Source: Eledone cirrhosa
Lineage: Eukaryota
Assembly (NCBI GenBank): GCA_964016885.1
Contig: OZ024742.1
Location: 34,782,001-34,846,000, forward strand
DNA length: 64,000 nucleotides
Direction: 5' to 3'
The notes beneath the pieces are model-generated. The model did no database searches. It was not told the origin of the DNA and saw only the letters and a list, made by a program, of their open reading frames with translations. Both the position numbers and the translations under genes were made by a program. Of this stretch, positions 1 through 64,000 are shown piece after piece. The stretch's first letter is position 1, and the number at the start of each line of letters is the position of its first letter.

Positions 1-2180
1 AGGAAAAGGTGAAATATAAGGGGAGATAAGGGAGAAAAACATACAAGAGTACAGAACGTGGATTCAGCAAATAAAAAAAACCGTAGCAGAAGTAAAGAGC
101 AGAGCAGGAGTTCAAGGCGGTTGATTTATCATAGGAGTATCAATCCAGTTACAGATCAGATGTGATTTCAGATGAGGACAGCATCTGAAGATCTCAGTCT
201 TTGAGTTAAGGCAAGCGGAAGTGGCTCTCAAGTTTAGCAAAATCCTATATTTTTCTGTGGTACACAAAGAACAATTCTTTGTGCCCCTTTGGTACTCCCT
301 CGAATGGTCTAAGATAAACCAATCGATAGAGTACGGGATGTTACTATCCTTGTATTCCCACACCTTACTTGCGAGGGCCGTTGATGTTCGTTTATCGGAG
401 TGCTTAAAAGAAGCGACATGTGAGTAAAATCTGGTTTTAAACCTGTCCTGGGTCATACCAACATATCGCTCACTCCTGGCTGGCTGGTTGTTGATTACCG
501 GTGTTATTTTAGCCTCATAAACAACAGATTTGGTGCTACATTTACCCTGCAATGGGCATTCATCCGGCTTCCTGCAACTGCATCCTGGATTTGTTCTCGT
601 ATGATTTGAACTGGTGATCTTGGACTTCATAGATGGGCAACAAGAGTAACTGATCTTAACTACGTTCCTATTAAATATCTTATAATATCTATGATTAGGA
701 GGAAAATGTTTGTCTAAGAGTTCAATGAATTTCCTTCCTACATTAGTTTTGACAGTTAGAGAGAAGGGGTGTGAACCAAATAATTTTCCTTTTCCTGTTA
801 ATGTGGTTAGTTTTAGGGGGGGGGGGGAGTAGGTAAATAAGAAATTTTTTCTGTAAAACCGCTGTTCTTAAGGGCTTTATTATAATAAGGGGCGGCTTTA
901 TTAAAAATGTCTATAGACGAAGATAAGGTAGAAATCCTACGGCTAATGTTAGGAATAAGATTATTAAAAACTATAGGGGGATGGCAAGACTCTTTGTGTA
1001 TATACCTAAGATTTTCATTAGGTTTATGATAGGGTTTAAAAGAGGCGGTAAGTAGATCAAGATTAATATCAAGAAAGTTAGCATTAGTAAGGTTCGTATC
1101 TATAGTGATTTTAAGGTTAAGATTAGCAAAAGTATTGATTAAATCTTTACGGAATTTATCAAGGTTATGGCCGTTGGTGGTATGAGAAACTGCTAATCCG
1201 TCATCACGGTATAAACCGATATTATGGGAAGGAAATTTCTCTTTGAGGGTGTGGAGAAGGAATAATCCTACTAAGTCACACACATCCGCACTGTCATATG
1301 AACCCATTGCAACATCAAAAGAGTTTTCAGGGTTTGACTTTTTAACCCAAATATTTTCATTAGTAAAGAGTAAAGTTTTTCTAGCATGAAAGATAATGTC
1401 TTCTTCTAATTTATAAATATTAATGAAGGGTCTTGCAAAATCTAAGGCATTAGTTAATAAGGAAACAGTAATAGAGGGTTAAAAATCGACAATATCAAAT
1501 TGGGTAAATCTACACTTATTTTTACCTTGTATATTATTAAACCAAGAAAGTGATAGGTCAGTATTAGTTCTAATTTGGAGAATTATTTTTCTTAAGATTT
1601 TTTTACTTGCAAGGCCAACTTCGGATTTAGCCGGGTTAATCAGTCTACAACTAGGTCGATTAGTAAAGTCCAATTTATGGTCTTTAAGGGTAATATATTC
1701 TTTACTCTTAGCTAGGCTTTCAATACGGTTGTCTATTTTTAAAGAACTATCTAGTTCTTTAGCTTCTTTATTGATAGTATTGTAGGTATTATTATTAGTT
1801 AATTGATATTTGTTGGTAATACTATTAGTTAAAAGTTGGTTATACAAAGTACTATTAACTTCAAAGAGATTTTTAATTTTATCAGAAAGAACAAAAGTGT
1901 TTGTAGAATTTCTAAAATTAGAAATATCGTTAGATAGTTTAGTTTGAAAGTTATTATTGTACTTACGAAATTTGATATCACTAATTAGATTAACAAGGTC
2001 TAATTCGAAGTTGGCCATATCTTTAATTCTAGGTGGATATTTACGGGATTTGATGTCAAAACAATCATTAGTATCAGCACTGAATAGTCCATCGTAACCA
2101 TTGCCTTCCATCTCATAATAATTAAGCTCTGTTACCTACATAGAGCACTCTTTTTTCCTGGACTTTTCCGACGGAATTAC

Positions 2181-2184
<4 letters not shown>
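1..2184 (-). mobile_element. Naiad-type PLE insertion with inverted pseudo-LTR fragment (~2116-2184) at its truncated 5' end, abutting (TA)n; 3' end runs off the window
   Basis: 2116-2184 (+) GCTCTGT..AGAGCACTC..ACGGAATTACTTCA resembles the terminus of the element at 50032-50245 (-), so it is inverted relative to the ORF. (TA)n follows directly. Confidence 0.75.
112..2111 (-). pseudogene. Penelope-like retroelement ORF (RT + C-terminal GIY-YIG endonuclease), Naiad-type; 5'-truncated and disrupted
   Basis: ORFs 1479-2111 and 813-1307 are in the same frame, split by a TAA (DIVDF*PSIT). RT motifs RLINPAKSEVG, FDVAMGSYDSADVCDLVG, GLYRDDGL. Frameshifts near the poly-G at 816-828 and near 770. Linker IFNRNVVKISYSCC, Zn motif CSCRKPDECPLQGKC, GIY-YIG VVYEAKI..YVGMT..RFKTRFYSH, terminal CSLCTTEK..LN...E...CPH. 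Confidence 0.9.
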
Positions 2185-2240
<56 letters not shown>

Positions 2241-2258
2241 AATATATATATATATGTA

Positions 2259-2733
2259 TACAATATTAAATAAATGGAAAACTATATTTAATGGAAAACT
2301 ATATTTATAAAACCATATTTATTTCATTATATATATTTCGGGGATATCATATTAACAATATGCTATGCCTTCATCAGACAAAATACAATATAAACAGTTT
2401 TATAGATAAATATATTCGACATACCGTAATAAACATCAACTTCATTTGAAGAGGTTTACTCTAGCAGTAACTTCAAATGAAGTTGATGTTTATTACGGTA
2501 TGTCGAATATATTTATCTATAAAACTGTTTATATTGTATTTTGTCTGATGAAGGCATAGCATATTGTTAATATGATATCCCCGAAATATATATAATGAAA
2601 TAAATATGGTTTTTAAATATAGTTTTCCATTTATTTAATATTGTAAATATACTCCAAATATTTGTCGAGTGCTTTTATATCAGTTATAAATATTTACTAG
2701 TTGTAACCCAACAATTTTAAATATAACTTTACA
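2259..2733 (+). mobile_element. Non-coding PLE-type fold-back element, family A, within (TA)n
   Basis: Inverted arms ~2259-2451 / 2471-2645 plus a unique 3' tail to 2733. Contains an HHR. Related copies at 9702-10016 and ~43728-43930 (-). Confidence 0.85.
2537..2602 (+). ncRNA. Type I hammerhead ribozyme (minimal, palindromic stem III); mirror copy at 2320-2385 (-)
   Basis: Stem I TATTTTGT/ATGAAATA, core CTGATGA at 2545, long stem II (CATATT/AATATG), GAAA at 2583, T-ATAT-A, cleavage triplet ATA. Confidence 0.75.
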
Positions 2734-3893
<1,160 letters not shown>

Positions 3894-4010
3894 TAGATAT
3901 ATATGAAAATGTGTGAGATCCTTGGTACAGTTAGGTATATTTGAAAAGGCAGGAAAAGAATGACTTCACTTGTAGTGTTAAAAAATTTATTATTTAATGT
4001 TATAATATAA

Positions 4011-4194
4011 TTGTTTCTACTTTAGGCACAAGGCCAGCAATTACCCAGTGCATTACTGGTACTTTGTTTTATCGACCCCGTAAGGATGAAAGGCAAAGTC
4101 AACCTCGGCGGGATTTGAACTCAGATCGTAAAGGGACGTAACTATGCTGGAAAGCATGGCGTCCGACCCTCTACTGATACTGCCAATCCACGCC
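4011..4194 (-). mobile_element. tRNA-derived SINE (Meta-domain-like core) with ~16-bp TSD
   Basis: B box GAGTTCAAATCCC and core CTTTGCCTTTCATCCTTACGGGGTCGATAAA on -. AATGTTATAATATAAT flanks both sides (3996, 4195). Confidence 0.85.
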
Positions 4195-4402
4195 AATGTT
4201 ATAATATAATATTATAATATTATGAGTTGGTAGATCCAGTAAGTTCTTTGTTAACTTCGGTGGAAAGAATTTTAGAGATTCCTGGTTAACTTGGGTTGGA
4301 GAACTTTCTCGCATTCGTCTGTCTGTGGCGATTGACAATCGCCACAGACCCGTTAAGGGTGAAAGCAGCGATTCTTTGCTTAAACTTTAATCTGTTATTT
4401 TA

Positions 4403-4444
<42 letters not shown>

Positions 4445-4900
4445 TTATGTTTAGGTTGTGCCTTGAAACTGTATTACATTTCATCTGTTTGATTTCATAC
4501 TTCAGGCCAAAACATGCTAACATCATTGACAATATAAACAGCCACTAAGAACGAACACTTGTTTATTGATGTTGACGACTTAGTCTGTACTTGACATTAG
4601 ATTCTGACTTAATTATATCTTTATAGGACTTAGTAAGCCAGACATTAACCTTCTGCAGCTTATGAACTTTTAAACTATTGTTGACTTTTACATTACATTA
4701 CTTCTCTTCTGTCTTCTGTCTTTGATTATGTTCTTTGATTATTTTGTTTTTATTTATTTATTTATTTATTTATTCATTTATTAACCATTGGACGGTTTTC
4801 TTTTGTGTTTTATATGTATATACAAATATATATATATATATATATATTGGTTTACATGTTCTGAATAATATATACATATAAACACACACACGCATACGCG

Positions 4901-5008
<108 letters not shown>

Positions 5009-5037
5009 TGTATAGTGAAAGGTCAGTGTCCGACGAA

Positions 5038-5083
<46 letters not shown>

Positions 5084-5086
5084 TTT

Positions 5087-5176
<90 letters not shown>

Positions 5177-5209
5177 AAACTCTCTCTCTATATATATAAA
5201 TATAGAGAG

Positions 5210-5273
<64 letters not shown>

Positions 5274-6221
5274 GATTTCTTTCTTTTTAAACGGAGTTTT
5301 AACGTTTACTCTTTCTTTTACTCTCCGTTCTCTTTTGTTTTTTAAATCATTGAATTTGTTTCACATTGTATTTTATTGTTTCCTAATATAGAAATAAAAA
5401 ATAAAAAAAGGGACATTTTTGTTTTTGTTTATTCATCTCTTTTATGCTTTCTCGTTTCTCCATGAACACTCTCCCTTGAAATCTGCCAATCAGACTAATT
5501 TTTCTCTCTACTAATTTTCTGGACTCACTGTACTTAGTTTGTAGGAGCTTTCTATTTCTACTAAGCTTCCTAGATTTGAGTGGGATGTGTATTATACTTC
5601 TTCTATCTACATCACCTTAAGATAATAGATTTCGAAATGCAGTTAGTAATTTTCTGGTATTTCTAAATAATCTCTTCAGTTCAGTTAACATTCAATTAAT
5701 TATATTGAAGCTATAGTTTCTGGTTGAGATAGCTAGAGTAGTTTTACCTATTAGCTTATTGGTCCATCCCAAGCTTTGATATAAGTTTCACTCTTCTGTA
5801 ATAACCAGAACAGAACTGGTGGGAGGATAATGTTCCTGGAGGATGCTTACATTGCTTTAGTAGAGAATATCAGAACGTAGCTTCCGTGCCTTTTCTTAGA
5901 GAAAATTTTAAAATGCCTACTCTTTGATATCCTGATGGAAACCAACCTTTTTAACTATAATGTAAAAATTAAAAATACAAAATACTTCTTTGACTTCTAT
6001 ATTCTTATAATAATATTCCTGGAAGATGTCTACTTCGCCTTTGTGGAGTCCCTCACTGCCTCGCTTCCATTCCTTGTTTTATGGAAAATTCTATAATGTT
6101 TACACTTTCATTCTCAATGATGGAACCACTATAATCTATTTCACTATAATGTTGATCTATCTTTTGTTTTGTTTTAATACAATGGTATTTTAAACACCCA
6201 TTCTGATATATGTATAGATAC

Positions 6222-6285
<64 letters not shown>

Positions 6286-6419
6286 AGATTTGAATGGATA
6301 CAGTTTAGTTGAAAGGAATTTATTGACACGTGTTTCTATAACTGGAACCGTCGAGCAAACTCTACGTGAGCTGATAATCTACTGTGTGTAATATTTATAT
6401 TACAACACAACGGAAAATA

Positions 6420-6488
<69 letters not shown>

Positions 6489-6718
6489 TGTATGTATAGT
6501 ATATTTGGCAATATACCGTATGTTTAATTAAAAACATTTAGAAGACCATACGCTATCGGTTTTAAAGTAGTGTCTATGTCACATTTCTTTTCGGTGAGAG
6601 AAAGGAGAGAATCTAACAGTCGGTTTCACGCTGGTTGGCGATCATCAAAGCCATATATATATTTCATTTCTGAATTTGTTTAGCAAGATTCTTTATCTGA
6701 AAACGTGTGTTGAAACCG

Positions 6719-7436
6719 ATATTGTTATACTTTGGGAGGGTCATGTTGCCAATAAGAAACACACGCACCAGTTGCTTTCACTTCAATTTATTATAAATTA
6801 AATTTATAAATATAGGAATTTATAAATTTCCGGTTGGTTGGTTGGTTCCACAACCAGATGATTGTTCATATATTGTCAAAGTTCTTTCGTCACACATTCT
6901 GTGACCTCTTCAGTGACTGGGGATTCTTTTCTTTGTTTTTGTGCCTCTCCTTTGTTCTGTCCTACGCCATCTTGTTTTTTGTGTGTTGTGTGCTTAGTTT
7001 GCGCATGTGTTACATCCGGGTGTCCGTGAATGGAACAGCAACATCACAACTTACAATTAAGGACAAAATGAAAACACACACACACATAGAACAAACAACC
7101 AACCGGTAACATGTAAATAAAGAAATAAATAAACAAATATAAACACACAGAGACACCCAGATGTAACACATGCGCAAACTAAGCACACAAAAACAAGATG
7201 GCGTAGGACAGAACAAAGGAGAGTTACAAAAACAAAGAAAAGAATCCCCAGTCACTGAAGAGGTCACAGAATGTGTGACGAAAGAACTTTGACAATATAT
7301 GAACAATCATCTGGTTGTGGAACAACCAACCGGAAATTTATAAATTCCTAAATTTATAAATTTAATTTATAATAAATTGAAGTGAAAGCAACTGGTGCGT
7401 GTGTTTCTTATTGGCAACAGGATCCTCCCAAAGTAT

Positions 7437-7443
<7 letters not shown>
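6719..7443 (+). mobile_element. PLE-type fold-back element, family B (~300-bp inverted arms, ~127-bp spacer)
   Basis: Arms 6719-7024 / 7152-7443 with an HHR in each. 3' end (ATGA)CCCTCCCAAAGTATAACAAT is shared with 63031-63055. Confidence 0.85.
7251..7293 (+). ncRNA. Type I hammerhead ribozyme; mirror copy at 6875-6917 (-)
   Basis: Stem I GTCA/TGAC, CTGAAGA, stem II GTCACA-GAATG-TGTGAC, GAAAG-AA-CTT (CUU triplet). Confidence 0.7.
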
Positions 7444-8060
<617 letters not shown>

Positions 8061-8248
8061 GGGTCTCTGTCAATAAATCTGTGTGTTTGTGTGCATGAAT
8101 GTGCCTGTGTGTGTGTGTGCGTATGTGTGCGCGTATGCCGTGAATGAATATGTGTATGTGTGTGTGTGTGAGTATACAGAGGGAGACGTGGAAAATTAAC
8201 AGATAATATTAAATCCCAATTTTCGATATCAAATTATTACTTCGATAA

Positions 8249-8935
8249 TTGTGTGTATACATTTATCTATATGTGTGTATACATGTATTCATATATGTGT
8301 GTGTATACATCTATTTATATATGGGTGTATACATTTATTTATATATGTGTGTATACATTTATTTATATATGTGTGTATTCATTTATTTATATATGTGTGT
8401 GTATACATTTATCTATATATGTGTGTATACATTTATTTATATGTGTGTATACATTTATCTATCTATGTGTGTATACATTTATTTATATATGTGTGTGTAT
8501 ACATCTATTTATAAATGTGTATACATTTATTTATATATGTGTGTATACATGTATTTATATATGTGTATGTATACATTTATTTATATATGTGTGTGTATAC
8601 ACTTATTTATATATGTGTGTGTATAAATTTATTTATATATGTGTGTATACATGTATTTATATATGTGTGTATACATTTATTTATATATGGGTGTGTGTAC
8701 ATTTATCTATATATGTGTGTATACATGTATTTATATATGTGTGTGTATACATTTATTTATATATGTGTGTGTATACATTTATTTATATATGTGGGTGTAT
8801 AAATTTATTTATATATGTGTGTATACATCTATTTATATATGTGCGTGTATACATGTATTTGTATATATACGTGTATACATCTATTTATATATGTGCGTAT
8901 ATACATCTATTTATACGTGCGTGTACATTTGTATC
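8249..8935. repeat. Minisatellite, ~24-26-bp unit GTGTGTATACATTTATTTATATAT
   Basis: Many degenerate tandem copies. Confidence 0.9.
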
Positions 8936-9551
8936 TATATCTGTGCACTTGTATGTGTGTAATGTCAAATATTACTTTATTTCCTCAATTCATATCATGT
9001 CACATGATACATTGTACACCACCTCTATCAGTAAATCGTTTAACCCTTGTAGTTTGTGTCAATCTAGCTGAAATTAACTGCCAAACAAGAAATAGTTTCG
9101 AGTAAGTATAACGCTGATATCCCAACCACCAAGGAAGAGTGAAGGCGGTCGTTCGACATGTTAGATATACCAGCGATATTACCTCAAATCATTGTCTACT
9201 GTTATAAAAGTGCGATGAATACATTATGTAAATTCTTTAAGGATTTTATTCTTTCGAGGGCGATAAATAAATTATCGATCTTGAGCTGTGGATTGGCAGA
9301 ATTGTGAAAGCTTTGCACGGGATACTTTGTGGTATTTGTTCCAACTTTGTGTGTTCTGGGTTCAAATTATGTCTTCTTTTCCTATTACCCATTTTACTAC
9401 CTTAAGTATTGAGTACTCTGGTGCGTTATGGTCAACCTGGTTTCTTACCACACGTTTATATATTATCACACATATATATATATACATATATATATATACA
9501 CATATATACTTATATATATATATACATATATATATGTATATATACACACAC

Positions 9552-9582
<31 letters not shown>

Positions 9583-9589
9583 TATATAC

Positions 9590-10046
<457 letters not shown>

Positions 10047-11614
10047 AAAAGGAGTGGTGCTTCTGTCAGAAGTTGTGACCTGCAGATAATATCAGCAATA
10101 AAAAGACCATTTAAAAGTCTCCATATTTCAATCTGATGATCTACTTTTTTCCTTTTTTATATTTAGAACTAAATCAAGTTAAATGGGGTTAAACAGAAAC
10201 TGAAGTTTATATTCGTGAATCGAAATATATATAGAAAATTATTTTACCTTTTAAACCTTTTTTCTCGTTTTATTTCAAATGCAGCCATATTTCAATGTTT
10301 GTATAGCTCTTCACAGTTGGTGGGTTGAGATCCTCACTAAAGTGCTTTGCAATATTCGATCTGGTCTTCTGCTCTCTGAGTTCAAATCCCATTGAGAACA
10401 ATTTTGCGTTTTGATATTTTGAGGTTGATAAATAAAGATGTAATCCAGTGGTTTGATCTAATCATCTTCCTACATTTTTTATCAAACTCCCCCCCCCCCT
10501 CTCTCTATCTATCTATCTATCTATGTATCGATCTATCTATCTTTCTTTCTCTCTTTCTGTCTCTTTCTTTTACTTTGGATGAAATCGGCTGTGTTCAAAC
10601 CTTCAGAGAATGGTCTTCATCGGCTTTAAATTATCACGAAAGGCTGTATGTTACGACAGGTCCAATTATGACTAAACCTGGAGAGAATAGTCCTTAGTTC
10701 TATGATTCAAAGTTTGTTTTAAAATGTATACATTTATCGAAAATGTTCCATCATAATTCTATGTACGAAAGTTTGTCAAAATATGCCCTAAACACCAACG
10801 TGGTAAAGAGAAAGATAGTTATAATGCTAAATTCCTCAAAATCCTTGATTATTTTCAAAATGATTTAGAAATTATTGGCAATGTATTTCATGAGAAATAT
10901 GGTAACTGAATAATCGAAGTGTTTATATTTATCTAAAAACCTTTCATCTTACTTTTATGTAGGAATATTGTAAGTTATGCTTCAAACATCAGCTTGGGTT
11001 GAGAAATTTAATTATATTACTACATTGCTCAAAATCATTGATTATTTTCAAAATGGTTTGCAAATCATAGGCAATGTCTTTTATTAGAAATATGGTAACG
11101 AAAGGGTTAAGTTTTGTTCCAGACATCAGTTTAATAATTAGAAAGTTAATTACATAATTAAATTGCTCAACATTCTTAATTATTTTATATACACATGGTT
11201 AGCCGTATTCTTCTCTTGGCTGTCCTCTTCCCTACCGAATATTTGAGAAACAACATATATTGAAACCACTATAAAATTATGTTATTGAAAGATAGCTCAG
11301 TATCATTGAGTTCTCCAAGCAAACGGACCAATGAAAACTGACACTTGAGGCTGAAATTATATTTCATTGTTATTAGATCTAATGATTTAATTGTTTATTT
11401 TTATTTTATCTCGAAATTGAATATCTTATTAAAACTAACGACTGTACAATTACACACAACATCATTACGTGTACTTTCAAATGAATGAACATAAGTAGGT
11501 TGTCTATTGGATCAGATCTGACCTGAGGCTAAACGACAACAACATACAATTAAGAAATACAGTCAATCAATAATGATGGTGTTAGTTTCAACATAAACAA
11601 AATTAAATAATAAC

Positions 11615-12225
11615 AATTTTTTCTACTTTTGTCACAAGGCCAGCAATTATCCCAGTGTATTACTGGTGATTTATTTTATCGACCTCGTAAGGATGAAAGG
11701 CAAAGTTAACCTCGGCGGGATTTGAACTGAGACCATAAAGGGCCATAACTCTTTGCTGCAAAGCATGGCGTCAGACCCTCTACCGATACTGCCATCCACC
11801 GCCTTTAAATAATACTTAAATAATAATAATAATAATCATTTCTAACATTAGCACAAGGCCGGCAATTTGGGGAAAGGAAAAAAGCGATTATAACAACCTC
11901 AGTACATAAATTTGATCTTTATTTACTTGACCCCGCTTGATCTCGGTAGAATTTTAACTGAAAACCTATAAAAATGTAGAATCAGTGAGGCTATTTAATA
12001 ATTGTTTCTACTTTTGGCGCAAGGCCAGAAATTATCCCAGTGCATTACTGGTACTTTATTTTATCGACCCCGTAAGGATGAAAGGTAAAGTTAACCTCGA
12101 CGGGATTTGAACTCAGACCGTAAAGGGACGTAACTATGCTGGAAAGCATGGCGTCCGACCCTCTTAATAATTGTTTCTACTTTTGGCACAAGGCCAGCAA
12201 TTACCCAATGCATTACTGGTACTTT
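11615..12225 (-). mobile_element. Cluster of tRNA-derived Meta-like SINE copies (~11615-11803, 11835-11970, 12001-12162, 12168-12225)
   Basis: Repeated GCACAAGGCCAGCAATT...TTTTATCGACCCCGTAAGGATGAAAGGCAAAG...GGATTTGAACT. Confidence 0.85.
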
Positions 12226-13273
12226 AATTAATGACATATATATGGTGTTTGGTATTTTTAAGTGTGGAATCCATGGAATGAAGAAAGGTAAATACAATAA
12301 AAGTGACGGGATGAATGTATCAAACGTAGAGAGTTCCGAGCGACTGACACAGATGATGGATATAAATATCTGGGGGTTGGGAAGCTGGTCATAGAAAAAC
12401 AGGTACTAATGAAAAACAAAACCAGGAGTGAATAACTGCTCTTAATAGTAGTATGGAGAGAAGATATATTAAATGAAGGGGGAAAAAAGTGAAGTCTTCA
12501 AAACTAAAAAAATATATATGTATATATAGATATGATTTAAAAAGTTTACACGGAACGTATTTCCAATATACTAGGTTCTCTGCCCTCTCACGGCTTATGT
12601 TTTTCATCCCACTGGATTTCCAAAATCAGCCTCCTCACCAAGCAAGCTTGGTGGAGTTGCCAGTTTAGTCGTCGGTGACCTGACTATGCACAGGATGTAC
12701 TGGGTTAGATGTTACCAGTAGCGTTGAAAAGCGACCTGACATTATATACATACATATATAAATATATACATACTTTCGTACGTACATTCATACATACATA
12801 AATGGAAGTTTATCGTTGGTTTACTGACTTCCTGGTCTAATAACTGATTGGTTGGCCTAACGGCGGTGTATATATGTGAAAGAATGGTTAATGATTAAAA
12901 ACGCTGGAAGGCTGAAATATATTTAGATATACAGCAAAAGTTAGAACAATATTACTTGATGATTAATAAATACTAGTTTCAACGGAAAACAGCACAACCC
13001 AAACCATGACGAATTTCACCTTTTCAGCTCATCAGCGATGATATAATTTGTAATCAGCTGATGAAGTATTTTGAAGGTATGGTTTGTGGGATCTGTTATA
13101 TTACTCGGCTCCTTATATTCAAGCAGAATAATGTAAATGGGATTTGAAGATACTGCAAATTAAAGGAACGATTATATAATTGGTAATGTAAATTGGTATG
13201 TAACCGAATCATTACCAATTTCTCTGCAAATTAATAACTATGTATATGCATATGTGTATATATATATATATAG

Positions 13274-13367
<94 letters not shown>

Positions 13368-13833
13368 ATGTGTGTTTATGTGTGTGGGTGTATGTGCGTG
13401 TGTGTGTTTCTGTTTGTGCATGTGTGTGTCTGAATTTTTATGTGGGCGTTGCTTCCCACGACGTACTTGATTTCAGAATGAGTTCCAATGATAAAAGTCA
13501 GGCCAGTACTTCCTGATTGCAAGCAGCCAATGTCAGAAGAGTTAAATATATTCATGGCATTCTCACTATTTCAATAAAGTAAAGAATATCGGAATTCAAA
13601 GTTCTTGTGTAATTTTATCTTAGTTTTAATTATTTTATCATATTTTTCAATAAATAAATCTTTGTCGAAAAAGATTGTAAAATGTCAGTGCAAGCATAAA
13701 TGTGTAGCTAAGGAGATTGTTTCGCATCCATGTGGTTTCCAGTTTGATCCCATTGCTTGGCACCTTGGATATGTGTTTTCCAAGATAGCATTCAGTTGTT
13801 AAGCAATGTCTTGTGATTGAAATTACTAAATCC

Positions 13834-13874
<41 letters not shown>

Positions 13875-13877
13875 TAT

Positions 13878-14149
13878 GGGAGAGGGCTTGCATGACTTAG
13901 TGATGCGGCGAAAAAGATTGATAAGTCCTAACCTCATCCCACCCTCATACATGAAGGTCGGGGGTCCTATGGACCAACACTCTCCCTCTATTCCTGTCTC
14001 TTGCTATTGCCGTATTCCGCCAAACTCCTTCCTGTCCATTCCTTAATATGATATGTTCCTCTCCTTTTCTGCCACCCCCTAGCCCTTTTCGTTTGTAGTC
14101 GTCCCTCAAGCATGTGGATAGTCAAATTTGGGGTTCTGATGACATGACT
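13878..14149 (-). mobile_element. Decayed RTE-clade LINE 3' end
   Basis: Minus strand reads HVIRTPNLTIHMLEGRLQTKRARG..IKEWTG..ARDRNR, typical of an RTE ORF C-terminus. Confidence 0.55.
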
Positions 14150-14227
14150 AAAATTCTGTGCACGAAATGTATTGTAAGTAAACGAAAAGTTTTATATTTT
14201 GTTCATTATTAATATTTCTTCAACTGT

Positions 14228-15345
14228 AATCGGTAGAGCATCGGACAACATGCTTTATGGCATAGAGTTACGCCCTTTACGATCTGAATTCAAATTTTGT
14301 CGATATTAGCTTTGCCTTTCATCCTTACGGAGTCAATAAAATAAAATACCAATAATGCACTGGGGTCGATTTAACCGACTTTCCCCTCCCTCCAAAAGTG
14401 TTGGCCTTGTGACTAAATCAGAAATCAATATTTTTGCAACTGTTTCATACGAGTTTCTACGCCATCATATGGTGCACCTCTAAGTTCCTAAGGTGTGTGC
14501 AGCATTGTGTTCATATTTTGGTGAGATTGAGGAATATAGTCTCCTCCTGTTAATCTCGTTTTGCTTTAAGGTTTAGCTTGTAGATTCTTGTGTTAGTTTC
14601 GTGTTTGTTCTGTGGTGCATGGTGTATGTAATGTGAGTTGTATTAGGTTTTAGTTATTAGTCTTGTAAACACATGTTGTGTTGCTTTATTTTATTGAGTG
14701 CTTATAGTATAGAGTGAGTGGTGCAGTTGTTCTATTTATGTTGTGATATCGATGGTGCAAGATGTGGGCTCTTCCTAGCAGAGCTATTTCTGGACAGGGT
14801 GTACTTGTGAGCTCTGGTATGGCTTCTATGTTTTTCTTTATATTACTAATCAAACCACAAGCAATTATTTATCATACTACTAATTATTATTATTTCTATT
14901 ATTATTAGGGTGATGATGTCGGTGGATTGGCAGTATCGGTAAAGAGTCGGACAACATGCTTTGCAGTATATAGTTATGTCCCTTTACGTTCTGAGTTCAA
15001 ATCTCACCGATGTTAGTTTTGCTTTTCATCCTTATGGGATCAATAAAATAAGTACCGGTAACGCACTGGGGGTTGATTTAATCGACTTTCCTTCCTCACA
15101 AAATTGTTGGGTTGTGCCTAAATCAGAAACCATCATTATTAAGGTGTTGGGTTAGCAATATCGGTAGAGCATCAGACAAAATGCTTTGTGATATTTAGTT
15201 ACGACATTCTAGGTTCTGAGTTCAAATCCCGCCGAGGTTAACTTAACCTTTCATCCTCTTAGGATCGATAAACTAAAGTACAAGTTAAATATTAGAATTG
15301 ATATAATCGATTTTCCCTCTCTCCAAGTTGTGCCTAATTTGTATA
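14228..15345 (+). mobile_element. Three Meta-like SINE copies (~14228-14430, 14917-15135, 15140-15345)
   Basis: Same family in + orientation (TGGCAGTATCGGT A box, GAGTTCAAAT B box, CCTTTCATCC core). Confidence 0.8.
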
Positions 15346-16315
15346 GCATTACTATTATTGTTGCTGTAGTATTTTGAGATAATCAAGCGCGTTCCATCTA
15401 ATTATCTTGTGTACCATGGGTTTTTATCAAGTGAAACTACTTAGAAGAACAATTTAAATGCGGAACTTCTAATTAGAGAAGTTGGAATTTAATTGTTTAC
15501 ATTAATTTTTCTCGTTTCATTTTACTCTTTAATTTGAAAACAATTATACAAACAAAATTGCTACAGCGTTAAAAGTATCTTCCGCCTCACCCCACTCCAC
15601 CCTACCACAGATTTCCAATGAAACCAAACACATATAGTAAATAGAAAAAACGGAAAGACAACAAACTTAATTTATAATTGTGAGTTCTGATTTTATAGGG
15701 ATTTGACAACTATGCAATTTAAACATTTTTTTTTTTTTGCTCATCGTTTGTTGTTCATGTTAGCTTTTTCTTAAATGATAAACATCTTCAACTCAGATAA
15801 AAAATTCTGTTTTATTAACTGAAACATTTCTATACTATGCTTTTAACGTTTTGGATAATTATCTTCGAAAGATTGCGAGTTCGATTCCTGGTGGTGTGAT
15901 GAGTCCTTGAGCAAGACACTTTATTTCACGTTCTTCCAGTCCATTCAGTTGGAAGAAAATGAATTGTATCTGTAATTCAAATGGCTAGCTTTGTAAAAAA
16001 AACTTCGAACAATTGGAACATTCGTAATTATCTTATTACTTTAAAAGTTTTCACTCACACACTGAATCTAGGTATTAAAACAAATGAACTTCTTTAATTT
16101 GCTGCGAGATTTTAATAATATGCAGAAGCGTTAGCACGTTGGATGAAATTCTTAGCTGTATTTATTTTGGCTCATTATGTTCTCAGTTCCAATTCCACCT
16201 TCATCCATCCAGGGTCGATAAATAAAGTACCAGTCTATGGCGGATTCCTGGAAGAATCATTAGAGTATCGAACATAATGCCTTGTGCTATTTATTCCGGT
16301 TCATTACGTTATATG

Positions 16316-16622
16316 ATCATCGTAACACCATCAACATCATCACTGCCATTGTCATCGTCACTATCATAATCATCATCATCATCGTGTCCTCGTCGTTGTC
16401 GTTGCTGTTGTCGTTGTCATTGTCATTGTCATCAGTGTCATTATTATCATCCTCCTCATTGTTATCATCATCATCCTCATCATCATCTTCATCATCATCT
16501 GCATCATCATCATCATCACCATCTTCATCATCTGCATCATCATTATCATCATCATCATCATCATCATCCTCATCGTCGTCATCATCATAAGTATCATCAT
16601 CATCATCATCATCATTATCATG
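16316..16622. repeat. (TCA)n degenerate trinucleotide repeat
   Basis: Seen directly. Confidence 0.95.
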
Positions 16623-17819
16623 AAGAGCAACAACAGTAGCAGTCATCAACAAGTGTAATTAAACTTACTGTTTATAGAAACGCCATCACTGCAAAATTTA
16701 TCTTCACTAGGCTCCATAATATTTCACTCCTTATTAAAGTGAAGTGAGAATTTCAAAAGCTGTCTACGATAAAATTAGTATTAGTTCTCTTTTACTTTCA
16801 AATAACATAAATATAAATATTTTTTTTAATAATCTTGTTTTATAATCTTGTTTATATTTTCATTTTTTATTATTATTATTATATTTTTTTTTGTATTTAT
16901 TCTTAATAATTTGGTGAGTTGTTTGCCAGTCTGGGAGATAAAATCTTATTTTATTTTGTTGTGCTTTCGATTTCAGTAATGTTTGTTTTATAAAGGAAAT
17001 AAGGTCAAGTTTTAAAGTGAAAAATATATTTGCAAAGAGTTTAAATTTAGATGTTAACGGATTTAACACGTTATAAAAACGAAATTACTGAGGAATGTTT
17101 GCAAAAGAGAATATTGGGTTGAATTTAAAGTACACATTTAAAGCAGGGCCAATTAGTGATTCTGTTTTTAATGTGGCGAGAGAGTGAAGAATTTTTTTTT
17201 ATAATGCCTAGGCCTTATAACAGGGTACATGACACTTTTACAGGGTCGCGAGACTAGTGAGAGGAAGGGAAGTAGAAGGTAATGGAGAAAATGGGGAGAG
17301 AGAGAGAGGATAATAGAGAGAGTTATCCTAAAACTGAAGAAATTAACGAAATGTTTGCATCACCGTGGAAATGTAGTAATTATGAAGTTGTAGATAGGCT
17401 AATGGGTTATTGCGCATTTTTATCCCTTAGTCAGGAAGAAGGACTGTGTCCGCGATATTTTTCAGGGCCTACAAGACCGAGGGACTAGAGAGGGAAAAAG
17501 AGAGGGAAGAAAGAGTGAGGAGAGAAAGAGAGAGAATCAGAATGAAAGAGAGAAAGAGAGAAAGAAACTATTCAGGGCACTTAGATAAGGATACGTGCTT
17601 TGTTTGGAAGGTTTGCTGATTAGCTGGTTGGTTACTTGGCTGGTTAATTGGCTGGTTGGTTTAGTTAGCTGGTTGGTTGGTCGGCGGTTTGGCTGATCAG
17701 TCAGTTGAGCGAGCGGTTTATTGGTTGATTGCTTGCTTGCTTTAGTTGATTGTTTATTTAATTTTTCGATTGGTGTTTGATTGGTCATTTGATCGGTTGA
17801 TTAGTTAGTTTGGCAGGCA

Positions 17820-18270
17820 AGTTTGCTGGATGGTTGGCTGGCTGGTTGGTTGGTTGACTGGTTGGCTGGCTGGTTAGTTGGTTGATTGGTTGGTTGGTTG
17901 GTTGGTTGGTTGGTTGGTTGGTTGGTTGGTTGGTTGGTTAACTGGCTGGCTGGTTGGTTGGTTGGCTGGCTGGTTCGTTGGTTGGTTGGTTGGCTGGTTG
18001 GCTGGTTGGTTGGCTGGTTTGTTGGTTGGTTGGTCAGTTGGTTGGTTGGATGGTTGCCTGGTTGGCTGGTGGGCTGGTTGGTGGGTTGTGTGGTTGGTTG
18101 GTGGGTTGGTTGGTTGGATGGTTGGTTGTTTGGTTGGCTGGTTGGTTGGTTTGTTGGCTGGTTGGCTGATTGATTGTTTGATTGGCCGGTTGGTTGATTG
18201 GTTGGTTGGTTGGTTGGTTGGTGGGTTGGTGGGTTGGTTGGCTGGTTGGTTGGTTGGTTGGCTGGTTGCT
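17820..18270. repeat. (TTGG/CTGG)n tetranucleotide repeat
   Basis: Seen directly. Confidence 0.95.
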
Positions 18271-18589
18271 TGATTTTCTAGATGGTTGGTCTAGTTATTT
18301 AGTTGATCTAGTTATTTATCTGGCTAGTTGATTGAAGAGTTCATTCGTTCTTTCACGAAGTACTTTATATCAATAATAACTCCCAAGTGGTTGACACAAT
18401 AAAATAGAGTGAGTTGTTGCTACAATAATTTATTTTCATTTATAAATTGAAGAAGTCTGTGTGATTATTTTGATAATTCTGAGAAGTATGACTTGTGGGC
18501 GGTGAAAAGGGATACGTAGAGACGACATCTGCAAGATAAATATATAGTTAAGTGATGGGATCTAATGTACTTAATGTAGTGATCCAAAT

Positions 18590-18966
18590 AATTGTTCCTA
18601 CTGTTGTCACGAGGCCAGCAATTATCCTAGTGCATTACTGGTACTTTATTTTATCGACCCCGTAAGGATGAAAGGCAAAGTTAACCTCGGCGAGATTTGA
18701 TCTCAGAACGTAAAGGGCCATAACTCTATACTTAAAGCATTGTGTCTAACGCTCTACTAATGCTGCCAATTCCAAATAATTGTTTCTACTTTTGGCACAA
18801 GGCCAGCAATTATCCAGTGTATTACTGGTACTTTATTTTATCGACCCCTTAAGGATGAAAGGCAAAGTTAACCTCGGCGGGATTTGAACTCAGAATGGCA
18901 AGGGCCGTAACTCTATGCGTCAAAGCATGGCGTCCGACCCTCTACCGATACTGCCAATCCACCGCC
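18590..18966 (-). mobile_element. Two tandem Meta-like SINE copies
   Basis: Copies ~18590-18770 and 18778-18966; CCAAATAAT recurs at the junctions. Confidence 0.85.
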
Positions 18967-20242
18967 AATTCCAAATAATAATGGGGGAATATGTGTGTGT
19001 TGCAATATATATTTTCATTTCTCAATTGAAATAGTCGATCAACTTAATCTGATTATTCTGAGAAGGAACAAAAGATATTTGCATGAAAAATATATAGTTG
19101 TGACGACACAATGTAGTAGTTACAAATAAATAAATAACTACTTTACATTACACCCATGATGCGGTGGATTTGGCATGACCCGATGATTAGGAAGTTTGAT
19201 TCACAATCCCGTGTTCTTGGGATTCGATACCAGTGTGGATTCTCGGGCAAGTATCTTTTATGAGGAGCTCCGGTTGACAATAGACTTGAGAGTGAAATCA
19301 GGTAAGCGGCAAGTGATTGGTAGTACAAAGTTCACCCCTGGACGTGACGCTTGTCTGTCACAAGGTGAATTCTCTGCTGCAGTCTCTGGAACCCATTTTT
19401 CCTGGACTGGAAATGTGAGATGAAATACATTGTACAAGAACACAGCATGTCGCCCGGTCCGGGAATCTAACTTACAACCTTACAGCCCTTAGCTCGATAG
19501 CCAATACCAGGCTACGAACCTGTAAACGATATAGAAATATTTAACGTCCATTATTAAAAGTAGTTAAGAAGGGGTGATTTCTATTGTCTAACCTAACTTC
19601 GTTATCCCAACCCCCCACCTTTAACAAACCTACCGACTCCCATTCCTACCTCGATTTCATCTCAATTCACACCCAATCGGCTATCTCCTACTCGTAATTC
19701 CCCCGTCTACATCGCTCCTCGAGACGAGACTCTAATCAAAAAGGACATTCTGTTTACGCAGTTAAAACCTGCCCTCAACAACAGGCAAACATTGTTCACC
19801 GGTAATTGGATAATACAGTAGCTACCTATCATCTGCGTATGAAGCAACACCCTCCAAACATTACCTATCTGCTCATGTCCGAATAAAGTTCCATTCTGCA
19901 AACCTCCAATCATGAGTAGGTTGTGAGTTCAATTCTCGGAACGGGTTATGTGTTGTTTCCTTGAGCAAGACACTTTATTTCAAGCTGCTCCAGTTTACTC
20001 AGCTTAGGAATGAGATGATAGGACTGGGATCCCTATCATTAAATCTCCCAAGACACCTCCAACGAAATATACCTTGGAGGAGGCCAGCTAAACCTGCATA
20101 GGTGTGAGCTGTCACACACAATCATGATTAGCACTTTCTAAGACGAAATATTTACATAAATAAGGTAATGGTGTCAAGCTTTGTTTTTGTTTTCACTCAT
20201 TGCATGTTGTCACTTTTTCAATCACTTTTAACTTTCTATATA

Positions 20243-20540
20243 CAGGTAAAACATCAATTTTCCGGCAACTGAGGACCCGGGATTTTTTTTATCCGGATAT
20301 AATTATGAGCAGATACTTAAAATTCCCACGACTCACTAAACTGTTTAATTCGAGTTAGGAAGATAGCCTGTGGCATTATATACTATTTTAACCATTTGCT
20401 ACTTTGTATTATCATAGTGGAGAGATAGGAAAAATGTTTCCAAATCTATAACGTTTCTAGTGAACTGTTATTTTCTCCGACAAAATAAATAATCCGGCAC
20501 CGGTCTGGAACCAAGGGACCGAAGTTTGGTGTTGTACATG
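20243..20540. mobile_element. Putative Tc1/pogo-type MITE
   Basis: Imperfect TIRs CAGGTAAAACATCAATTTTCCGG vs revcomp CATGTACAACACCAAACTTCGG, TA on both sides. Confidence 0.5.
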
Positions 20541-20650
20541 TAGTTTATATTTGTATTTGTATGTGTATGTGTGGCGCAGTGTTGTATGGGTGTGTAGAAG
20601 CCCGAAAATATGTGTGAATGTGCGCGCGTATTTGCAACTTCATATTAATA

Positions 20651-21158
20651 CTAGCTGGACCCGTGAAAAAATTCACGGATAATCCCCTCTCTCTATATTA
20701 TAGCACCCTCTCTCTAAATATATTATAACCCCACTCTCTCTATATATAAACCCATTGCTTTCTCTATATATTAAAAACACCCTCTCTATATATATATATA
20801 TTTAACCCCTCTCTATATATATATTTTAACCCTCCTTTCTCTATATTATAACCGTCTCTCTCTATATTATAACCTCCTTCTCTCTATATATTATAACACA
20901 TCCCTTTCTCTATATTATAAAACCCTCTCTCTATATATATTATAAACCCTCTCTCTCTATATATATAATAACCCATCACTTTCTCTATATTATAACCCCC
21001 TCTCTCTCTCTCCTTTCCAAACGTTGCAACGCTCTTTGATTTTCTTTGGCCGTAGATTGTCGTAGATTGTTTACCATCCCACTTTCATTGTTTTACTGAA
21101 AGCGTGAGACACACGGTCGGACGTACGGTAGGTAGGTATTAGCGTATTAATATATAGA
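20651..21158 (-). mobile_element. Non-autonomous Helitron with internal ~24-bp minisatellite
   Basis: On -: A|TCTATATATTAATA 5' end, subterminal hairpin CCGTGAA-N4-TTCACGG (20661-20678), 3' CTAG|T. Internal AACCCTCTCTCTATATATTAT repeats ~20683-21010. Confidence 0.8.
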
Positions 21159-21527
21159 TAATCAAGGGAAAGCATCTTTGAATCCGTAATTCCGTAATAT
21201 GTTTCTAGTGAGTTATTGTCTCATTGTCTTGTCCGGCAAAAGAAATAATTCAGCACGTGTTTGGAACCTGGGTTGAAGGAAAAATGGGTGTTGTACTTGT
21301 AATCTATCTATCTATCTATCTATCTTGATGGAGTAAGACACGCTTCACATCGGCTCCGCTATTCCATCGAGATTTACCCTTACTATTGTAAGTACCGGAT
21401 AAATTTTTCAGTGCAACACATTTGGAACACTAACCCCTGTTTTTTAGGGAAACATTTTTGCATTTACCCCCTTTTTAGGGGGTAAAATAAATATCTATTT
21501 TTGCCGAAAAATTTCTTTCTTGGCAGC

Positions 21528-23361
21528 ATGGCGGAAAAGATGGCAGACATGTCTGCCATTAGCTCTGCCACGCCCCCCAAGTCTGAAGAACAAAAAATAA
21601 TTACAACAAAATTAGACAATGAAACAAACAAAGAAAATGAAAAAACAAATGTTAAGGAAAATGAGCAAACAGAAAACAAACAAACAGAAAATAATACAAA
21701 TAACAACAGGGCAACTTTCGCCCAGAAAACAAAACAATCCATTACATACACACCAATTGACCTAACTGCCGCCAGAGAAAAACTGGCCGAAGCAAAGAAA
21801 CACATTGTTTTGGGGGAGAACGGAATGTTTTCCATTAACTCCCCCCCCCAGAATTCAAGAAAGCCAGAACAGAAAGCACAGTTCTCTACAGAACTATACT
21901 GAACCAGACAAGAAAGCCAGCACAGCCCAGCCAAATGGAAATAGAGTTAGTCCTAAAAGACTATATGAAGAATATTCTCTTCATACGAAAGGACCGACTC
22001 TATGGCAGCATTTCGGTCCTAACAAGAGACAAGGAAACGGCGGAGAAGCTTTCCCTAAGCCCACTCTCATCGACAACATATAGCTTCTATCCCTCCTACA
22101 TGGGTAGAAGAACACAGAGAGTAAAAGTAAAAACAATGCTGCCCACAATGGACTTCTGGTGGGCTATTGCTGGCTTCATAGATATGGGCGAAGACACAAT
22201 GCTGTCAATGGGGAAGGCAACTGGAGATGCGTTCCTGGGAATGGGCCTCGACATACTAGTCCAAATGAGGCCCGAAAGAATAGCACAAATCCCGGATCGC
22301 ATCTGGCTGGATGACCTTACCCCAATAGACATAATTGTAGAGGGGAGAAGACCAGCATGCTATTTATGCATGGAAAGGGGACACGTTAAGGCTAACTGCC
22401 CGAAACGTATCCCCCAAAAAGGACTATTGCCCACACCCACCACAAACAGTACACCAACACCACCCACCTCCAAAAATACACTAATACCACACACAGCAAA
22501 CAAAATACAGACACCACCAACCACAAACACAACACAAACATCACCACCACCAGCACCAAACACAAGCACGACACAAAAATCACCACCACCAACAACAACA
22601 CAAACACCACCATCACCAACCACAAGCACGACACAAACATTACCACCACCACCACAAAACCCATTCCAAACAAATAATAAAAAAAACAGTAACAAATCTA
22701 CCCCTCCCGCAAAAAAAAAACAACCACACAACACGTCCCTCCCACCTAGCGCTGAAGAGTTTCCCCCAACTTCTGAAGAAGAAGGAGGAGAAGCCTTCAG
22801 ACAAGTTAAAAGAAAAAAAAGAAAACACACACCCAGCACACCACAAATAACCCACACACAAACACCAACTCCAATCAAAAACACCCCACCCTCAACAAAC
22901 AAAAATAAATCTGCGCCTCCCCTCTCCGAAACATTGACAGCATCACAAAAAAAGACGTTGCAATACACATATATAAATAAAGAAAACAAAAAACTGGTTA
23001 AATTAATAAACAATAACCCTATGGTGCAGACCGAAGGGCCAAACTTTATCTCGACAGAGAACTTCACCCATTTAAAAATGATAAAGGTCCCTCTGGACCT
23101 TTATCGTTCCTTAAAAGAACAATTTAGACGGGACGTGAGCCCCCCCCCCCCTGTTTAAAACCGTTGAATCGCGTCCTCTTGAAAGATTTCCCCATAACCG
23201 CCCCTCTCCCTGACACAACTCCAAATACCCCAACCCCACCACACACGTGTACCCCCACACCACCACAAAACATCCCTCCACCCAACACACCTGACGCCAT
23301 GGAAATTACACAACCCAGAGAGGTAAGTGCTTTTCTTTCTTCACTTTCAACACCAAAATAG
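21528..23361 (+). pseudogene. Tx1 ORF1 (gag-like, CCHC knuckle, Pro/Thr-rich), frameshifted at two poly-C runs
   Basis: ATG at 21528; CYLCMERGHVKANC. Segments 21501-21902, 21935-23158 and 23164-23361 join when the C-runs at ~21841 and ~23140 take copy 2 lengths. Confidence 0.8.
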
Positions 23362-23366
23362 ATCAA

Positions 23367-26300
23367 TTAAGAGTTGGCTGTTTGAACGCGCGTGGCCTGG
23401 GCTCTGCTTGGAAGCAAGCAAAGCTACTAAGTGACCTCAGGTCACGAAGTATAGATGTGATGGTTGTTTGCGAGAGTCGAATCAGCAGCGTGCGACAGCT
23501 GGCTCCCGCCTTCGATGACTTTGAGATGCACGCATCTCTCTGTCAACCCGGAGGCGGGGGGGGGGGGGAGTTGCCGTACTGCTGGATAAACGTCTGGCTC
23601 TCGACGTACAGATTGTTCACTCGGACCCGGGGGGTCGAATACTGGTGCTGGACGTCGGAGGCGGTGAAGGCGGGGCTTTCAGACTGGTCGGTCTTTATGC
23701 CCCCTTCGGGGCTGAAAGAGCCGACTTCTTCCAGCGTCTGGAGACTTTTCTAGGAACGTCGCGTTCCCTGCTTTTAGTGGGGGACTGGAATGGAATCCTA
23801 GATGCGCGTTGGGACTATGCAGGGGCATGTCCCGATAGAGGGGGGTGTAGCAGCCTCAAGGGGTTACTCGATCGATTCGACCTGGTCGATAGATTTCGAC
23901 TAGATTGTCCAACTGCGCCAACCTGGACCTGGGCAAACCGCAGTGGACAATCTAGATCGTACCTAGATAGGTTTTTGGTTAGGAGTAAGGATAGGGACGT
24001 ATTTAGTTGTCCAGAATTGATCATGGTTGGCTATTCAGATCACAAATTAGTGACCTGCGTGGTCAACCTTGATAGAACGCATAGACAGGGTCCCGGTTAC
24101 TGGAAGATGAACTTGTCCTTGCCGGCAAAGAAAGATTACAGGAACCGGATTAGTAGCTTAGTTAAGATGCGGTTGACGGGAGCGATTGTCAACAGTAGGT
24201 GGTGGGTATCTCTAAAGAGAGAGATTAGAGTAAGTTCGATAGGTTACAGTAAGGAACTAGCGGCGAATAGAAATAGGAAGGAAAGGGAGTTAACAGATAA
24301 ACTAGAAGAGGCGATTAGGAGCGGAGACGTAGCCAGAGTGTTAGCGGCTAGAACGGCGTTGAGCCAGTTCTTTGACGCGAAGCACGAAGGCTGCGTTGTC
24401 CGAAGTAAAATACGTGCTTTAGGAAACGAGGGGACCAAAGCTGTTAGCTGGGCCCGCGTGACAGAAGCCAAGAGTGGGATTAAATCCACCATTCGGTCTT
24501 TGCGAGACCAGGATGGACGGGTGATCCTTGAACCTGAGCGGATGTGCGAAGCCTTTCAAAGGCACTTTGCTCGACTGTTCGGAGGGGGCGGGGGGCCGGA
24601 CGGGGATGTGGACTTCGGTCCATTCCTCGACGGTCTACCGCGTCTTTCGAGCGGCGAAGCGGAGTGCTGCGAAAGGCCAATCACAGCCACTGAAATCGGG
24701 GAAGCTCTCAGCCAATGCAGCAGACGCAAATCTCCGGGTCTCGATGGTCTACCATACGAACTTTATTTAGCTATGCCGGTCTTGTTCTCCGAACTCCTCG
24801 AGGCTGTCTATTGCAACTGGCAACAGAACGGGAGAATTCCCTGTTCTGTGACCAAGGGCGTGGTCACGCTAGTGAGGAAGGACGAGAGCAAGGGGGACGA
24901 CTTAAGTAACTTTAGGCCCATAACTCTGCTGAATGCAGAGTTACAGATTTTGGCCAAGGTGTTGGCGAAGAGGTTGGCGCTTGTGGTGGGTGGTTTGGTG
25001 GGAGACGCGCAGACATGCGCTATCCCGTCCAGGTCCATTCACGACAACCTCCACCTCATGCGATACATCATAGAGAGGGTTGGCAACGAACCCGGCTTTG
25101 GTGGGGCCCTGATCAACTTGGATCAATCTAAGGCGTTCGATAGGGTCGACCATGGTTACCTGGAAGCGGTGCTAGCGGCGGCGGGCTTCGGACCCGTTTT
25201 CAGGGGCTGGATTTCTGCCATGCACAGTGGCAACATCTGCTCTAGGATTAAAGTAAACGGCTACCTCTCGGAGCCGTTTCAAATCACCCGGTCCATCAGA
25301 CAGGGGTGCCCCCTCTCCTCCCTTCTGTACGTATTGACTCTCGAGCCACTGCTGCGGAAGTTGGAGTTGCTGCGGGGCATACCCCTGGAACCGGGATTGC
25401 ACAAAGCGGTCTCGGCCTATGCCGACGACGTAACAGTAATGGTGGCGGACGCCTCGGAAATCGGGGCGATCGCCACCCTACGGGAGGAATACGAAAGGCT
25501 GACGGGGGCTAGGCTGAACCGGGACAAGTCAGTCGGTTTGCAACTCGGAACGTGGAGGGGCAAACCGATGCCGTTAGACGGTGTCGTCGGGCGGTGGACG
25601 GAGGGCCCGGTGAAGCTGCTCGGGGGCTGGTTCGGACCGGACCTCCAGGTGGAGAAGAATTGGGGCGAGGTGACGAGCAGGGTGTTTGCGCTGACCCAGA
25701 AGTGGGCCAAGTGCAAACTATCACTGAAAGGTCGGGCGGAGGTGACGAACGCTTACATAGCGTCCGTCATCTGCTACCGCCTGACCGTCGTGCCTTGTCC
25801 CAAGGAAAAGATCACCATCATGGAACGCATGCTCTTCCAGTTCCTCTGGAAGAAGCGGCCTCCCATGGTGAGGAGATCCATCTGCTGCCAGCACCCTTCG
25901 AAAGGAGGGCTGGGTATGCCGTGGCTGTTGATGCGTAGGCACGCATTGAGGCTACGGCATCTACAGGTATTCCTCACCGGTCAGCCGGTGTGGGCCCCGT
26001 TTGTGAGGCGAGCCTTCCCACAGCTCGTCTCGCTCACCGAGCTGCAATCCTGGGTGAAGCAAAGACCGAGAAAACTGGGCAACTGGCACACCGAGTGTGC
26101 CCAGGCGCTCACGGCTATCTGGCAAGCGGACCCAACTGTCGGTGGAGAATCCACCTCGACATTCTATAGAGGGCTGGTGGCTAGCAGGGGCGACGACACC
26201 CTTGGAGAGTCGCTAGGCATGGAGAAGGACGAACTGGCCAGCCTGTTCGGTAGAACTTTCGGCCCGGGACCCATGGACAACTTCCAGAGGTCCCTAGCCT

Positions 26301-26800
26301 GGCAGTGTTACCGGGGGGCTCTGCCCGTTCGAGAAAAGCTCTACAGACACGGGCGCCCGGGCAGGGATCCAGCGAAAAAGATCTGTCCCAGATGCGTGCG
26401 CGACTTGGAAACCGTTGCGCATGCACTGGTACACTGCCCGGGCGTTGCCGATCTGTGGGGCTACGTCGAACGACTGCTGTCGCGTGTGGCGCCGATTCGA
26501 TTAACCGCCGAGTCTGTGGTGAACATCAAGCCGCCTCCTCCCTTCAGAAATGAAGCAGAGGCGGTCTTTCTGTGCCTAATAGCCATGATGAAAGAGGTTG
26601 TGTGGTGGACGCGCCTGAAAGGTCTGAGGTCGGGTGACTTTCTCTCCGGCCATCACCTGGTTTACTTCTTCCGATACCACTTCGGAAGAAGGATCAGGAT
26701 GGAGAGAGAAGTGCTTGGCCCCAGACAGTTTTATGAAAGGTGGGTGAAAGAAGCGAGAATGGCTCGTGTAAATGGGCCTTCTCTCTACATTGTTCTGTAG
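23367..26800 (+). CDS. Tx1 ORF2: APE endonuclease + reverse transcriptase + C-terminal Zn motif (one frameshift at poly-G 23556-23568)
   Basis: GCLNARG, VCES, GDWN, YLDRF, SDH; KSPGLDG, FRPITLLN, DQSKAFDRV, QGCPLS, YADD; CPRC..ETVAHALVHC. 1051 aa open from 23645. Confidence 0.92.
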
Positions 26801-27059
26801 GTGAAGAAGTGAAGAGGAAAGGGGGAGCGCCTCCTCTCTGGGCTTCCCCTGCGAAAAGGGTTGCACACTTTTCGGGGGTATGTGCAATCCCGAACACGCC
26901 CCCTCCCTTTTGAGGACTTTTTATTATTATATTATTATTGTTATTCCTTTTTCTTTACTCGATTTATGTAAACTCCCCCACTGTGTATTTGTCCCCTTCT
27001 TTTGTGCCCTCGTGGCAAATAAATAGAAATTTATCTATCTATCTATCTATCTATCTATC

Positions 27060-30000
27060 TTGATAGAGTAAGACACGCTTCGCATCGGCTCCGCTATTCC
27101 ATCGGGATTTACCCTTACTATTGTAAGTACCGGATAAATTTTTTAGTGCCACACATTTGGAACACTAACCCCTGTTATTTAGGGAAACATTTTTGCATTT
27201 ACCCCCTTTTTAGGGGGTAAAATAAATATCTATTTTTGCCGAAAAATTTCTTTCTTGGCAGCATGGCGGAAAAGATGGCAGACATGTCTGCCATTAGCTC
27301 TGCCACGCCCCCCAAGTCTGAAGAACAAAAAATAATTACAACAAAATTAGACAATGAAACAAACAAAGAAAATGAAAAAACAAATGTTAAGGAAAATGAG
27401 CAAACAGAAAACAAACAAACAGAAAATAATACAAATAACAACAGGGCAACTTTCGCCCAGAAAACAAAACAATCCATTACATACACACCAATTGACCTAA
27501 CTGCAGCCAGAGACAAACTGGCCGAAGCAAAGAAACACATTGTTTTGGGGGAGAACGGAATGTTTTCCATTAACTCCCCCCCAGAATTCAAGAAAGCCAG
27601 AGCAGAAAACACAGTTCTCTATAGAACTATACTGAACCAGACAAGAAAGCCAGCACAGCCCAGCCAAATGGAAATAGAGTTAGTCCTAAAAGACTATATG
27701 AAGAATATTCTCTTCATACGAAAGGACCGACTCTATGGCAGCATTTCGGTCCTAACATGAGACAAGGAAACGGCGGAGAAGCTTTCCCTAAGCCCACTCT
27801 CATCGACAACATATAGCTTCTATCCCTCCTACATGGGTAGAAGAACACAGAGAGTAAAAGTAAAAACAATGTTGCCCACAATGGACTTCTGGTGGGCTAT
27901 TGCTGGCTTCATTGATATGGGCGAAGACACAATGCTGTCAATGGGGAAGGCAACTGGAGATGCGTTCCTGGGAATGGGCCTCGACATACTAGTCCAAATG
28001 AGGCCCGAAAGAATAGCACAAATCCCGGATCGCATCTGGCTGGATGACCTTACCCCAATAGACATAATTGTACAGGGGAGAAGACCAGCATGCTATTTAT
28101 GCATGGAAAGGGGACACGTTAAGGCTAACTGCCCGAAACGTATCCCCCAAAAAGGACTATTGCCCACACCCACCACAAACAGTACACCAACACCACCCAC
28201 CTCCAAAAATACACTAATACCACACACAGCAAACAAAATACAGACACCACCAACCACAAACACAACACAAACATCACCACCACCAGCACCAAACACAAGC
28301 ACAACACAAAAATCACCACCACCAACAACAACACAAACACCACCATCACCAACCACAAGCACGACACAAACATTACCACCACCACCACAAAACCCATTCC
28401 AAACAAATAATAAAAAAAACAGTAACAAATCTACCCCTCCCGCAAAAAAAAAACAACCACACAACACGTCCCTCCCACCTAGCGCTGAAGAGTTTCCCCC
28501 AACTTCTGAAGAAGAAGGAGGAGAAGCCTTCAGACAAGTTAAAAGAAAAAAAAGAAAACACACACCCAGCACACCACAAATAACCCACACACAAACACCA
28601 ACTCCAATCAAAAACACCCCACCCTCAACAAACAAAAATAAATCTGCGCCTCCCCTCTCCGAAACATTGACAGCATCACAAAAAAAGACGTTGCAATACA
28701 CATATATAAATAAAGAAAACAAAAAACTGGTTAAATTAATAAACAATAACCCTATGGTGCAGACCGAAGGGCCAAACTTTATCTCAACATAGAACTTCAC
28801 CCATTTAAAAATGATAAAGGTCCCTCTGGACCTTTATCGTTCCTTAAAAGAACAATTTAGACGGGACGTGAGCCCCCCCTGTTTAAAACCGTTGAATCGC
28901 GTCCTCTTGAAAGATTTCCCCATAACCGCCCCTCTCCCTGACACAACTCCAAATACCCCAACCCCACCACACACGTGTACCCCCACACCACCACAAAACA
29001 TCCCTCCACCCAACACACCTGATGCCATGGAAATTACGCAACCCGGAGAGGTAAGTGCTTTTCTTTCTTCACTTTCAACACCAAAATAGATCAATTGAGA
29101 GTTGGCTGTTTGAACGCGCGTGGCCTGGGCTCAGCTTGGAAGCAAGCAAAGCTTCTAAGTGACCTCAGGTCACAAAGTATAGATGTGATGGTTGTTTGCG
29201 AGAGTCGGATCAGCAGCGTGAGACAGCTGGCGCCCGCCTTCGATGACTTTGAGATGCACGCATCTCTCTGTCAACCCGGAGGCGGGGGGGGAGTTGCCGT
29301 ACTGCTGGATAAACGTCTGACTCTCGACGTACAGATTGTTCACTCGGACCCGGGGGGTCGATTACTGGTGCTGGACGTCGGAGGCGGTGAAGGCGGGGCT
29401 TTCAGACTGGTCGGTCTTTATGCTCCCTTCGGGGCGGAAAGAGCCGACTTCTTCCAGCGTCTGGAGACTTTTCTAGGAACGTCGCGTTCCCTGCTTTTAG
29501 TGGGGGACTGGAATGGAATCCTAGATGCGCGTTGGGACTATGCAGGGGCATGTCCCGATAGAGGGGGGTGTAGCAGCCTCAAGGGGTTACTCGATCGATT
29601 CGACCTGGTCGATAGATTTCGACTAGATTGTCCAACTGCGCCAACCTGGACCTGGGCAAACCGCAGTGGACAATCTAGATCGTACCTAGATAGGTTTTTG
29701 GTTAGGAGTAAGGATAGGGACGTATTTAGTTGTCCAGAACTGATCATGGTTGGCTATTCAGATCACAATTAGTGATCTGCGTGGTCAACCTTGATAGAAC
29801 GCATAGACAGGGTCCCGGTTACTGGAAGATGAACTTGTCCTTACCGACAAAGAAAGATTACAGAAACCGGATTAGTAGCTTAGTTAAGATGCGGTTGACG
29901 GGAGCGATTGTCAACAGTAGGTGGTGGATATCTCTAAAGAGAGAGATTAGAGTAAGTTCGATAGGTTACAGTAAGGAACTAGCAGCGAATAGAAATAGGA

Positions 30001-32753
30001 GGGAATGGGAGTTAACAGATAAACTAGAAGAGGCGATTAGGAGCGGAGACGTAGCCAGAGTGTTAGCGACGAGAACGGCATTGAGCCAGTTCTTTGACGC
30101 GAAGCACGAAGGCTGCGTTGTCCGAAGTAAAATACGTGCTTTAGGAAACAAGGGGACCAAAGCTGTTAGCTGGGCCCGCGTGACAGAAGCCAAGAGTGGG
30201 ATTAAATCCACCATTCGGTCTTTGCGAGACCAGGATGGACGGGTGATCCTTGAACCTGAGCGAATGTGCGAGACCTTTCAAAGGCACTTTGCTCGACTGT
30301 TCGGAGGTGGCGGGGGGCCGGACGGGGATGTGGACTTCGGTCCATACCACGACGGTCTACCGCGTCTTTCGAGCGGCGAAGCGGAGTGCTGCGAAAGGCC
30401 AATCACAGCCACTGAAATCGGGGAAACGCTCAGCCAATGCAGCAGACGCAAATCCCCGGGTCTCGATGGTCTACCATACGAACTTTATTTAGCTATGCCG
30501 GTCTTGTTCTCCGAACTCCTCGAGGCTGTCTATTGCAACTGGCAACAGAACGGGAGAATTCCCTGTTCTGTGACCAAGGGCGTGGTCACGCTAGTGAGGA
30601 AGGACGAGAGCAAGGGGGACGACTTAAGTAACTTTAGGCCCATAACTCTGCTGAATGCAGAGTTACAGATTTTGGCCAAGGTGTTGGCGAAGAGGTTGGC
30701 GCTTGTGGTGGGTGGTTTGGTGGGAGACGCGCAGACATGCGCTATCCCGTCCAGGTCCATTCACGACAACCTCCACCTCATGCGATACATCATAGAGAGG
30801 GTTGGCTACGAACCCGGCTTTGGTGGGGCCCTGATCAACTTGGATCAATCTAAGGCGTTCGATAGGGTCGACCATGGTTACCTGGATGCGGTGCTAGCGG
30901 CGGCGGGCTTCGGACCCGTTTTCAGGGGCTGGATTTCTGCCATGCACAGTGGCAACATCTACTCTAGGATTAAAGTAAACGGCTACCTCTCGGAGCCGTT
31001 TCAAATCACCCGATCCATCAGACAGGGGTGCCCCCTCTCCTCCCTTCTGTACGTATTGACTCTCGAGCCACTGCTGCGGAAGTTGGAGATGCTGCGGGGC
31101 ATACCCCTGGAACCGGGATTGCACAAAGCGGTCTCGGCCTATGCCGACGACGTAACAGTAATGGTGGCGGACGCCTCGGATATCGGGGCGATCGCCACCC
31201 TACTGGAGGAATACGAAAGGCTGACGGGGGCTAAGCTGAACCAGGACAAGTCAGTCGGTTTGCAACTCGGAACGTGGAGGGGCAAACCGATGCCGTTAGA
31301 CGGTGTCGTCGGGCGGTGGACGGAGGGCCCGGTGAAGCTGCTCGGGGTCTGGTTCGGACCGGACCTCCAGGTGGAGAAGAATTGGGGCGAGGTGACGAGC
31401 AGGGTGTTTGCGCTGACCCAGAAGTGGGCCAAGTGCAAACTATCACTGAAAGGTCGGGCGGAGGTGACGAACGCTTACATAGCGTCCGTCATCTACTACC
31501 GCCTGACCGTCGTGCCTTGCCCCAATGAAAAGCTCACCATCATGGAACGCATGCTCTTCCAGTTCCTCTGGAAGAAGCGGCCTCCCATGGTGAGGAGATC
31601 CATCTGCTGCCAGCACCCTTCGAAAGGAGGGCTGGGTATGCCGTGGCTATTGATGCGTAGGCACGCATTGAGGCTACGGCATCTACAGGTATTCCTCAAC
31701 GGTCAGCCGGTGTGGGCCCCGTTTGTGAGGCGAGCCTTCCCACAGCTCGTCTCGCTCACGGAACTGCAATCCTGGGTGAAGCAAAGACCGAGAAAACTGG
31801 GCAACTGGCACACAGAGTGTGCCCAGGCACCCACGGCTATCTGGCAAGCGGACCCGACTGTCAGTGGAGAATCCACCTCGACATTCTATAGAGGGTTGGT
31901 GGCTAGCAGGGGCGACGACACCCTTGGAGAGTCGCTAGGCATGGAGGAGGACGAACTGGCCATCCTGTTCGGTAGAACTTTCGGCCCGGGACCCATGGAC
32001 AACTTCCAGAGGTCCCTAGCCTGGCAGTGTTACCGGGGGGCTCTGCCCGTTCGAGAAAAGCTCTACAGACACGGGCGCCCGGGCAGGGATCCCGCGAAAA
32101 AGATCTGCCCCAGATGCGTGCGCGACGAGGAAACCGTTGCGCATGCACTGGTACACTTCCCGGGCGTTGCCGATCTGTGAGGCTACGTCGAACGACTGCT
32201 GTCGCGTGTGGCGCCGATTCGATTAACCGCCGAGTCTGTGGTGAACATCAAGCCGCCTCCTCCCTTCAGAAATGAAGCAGAGGCGGTCTTTCTGTGCGTA
32301 ATAGCCATGATGAAAGAGGTTGTGTGGTGGACGCGCCTGAAAGGTCTGAGGTCGGGTGACTTTCTCTCCGTCCATCACCTGGTTTACTTCTTCCGATACC
32401 ACTTCGGAAGAAAAATCAGGATGGAGAGAGAAGTGCTTGGTCCCAGACAGTTTTATGAAAGGTGGGTGAAAGAAGCGAGAATGGCCCGTGTAAATGGGCC
32501 TTCTCTCTACATTGTTCTGTAGGTGAAGAAGTGAAGAGGAAAGGGGGAGCGCCTCCTCTCTGGGCTTTCCCCGCGAAAAGAGTTGCACACTTTTCGGGGG
32601 TATGTGCAATCCCCAACACGCCCCCTCCCTTTTGAGGACATTTTATTGTTATATTATTATTGTTATTCCTTTTTTCTTTACTCGATTTATGTAAACTCCC
32701 CCACTGTGTAAATGTCCCCTTCTTTTGTGCCCTCGTGGCAAATAAATAGAAAT

Positions 32754-32755
<2 letters not shown>
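27060..32755 (+). mobile_element. Full-length Tx1-clade element, copy 2 (very similar to copy 1, with nonsense mutations)
   Basis: Collinear with copy 1. Stops at 27758, 28790 and 32178, 1-nt deletion near 29768. Flanked by (TATC)n. Confidence 0.93.
29095..32522 (+). pseudogene. Tx1 ORF2 copy 2, disrupted
   Basis: ORFs 29095-29772, 29730-32180 and 32208-32522 match copy 1 ORF2. Confidence 0.9.
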
Positions 32756-32790
<35 letters not shown>

Positions 32791-35162
32791 GATAGAGGAC
32801 GTGCTGAGCCAATGCGGCAAACGCAAATCCCCGGGTCTCGATGGTCTTCCTTACGAATTATATCTAGCTATGCCGGACTTGTTCCCCGATCTCCTCGAGG
32901 CGGTCTACTGCAACTGGCAACAGAACGGGAGAATTCCCTGTACTGTGACCAAGGGCGTAGTCACGCTAGTGAGGAAGGACGAGAACAAGGGGGACGAAAT
33001 AAGTAACTTCAGGCCCATAACACTGCTAAATACAGAGTTACAGATTTTGGCCAAGGTGCTAGCAAAGAGGTTGGCGCTTGTCGTGGGCAACCTGGTGGGA
33101 GATGCGCAGACATGCGCTATCCCGTCCAGGTCCATCCATGACAACCTCCACCTCATGCGATACATCATAGAGAGGGTTGGGAACGAACCCGGCTTTGGTG
33201 GGGCTCTGATCAACTTGGATCAATCTAAGGCGTTCGATAGGGTCGACCATGGTTACCTGGATGCGGTGCTAGCGGCGGAAGGCTTCGGACCCGTTTTCAG
33301 GGGCTGGATCACTGCTATGCACAGCAGCCGCATCTGCTCTAGGGTCAAGGTGAACGGCTACCTCTCGGAGCCGTTCAAAATCGCGCGGTCCATCCGACAA
33401 GGGTGCCCTCTCCTCCTCCCTTCTGTATGTGTTGACTCTCGAGCCACTACTGCGGAAGTTGGAATTGTTGCAGGGCATCCCTTTGGAACCGGGATTGCGG
33501 AAAGCGGTGTCGGCCTACGCCGATGACGTGACAGTAATGGTGTCGACGGCCTCCGAAATCGAGGCGGTCGGCACCTTACTGGAGGAGTACGAAAAGTTCA
33601 CAGGGGCTAAGCTGAACCGGGACAAGTCGATCGGTTTGCAACTCGGCACGTGGAGGGGCAGACCGATGCCCTCCGATGGCGTCGTCGGACGCTGGACGGA
33701 GGGCCCGGTGAAGTTGCTCGGGGTCTGGTTCGGACCGGACCTCCAGGTGGAGAAAAACTGGGCGGAGGTTACGAACAGGGTGTTTGCACTGACCCAGAAG
33801 TGGGCCAGTTGCAAACTATCCCTGAAAGGTCGGGCGGAGGTGGCGAACACCTACATAGCGTCCGTCATCTACTACCGCCTGACCGTAGTGCCCTGCCCAA
33901 GGGAAACCCTCACCAAGATGGAGCGCGCGCTCTTCCAATTCCTTTGGAAGAGGCGGGCTCCTATGGTGAGGAGATCCATCTGCTGTCAACACCCTTCGAA
34001 AGGAGGGCTGGGGATGCCGTGGCTAATGATGCGTAAACACGCATTAAGGCTACGGCACCTCTACGTATTCCTCACCGGACAACCGGTGTGGGCCTCGTTT
34101 GTGAGACGAACCTTTCCCAGACTCGTCTCACTCACCGAGCTGCAATCCTGGGTCAAGCAAAGACCGAGAAAACTGGGCGCCTGGCACACTGAGTGTGCCC
34201 AGGCGCTCACCGCCCTCTGGCAGGCGGATCCGGTTATCAGTGGAGACTCCACCGCAACATTCTATAGAGGGCTGGTACGCAGCAGGTGCGACGACGCCCT
34301 CGGAGAAGCCCTAGACATGGAGGAGGACGAACTGGCCAGCCTGTTCGGTAGGACATTCAGCCCGGGACCTATGGACAACTTCCAGAAGTGCCTGGCCTGG
34401 CAGTGCTACCGAGGGGCTTTACCCGTTCGAGAAAGGCTCTACAGACACGGGCGCCCGGGTAGGGACCCCGCCAAAAAGATCTGTCCCAGATGCGTGTGCG
34501 ACGAGGAAACCGTTGCACACGCATTGGTACACTGCTCGGGCGTAGCCGATCTGTGGGGCTATGTCGAACAACTGCTGTCAAGGGTGGGACCGATCCGGTT
34601 GACCACCGAGTCTATTGTAATGATCAAGCCGCCTCCCCCCTTCAAAGATGAAGCAGAGGCGGTGTTTCTGTGCGTAATAGCCATGGCGAAAGAGGTTGTA
34701 TGGTGGACGCGTCTGAAAGGACTGAGGTCAGGCACCTTTCTCTCTGGCCAACAACTGGTCCGTTTCTTCCGATATCATTTCGGAAGAAGGATCAGGATGG
34801 AGAGAGAGGTGCTGCACCCCAGCCGTTTCTATGAAAGAATGGTGAAAGTGGCGAGAATGGCCCGTGTGAATGGGCCTTCACTCTACATCAGACTATAGGT
34901 GAGGAAGATGAAAGACCAAGGGAGCACCCCTTCTCTGTGCTCCTGAGGAGAAGGGTTGCACACTTTTTTCGGGGGTGTGTGCGACCCCCCAAGGCGCCTC
35001 CTCTCTATTGAGGATTTTGTTAAAAATTTTATTTTTTGTTATATCTTATTTTATTTTTATATTTTGTTATTGCCTCCTCCTTATTGAGGACGCCTTTTTG
35101 TGTAAACTCCCCCCTTTGTACTTGTCCCACTTTTGATGCCCTAGTGGCAAATAAAAGAAACA
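32791..35162 (+). mobile_element. 5'-truncated Tx1-clade element, copy 3 (diverged subfamily)
   Basis: Starts at the beginning of the RT. ORFs 32801-33526 and 33429-34898 (frameshift ~33415). Different 3'UTR with similar terminus GTGGCAAATAAAAGAAA; (TATC)n on both sides. Confidence 0.92.
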
Positions 35163-35235
<73 letters not shown>

Positions 35236-35350
35236 GTCTTTCTGTCTATCTAATAAAGACATCTATCTGTCTGTCAGTCAGTCTATAGATTTATCTATCT
35301 ATCTATCGATTTATCTATCTATCTATTTATCAATCTATTTACCTGTCTAT
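35162..35350. repeat. (TATC)n microsatellite
   Basis: Seen directly. Confidence 0.95.
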
Positions 35351-37040
35351 TTAAGTCATACCCCCCCCCCCCCATTATAAACAGAAAATGAAGTTGACAG
35401 CGGCCGTTACGAGGTATCGAATTTTCGTATCTCTCAGATCCCAGCTGAATGCTCTAATCAGCTAATTGAATGCTTTAATGATAGCTAATTGTGCTATGAA
35501 GTCTCTTACAATATCTTACCATATACATTAAGAGCTGAATCAAACAGTTTTCCAGAATGTAAACATACATCGTGAGCAAAGCTCGAACATTCGTACTTAC
35601 GAAACGCTGAGGCAATAAGTTTGTAGAAGATATAAGTTGTTTTATAATCTACAGTAACTGACTATGCTTGCAGGCTTACAGTTATTTTCTGCGTTTGAGC
35701 ATCCTTTAGTAGGTTCAGAGTTACGACAGAGTTACGACAGAGTTACGACAGTGAACACTGAAACACTAATTAAGTAAACGATCTTAAAAGAAGGTGAGAT
35801 ATGGCTATGTGGTTAGGGATTTGGTTTCGCAACCTCATGTTTCTGGTTCCTTCTGTATTGTACTTTGGTCAAGTGTGCAATTGTCTTCTACTATAGGCAC
35901 TATAGTCTTGTGATTGAAATTTGGTTGTGGAAACTCGCCGTATATATATAGAGAGATAGATAGATATATGTATTTATATATAAATATATATATATATATA
36001 TATCTATAAAGAGACAAAGGGAGGTGTGTGACAGCATCTGTATTTGTGTTCACTATTTGATTATATACTGTAACTTAGTGGCTCGACAAACAGGGATCGA
36101 TGAAATAAATACCAAACTTGAAAAAAGAAGCACTCGGCTCAACACAATGGAGTAAATACCTTCAAAGTAATGTCACAGTATGACCGCAGTCTAATGATCG
36201 AAGCAAGTAAAAGTATAATGAAAAATAATAGCAACAACACAGATAGTGGTACTTAACTACATTGGTGTATGAATATGTTATACGAATAAATGTAATGGCG
36301 CGTAATATAAGAAGACATACCATTAAAATATAGTTCTTTATTTTTTTTATCGCCGTCGTTATCATACATCAGAGCATTGGGCAGATATGCAAATCAGATT
36401 GATTATAATAGCCACGGTATGCTGTTGAAGATGGTCATCATTCATGCATAAAATTTCTCTATTTCATGCATTGTCATCGATTGTTGAATAATTCATCCAT
36501 TATTCATTTTACGAACTACTTTTCTTTTTGTCATCGTTTTTTTTTCTCATAATAATCAACATTTGTTTGCTAAATGTGTTGATGCTGTTGTTGTTGTAGT
36601 TGTTGTCTTAATGACGTTTTCTGCTTTGTAATTCCATCAAATATGAATTTAGGTTGATATAAGATACTTCTTATTCTAAGGATGCAGCAATGGCTATATA
36701 GTTAAGAAGTTCGCTTCACAGTCGTGAGATATGCCGTTCAGTTCAATCCTACTGTGAGGTTTCTTGAGCAGGTATCTTTTTTTTTTACTCTAGCCTCACG
36801 TTGAGCCAAATCATGTGAGTGTGGGTAAATATTTTATAATATTTGTAATTCAAAGGTTCGATTTTCTCACATATTACATCCCATTCATTCTAGCAAAGAA
36901 TTACGTTAAGAGTACACTTGTCTGTGGAATACTCAACCTCTTAAACGTTTATTCATGAGTCACACGTTCTTGGTATTCTGGCTTGAAAGCTAAACATGTT
37001 TTATTATATAAAGGTCATCTCTAGATTATAGATTACATTT

Positions 37041-37097
<57 letters not shown>

Positions 37098-37100
<3 letters not shown>

Positions 37101-37240
37101 CAATTCCACTCCGCCCGTTCCTTAAATCTTTATAATTTCTCATTCTTCCTTCTGATGAAGGACTAGCAATCCGAAACGTTAACCTAATATATTCCTTCCA
37201 TATACTGTACCGATTATGTTGTTATTTCTGTTTACCTTTT
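37098..37240 (+). mobile_element. PLE pLTR-type element, family C, degenerate HHR at ~37150-37182
   Basis: CTGATGA-AGGA..TCC-GAAACGTT. Homologous to 39372-39513 (-). Starts at (TA)n. Confidence 0.65.
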
Positions 37241-38417
37241 ACACACACACACATGCACACAAACACACACACATCCATATATATATATGTAATTTACATT
37301 CCGGAGTGATCTCCCCTTTCTTTCTTCCTAGAATCATATTTTTTACTTTTAAATACAGGTCTAATTTTCATTAATTAAATCTTTTTGGATCACTACATTT
37401 TAGCAGCTACTTTACTGTATGTTATTCAAGCAGCAGGCATCCCCGAGTATTCATCCCTCCCAGTCATTTTACCGTATGCTTCAGTATAGAATGAATATAT
37501 TTATTTAAACTTTGAGTAGCTCTTTGAACTATACGGAGGTAAGTGTTATTTTATATGCCACATTCATTATGTTCTTGCATAGCTAATATATATATATATA
37601 TATATAATTAACCCTATAAAATACCTCTGTTGTTCAGATGGAAGTAAATGTTATGAGGTTATATTATTAATCTACATATAAACAAAAAACAAAGTTACAT
37701 TTACCAAAGATTTATCGACTTTCTTTAGAGTTTGCCTAAATAACATATTACTCATGTAACGAAGAGTTGTAATAATAGAACAAGAAATATATTTTATAGC
37801 CGCCATAGAGAAAAGATAAGACCGCAGCGAAGATGTTGCGTAGTCTCATGTCACTGGGTATTAGCAGTAAATATTTAAAAGGTTTAGACTGATCTCAGCA
37901 TTAACCCATTACCTGATTTCTAAAGAAAAATGCTGCAAATATTTATAGAAACGTGCTGCAAATGTTTATATATATTTCAAAAGAATATATATAAACACTA
38001 ACCCTTTCATTACTATATGAAATTATTGCTCAAGGTTTTCAAACATTTTTGAAAATAATCAAAATTTTGGAAGGATTTAGAAATATAACTAAATTCCTCA
38101 TTTAATAATGAGTGTTTCCAAGCACGTCTTTGAGAGCCCTTTCAGAGCCAACTGTCTCAAATTGATCCGGCTGGGTCCTCAAGCGAGACATCCCGAGCAT
38201 ATGAATATTTTCCAACTGTCCTGCTTGGGGTCTACTCATGGCCTCATGTGTCTTCCTCCAGCTGGTTTTTCCCGTAAAATCTGTCCGGTGATTCTTACCT
38301 GAGACATGTCCATAATATCAAAGCTTTGATCTCTCAATTCAAAGTAGCAGCAGATCTACTTGGAGCCAGTCTCTGATCTCCGAGCTATGCACTCTATCTA
38401 GGAACTTTACTCCTATT

Positions 38418-38638
38418 TCGGTGGGTTGGCAGTATCGGTTGAGTGTCGGGCACCATGCTTCGTGGGATAGAGATACGGCTCTTTACGATCTGAGTTCAAA
38501 TACCGCCAAGGTTAGCTTTGCCTTTCATCCTTATGTGGTCGGTAAAATATAGCACAAGTAATGCACCTGGGATCGATTTAATCGACTTTCCCCTCTCCTT
38601 CTAATTGCTGGACTTGTGCCTAAAGTAGAAACAATTAT
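38418..38638 (+). mobile_element. Meta-like SINE
   Basis: Same family motifs. Confidence 0.8.
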
Positions 38639-38713
38639 TACAGTTAAATATTTTAAAGCTGTGGGGCAACTGTAACTTAGGATTAAAACAACTGGTTTCC
38701 TCTTGGTGAGTTA

Positions 38714-38716
<3 letters not shown>

Positions 38717-38774
<58 letters not shown>

Positions 38775-38874
38775 ATATATATATGTATGTATATATATGT
38801 ATATATATATATATATGTATATATATGTATATATATGTATATATATGTGTATATATGTGTATATATATGTATAT

Positions 38875-38908
<34 letters not shown>

Positions 38909-39137
38909 ATGTATATATATATATGTATATATATGTATATATATGTTTGTATATATATGTATATATATGTTTATGTATATATATGTATATATATGTATAT
39001 GTATATATGTATATGTATATGTATATATGTATATGTATATATATATATATGTATATGTATATGTATATATGTATATGTATATATATATATATGTATATGT
39101 ATATATATATATATGTATATATATGTATATATATATG

Positions 39138-39168
<31 letters not shown>

Positions 39169-39289
39169 GTATATATATATGTATATATATGTATATATAT
39201 GTATATATATATGTATATATATGTATATATATATGTATATATATGTATATATATGTATATATATATGTATATATATGTATATATATATG

Positions 39290-39320
<31 letters not shown>

Positions 39321-39321
39321 G

Positions 39322-39356
<35 letters not shown>

Positions 39357-39372
39357 ATATGTATATATGTAT
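38717..39372. repeat. Interrupted (TA)n/(TATG) microsatellite
   Basis: Seen directly. Confidence 0.95.
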
Positions 39373-39425
39373 GCAAAAGGTAACAGAAATAACGACACAA
39401 TCAGTACAGTATATCAGGAAGAGGG

Positions 39426-39461
39426 TCTTAACGTTTCAGGCGTTAATCCTTCATCAGAAGA
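39426..39461 (-). ncRNA. Minimal hammerhead ribozyme in family C element (39372-39513)
   Basis: TCTT-CTGATGA-AGG attaacg CCT-GAAAC GTT-AAGA; loopless palindromic stem III (AACGTT). Confidence 0.7.
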
Positions 39462-40410
39462 AAGAATGAGAAATAATAAGATAGATTGAAGGGACGGACG
39501 GGTTGGAATTGGAAAAAATGTCTTTAAATAAAAATAACAGGTGCATTCATGTTGACATCTCTTGGAAAACTGTTGATGCTGGCGTTTAGTGCATGATTTA
39601 TTTGTTTAGAAAAGTGGTTGATGGAGCGCGTCTTCCTGAAATGGGAAAAAAAAAAACGTTTTGTAAAAAGAGCTATACTTGTGCGCGTGCGTATCATGTG
39701 TGTGTTGTTATACGTCCGTACTAAGCTAAGAAGAAATATCGGTTCTTTCAGTAAGTTATAACATATTTTCTGCTAGTACTGCTTAATAAATCCTTCATGG
39801 TGAAGTTTGGAATTTTGTTATATGAATCCTATAACACTTTCCGGAGTTGTAACAAAGAATGATATGATCTTTGTTTGATTTTGTTTTTAAACTAAGAACA
39901 ATTTGCTAAAAATAATGTGTTTATCAGCAATGGATAGACCAATGGAAACGTACTTGGTCCGATCTGACGATTACCTCTTTTTTTTTCTTTCCCCTTTCTC
40001 TTCATTTACTTTACTTTACTAAGTACAGCTACAGTCAAATATATACAAAATACACGTGTTTATTTATGAAATATTTTAACTTTCTTTTAAATAGTTCTTT
40101 CGTATAAAAAGAACTTAAAAAATTGCGAAGATTTAGATAAAGCATAACGAAGCCAAATAACATTTTCTTATCAAATCCTTCTTTTCCGGTTATATTTATG
40201 CCATATTGAATATTTTCCACAACACTATAATATATATATACAATACAATATATACTCTGTATTTTACGAGAGATATATTTCATAGATAAAATGATCAAGG
40301 GAAAAATATGTCAGACAGATGTGTGTGTGTGTGTATGTATGTGAATGTGTATGTGGTTGTGTATGTTTGAATGTATATATGTGTATGTCTATATAGTTAT
40401 GTATGAATAG

Positions 40411-40486
<76 letters not shown>

Positions 40487-40610
40487 CTATATATATATAA
40501 TATATATTTATATATATATATAATATATATTTATTTATTTATTAAAACAACAGATTAAAGTTTAAGCAAAGAATCGATGCTTTCACCCTTAACGGGATAT
40601 TCTGAAATTA

Positions 40611-40663
<53 letters not shown>

Positions 40664-40856
40664 ACAAAGAAGGTGTGGTAATATACCAGGTGGACCATAA
40701 CGCACCAGAGTACTCGATGCTTATGGGAGTAGCGTGGGTAATAGGAAAAGAGTCATCAGGACCCCGACGGCTGAGCTCCAGCCGTTTCGACAGCTAGACC
40801 TGTCTTTTCCTATATATATATATTTATTATATATATATATATATATATATATAATA

Positions 40857-40896
<40 letters not shown>

Positions 40897-40949
40897 ATAA
40901 ATATATATATATATATATAATAATAAATATATATATATATATATATAAA

Positions 40950-41352
<403 letters not shown>

Positions 41353-42224
41353 CATATGATAGTTTTTCTGTGTTTAAATATATCATTAATTAGTTAACAG
41401 CCATGTGGTAACAGTTAGCTCCTATGACAAACTGGAATAAATGGTACTTTAAAATCTGATTAAGAATCGCTGGAGTCCTTAGTTCCACTTGAAATCGTTC
41501 GGCTATTAAATAAATTCCTATGAAGTCAAGTTAAGTTATTATCATGAAGAAGAGGTTAATATTTGGTTACATTTTGAGGTTTTAGATTTATTTGCTGTTT
41601 GTTGCTTAGCTCCAGCCTGGGCAGCATTGAGACGATCAAAGTTAAAGACATTTCGTTAAAAATCAACGCCTCATATTTTTGGAGGGCAGTGCCTATCTAG
41701 CTATAAGCTTTTTTTCTCAATATTGAAGACAATATGGTGCAATATAAGCAAGGCTTGGCTGCTATTTGGTGTAAATGAAAACTATTTATAAATTTGAGCG
41801 ACTTCCGTCCGTCACACAAAGTTTGTGTTTGTGTGTGTAAAAGTAAGGAAGTGAAATGGTGAAAACACTAAAGCAAAACAGTGGGTGGCATTCCATTTGC
41901 TACGCTGTGTGTGAGTGTATGTGTTTGTTTGTGTTTGTATAAATGTACATGTGTGTGTTCGTGTGAATGTGTGTCTGTGACTGTGTAATTTTGTGTGTCT
42001 GCATTTGCGCGTTTATATTTATAAACTCATACATATAAATGTATGCATATGCACATACACACATACACACACATACGCGTCAGTGTGTTGAAAAAAAACT
42101 GTGATTATATAGGGCAGGGTCTCCCAAATTGGATGCTGCAAGATGCACCTAACTGTGTCCCAAAGGAGGAGGTTTCTATTTCAAAATATAAAAAAATACA
42201 CCATCATTAGAACAACAAAAACAA

Positions 42225-42790
42225 CACTATCACCACCACCAGTATCACCTCCACGACGATGACATCCCTACCCTCAACGACCATGCCCTCGACGACAACC
42301 ACCAACACCTCCGCCACCACCATCATCACCCCGTCCACCCCGAAGACGACGACCGTCACCCAACCCCTACCATCGTACCACCACTACAAAACCTCCCATC
42401 ATAATCATCACAACCCCTTCCCACCTTCATCATCCATCACCCCACCCCCCATTACACCTCCACTCCACACCACAATCATCAACCACCACCACCATCAACA
42501 CCACCATCATGATATCTCCACTACTACCACCCTCCACCAACACCACCACCACCACCACCATCATCAGCACCCTCACCACCACCACCATCATCAACCACCA
42601 CAACGACCATCACCACTACCACCACTACCACCACCCACCACCACCACCCTCACCATCCACAACCATCACCATCACTACAACTACCACCATCACCACCACC
42701 ACCATCACCACTACCACCACTACCACAACCACCATCATCACTACCACTACTACCACCACCACCACTACCACTACCACCACCACCACCAAT
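42225..42790. repeat. (CAC/CAT)n low-complexity tract
   Basis: Seen directly. Confidence 0.9.
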
Positions 42791-43044
42791 CTGATATCTC
42801 CACTATCAATCTACAACTGTAATCCCAGTTAATGTTTCTAGTTAAGATTAAATAAAATATCTTGCATCTGTTAACCAAATCGAAATGCAAAAATAAAAAA
42901 AAATTGTAATGGTGCTGACATTAGCTAATGGGTTAAGAGCTTTGTTTGATAATCTTATATTTGTAGGTTCGATACCACTGAGAACCTATGTACTACAACA
43001 TAGGGTTAACTAATACTCTTGAAGTGAAATTATGTAAATAGACG

Positions 43045-43195
43045 CGATGTCTCGTATAGAGTTACGGTCCTTGCCATTCTGAGTTCAAATCCCACCGAGG
43101 TTAACTTTGCCTTTCATCCTTACGGGATCGATAAAATAAAGTACCAGTAATGCACTGAGTAATTGCTGGCCTTGTGCCAAAAGTAGAAACAATTA
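43045..43195 (+). mobile_element. Meta-like SINE (partial)
   Basis: B box, core and tail motifs. Confidence 0.8.
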
Positions 43196-43595
43196 TCTAA
43201 TAATAGCTATATGTTGATTTGTACTGCATGTTTGATTGACCTGTTTAGTTGCGATACAGACCCGAACTAGTTCGGATCCAGCTGTCGAAACGGCCGGAGC
43301 TCAGCCGTCGGGGTCCTGACTCTTTTCTTATATATATATATATATATAATTTAGGTTTGTTGGTTCACCACTGGATAGAACTGGTCATTTCGTTTGGTCA
43401 ACCTCGATGTAATATTATGGAGAGCACTCGTCTTCGTTTGTGTAGTTGGTGGTGCGAGTACGGAGTTAAAGGCTTGAGTTAAATACTTAAGGACGGCCGA
43501 CCGAGGTAAAAGCTGCTAAATAGTCGGTCGTCCTCTTGTCTTTGATTTTCAGCCTCCATGGATTTTATCTGTTATATTCCTTTGTTATATTTTGA

Positions 43596-43653
43596 ATACC
43601 TGATGATGTCACCAGATTCATACTGAACTCGGTCATTGAAATGATCATAGTAT
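43596..43653 (+). ncRNA. Type I hammerhead ribozyme in a (TA)n-flanked element (~43348-43700)
   Basis: Stem I ATAC/GTAT, CTGATGA, ~31-nt stem II, GAAAT-GATC-ATA (palindrome ATGATCAT), followed by AATAAA. Confidence 0.75.
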
Positions 43654-43865
43654 AATAAACCTTTCAAGGATTTACACCAGTCCAGCCTCCTGTTATTTTA
43701 TATATATGTATATATATATATATATAAGCAAAAGGGATATTCAATTTGTTGGTAATTCAACAAATATAAATGTTTATAACTGATTCAGAGCACTCGACAG
43801 TTTTTCTGGAGTATAATATTCAATGATATTAAATAAATGGAAACTATATTTATAAAACCATATTT

Positions 43866-43924
43866 ATTCTATTATATATATTTCAAGGGTGTCAAAACTT
43901 TGGTACGCTTTCATCAGATAAAAT
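43866..43924 (-). ncRNA. Hammerhead ribozyme, diverged family A copy
   Basis: On -: ATTTTAT-CTGATGA-..-GAAATATATATA-ATAGAAT. Downstream AATAAATATGGTTTTATAAATATAGTTTCC is shared with family A. Confidence 0.7.
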
Positions 43925-44583
43925 GCAAAGTTTGTTTTATAAATAGTGACATAACCAAGAAAAGATACCTTAACGGTTCAAGTTTTTCTCGGATAGTGAA
44001 GGAAAAAGAGAAGAAAAGTCAGATATTTCAAATTATTGAGATGAGTATGCAAATGAGGTTGAGGTATAGGACTGAAAAAAAAAACGTTATTTTAGACGCT
44101 ATGCAGAATTTAAATAATTAGGATATATGTGTAACGGTATGAGTAGGAAGAAGAAAAAAAGAAAGAAGAGCTTGTATTTACGCTAATTTAAAAGGAATTA
44201 ACAATTTGCGGGAATGGTGGAATATGATTCCAGAATTTAAATTTATTTAGCTATATTATGAGTTATAATATTGTATATATAATCAATTAGATTATATGAA
44301 GAATTGTGGTTGTAAGTAGACTTTATCTTATTACATTACAATAGATTGTATATTATATATATATATATATAGAATATTTACGTATCGAGAGAGAGAGAAG
44401 GAGGGAAAGGCGATACATGTAGTTATTTGCCAATAGTGTATGCAGAGGGTGCTCAATACTAGTGCCGGCAGTGTTAAATATTAGAAGTGTTAATATCTAG
44501 TGGGCGAGAGAATTAGCAGAGCGGAAGCACGTGGAGAAGTAAATACAGGAGAACAGACCGTTAAAACATGTTTATTTAAAATA

Positions 44584-44623
44584 GCACCTACGTACGTTTC
44601 GCCCGAATGGGCTTCTCAAGGGC
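44584..44623 (-). ncRNA. Hammerhead ribozyme variant (U3-A8 core) in a (TA)n-flanked element (~44372-44940)
   Basis: On -: GCCC-TTGAGAA-GCCC attc GGGC-GAAAC GTAC GTA-GGTGC. Confidence 0.65.
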
Positions 44624-44938
44624 ATAAACAACTAAAAAGCGTTCCTTACATGACCCGGAATGGGTTTTTAGAGATAAGTTCACGTCAGAGTTCATTCTTC
44701 GTAAAAAAACATGTATTGATTTTGCAGTAGGTCAAGGGAGATAACTCTAGCCGGTGTTAGGGCAGTCTTTTCCCGACGATTTTTTTTTTATCCGTTACCA
44801 CTATGTGGTTACTACCCTACCATTGTCGATGCGCACAGGGCCAGGTATGCAACGTTAGTTTCGAGACGTTTGTTTGCTTCGCCTGCCCGCCTGGGTCGAT
44901 TCTTGCCGGGTCTGGGATGCATGATTAGTTTCCGGATG

Positions 44939-44981
<43 letters not shown>

Positions 44982-44985
<4 letters not shown>

Positions 44986-45093
44986 GCTGAGTGGTTAGAG
45001 AATTGGATTCGCAATCGTAAGGTTGTGAGTTCGATTCCTGGACCAGGCGATGCGTTATGTCCTTGAGCAAGACACTTTATTTCACGTTGCTCC
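44982..45093 (+). mobile_element. Second tRNA-derived SINE family (CORE/V-like); copies at ~15870-15960 and ~19915-20010
   Basis: A box TGGCTGAGTGG, B box GAGTTCGATTCC, then GTCCTTGAGCAAGACACTTTATTTCACG. Confidence 0.75.
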
Positions 45094-45789
45094 TTCTACC
45101 TGGAGTTGCGACCGATAGATAGTATTAGCAATTGGAAAGACCAACGGAAACATTGTTCCCTCGGTCCGATTTGACGAAAGTCGATCGTTCCTATAATATA
45201 TATATATATATATAAAGTATGGTTTTCCGAAGGGCATCGAGAAAACAATACAACTAAATAGGGTAGATAATACATTAATACATTAGTAGTGAAGAAACAT
45301 ATTTCGCATAGAAATGACTTCTACAGGACTAGAACTGTTTTATTCGTGTGAAATCACCAACCGGAAGCAATACTTGTGAAACTGACTATTCAACAGTCTT
45401 CTAACGACTCTACTAATTCGTTGCTATACAGTCCACTGCAGTCACGGGTCAATAACATAACATGAAAATACCACCATCGATTTGCTTATGGATAAAAGCA
45501 ATAAAATAAATTGATTTCTTGTAGAAACTGTAAGTTTATCAGCGATGGAACGTGGTAGATTATTTCTGTTTTATTTTTATGTTATGATAGCTCATCATGA
45601 TAATAAAAGAGGAAAATGATAGAAAAAACACCAAAAACAACGGAAAATTATCCATTACCTTTTAAGTTCTTTTAAATAGTAGATGTTCCCTCAACTTCAA
45701 ACAGTCGAAGTTTACGTCATTAATACATTAATGTGTTTCTACATCACTCTTTCAATTAAATTTACAGCCGTTAGCACGACAAAAACAAA

Positions 45790-45820
45790 TATATACATAT
45801 ATACACACACATATATATAC

Positions 45821-45881
<61 letters not shown>

Positions 45882-45914
45882 CATACATGCGTGTATGTGT
45901 AGATACGTAGATAT

Positions 45915-45969
<55 letters not shown>

Positions 45970-45971
45970 CA

Positions 45972-46057
<86 letters not shown>

Positions 46058-46105
46058 TGTATGTCTAGATACGTAGATATATACATACATACATATATAT
46101 ACATG

Positions 46106-46138
<33 letters not shown>

Positions 46139-46623
46139 GTATATGCATATATATATATATATATGTAGATATATACATACATATATATAGGTATATATAT
46201 ATATATATATGTATGTATATATATTTATATATGTATATGTATGTATATATATATGTATGTATATATATTTATATATATATATGTATGTATATATATATGT
46301 ATGTATATGTATGTATATATATGTGTATGTATATGTATGTATATATATATGTATGTATATGTATGTATATATATATGTATGTATGTATATATATATGTAT
46401 GTATATATATATGTATGTATATATATATGTATATGTATATGTATGTATATATATTTATATATATGTATGTATATATATATGTATATGTATATGTATGTAT
46501 ATATATTTATATATATATATGTATGTATATATATATGTATGTATATGTATGTATATATATATGTATGTATATATATATGTATGTATATGTATGTATATAT
46601 ATTTGTATATGTATATATATATG

Positions 46624-46676
<53 letters not shown>

Positions 46677-46777
46677 GTATATATATATATGTATATGTAT
46701 ATATATGTATATATATATATGTATATGTATATATATTTGTATATGTATATATATTTGTATATGTATGTATATATATT

Positions 46778-46812
<35 letters not shown>
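45790..46812. repeat. Compound (TA)/(CA)/(TATG) microsatellite
   Basis: Seen directly. Confidence 0.95.
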
Positions 46813-46816
<4 letters not shown>

Positions 46817-46863
46817 GGATACTCAGTAAAATCGAATCTCTGGCGGTTTGCAAATATATATAT

Positions 46864-47043
46864 AACGAAGGAAGGGTGGTAAGAAACCAGATGGACCATA
46901 ACGCACCAAAGTACTCAATACTTAGGGTAGTAGAGTGGGTAATAAGAAAATGTTTAACCCCGACGGCAGAGCTGAAACCGTTTCGACGGGTATTTCTGGA
47001 CCATCGAAACGGCTTGAGCTCTGCCGTCAGGGTTAAACATTTT

Positions 47044-47046
<3 letters not shown>
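46864..47046 (-). mobile_element. Family F fold-back mini-element (3' half of an HHR)
   Basis: AACGAAGG..GGACCATAACGCACCAAAGTACTCAATAC.. with terminal inverted duplication; between TA runs. Confidence 0.8.
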
Positions 47047-47106
<60 letters not shown>

Positions 47107-47183
47107 CATTTGTAGATCTAGTAATCCTGTTTGTATTCGTATTTGTTATATATTGTCTGTTGATGGAAACGATAATATATATA

Positions 47184-47189
<6 letters not shown>

Positions 47190-47216
<27 letters not shown>

Positions 47217-47317
47217 CTATGTATTAATGGCGATTTTGTTACATACATACATATATATATATATGTATGTATGTATGTATCTATGTATTAATGGCGATTT
47301 TGTTACATACATACATA

Positions 47318-47353
<36 letters not shown>

Positions 47354-47445
47354 TGTATTAATGGCGATTTTGATACATACATACATATATATATATGTAT
47401 GTATGTATGTATGTATCTATGTATTAATGGCGATTTTGTTATATA

Positions 47446-47481
<36 letters not shown>

Positions 47482-47621
47482 TGTATGTATGTATGTATCT
47501 ATGTATTAATGGCGATTTTCTTATTTCATATTAGTCTAGGAGGTTAGAATTTAGTCAGTTGCGTTAAAGTAGGAAAATTACCCTTTGAACATTAGTAGAT
47601 GAATCGCTTAGTTCATGACTG

Positions 47622-47652
<31 letters not shown>

Positions 47653-47848
47653 TGTATGTATGTATGTATGTATGTATGTATGTATGTATGTATGTATGTA
47701 TGTATGTATGTATGTATGTATGTATGTATGTATGTATGTATGTATGTATGTATGTATGTATGTATGTATGTATGTATGTATGTATGTATGTATGTATGTA
47801 TGTATGTATGTATGTATGTATGTATGTATGTATGTATGTATGTATGTA
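47190..47848. repeat. Minisatellite (GTATCTATGTATTAATGGCGATTTTG + microsatellite spacers, 5 copies) and (TATG)n at 47624-47848
   Basis: Seen directly. Confidence 0.9.
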
Positions 47849-48070
47849 CAAATTAGTGGTCACCCAATCACAAAATGATAGAAGGAAGAACTCTGTAGTA
47901 AAGCCGCCAGTTAATTATTTAATATTAGCATTTTTGTCTTATATTGTCTGTCGATGGAATTATTAATGGACACATATATATATATATTTTATTTTATATA
48001 TATATATATATATATACTTATACATATGTGTATATGTATATATATATGTATATATATGTATATATATAGG

Positions 48071-48101
<31 letters not shown>

Positions 48102-48121
48102 ATATATATATATACTTATAC

Positions 48122-48175
<54 letters not shown>

Positions 48176-48335
48176 TTATACATATGTGTATATGTATATA
48201 TATATGTATATATATATATATGTATATATATAGGTATATATATATATGTATATATATAGGTATATATATATATGTATATATATATGTATATATATATATA
48301 GTAAGAATATTTTCGAAACAGCGAGTTGGTTTGAA

Positions 48336-48697
48336 ATTATTAGAAATGTAAGCTATCGCTATATTTTGACTAAAGAACTTAAAGAAATTATTTAGCCTGA
48401 TAGTGGGGTTAAGAACCCTCGGAGAAATGGAAAAAGATGAGTATTGACGTACATAGGAGTCGAACCCACATCTTTGGTTATCCAGACCACTGTGCTACCA
48501 TTCACACCAACATATCATGGGTGATGTGTTGGTGTAAATGGTAGCACAGTGGTCTGGATAACCAAAGATGTGGGTTTGACTCCTATGTACGTCAATACTC
48601 ATCTTTTTCCATTTCTCCGAGGGTTCTTAACCCCACTATCAGGCTAAATAATTTCTTTAATTTCTTTATTCAAAATACGGCGATAGCTTACATTTCT

Positions 48698-48703
<6 letters not shown>
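48336..48703 (+). mobile_element. Fold-back element with tRNA-like head at the hairpin centre
   Basis: Arms 48336-48517 / 48522-48703, 4-nt loop. 48523-48594 has A box TGGTGTAAATGG, anticodon-like arm TGGT-CTGGATA-ACCA, B box GGTT(C/T)GACTCC. Confidence 0.75.
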
Positions 48704-48748
<45 letters not shown>

Positions 48749-50031
48749 TATAATACACACACACATATATATATATATATATGTATGTATGAATGAGGAT
48801 TTAGAATCGCTAGTCGAGGTGAGGTCTTTGACTTCGATTCTGCTGTATACTTGTTTTTAAAAAGAATTTCTTGTTTTCTGTTAATTCTCTTTCCATGATT
48901 GCATGGGCTCGATGAAACCCTGAGATTATACTATTTCACGAGTGTTGAGTGAAAGTACAGTCCATTAGATGAGTGGTGCCCATTTTCAGCCTGAAATATT
49001 GGGTGTCAAGTATGAAATTTGTAAAAGTTTGTTGTTTTACTCCAAATTTCTACAAATTCCATACTTGATGGCCCAATAATGTCCTTTGTTAAAGAATACA
49101 ACGAATCTCCTGATCAGGGAATCGAATCTACCACTTTATGATCGTATGCCCAACACACCACTAACAACGTTTGTCCTAACTTCAGAACGATTGCACCTGG
49201 AAGAAGGTTAATCAAGGTGTTTTGGTGGAAGACCACCAGTCTCTTCTCTTGACACTACAGACGTTGTCTAAAAGCTGATAGAGCTTGGCAGTATTTTTGC
49301 ATCCTGAGTTTGATTGCAAAGTCAGAATGCAAAAGACTGAAAAAGTTACCACAAGGCATTACTTTCGTTGCTCGAGCAGGTGGGACATTATTTAACGTGA
49401 GATTGAAAAGATGAAAGGCAAGGATGACCTTGGCGAGATTTAAACTCAGAGAGGGAAGAGGACCAAATACTACGGAACATTTGCAGTTGATGATCTAACG
49501 ACTCCTCCTAATTAACAGTCACAGAAGTTATCAGTATATCTCATCCCCCTTCCCCAATCATCATGTAAAAGAATGAAAATGAAATTACTTAAAAATTAAT
49601 AAAAATGAATTAAAAACACATTACAAACACATTACATCATATAAATGAAGCATAGGCTGGCAGCAGAGTTGCTGAGCGGATTAAATTAAAAGTAGGTAGT
49701 TATGTAACACCGTGTACATGTAATTTGTTCGGTGAATCAAGCTTGCAACACTATATCAATAAATAGTTATCAACAGTGTTAAGGCGTACATACTCATCAT
49801 TATAACCCAGCCACTCGTGTTGAAAATCGCAAGGTGAAATGCGCGTCCTCGTTAATGGTTTATTAACTGTTGTGGAACTAACTTCTACTAAACTCATCCC
49901 ATGGACTGAATGCTCTACTACTACTACTACTACACACACACACACACACCACACCATACCATACCCCCCACCCCCACACCCCACCACACCAACCCCACCC
50001 ACCCCACCACACCACACCACACTGTGTGTGT

Positions 50032-50239
50032 GAAGTATTTCCGTAGCAAAGGTAAAGGGAAGACGAGTGTTCTGTGTATAGTACAGAGCTATTTAATTCT
50101 GTAATAAACAACACAATATAATTACTCCATCACCCAAGGTTTCACGAAGTTAGACGACTCTAACAGAAACGTCCGTTTCGTTCTGTTAGAATCGTCTAAC
50201 TTCGTAAAACCTTGGGTAATGGAATAATTATATTGTGTT

Positions 50240-50245
<6 letters not shown>
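50032..50245 (-). mobile_element. Fold-back element related to the Naiad-type pLTR end at 2116-2184
   Basis: Arms ~50104-50166 / 50181-50245. Terminus on - is GCTCTGT..AGAACACTC..ACGGAAATACTTCA. HHR 3' half GAAACGGA cgtt TCTGTT. Confidence 0.65.
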
Positions 50246-50273
<28 letters not shown>

Positions 50274-50275
<2 letters not shown>

Positions 50276-50430
50276 CGAAGGAAATGTGGTAAGGAACCAG
50301 GTGGACCATAACGCACCAAAGTACTCAATACTTAGGGTAGTAGAGTGGGTAATAGGAACAAGTAAGACCAAATTTGTCCAGAATTAGCCGTCGAAACGGC
50401 TTGAGCTCAGCCGTCGGGGTCTTACTTGTT

Positions 50431-50433
<3 letters not shown>
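50274..50433 (-). mobile_element. Family F fold-back mini-element
   Basis: Same family; other copies at ~9372-9455, 40663-40811, 43256-43330, 51050-51162, 56940-57054. Confidence 0.8.
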
Positions 50434-50470
<37 letters not shown>

Positions 50471-50474
<4 letters not shown>

Positions 50475-50900
50475 CAAGCTACATCACCGCCAGTGGAATA
50501 TCAGAGGTATGTCCCTGAAAATAAAGGTTGCAGCTTATCGTACATTGGTACTGAAAACACTCTTATATGGCTGTGAGTCGTGGACACTTTACCGCACCCA
50601 CATTCATAAGCTTCATGTCTTCCACAAACGCTCTCTTCGCTATGTCTGTGGATATACACTTTCTGACAGTCTCCAATGCTAAACTGTTCACAGGGTCCTA
50701 CATTGGTGCGATTGAATCCTTTCCTATACAATCCCAACTAAGATGGGTTGGTCATGTCCCACGGAGGTCTGATGACCGCACACTTAAAGTACTCTTGTAC
50801 ACTCAGCCCCAGGATGATACGCATAGTGTGGGCAGGCCACTATTCCGACATAAGGAGACAGACTGGTGTACAATCTTAAGTTTGTCAACGTACCTGTTTC
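50471..50900 (+). pseudogene. RTE-clade LINE RT C-terminal fragment
   Basis: KIKVAAYRTLVLKTLLYGCESWTLY..HKRSLR and QSQLRWVGHVPRRSDDRTLKVLLY. Confidence 0.8.
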
Positions 50901-51157
50901 GTCGTTTGAAGCCATGACTGCCTACCGTAAAAAAAGGGGAACTGTCTACCACGAAGGGTTCAAGGCCCAATACCGACCATATCTCTAGAATGTAAAAAGG
51001 GATCAAAATTGTGACCTAATCTTCAGGCGCTTATATATATATATATATATAGGAAAAGAGTCAGGACCCCGACAGCTGAGCTCCGGCCGTTTCGACAGCT
51101 AGATCCCATTCTACTACTCTAAGTATTGAGTACTCTGGTGCGTTATGGTCCACCCTT

Positions 51158-51207
<50 letters not shown>

Positions 51208-51215
<8 letters not shown>

Positions 51216-51813
51216 AGATCAAAAGATGGTTAAAGGAGTTCCATGTATTTTTTTTTCTCTCTATCTTCATGTATTATTTTTTCTCTCTATCTTCATACAT
51301 AAACTCCCTTTCTTTCCTCGTACATATTTTTCCCTTCGTTAATTTTCAAATTCTTTTAATTTATACATTATCTTCCAACGGTTTTCAACTTCTCTATGTA
51401 AAACAATATATCTTCTCTCAGTTATAAAAACTATCTCTTTCTCTCTATCACCCATCTCTCCCTCTCCACCTTCACTCTCATCTCCTCTCCTTTTTCATCC
51501 TTTCCACCCCCCCTCTCTAAATAAAATATTTTTCCCAATATCACACATCAATCTAAAACCACTTTTCATATGTTGGTTTAAAACTGCACTATCCACAAGT
51601 GTTTTTTAGCCTTCATATCATGTTCTCCTGTTTTATCTGATGAAAACACAAATATTATTGCATGATGTTTTTGAAATGCGCATAATAAAATACATGGAAC
51701 TCCTTTAACCATCTTTTGATCTTATATTATGTATACTCCAGTCCTACAAACTGTAGAGTGCTTCTTATCCGATATCTGCATTGCTTTATTGTACTACAAT
51801 AAAACTCACCTCC

Positions 51814-51817
<4 letters not shown>
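51208..51817 (+). mobile_element. PLE-type element with 5' inverted pLTR fragment, in (TA)n
   Basis: ~51209-51251 is the reverse complement of ~51687-51730; HHR inside. Confidence 0.8.
51631..51690 (+). ncRNA. Type I hammerhead ribozyme
   Basis: Stem I TTTTAT/ATAAAA, CTGATGA, stem II AAACA..TGTTT, GAAAT-GCGC-ATA (palindrome ATGCGCAT). Confidence 0.8.
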
Positions 51818-51877
<60 letters not shown>

Positions 51878-52174
51878 AATATAAACATTCATGCATACAC
51901 ACACATACATATTTACAAAAGTCCGGGTGTCTTTCTACTTATGAATAACTTTCTCTGCTTTACTAATATCGAACAATAGCATTATAAATTCTTAAATATA
52001 TAACAGTAAAACATCGCAGAAAATTTCGGTTAGAAATTCTTACTGCATCACTTCAATAAAATGTTATTCATTGTAACACAGTGATGAGATTCATAAAAAT
52101 TCATTCGATGTAAATTTCTCGCTGTTTTGTTCCTAATCACTGATTATCATACAAATATTGTAAGTACACGCAGA

Positions 52175-52220
<46 letters not shown>

Positions 52221-52291
52221 CCACTCTCCTGAGCGTGAAGCTAATAAACATTTGTCGTACTGCCTCTCTGTTCTGTCCCTGTTCAATTTTT

Positions 52292-52333
<42 letters not shown>

Positions 52334-52345
52334 GTGTATGTATGA

Positions 52346-52383
<38 letters not shown>

Positions 52384-52385
<2 letters not shown>

Positions 52386-52575
52386 CGAAGGGAATGTGGT
52401 AAGGAACCAGGTGGACCATAACGCACCAAAGTACTCAATACTTAGGGAAGTAGAGTGGGTAATAGGAACGAGTAGGACCCCGACGGCTGAGCTCAAGCCG
52501 TTTCGACGGCTAATTCTGTCCAGAATTAGCCGTCGAAACGGCTTGAGCTCAGCCGTCGGGGTCTTACTTGTTCCT
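52384..52575 (-). mobile_element. Family F fold-back mini-element
   Basis: Hairpin centred on GACGGCTAATTCTG-TC-CAGAATTAGCCGTC. Confidence 0.85.
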
Positions 52576-52720
52576 ATATATATATATATATATATATTAG
52601 GTATAGGATTACCCAAGATGTAGTAATGGTTATTTACTACTGTAGTACCACCATGGAAACATTTGTAAGCACACGGAATAAATTACCTTTTTATGATGTC
52701 TACCTGTTATTATTCATTCT

Positions 52721-52756
<36 letters not shown>

Positions 52757-52768
52757 GTGTATGTATGA

Positions 52769-52812
<44 letters not shown>

Positions 52813-52814
<2 letters not shown>

Positions 52815-53005
52815 CGAAGGAAATGTGGTAAGGAACCAGGTGGACCATAACGCACCAAAGTACTCAATACTTGAGGTAGTAGAGTGGGTAATAGGAACCA
52901 GTAAGACCCCGACAGCTGAGCTCAAGCCGTTTCGACGGCTAATTCTCAATTCTGAGAATTAGCCGTCGAAACGGCTTGAGCTCAGCTGTCGGGGTCTTAC
53001 TGGTT

Positions 53006-53008
<3 letters not shown>
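52813..53008 (-). mobile_element. Family F fold-back mini-element
   Basis: Hairpin centred on GCTAATTCTCA-attc-TGAGAATTAGC. Confidence 0.85.
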
Positions 53009-53040
<32 letters not shown>

Positions 53041-53192
53041 GCACATATGTATATATATAAACATACATATACACACATATATATACATATATGATGCATG
53101 ATTGCTGCAGACCAGTCAGTGAAACTGTAGTCGAGACTTTGAAGAAAATATGGGTATATTTTTTGTCTATTATTGCCTTGCATTTTATAATT

Positions 53193-53278
<86 letters not shown>

Positions 53279-53428
53279 AAAGTTGGATGATATATAAATA
53301 TATTCTGATATTCTCAGACATGACATTATTAATATAATTTTGGTATACATATATATATATATAAATATATATATATATTATGAAATACTGTGTGCCTCTT
53401 GCTCATAATAATTTCTATACTTTTCATT

Positions 53429-53484
<56 letters not shown>

Positions 53485-53808
53485 TTAGTAGAACCTTAAT
53501 GAATTTAGCTTTTAAAGAATCTCCCTTTCCTTTAAATCTATCTACCATGACTGACCCCCCACTGATCTTATAGACACCTGTTAGCTTAAGAGAAACTTAA
53601 TAACAAGGAATGGCAGGCCATCCTGAACCTGTTTATAGAATTCTGTCTGCCTTTGTTACTCTCAAAACAAAAATAAACTATAGCTTTGTAGAATTAGCTT
53701 TTAATGAATTCCCTTTTCTATCAACCAATGACCTACACCCATCCCACTCCCCACCCTCTCCTACCACTTGTAGAGACCTATAAATACCATACTTATTTTT
53801 TGATACCC

Positions 53809-53859
53809 AGATTCCTGATGATTTCTAAAGAATGAAACAGTTCTAGTCCTGTAGAATCT
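53809..53859 (+). ncRNA. Near-canonical type I hammerhead ribozyme in a (TA)n-flanked element (~53482-53946)
   Basis: Stem I AGATTC/GAATCT, CTGATGA, stem II TTC-TAAA-GAA, GAA, stem III ACAG/CTGT, triplet GTA. Decayed relative at ~45315-45365 (-). Confidence 0.85.
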
Positions 53860-53941
53860 CATCTATATTAAACATTTTATACTCTGCAATGTATTGAGTA
53901 CCTTACTTACTGTGGTTACCTCCGATTCAACCCGGAATAAC

Positions 53942-53993
<52 letters not shown>

Positions 53994-54572
53994 GAAAGAG
54001 AGAAAGAGAAATAATTGTACACACTATGCTTATATAATCTAATATGGTCACGCATATACACTAGGATACCAAAGAAGAAATGGTTCTCTGTCGGTTGCAA
54101 CGATGAATCCTCCAGCTGTTGTTTCATCAAATGATTCACTTTGTATATTTTATTTTAAACACCTAATTCTAGTTAACAAATGTTGATTTAATGTTGCACT
54201 TTATAACTTCTATATTTACAAATATGAGAAACTAACCTTAAAAAGTATACAATCAGCTTTTACGTTCTTTATCAAACGAACAAAATCAACAGTGTTGTGA
54301 TGGCGGACTCACGGGAAATAAAAATATTTTAAAATAAGGTGAACGGCTCTATGTTTGAAATTCGGCTTTTTTTCCCTATATTTCTTTGAAATAATTTCCA
54401 GACAAAAACCTGATAAAATGTCCATTTAAGAAACTAAAGACAAAGATAATACATCCATTGAAGTATTATGATTTCCCATAGGAGAAGACATCACATCTCA
54501 GTTAAAAGGCTTTTATCTTGATATTTCTTTCCTCAGGGATATGTCAATTATTTCCAAATTATAAAAACATAT

Positions 54573-54654
<82 letters not shown>

Positions 54655-54865
54655 ACACATAATGTGTGTGTAATATATACATACATATATTGGGTCGTCA
54701 AGCATGAAATTTGTAGAAATTTGTTTTATTTTTACAAATTCCTACAAATTTCTTACTTGACCCAATATATATATATAATGAAAAATTGAACAGGAACAAA
54801 ACAGAGAGGCAGTACAACGAATGTTTATTAATTTCACGCTCTTGAGAGTGGGGTGGTGGTGGGGA

Positions 54866-54897
54866 ACGACGTTTCGGGCATAAGCCCTTCTTCAGGT
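54866..54897 (-). ncRNA. Minimal hammerhead ribozyme in a pLTR-type element (~54776-55110); tail also at 52217-52295 (+)
   Basis: On -: AC-CTGAAGA-A-GGGC ttat GCCC-GAAAC GTC-GT; stem I is weak. Confidence 0.6.
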
Positions 54898-56127
54898 GAA
54901 AAGTGTGTGGGAAGAGAGTTCAAAGGGTGTGTAGGGGAGTGGTGGAGAGACATATAGCAAAAGGGGCGTGAGAGGAAACGGTGCAAATGAAATTAAAAAT
55001 AAAGGCATGATCAAAATAAAAGTAATAACAATACGCATAGTGAATCTATTTAATGGTTTTAGACCAACCGAAATCCGTCCTAATAAACGAACTTTGAAGT
55101 GGCAGAGCATTCTACAAACACACGTACAGACATGTAGATATACACACATACAGATATACACATGTAATAATAATAATAAAATAATAATAATGAAATTGTG
55201 TACAGTGCTCAGGTGCACTACAATTCATCAAAGGTGCATGTATAGTACATAGAATAATGTACAAATATCAGGAAAATGAAAAATGAATGTGTATGAGTCA
55301 TGATATACATGTGTGCGTGTGTATGTAGACATTCTTTTTTTTTCTCATTCTTTCTTCCTTTCGTTCTTATATATGTAGTATCTCTCTCTCTATCTAGCTC
55401 ACCCCTCTTCCCCCTCTCTCACTCATGGCGTCTCCCCTTCTAACTCTCTCCCCTTTCTCTCTCTCTCCTTCCTCTTCATTTTCTGTCTCCCACTCTCACA
55501 CCCTCCCCCTCTCTCCCTCCCTCTACCATCTCTTTCCTTCCCACCATCTGCCTCACACCCCTACTTCTTTCATTTCCTTTCACTTCCTTCACCCCCCTCT
55601 ATTTCTATGTTTTTCATTTACCAGATTTATCTCTGTCCGCTCATTACTTCTATAGTACTTTTACCTAAAACAACACCTGCACACCTGCAGACCTACATTA
55701 AGACAGGTAATAGTGAAAAAAAGAATCAGTTAATAGGTAAGCAAATACCAACGGTTGGTTGCCTTCTTTATCAGCTACATTCTTTAACAAACAAAATCTT
55801 CATTATCATCTTTTCGAGTTTTAATGCCGACGAGGTAATCTTTGATTTCCGCCTTTCCGGCTTTGTTGTTGCTGTTGTTGTTGTTATTGTTGTTCAACCC
55901 TAGGCTAGCCACGAACGGGTACAGTCTACAGCGGTGCCTGAACTGTGTGCCGGAACACATAATTTGGTGCACTGCCAAAGAGTAAAACTATATTTCAAAA
56001 TGTGGAAAAAAATACAAATTGACAGACCTGCCAAACTCTAAAAACCGAAACGGAGAGTGCCATGAAAAAAGGGCCCCAAAACGGGGAGAAATGAGGCAAA
56101 ATACGGAGATTTTACATAAGGTTTTCT

Positions 56128-56333
56128 TATATAGGCACAAGGCCAGCAATTTTAGGGAGGGGAGAGTCGATTAAATCGATCCCAGTGCTTATTGGTACTT
56201 TATTTTATCGATCCCGTAAGAATGAAAGGCAAAGCTAACCTCGGCAAGATTTAAACGCAGAACGTAAAGGGATGTAACTCTATGCTGTGAAGCATGGCGT
56301 CCGACGTTCTACCGATACTGCCAATCCACCACC
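56128..56333 (-). mobile_element. Meta-like SINE
   Basis: Same family motifs. Confidence 0.85.
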
Positions 56334-56908
56334 TTTTTGGTGTGGTGTGGCTGTAATATGATCTTAGTCTAACTAAATGTGTGTTTATTACAGACAAAGT
56401 ATATTGTATATGGCTTCTTATACTCCTAAATACTGAATCAGGTTGTATTAGTTTTACCGTTAATTAGAAAATAATAATTATATTTTTTGTGTATGTGAAA
56501 GAAGGTGAGGGGTTAGCGGTAACAAGTCTAAGATACAGGTAAGGCTGTTAAGGAGTTTGATTACGTGAGGGAAGTCTGCAGAGCTGAAATGCTAACAACA
56601 AATTATGTCTGAATACTAATTGTGAGCAATAGTTAGTGAAGCATGACAGAAGTATTTTGGTGTAAGATGAGTTCATTATGCAATTGGTATGAACAATAAA
56701 GAGAGGGGGAGAGAGAGAGAGTGGCGGAAGACAGAGACCTGATATAAAGACTCACACACACAGTTACGCATACACATAAGCACACACGCATATATACACA
56801 TATGCATACACACATACGCACACACATATATACAAATGTAGTCTATATGTATATATATATATACACACATACAAGTACATACATACACACACAAACACAC
56901 ACACACAA

Positions 56909-56939
<31 letters not shown>

Positions 56940-57350
56940 GCGGAGGAGTTGTGGTAAGGAACCAGATGGACCATAACGCACCAGAGTACTCAATACTTAG
57001 GGTAGTAGAGTGAGTACGGCTTGAGCTCTACCGTCGGGGGTCATACTTTCTCCTATATATATATATATACATCGACTTGACTGCCCACTTCACATCCCAA
57101 TGAAGTTTTCTTTTTCCAACCTCACCTTTCTCCAAACTTTGCTCTTTCCTGAAGAAGGACTAACGCCCGATACGTTTACACATTCATTTTCCTCTACCAA
57201 CAAGCGTAGATAAAACAGAAAACAACAACAACAACAAAACCCCCCAAAACAAAACAAGAATGTTGTTTTCCCTAATGGCCTTCCGTAGAATATTTAGTTA
57301 TCTATTATCATTGTTACATTTTATCATGTTTAACTTTTGTGAGAAAAATG

Positions 57351-57462
57351 TTCTTCCGTAGAATTGTTCATTATCTCTTTCTTCCGTAGAATTGTTCATT
57401 GTCTCTTTCTTCCGTAGAATTGTTCATTGTCTCTTTCTTCTGTAGAATTGTTCATTATCTCT
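57351..57462. repeat. 28-bp tandem repeat x4 (TTCTTCCGTAGAATTGTTCATTRTCTCT)
   Basis: Seen directly. Confidence 0.9.
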
Positions 57463-57920
57463 GTCCTATGTTTACCTTTTGTCAGAATATATATATATCT
57501 TTCATATAATTTCAAAAGCCAGAAAATTGTAAGCAAATAAACCAAAAATAATAACGAGAATGTTGTTTATAAGAATAGTCTTCTGTATCATAATGATTTT
57601 CTGTTCATTATCTGTTGATAGGTTATACCTTTTGTAAGAAAAATAGATATTTTTGATATAGCTAGAAACATCATACAATAATGTAGTAAAATGAAGAATG
57701 TTGTTTATCAGAGAGCTCTTCTTTATGGGAGTTAATGATATTCATTATGCTTTGTCATTCATTGTTGATTTCAATTACGTATGACAGAATATTTTGTTAT
57801 TTATTTAAACAAAGTTGCATCTTTATCCAACTACGTAGATGTGCGTGTCTGGATTGGCTTGAACATAATCAGAAACAAAGGCACTCCACACACACACACA
57901 CTCACACGCACACGCACACG

Positions 57921-58024
<104 letters not shown>

Positions 58025-58041
58025 TTAAAGTATAGAAATTG

Positions 58042-58098
<57 letters not shown>

Positions 58099-58099
<1 letters not shown>

Positions 58100-58312
58100 G
58101 AGGGTAATCAAAAAAGTAAGGTCTCCAAAGCGATGGGAACGCAGAGAAACTGTTCGTACGGCTGTTGGCAACACTGTTGCGATTGGTGCTTCCTTCACTC
58201 CCAAACAAGCATGCGCGCGCTTCGCTGGGATGATCAATCTTGGCTTGGCAGCCGTTGAGAATGGAGCTCCCGTTGAACGCTACTGCCAAGTGCGAATTTC
58301 GCGCAGTTATTA
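58099..58312 (+). mobile_element. Mariner transposon 5' end (truncated)
   Basis: TA|CGAGGG.. TIR start; ATG at 58261 gives MELPLNATAKCEFRAVI, a mariner transposase-like N-terminus. Confidence 0.7.
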
Positions 58313-58337
58313 TTATTACTATATATATATATATGTA

Positions 58338-58403
<66 letters not shown>

Positions 58404-58426
58404 TGTATGTATATATATATATATAT

Positions 58427-59557
<1,131 letters not shown>

Positions 59558-61419
59558 TTGGAATAAATGCTCTGAAATAGCGATATATATGTGAATATAG
59601 ACATAGAATATTCGAAAATATTCTGTATGTTTATAATAAACATTTTGAAGACCTAATCGCTATAGAATAGAATACGTCACGTATTACAATTAGATTCTCG
59701 ATAAAAGCAAGGGAAGTAATCTACGCGTTTCATTCTTGTTAGAAATCATCAGGACTACATATCCAGTGCTTTTATCGAGAATGACACAGCTAGAGACTTA
59801 TAGAATACTTAGCTGTGTACAGGAACTGGTTTGAAAGAGCGGTTGCCGGTCCGGCAGAAATTAGAAATTGGAATAAATGCTCTGAAATAGCGATATATAT
59901 GTGAATATAGACATAGAATATTCGAAAATATTCTGTATGTTTATAATAAACATTTTGAAGACCTAATCACTATAGAATAGAATACGTCACGTATTACAAG
60001 CACTGGATATGTAGTCCTGATGATTTCTAACAAGAATGAAACGCGTAGATTACTTCCCTTGCTTTTATCGAGAATCTAATTGTAATACGTGACGTATTCT
60101 ATTCTATAGCGATTAGGTCTTCAAAATGTTTATTATAAACATACAGAATATTTTCGAATATTCTATGTCTATATTCACATATATATCGCTATTTCAGAGC
60201 ATTTATTCCAATTTCTAATTTCTGCCGGACCGGCAACCGCTCTTTCAAACCAGTTCCTGTACACAGCTAAGTATTCTATAAGTCTCTAGCTGTGTCATTC
60301 TCGATAAAAGCACTGGATATGTAGTCCTGATGATTTCTAACAAGAATGAAACGCGTAGATTACTTCCCTTGCTTTTATCGAGAATCTAATTGTAATACGT
60401 GACGTATTCTATTCTATAGCGATTAGGTCTTCAAAATGTTTATTATAAACATACAGAATATTTTCGAATATTCTATGTCTATATTCACATATATATCGCT
60501 ATTTCAGAGCATTTATTCCAATTTCTAATTTCTGCCGGACCGGCAACCGCTCTTTCAAACCAGTTCCTGTACACAGCTAAGTATTCTATAAGTCTCTAGC
60601 TGTGTCATTCTCGATAAAAGCACTGGATATGTAGTCCTGATGATTTCTAACAAGAATGAAACGCGTAGATTACTTCCCTTGCTTTTATCGAGAATCTAAT
60701 TGTAATACGTGACGTATTCTATTCTATAGCGATTAGGTCTTCAAAATGTTTATTATAAACATACAGAATATTTTCGAATATTCTATGTCTATATTCACAT
60801 ATATATCGCTATTTCAGAGCATTTATTCCAATTTCTAATTTCTGCCGGACCGGCAACCGCTCTTTCAAACCAGTTCCTGTACACAGCTAAGTATTCTATA
60901 AGTCTCTAGCTGTGTCATTCTCGATAAAAGCACTGGATATGTAGTCCTGATGATTTCTAACAAGAATGAAACGCGTAGATTACTTCCCTTGCTTTTATCG
61001 AGAATCTAATTGTAATACGTGACGTATTCTATTCTATAGCGATTAGGTCTTCAAAATGTTTATTATAAACATACAGAATATTTTCGAATATTCTATGTCT
61101 ATATTCACATATATATCGCTATTTCAGAGCATTTATTCCAATTTCTAATTTCTGCCGGACCGGCAACCGCTCTTTCAAACCAGTTCCTGTACACAGCTAA
61201 GTATTCTATAAGTCTCTAGCTGTGTCATTCTCGATAAAAGCACTGGATATGTAGTCCTGATGATTTCTAACAAGAATGAAACGCGTAGATTACTTCCCTT
61301 GCTTTTATCGAGAATCTAATTGTAATACGTGACGTATTCTATTCTATAGCGATTAGGTCTTCAAAATGTTTATTATAAACATACAGAATATTTTCGAATA
61401 TTCTATGTCTATATTCACA

Positions 61420-61420
<1 letters not shown>
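59558..61420 (+). mobile_element. Retrozyme-like array: 310-bp HHR-bearing unit, ~1.4 inverted copies (59558-59999) + ~4.6 direct copies (59998-61420), in (TA)n
   Basis: Exact 310-nt period (GTAGTCCTGATGA at 60011, 60321, 60631, 60941, 61251). Reverse HHR at 59716-59758. No listed ORF spans a unit. Confidence 0.9.
60011..60053 (+). ncRNA. Type I hammerhead ribozyme (repeats every 310 nt, five + copies)
   Basis: Stem I GTAGTC/GATTAC, CTGATGA, stem II TTCT-AACA-AGAA, GAAAC-GC-GTA (palindrome ACGCGT). Cleavage predicted after 60047. Confidence 0.9.
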
Positions 61421-62046
<626 letters not shown>

Positions 62047-62273
62047 GATCGAGTATCGAAAAATCGGCGCACGAGTTCACGATAAACAATATTCGAAATG
62101 AGCGGCAGAGGGCTCAATAATTCAGATGAATCAGAGCTATAACTATCGTTAAAATACCGTCACACATAGAACAAGTCTACAATCAACCATACGATAAAAA
62201 ATCGATAATAGAAGATTCGGGACAAACAGATAAAAAATATCAATAAAACAATACATCAATAATTTAAATATAC

Positions 62274-62302
<29 letters not shown>

Positions 62303-62304
<2 letters not shown>

Positions 62305-63055
62305 GGACGAAAAAACGGGTCAGTACTATACGAACATGCTAGACAACAACATGACGGTAACATAGACAACATAGAAATTAGAATAATATCTAAACATAAG
62401 AATGACCCAGCAGATAGGCAAATCAGAGAGGCCAGTGAAATAGAAATTAGAAGACCAAAGCTAAACAGAAAGAATGAGTGGAACAACAACACCCAAACAA
62501 ACAACACTGACCTAAGACAAGTATAAATAAGTAAATCAAATCAAATAAAATAAGATAAATAAATACATACACAAGCACAATAACAACAAGCACATAAACA
62601 CACACTAGTCACCCAGCAGACACAACACTATACACACTAGTCACACAGCACACATAACACTATACACACACGCAAACGCATGCGCAAAGAAGACAAAATA
62701 AAATAAAATAAACAAACAAGCAAATAAATAAATAAATATATAGACAGACTGGATAAAAAATGGCGTAGACATACAACACAACAGGAGGAACAAAGAATAT
62801 AACACCACTGACGATGTTGCAGATGTGCAACGAAAGATTTATGTAAATTATGTAAACTATATATATGTGTTTGTGTCTATATTGTATCTGTATTATTTTT
62901 GACCGTCGGTCAGTCAATGGCAACATTGAGGACCGAGTAAGTTAGATCGCAGATATAAAAGACAGCGAGAAGCGAAAACCAACCAAACAGTGAGTGTGTT
63001 CTGTTATTAATTCTGGCAATATTACGCAAATATGACCCTCCCCAAGTATAACAAT
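62303..63055 (+). mobile_element. 5'-truncated PLE (endonuclease end + pLTR with degenerate HHR at ~62804-62843), relative of family B
   Basis: CTGACGA-T-GTTGCA gatg TGCAAC-GAAA; terminus ATGACCCTCCCCAAGTATAACAAT; (TA)n on both sides. Confidence 0.7.
62305..62526 (+). pseudogene. C-terminal fragment of a PLE GIY-YIG endonuclease (Nematis-like)
   Basis: Manual translation: GRKNGSVLYEHARQQHDGNIDNIEIRIISKHKNDPADRQIREASEIEIRRPKLNRKNEW...*; no start codon, so absent from the ORF track. Confidence 0.7.
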
Positions 63056-63060
63056 ATATG

Positions 63061-63282
<222 letters not shown>

Positions 63283-63323
63283 CATATATCGTTCCTAGGT
63301 TTTTAACCCTAGGAAAGGAAAAT

Positions 63324-63404
63324 GCTTCTCTGATGATCTTTGTTTATCCATTAATATCCATAGGATATCTAATGTTTTGCAAAGTGAAACTGTACAGTAA
63401 GGGC
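63324..63404 (+). ncRNA. Type I hammerhead ribozyme with long stem II in a (TA)n-flanked element (~63289-63520)
   Basis: GCTTCT-CTGATGA-T-CTTTG...TATCC ata GGATA...CAAAG-T-GAAAC-TGTACA-GTA-AGGGC; palindrome ACTGTACAGT. Confidence 0.75.
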
Positions 63405-63518
63405 CATCTGAGTAGGTAAATATTTATATTATATTTTTTAATTTTAATTAATTTTAATTTTAAATTAATTTTGATTTATTTTGAAAAATTGGTTGAATTT
63501 TACTTGTTCTGCTTATCT

Positions 63519-63605
<87 letters not shown>

Positions 63606-64000
63606 GATATAGCCAGAGAATGATGTATTTATATACACACTGGAAGTCACCATATATCCATAATTTAGAGGACGTGTGTGGTTAGTATATACTCTGATGA
63701 GCGTCAATGTGTGTATGTGTATCTGCGCGCGCACTGACATGTGTTTGTGTTTGAACGGATGAATCTATGTGTTTGAATGTGTGAATGAATATGTGGGTTT
63801 TGTATTTCAGTCTCATGGCTACGCTGCTGCTTAATCTATTAGATTAGAGTTTCATCGGAAATAGAAAATGCTTAGACTGCAGAAGATGGTGTATATGTAA
63901 AGAGAAAGAAAGAATTTAAGAAACTAATTTGAAACTAAGCACTGTTTGTAGCCTGTTGTTACATTTGTACGTATGTATGTGTGATTTGGACATTCTTTCT

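What the first reader, a model, noticed from the sequence alone, without database searches (positions are those of the whole stretch)
21302..35232. (TATC)n-targeting Tx1 LINEs stacked three-deep in one microsatellite
Seen: three co-oriented elements from two subfamilies, one 5'-truncated, separated and flanked only by (TATC)n, including upstream of copy 1; no poly(A) tail. Known: Tx1-clade families are often target-specific (Kibi (TC)n, Koshi (TTC)n, Keno U2 snRNA). Inference: an APE endonuclease specific for (TATC)/(GATA)n, with independent serial insertions. I do not recall this target being described.
Basis: partly seen in the sequence, partly recalled or inferred. Interest (0 to 1): 0.7.

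Follow-up and report, generated by a model that had tools for sequence, protein, structure and literature searches.

The report
GATA-repeat-targeting, self-stacking LINE retrotransposons
These are three copies, most likely separate insertions, of a young jumping-gene family that sits inside TATC (GATA) microsatellites at hundreds of places in this animal genome and piles up head-to-tail there, likely because its own nuclease cuts that repeat; repeat-seeking relatives are known, but I found no report of this target.

Summary
Confirmed. Two full-length LINEs (21326-27031, 27061-32754; 98% alike) and one 5'-truncated copy of another subfamily (32791-35162; 85%) lie head-to-tail, joined and flanked only by (TATC)n, without poly(A). 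Copies 1 and 2 are closer to many dispersed copies than to each other, so they likely inserted separately; at least 46 of 69 copies abut another family member. A sister family (67% ORF2 identity) does the same in (ATT)n. Likely mechanism: endonuclease nick in TATC with short duplications (9-13 bp, seen in 3 copies), plus repeat units probably carried on the RNA's 5' end, so each insertion renews the target. Nuclease specificity is untested, no empty site was seen, and Tx1 membership is likely but not shown by phylogeny. It is a new target for a known strategy; the scan noted this family before on other DNA of this genome.

The parts
21302..21325 (+). (ATCT)6 tract at the 5' junction of copy 1
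21326..27031 (+). Copy 1: full-length LINE, young subfamily A (5706 bp)
   Evidence: head and tail match dispersed copies at 98.6-100%
21528..23361 (+). Copy 1 ORF1 (gag-like, one CCHC zinc knuckle, Thr/Pro-rich repeats); broken by frameshifts at C runs near 21850 and 23140
   Evidence: (zf-CCHC E 0.013, below the curated cut-off)
23358..26800 (+). Copy 1 ORF2 (APE endonuclease, RT, C-terminal CCHC); one frameshift at a G run near 23560; begins at ATA where sister subfamilies have ATG
27032..27060 (+). (TATC)7T spacer between copies 1 and 2
27061..32754 (+). Copy 2: full-length LINE, subfamily A (5694 bp); ORF1 with in-frame stops, ORF2 with a frameshift near 29766 and a stop near 32180
32755..32790 (+). 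(TATC)9 spacer between copies 2 and 3
32791..35162 (+). Copy 3: 5'-truncated LINE of subfamily B (2372 bp), starts just upstream of the RT core; frameshift near 33400
35163..35350 (+). (TATC)18 perfect, then degenerate TATC/TCTG microsatellite: the probable original target
   Evidence: 'original' is inference
35250..35261 (+). Possible 12-nt remnant of a family 3' end (AATAAA motif inside the tract); speculative
   Evidence: against the family 3' ends listed

Best explanation
The array is three copies, likely inserted separately, of an L1-superfamily (probably Tx1-clade) LINE lineage that sits in (TATC)n in one fixed orientation and register, likely because its APE endonuclease nicks the GATA strand and primes reverse transcription there. 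Shown: location in TATC at both ends, fixed orientation and register, several subfamilies, no poly(A), frequent stacking. Inferred steps: (1) ORF2p nicks the bottom (GATA) strand opposite the first T of a TATC unit. (2) Reverse transcription starts right behind AATAAA+7-8 nt, probably helped by read-through UAUC pairing with the nicked strand, so no poly(A) is copied. (3) The top strand is cut about 9-13 nt downstream, giving a short duplication that is usually hidden in the repeat. (4) The transcript probably begins inside the upstream repeat, so the cDNA end pairs with the top strand; this would give the invariant TATCT|TGATAG junction, the high share of full-length copies and a few added TATC units. 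(5) Each insertion leaves a fresh TATC tract at both ends, so later copies of any subfamily land beside earlier ones.
For: 528 of 560 exact heads are preceded by TCTATCT+TGATA genome-wide, controls 0. 69 full-length copies from 76 fetched stretches: 68 end their 5' flank in TATCT, 63 in at least 9 nt of repeat; 67 begin their 3' flank with TATCT. 140 of 147 family 3' ends have TATC within about 14 nt of AATAAA, 0 of 147 have a run of 8 A. Older copies picked by an ORF2-end query: 14 of 25 truncated copies have at least 8 nt of repeat within 30 nt upstream (17 of 25 TATCT), and 8 of 8 full-length ones with four different heads follow TATCT; background 0.15-0.39%. The 3' flank follows local sequence, not a fixed tail: TACC in L134, TATT in L077, (TA)n in L107, L109, L114. 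Duplications of non-repeat bases: 9 nt (L063), 12 nt plus 5 extra (L086), 13 nt plus 8 extra (L134). RNA-borne 5' units: 5' runs are 13-30 nt in 51 of 69 vs 28 of 69 for 3' runs (Fisher p 1.3e-4); L148 lies in a minisatellite whose upstream units have two TATC but has five at its 5' junction. Copies 1 and 2 differ by 1.75% substitutions; 37 of 61 dispersed copies are closer to copy 1 and 34 of 61 closer to copy 2. Stacking: 46 of 69, a lower bound. APE and RT motifs are all present in a naturally open frame (L133). An ATT-flanked sister family forms a separate branch (SH-aLRT 100 for each) with ATT at 20 of 20 5' ends. Precedent that the endonuclease decides the target: Tx1L-EN (PMC1950540 passages; PMC4494074 passage).
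Against: No empty site was seen, so how much repeat pre-existed is inferred. 11 of 25 older truncated copies lack an 8-mer at the 5' junction and 8 of 25 lack even TATCT; of three non-full-length subfamily A copies, two (L067, L084) have no TATC at the 5' junction. These may be later rearrangements or off-target insertions. A duplication is visible in only 3 of 18 copies with a short (at most 11 nt) 3' run; in 14 of those 18 the 5' side is pure repeat of 13 nt or more, which needs flap trimming or a very short duplication. The hairpin loop that contributes to target choice in L1-EN hardly differs between the TATC and ATT families. The asymmetry of the 5' and 3' runs could also come from a preference for the left edge of tracts, or from later slippage. 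Samples are top-scoring hits, not random draws.
Confidence: 0.72

Rival explanations
1. RNA-led targeting: the endonuclease is only loosely specific (TAT-like steps) and the choice of repeat is made by pairing of UAUC repeats at both RNA ends with the DNA; the element largely writes its own microsatellite.
For: 5' runs have a floor in both families (TATC; ATT: 18-60 nt in 20 of 20, while 5 of 30 3' runs are 6 nt or less). Extra units beyond the duplication in L086, L134 and L148. Insertions next to (TA)n, (TC)n and (TCTG)n with only one TATC on the 3' side. Near-identical hairpin loops in the two families. RNA-target pairing aids priming in SART1Bm and R1Bm (PMC7265360 passage).
Against: Truncated copies have no 5' leader yet 14 of 25 start beside the repeat. 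3' flanks that begin TACC, TATT or TATA argue against an obligatory copied tail. 17 substitutions in the endonuclease domain separate all 8 aligned TATC rows from the 3 ATT rows, so protein differences exist. Related endonucleases are sequence-specific in vitro.
Confidence: 0.18
2. (TATC)n is only a 3' tail (and a fixed part of the head); the element inserts at random and the array is a chance cluster or a hot spot.
For: A share of older truncated copies have unique 5' flanks (11 of 25); long runs are commoner on the 3' side (at least 45 nt: 18 vs 3 of 69).
Against: Truncated copies broken at many different points start beside TATC far above the 0.15-0.39% background; degenerate microsatellite continues on both sides of many copies; at least 46 of 69 copies abut another member precisely at a TATC spacer.
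Confidence: 0.04
3. Copies 1 and 2 arose by local tandem duplication, a dimeric transcript or an assembly error, not by separate insertions.
For: 98% identity and head-to-tail order; breaks at homopolymer runs could be sequencing errors.
Against: 1.75% substitutions between them, with 34-37 of 61 dispersed copies closer; tandem neighbours at two other loci differ by 125 and 257 substitutions; copy 3 is another subfamily; mixed-subfamily stacks are common.
Confidence: 0.04
4. Passive accumulation: random insertion, with survival only in microsatellite-rich neutral regions.
For: Proposed for Waldo-A/B in Drosophila (PMC3812793 passage); the window is rich in simple repeats.
Against: Junctions are exact to the base, in one orientation and register, in copies as little as 0.3-1% apart; the commonest local repeat, (TA)n, is not the usual flank; the sister family picks ATT instead.
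Confidence: 0.02

Closest known systems
Kibi (TC)n and Koshi (TTC)n of teleosts; crocodilian Tx1 families on (TTCC)n/(TTTC)n (PMC4494074, passages and section 15; PMC3812793, passages)
   Same: APE-type LINEs described as inserted specifically or preferentially into a pyrimidine-strand microsatellite.
   Different: Sequence relationship to Kibi/Koshi could not be tested.
Keno (U2 snRNA) and 5S rRNA-inserted Tx1-type elements (PMC4494074, PMC4640811 passages; the name Mutsu for the 5S type is recalled)
   Same: Unnamed metagenome elements inserted in U2 (L167, L171) and 5S (L172) are among the best distant relatives: L167 39% over the RT region, the top score beyond the unnamed 48-75% group. 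The U2 sequence behind their A-tail begins GTATCT, sharing TATCT with this family's 3' junction.
   Different: They end in an A-rich or poly(A) tail and target an RNA gene; my quick tree does not join them with this family. The shared 5-mer may be chance.
Human LINE-1 ORF2p (PDB 8UW3 and others)
   Same: Best solved relative over EN+RT (E 1e-49, vs 3e-22 for R2); catalytic EN residues align.
   Different: L1 has a short TTTT/AA preference and a poly(A) tail; its ORF1 is coiled-coil/RRM type (PMC5203782 passage), whereas ORF1 here has a CCHC knuckle.
Waldo (ACAY)n, Mino (AC)n, Dong (TAA)n, Togen (TG)n, SART1/TRAS1 (TTAGG)n (PMC3812793, PMC4640811, PMC7265360, passages)
   Same: Simple-repeat targeting by non-LTR elements; RNA-target pairing at priming in SART1Bm/R1Bm.
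   Different: Other clades and other repeats. The ATT sister here shares Dong's repeat type but is L1-like in protein.

Membership tests
L1 superfamily (APE-type non-LTR retrotransposon) | N-terminal APE endonuclease with catalytic motifs | tested here: met
   Exo_endo_phos E 6e-8; motifs aligned to L1-EN
L1 superfamily (APE-type non-LTR retrotransposon) | Non-LTR RT closest to L1, with C-terminal cysteine-rich domain | tested here: met
   RVT_1 E 7e-22; zf-RVT E 7e-5, below its cut-off; L1 ORF2p E 1e-49 vs R2 3e-22
L1 superfamily (APE-type non-LTR retrotransposon) | Two ORFs, no LTRs, variable 5' truncation, target-site duplication | tested here: met
   truncations; duplications visible in 3 copies
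Tx1 clade | RT phylogeny within named Tx1 elements | tested here: inconclusive
   With U2- and 5S-inserted elements as markers the similarity rank fits, but the quick trees leave deep nodes open
Tx1 clade | Type I ORF1 with gag-like CCHC knuckle (plus RRM) | tested here: inconclusive
   CX2CX4HX4C is in the sequence; Pfam 16 bits vs cut-off 20.8; no RRM hit; feature as described in PMC5203782 passages
Tx1 clade | Preference for a repetitive target in more than 20% of flanks (criterion in PMC4494074) | tested here: met
   528 of 560; 68 of 69; 14 of 25
Kibi/Koshi families | Target (TC)n or (TTC)n | tested here: not met
   Junctions are in TATC; (TC)n occurs only beyond a TATC run
Kibi/Koshi families | Sequence descent from Kibi/Koshi | not testable with these tools
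   no Repbase or named sequences on hand
Endonuclease-specified site-specific LINE | Purified EN nicks the target specifically | not testable with these tools
   needs a bench assay

The most novel reading that the evidence does not exclude
A LINE that programs and manufactures its own target: repeat units carried at both RNA ends, not the nuclease, choose the microsatellite, so the lineage switched between (TATC)n and (ATT)n by changing RNA repeats while keeping almost the same endonuclease loop, and it seeds and lengthens GATA microsatellites genome-wide in a self-reinforcing cycle.
Probability: 0.15. Interest if true: 0.8.

Novelty: new variant of a known kind. Interest (0 to 1): 0.5.

Why it matters
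It adds (TATC)n/(GATA)n to the known microsatellite targets of APE-type LINEs, in a very young, high-copy family with naturally open frames. The review passage read here calls the mechanism of microsatellite targeting by such elements not well understood (PMC3812793). A TATC family and an ATT family that are 67% identical in ORF2, both young and in one genome, make the question of nuclease versus RNA pairing directly testable by domain swaps. It also warns that GATA-repeat markers in this animal often sit beside 5.7-kb insertions, and that stacks of near-identical copies can inflate or collapse in assemblies.

Tried and rejected
Empty-site search: laying public contigs on a truncated copy with short flanking tracts (L100, 4 runs) gave no joint across the element among those shown; uninformative. 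The window's own array could not be examined this way, so its empty allele and insertion order remain open. No RNA holder was listed; this is no evidence on expression. A 5' ribozyme to explain the precise head: no Rfam family reached a meaningful score (best E 0.17); the leader plus 5' UTR folds better than shuffles (z -3.9), which identifies nothing. A query with copy 3's last 263 nt found nothing (probably because very common words are skipped) and was replaced by an ORF2-end query. Named Tx1 references: none; the Atlas gave no answer. The careful tree did not finish; quick trees only; three rows under 230 aa (copy 3, L258, L259) were dropped. Ten metagenome relatives showed no TATC flank; most contigs end near the ORF. 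The supplement of PMC4494074 could not be read and its Fig. 3 target labels are not held; a (GATA)n family could be listed there or in Repbase. Rejected: tail-only, tandem duplication, passive accumulation (see rivals).
Full report
Observation. The array is as described. Copy 1 (21326-27031) and copy 2 (27061-32754) are full-length and 98.0% identical; copy 3 (32791-35162) is 85% identical to both and lacks its first 3.4 kb. Tracts of 6, 7, 9 and 18 perfect units flank and separate them, and the last runs on as degenerate repeat to about 35350. Longer relatives show that copy 3 is cut exactly at the repeat. ORF2 has APE, RT and a C-terminal cysteine motif; ORF1 has a weak CCHC knuckle. All three copies carry frameshifts or stops, but 6 of 71 full-length copies have an open ORF2, 12 an open ORF1 and 2 both.

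Is the repeat a target or a tail? A head query gave 659 candidates and a tail query 1691, 40 scored each. All 30 head loci returned, one being copy 1, end their 5' flank in TATCT; 29 of 30 tail loci begin their 3' flank with TATC. Genome-wide, an exact 23-nt head pattern occurs 560 times and 528 of these are preceded by TCTATCT+TGATA; reversed controls gave 0. I fetched 76 stretches around the hits; 69 held a full-length copy with both flanks (dropped: L067, L084, L088 not full-length; L098, L140, L154, L160 not captured by the script). Of the 69, 68 have TATCT at the 5' junction, 63 at least 9 nt, and 67 begin TATCT at the 3' junction. Across all own-genome loci then held, 140 of 147 family 3' ends had TATC within about 14 nt of AATAAA and none had 8 A in a row. 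A fixed head could itself contain TATC, so the harder test is truncated copies. Among older copies found with an ORF2-end query (34 of the 40 hits examined, one being copy 3), 25 others were truncated: 14 have at least 8 nt of repeat within 30 nt upstream, 17 have TATCT, 8 have neither; 8 were full-length with four different heads, all following TATCT, 6 of them an 8-mer. Background is 0.15-0.39% of 30-nt windows. The 3' flank follows the local DNA, starting TACC, TATT or (TA)n in five cases. So the repeat is a target, though specificity is imperfect or eroded in older copies.

Independent insertions. Copies 1 and 2 differ by 1.75% substitutions; 37 of 61 dispersed copies are closer to copy 1 and 34 of 61 closer to copy 2. 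Neighbours in two other stacks differ by 125 and 257 substitutions. Of 69 copies, 34 have a family 3' end just upstream and 22 a family piece just downstream, 46 either; the script missed some, so this is a floor. Stacks mix subfamilies, of which at least six distinct heads were seen. The order of the three insertions in this window is not determined.

Mechanism. Shown: fixed orientation and register. Inferred: a bottom-strand nick at a TATC unit. Three copies in imperfect repeats show duplications of 9, 12 and 13 nt, the last two followed by 5 and 8 extra repeat bases before the head. That is only 3 of 18 copies with a short 3' run; in 14 of the 18 the 5' side is pure repeat of 13 nt or more. 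5' runs are narrowly spread (13-30 nt in 51 of 69) and 3' runs broadly (28 of 69; 45 nt or more in 18 vs 3). L148 sits in a minisatellite whose upstream units have two TATC but has five at its 5' junction, though one downstream unit has seven. The simplest reading is that the RNA starts inside the upstream repeat and its cDNA end pairs with the cut top strand. This would also explain why 35 of 38 subfamily A copies chosen by their 3' end reach the head. A bias for the left edge of tracts, or later slippage, could give part of the same pattern. No empty site was obtained.

Sister family. Earlier notes of the scan mentioned an ATT-seeking sister; I tested it. A distant homologue as query pulled 30 loci with ORF2 66-71% identical to this family. 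In all 30 the 3' flank starts in the ATT register (runs of 2-60 nt, 25 of them 21 nt or more), and 20 of 20 fetched heads follow 18-60 nt of ATT. TATC rows (14) and ATT rows (3) form separate branches, each SH-aLRT 100 in a quick tree. Their endonuclease domains are about 58-59% identical; the hairpin loop studied in L1-EN (PMC1950540, passages) is nearly the same, while 17 other substitutions separate all 8 aligned TATC rows from the 3 ATT rows. This keeps RNA-led targeting alive as a rival.

Classification. L1 superfamily membership is met. Tx1 is likely: animal host, CCHC-type ORF1, target specificity, and the best distant relatives include elements inserted in U2 snRNA and 5S rRNA genes, as Keno-type Tx1 elements are. 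But no named Tx1 sequence was available and deep nodes were unresolved. It is not Kibi or Koshi by target.

Literature. PMC4494074 (passages and section 15; supplement unavailable, figure labels not held) lists (TC)n, (TTC)n, (TTCC)n and (TTTC)n and has no occurrence of GATA or TATC. PMC3812793 (passages) lists ACAY, AC, TC, TTC and TAA. PMC4640811 (passages) adds (TG)n. PMC13282606 (first third of the text and passages) counts 13 recently active L1-Tx1 families in Octopus vulgaris and never uses the word target. PMC7265360 (abstract and passages), PMC1950540 and PMC5203782 (passages) were used for mechanism and ORF1 types. Searches listed no paper whose title or the passages I read describe a (TATC)n/(GATA)n-targeting LINE; most listed papers were seen only as listings. 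Kojima and Fujiwara 2004 and Repbase could not be read, so 'not described' is provisional.

Verdict. Real, well supported, and a new variant of a known strategy: a new microsatellite target, with a natural sister pair that makes the targeting mechanism testable. Eight earlier notes of this scan describe the same family at other places of this genome; they are not independent evidence. Interest 0.5.

Noticed in passing
window 23358-23360 and 64 of 69 subfamily A copies: ORF2 of subfamily A has ATA, overlapping the ORF1 stop, where 13 of 13 copies of other subfamilies have ATG in a good context; the first in-frame Met lies after the first endonuclease motif. This suggests non-AUG initiation or frameshifting (AUG-independent ORF2 translation in human L1 is recalled).
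   Followed up: partly
window 23323-23361 and equivalent places in L248-L266: A splice-donor-like GT(A/G)(A/G)GT followed by a pyrimidine tract sits 25-60 nt before the ORF2 start in most subfamilies; another GTAAG lies in the first 100 nt of most heads, and subfamily A has an acceptor-like stretch right before the ORF1 ATG. Spliced RNAs are possible.
   Followed up: no
window 21326, 27061, 32791; L248, L265, L266: The head GATAG is the reverse complement of the target; copy 3's break point also falls on GATAGAG, making a CTATC|GATAG palindrome, and L248 has a GATAGAG-like insert at its truncation. Unexplained.
   Followed up: partly
L167:4757-4885, L171:5850-5977: U2-inserted (Keno-type) relatives are followed by GTATCT, sharing TATCT with this family's 3' junction; possibly an ancestral nick preference, possibly chance.
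   Followed up: partly
L031, L078, window 35250-35261: Very short family fragments inside TATC tracts: a 25-nt 3' end (L031), a 13-nt head joined to a few bases (L078), and a possible 12-nt 3' remnant in the window.
   Followed up: no
window 59557-61426: A young fold-back-like element inside (TA)n: 4.6 perfect tandem copies of a 310-bp unit preceded by an inverted 443-bp arm of the same unit, 99.8-100% identical.
   Followed up: no
G000:C2:33306407-33317975, C2:38738431-38750657, C3:228521600-228546400, C3:339671300-339690000: Further stacks of three or more copies at about 5.7-kb spacing.
   Followed up: partly
L100, runs X4, X6, X7: Contigs of three other organism labels hold this family's ORF2 end and 3' UTR at 85% or more, so the lineage is not confined to one species.
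   Followed up: no
window 4000-4200, 11600-12230, 18583-18980, 40930-41170, 43050-43210, 56120-56335: Many copies of a short interspersed repeat of about 190 bp; one such repeat with an ATT tail is the upstream flank of an ATT-family copy (L308) and of a TATC copy (L165).
   Followed up: no

What the first reader, a model, noticed from the sequence alone, without database searches (positions are those of the whole stretch)
60297..60610. The array unit folds into a densely paired RNA with an extended HHR stem I
Seen: a perfect 16-bp inverted repeat ATTCTCGATAAAAGCA / TGCTTTTATCGAGAAT brackets the HHR. It extends stem I across an internal loop (CTGGATAT / TTCCCT). The unit also has AGAATATT-TTCG-AATATTCT (UUCG loop), AATACG-TGA-CGTATT inside CTAATTG/CGATTAG, and TGCCGG-A-CCGGCA. 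Known: internal-loop/loop II contacts speed cleavage in the Schistosoma Sm-alpha type I HHR, and a palindromic 2-bp stem III favours dimeric HHRs. Inference: selection on RNA structure; the long stem I would hold both cleaved ends together for circularisation.
Basis: partly seen in the sequence, partly recalled or inferred. Interest (0 to 1): 0.75.

Follow-up and report, generated by a model that had tools for sequence, protein, structure and literature searches.

The report
Two-armed hammerhead retrozyme with covarying stem
This 310-base repeat, present in thousands of copies in an animal genome, carries a predicted self-cutting RNA whose long stem is kept by paired base changes in older relatives, and its back-to-back insertions suggest that it is likely copied round and round from an RNA circle by the enzyme of a Penelope-type jumping gene.

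Summary
The 16-bp inverted repeat is real and extends hammerhead stem I. The unit folds better than shuffles (z -4.2 to -5.0), but so does the opposite strand. The decisive support is covariation: in 40 older relatives 10 of its 16 pairs change on both sides and over 90% of cells stay paired. Three details need correcting: stem III is 1 bp as a monomer, CTAATTG/CGATTAG is a minor helix, and the 1-nt loop is a triloop. The unit is a young non-LTR retrozyme (about 8,200 or more copies). A two-hammerhead precursor is predicted to fold as a double hammerhead that releases the monomer with its ends already clamped. Insertions sit in (TA)n as head-to-head multimer arms: 97 of 100 pair one fixed end with a second end mostly 26-33 nt further on, and both arms share a haplotype in 44 of 44. 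This is Penelope insertion anatomy, likely made on a circular template. Cleavage, circles and the partner enzyme are not shown. Apparent presence in other organisms' runs is carry-over in 3 of 3 tested. The scan noted this family's two-armed anatomy before on other DNA.

The parts
59995..61426 (+). Forward arm: 4.6 tandem 310-bp units; outer (3') end at unit position 139, the AU-run start site
59557..59999 (-). Inverted arm: 1.43 units; outer end at unit position 165 (26-nt tail); shares 5 nt with the forward arm at the centre
60358..60667 (+). Monomer between two predicted cleavage sites (unit positions u1-u310)
60297..60312 (+). 5' strand of the 16-bp extended stem I
60370..60385 (+). 3' strand of the 16-bp extended stem I
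60313..60320 (+). Internal loop, 5' side (partner 60364-60369); predicted to pair partly
60321..60363 (+). Type I hammerhead: stem I 60321-60326 with 60358-60363, CUGAUGA 60327-60333, stem II 60334-60347 with basal U.U, GAA, palindrome ACGCGU 60351-60356, predicted cut after A60357 (GUA)
   Evidence: sequence; Rfam HH9 19.2 bits, below its gathering score of 52
60394..60408 (+). 6-bp hairpin AAUACG/CGUAUU (p about 0.9); relatives have a 6-bp hairpin here in another register
60416..60502 (+). Long interrupted hairpin (u59-u145) capped by AGAAUAUU-UUCG-AAUAUUCU (60455-60474); start site 1 (60496) lies at its base; region conserved across subfamilies
60497..60529 (+). Tail between start site 1 (u139) and start site 2 (u165 = 60522; alternatives to u172)
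60533..60545 (+). 5-bp UGCCG/CGGCA hairpin
60571..60605 (+).
58843..59558 (.). Left (TA)n target tract
61419..62040 (.). Right (TA)n target tract

Best explanation
The unit is a young, high-copy non-LTR retrozyme whose RNA is predicted to cut itself as a double hammerhead, is likely sealed into a 310-nt circle, and is likely copied into (TA)n tracts by a Penelope-type RT/GIY-YIG enzyme from two fixed start sites. SHOWN: type I hammerhead sequence; 16-bp stem with compensatory changes in relatives; thousands of near-identical copies; head-to-head multimer arms with one fixed end each; one haplotype per insertion. PREDICTED by folding: in a tandem transcript ACGCGU of one hammerhead pairs with ACGCGU of the next, and stem I swaps partners so that u1-28 pairs with u250-279 of the same unit; the monomer leaves with its 5' end clamped and its 3' end tethered 31 nt away, and in a monomeric circle the active fold costs 6.7 kcal/mol, which would keep the circle intact. 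INFERRED from published systems: a host RtcB-type ligase closes the circle; the PLE protein cuts both strands of (TA)n; one DNA end primes at u139 and the other at u165-172; each RT runs several times round the same circle; the two cDNAs join by a few nt of microhomology.
For: Stem: 10 of 16 pairs with changes on both sides, 93.0% and 90.7% of cells paired in its two helices; whole structure 92.0% against 83.9% shuffled and 31-49% slid. RNAalifold recovers 8 of the 16 pairs unprompted. In the young family 3 of 4 insertion-wide substitutions in the stem keep pairing against 1 of 11 sporadic changes (p 0.033), and no insertion-wide change hits a conserved core base. Core pair in relatives: 52 C3-G8, 43 U3-A8, 5 mixed in the first 100 listed of 3603 (counted by hand). 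Double hammerhead is the unconstrained MFE of a two-ribozyme precursor (-109.9 against -94.9 for two active single folds). Copies: 4177 exact 43-mers plus 4090 hits of the second pattern, 98 of the 100 listed being this family's A10.1 variant; 1006 ends at u165 and 497 at u139 run straight into (AT)n. 108 head-to-head pairs against 1 tail-to-tail; 97 of 100 closed pairs are u139 plus u157-172 and none has the same end twice; 5' ends flat (5 of 216 near the cut site); 208 of 244 arms exceed one unit. Centre overlap of 4 nt or more in 44 of 108 against 1.9% at random. Same haplotype in both arms in 44 of 44 (chance 0.097 each); 24 of 94 insertions carry a haplotype seen only once in the sample. 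Published PLE anatomy and biochemistry match: inverted 5'-truncated copy, 30-40 nt tail on one end, (TA)n bias; both strands cut and extended, two internal start sites define the tail.
Against: No RNA evidence of cleavage, ligation or circles. The minus strand folds as well as the plus strand. The 40 relatives fall into a few subfamilies, so compensatory cells are not independent events, and they were picked by anchored patterns. The double hammerhead is favoured only 0.62 to 0.38 over the local fold, and in a three-ribozyme precursor the middle unit folded locally. Stem II has U.U at 10.1-11.1, which went with weak cleavage in axolotl HHR_Amex2. In vitro a PLE did not need hammerhead cleavage and used uncut RNA, so internal starts do not by themselves prove a circle. 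11 of 100 sporadic variants recur within an insertion, showing some later DNA-level duplication. No autonomous PLE sharing the start-site region was found: one young family was checked and has no sequence match. Most loci were chosen for having one of the two ends; the clusters chosen by hammerhead alone show the same rule but are fewer.
Confidence: 0.7

Rival explanations
1. Same element and same PLE enzyme, but the template is an uncut linear read-through transcript of an existing array; no circle is needed and the stem serves folding or protein binding.
For: PLE RT starts internally and preferred unprocessed RNA in vitro; the ribozyme has weak stems II and III; source arrays of over 20 units exist.
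Against: 24 of 94 insertions have a haplotype seen once, fixed in all units and in both arms, which needs a single-unit bottleneck; none of 100 sporadic variants sits at the same register in both arms; core and stems stay under selection.
Confidence: 0.2
2. Arrays grew locally as satellite DNA by unequal crossover from single pLTR-derived insertions (the route discussed in Li et al. 2026), and the fold is a by-product.
For: Repeated variants in some long arms, for example a period-7 block in L035.
Against: Both inverted arms are multimeric, with non-integer lengths, flat 5' ends, fixed complementary 3' ends and one shared haplotype; compensatory changes.
Confidence: 0.05
3. A viroid-like or horizontally spreading RNA shared by many organisms.
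For: 20 runs from 16 studies hold 76-100% of its words; three hold it as one closed 340-nt contig.
Against: The same three runs also hold the host's SINE and other high-copy repeats at low depth and no long single-copy stretch; one other run holds single-copy host DNA at 100% (the SINE 31-mer has 68,117 copies); 0 reads in 1.9 Gb of Hi-C under one of the other organism labels. This is carry-over of host DNA.
Confidence: 0.02

Closest known systems
Metazoan non-LTR retrozymes of coral, mussel and axolotl (Cervera and de la Pena 2020, PMC7229834; review PMC7761336)
   Same: Tandem non-coding units of 150-450 bp with a type I hammerhead, low GC, thousands of copies, self-paired fold; axolotl HHR_Amex1 has the same 1-bp helix III with a palindromic tetraloop and HHR_Amex2 the same basal U.U in helix II; both work best as dimers.
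   Different: Described as direct tandem repeats; the word 'inverted' does not occur in the main text. No two-armed insertions, fixed start sites or tail are described in the parts read. Expression and cleavage were shown there, not here.
EN+ Penelope-like elements (Craig et al. 2021, 10.1101/2021.04.23.441226; Frangieh et al. 2024, PMC11167929)
   Same: Inverted 5'-truncated copy beside a direct copy, tail on one end only, AT-rich or (TA)n target, two internal RT start sites, hammerhead upstream of the start sites.
   Different: This unit has no ORF; both arms are multimers of a 310-nt unit; the tail is mostly 26-33 nt; each end shows short AT microhomology to the target, whereas PAc started without homology.
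Li, Clavereau and Pollet 2026 preprint (10.64898/2026.07.22.740005)
   Same: Concludes that animal retrozymes are non-autonomous PLE derivatives, from co-occurrence and pLTR similarity.
   Different: Vertebrate-centred; discusses arrays as local amplification; gives no insertion-level footprint of the copying step in the text read.
Dimeric hammerheads of newt satellite and PLE pLTRs (PMC4209133)
   Same: Short helix III with palindromic loop, active in tandem and silent in monomeric circles; U3-A8 core variant already reported.
   Different: Here a 16-bp covarying extension of helix I is added, which is predicted to pre-close the monomer.

Membership tests
Non-LTR retrozyme | Type I hammerhead in every unit | tested here: met
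   Core, stems and GUA site read from sequence in all 6 window copies; Rfam HH9 only 19.2 bits, below gathering
Non-LTR retrozyme | Tandem units of 150-450 bp, GC under 50%, non-coding | tested here: met
   310 bp, 106 of 310 G+C; no ORF of 120 aa within the units
Non-LTR retrozyme | Dispersed in many loci | tested here: met
   4177 and 4090 hits; 1006 and 497 ends
Non-LTR retrozyme | Stable self-paired fold under selection | tested here: met
Non-LTR retrozyme | Self-cleavage in vitro | not testable with these tools
   Only folding energies
Non-LTR retrozyme | Expressed as linear and circular RNA | not testable with these tools
   No suitable RNA run was available to lay
Non-LTR retrozyme | Target-site duplication | tested here: inconclusive
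   225 of 236 closed ends abut (TA)n, where a duplication cannot be read
PLE-type insertion | Inverted 5'-truncated copy, head to head | tested here: met
   108 pairs among 244 arms
PLE-type insertion | Tail on one end only (two start sites) | tested here: met
   97 of 100 closed pairs
PLE-type insertion | AT-rich or (TA)n target | tested here: met
   225 of 236 ends
PLE-type insertion | Sequence shared with an autonomous PLE pLTR | tested here: inconclusive
   Core plus stem II match a 9393-copy hammerhead that in L289 precedes an open PLE RT frame; the start-site region matched no PLE checked
Canonical (Sm-alpha-like) type I hammerhead | G10.1-C11.1 base pair | tested here: not met
   U.U here, A-U in the variant counted; G-C or A-U in most relatives
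Canonical (Sm-alpha-like) type I hammerhead | Loop I / loop II tertiary contacts | not testable with these tools
   Two loop II positions vary among founding haplotypes

The most novel reading that the evidence does not exclude
Each insertion is a fossil of one RNA circle reverse-transcribed from both ends of a double-strand break by a PLE dimer, one subunit per start site, and the covarying long stem I together with the ACGCGU palindrome is a built-in switch: cut in tandem precursors, pre-closed for ligation, silent as a circle. Recurrent A-to-G changes in the stems (u20, u276) would be ADAR marks carried into DNA, and the family may have taken its ribozyme core from a PLE pLTR.
Probability: 0.4. 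Interest if true: 0.72.

Novelty: new variant of a known kind. Interest (0 to 1): 0.53.

Why it matters
How animal retrozymes get back into the genome is open: rolling-circle copying by PLE enzymes is proposed in PMC7229834 and the 2026 preprint but not shown in the parts read. A family with over a thousand very young insertions, two defined start sites, a strict one-site-per-arm rule and a 310-nt template gives a minimal substrate for the PLE in vitro system of PMC11167929. It also offers an explanation of why retrozyme circles are not cut by their own ribozyme. The ribozyme and the fold alone are ordinary for this class.

Tried and rejected
DNA search of G000 with the unit returned nothing because common words are skipped; patterns were used. 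Rfam at gathering threshold found no hammerhead. No RNA holder was listed; this is no evidence on expression. ADAR asymmetry: 6 A>G against 6 T>C sites among insertion-wide changes, so not supported by site counts; only the recurrence of A276G (UAG context, 4 lineages) and A20G (3 lineages) is a hint. Telomerase-like synthesis of the flanking tracts: no strand bias (33 against 39 and 18 against 22 loci). The young PLE family of L129 as partner: two 3' ends in (TA)n but no sequence match. The GIY-YIG ORF at L289:3-332 first looked linked to the related hammerhead but is separated from it by another element and a TA run; the linked ORF is downstream. The perfect 20/20 C3-G8/U3-A8 split is forced by my search patterns and was re-counted with a neutral pattern. 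The AAUACG hairpin cannot be scored for covariation because relatives use another register. PMC5785218 is not held and was not read. The search of earlier findings by sequence gave nothing.

Full report
Observation. The finding covers one unit of a 310-bp tandem array (59995-61426, 4.6 units). An inverted arm of 1.43 units (59557-59999) sits directly to its left, and both outer ends run into (TA)n tracts. The 16-bp inverted repeat is beyond chance (0 of 1000 shuffles above 12 bp). The unit folds at z -4.35 and the circular monomer at -67.8 kcal/mol, z -4.2, 60% paired; scrambling one arm of the stem costs about 13 kcal/mol. The minus strand folds as well. Stem III is 1 bp in a monomer, CTAATTG/CGATTAG is a minor alternative (p 0.38), the CCGG hairpin has a triloop, and the internal loop partly pairs.

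Ribozyme. The unit reads as a type I hammerhead with a predicted cut after 60357 (sequence); Rfam gives only a sub-threshold HH9 match. Stem II has a basal U.U pair. This is not decay: 4177 copies carry it exactly, a second pattern finds 4090 hits of which 98 of the 100 listed are the A-U variant of this family, and a 9393-copy hammerhead with nearly the same core and stem II lies 176 nt before an open PLE RT frame in L289 (1 of 30 loci fetched). The family may therefore be a chimera of an older retrozyme body and a PLE ribozyme core (inference). For a two-ribozyme precursor the unconstrained MFE is the double hammerhead (-109.9; ACGCGU duplex p 0.61) against -94.9 for two active single folds; in the circle the active fold lies 6.7 kcal/mol above the MFE. 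The preference is modest (0.62 to 0.38), and with three ribozymes the middle one folded locally.

Covariation. Copies of the young family are about 99.5% identical and cannot show covariation, but older related families exist (4563 hits; 1928 and 1660 hits). I aligned the window unit with 40 of 60 fetched relatives: 19 failed a completeness filter, of which one was added back, and one duplicate and one deleted copy were left out. For the extended stem, 10 of 16 pairs change on both sides and 93.0% and 90.7% of cells pair; stem II has 4 of 4 and the AGAAUAUU hairpin 2 of 10. The whole structure beats 500 shuffles on four measures (5 of 500 reach it on the fifth) and all slid controls. RNAalifold finds 8 of the 16 pairs by itself. 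The loop-proximal pairs are poorly kept (17 and 5 unpaired cells at the last two stem pairs, 18 and 26 at the distal stem I pairs), and the relatives form few subfamilies, so these are not independent events. With a neutral pattern the core pair is C3-G8 in 52, U3-A8 in 43 and mixed in 5 of the first 100 listed; U3-A8 is published (PMC4209133, passages). Within the young family, insertion-wide changes spare the conserved core and keep the stem in 3 of 4 sites, against 1 of 11 for sporadic changes.

Insertion anatomy. Among 244 non-redundant arms, almost all from contigs C1 and C2, there are 108 head-to-head pairs, 1 tail-to-tail contact and 28 unpaired arms (8 cut by the fetched stretch or a gap). 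Of 100 pairs closed at both ends, 97 join an end at u139 with one at u157-172 (72 at u165), and none has the same end twice. 5' ends are flat over the unit, 208 of 244 arms exceed one unit, and 225 of 236 ends abut (TA)n. Genome-wide there are 1006 exact u165 ends and 497 exact u139 ends; the latter pattern misses two haplotypes. The central junction overlaps by 4 nt or more in 44 of 108 against 1.9% at random. Both arms share their haplotype in 44 of 44 insertions with two or more full units per arm; 24 of 94 insertions have a haplotype seen once. Older relatives end at the same two places (read). Most loci were selected by one end, which cannot force the other end.

Mechanism. This is the anatomy of PLE insertions: inverted truncated copy, tail on one end, (TA)n bias (Craig et al., passages). 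A purified PLE cuts and extends both strands of AT-rich DNA from two internal start sites that define the tail (PMC11167929, parts 1-2 of 4). I infer one start site per DNA end, several rounds on one template, and joining by microhomology. A circle explains why rare haplotypes fill every unit of both arms. A linear uncut multimer remains a rival, because the same paper found hammerhead cleavage unnecessary in vitro. Some later duplication within arms occurs (11 of 100 sporadic variants recur). The partner was not found: a young PLE family (150 of 150 scored candidates at 97-100% identity, frames to 741 aa) shows two 3' ends in (TA)n but no sequence match.

Other organisms. Twenty runs from 16 studies hold the unit, three of them as one closed 340-nt contig. 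The same three also hold the host SINE and other repeats at low depth without long single-copy stretches, and a fourth holds single-copy host DNA at 100%. This is carry-over, not transfer.

Comparison and novelty. It works like, and meets the testable features of, animal non-LTR retrozymes (PMC7229834: abstract, parts 2-4 of 6 of the body, passages; review PMC7761336, passages). Dimeric action and silence in circles are published ideas. The link to PLEs is proposed there and in the 2026 preprint (parts 1-3 of 5). I found no description of two-armed retrozyme insertions or of cephalopod retrozymes in the papers read from searches; most subscription papers and all supplements were out of reach. 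Earlier notes of this scan report the same anatomy for this and sister families on other DNA. Verdict: observation partly confirmed, structure under selection, known class with an informative insertion footprint; interest 0.53.

Noticed in passing
window 112-2135 (-): Broken Penelope-like element (RT with YRDDGL, C-terminal GIY-YIG-like part), split over three frames; Pfam found no family in two pieces.
   Followed up: partly
window 6476-6660 (-): Old truncated relative of this retrozyme, ending at the equivalent of u139 in (TA)n.
   Followed up: yes
window 53482-53945 (+): Fragment with the 9393-copy hammerhead that shares core and U.U stem II with the unit; the same sequence precedes an open PLE ORF in L289.
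   Followed up: partly
window 21302-35200: Two tandem 5.7-kb LINE copies (98% identical) with endonuclease, RT and zf-RVT plus a diverged partial third, separated by (TATC)n.
   Followed up: no
window 48445-48594: Two tRNA-like sequences back to back on opposite strands, probably a head-to-head pair of a tRNA-derived repeat.
   Followed up: no
window 2377-2545, 6913-7255, 9828, 37152, 39457, 43917, 51637: Several other hammerhead-like motifs, some as inverted pairs, suggesting many more ribozyme-bearing repeat families.
   Followed up: no
L255-L283: Young PLE family with a long 3' region, an odd CAGAAGA hammerhead-like core and two 3' ends about 90 nt apart in (TA)n.
   Followed up: partly
alignment A1, stem III: Stem III is a perfect palindrome in 12 of 41 rows, in four different lengths, hinting at dimeric action across the superfamily.
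   Followed up: partly
L104, L106, L113, L125, L158, L068: One-base insertions in the 3' strand of stem I, 2 nt after the cut site, fixed in 7 of 94 insertions on more than one background.
   Followed up: no
window 18583-18958: Very abundant SINE; one 31-mer has 68,117 exact copies.
   Followed up: partly
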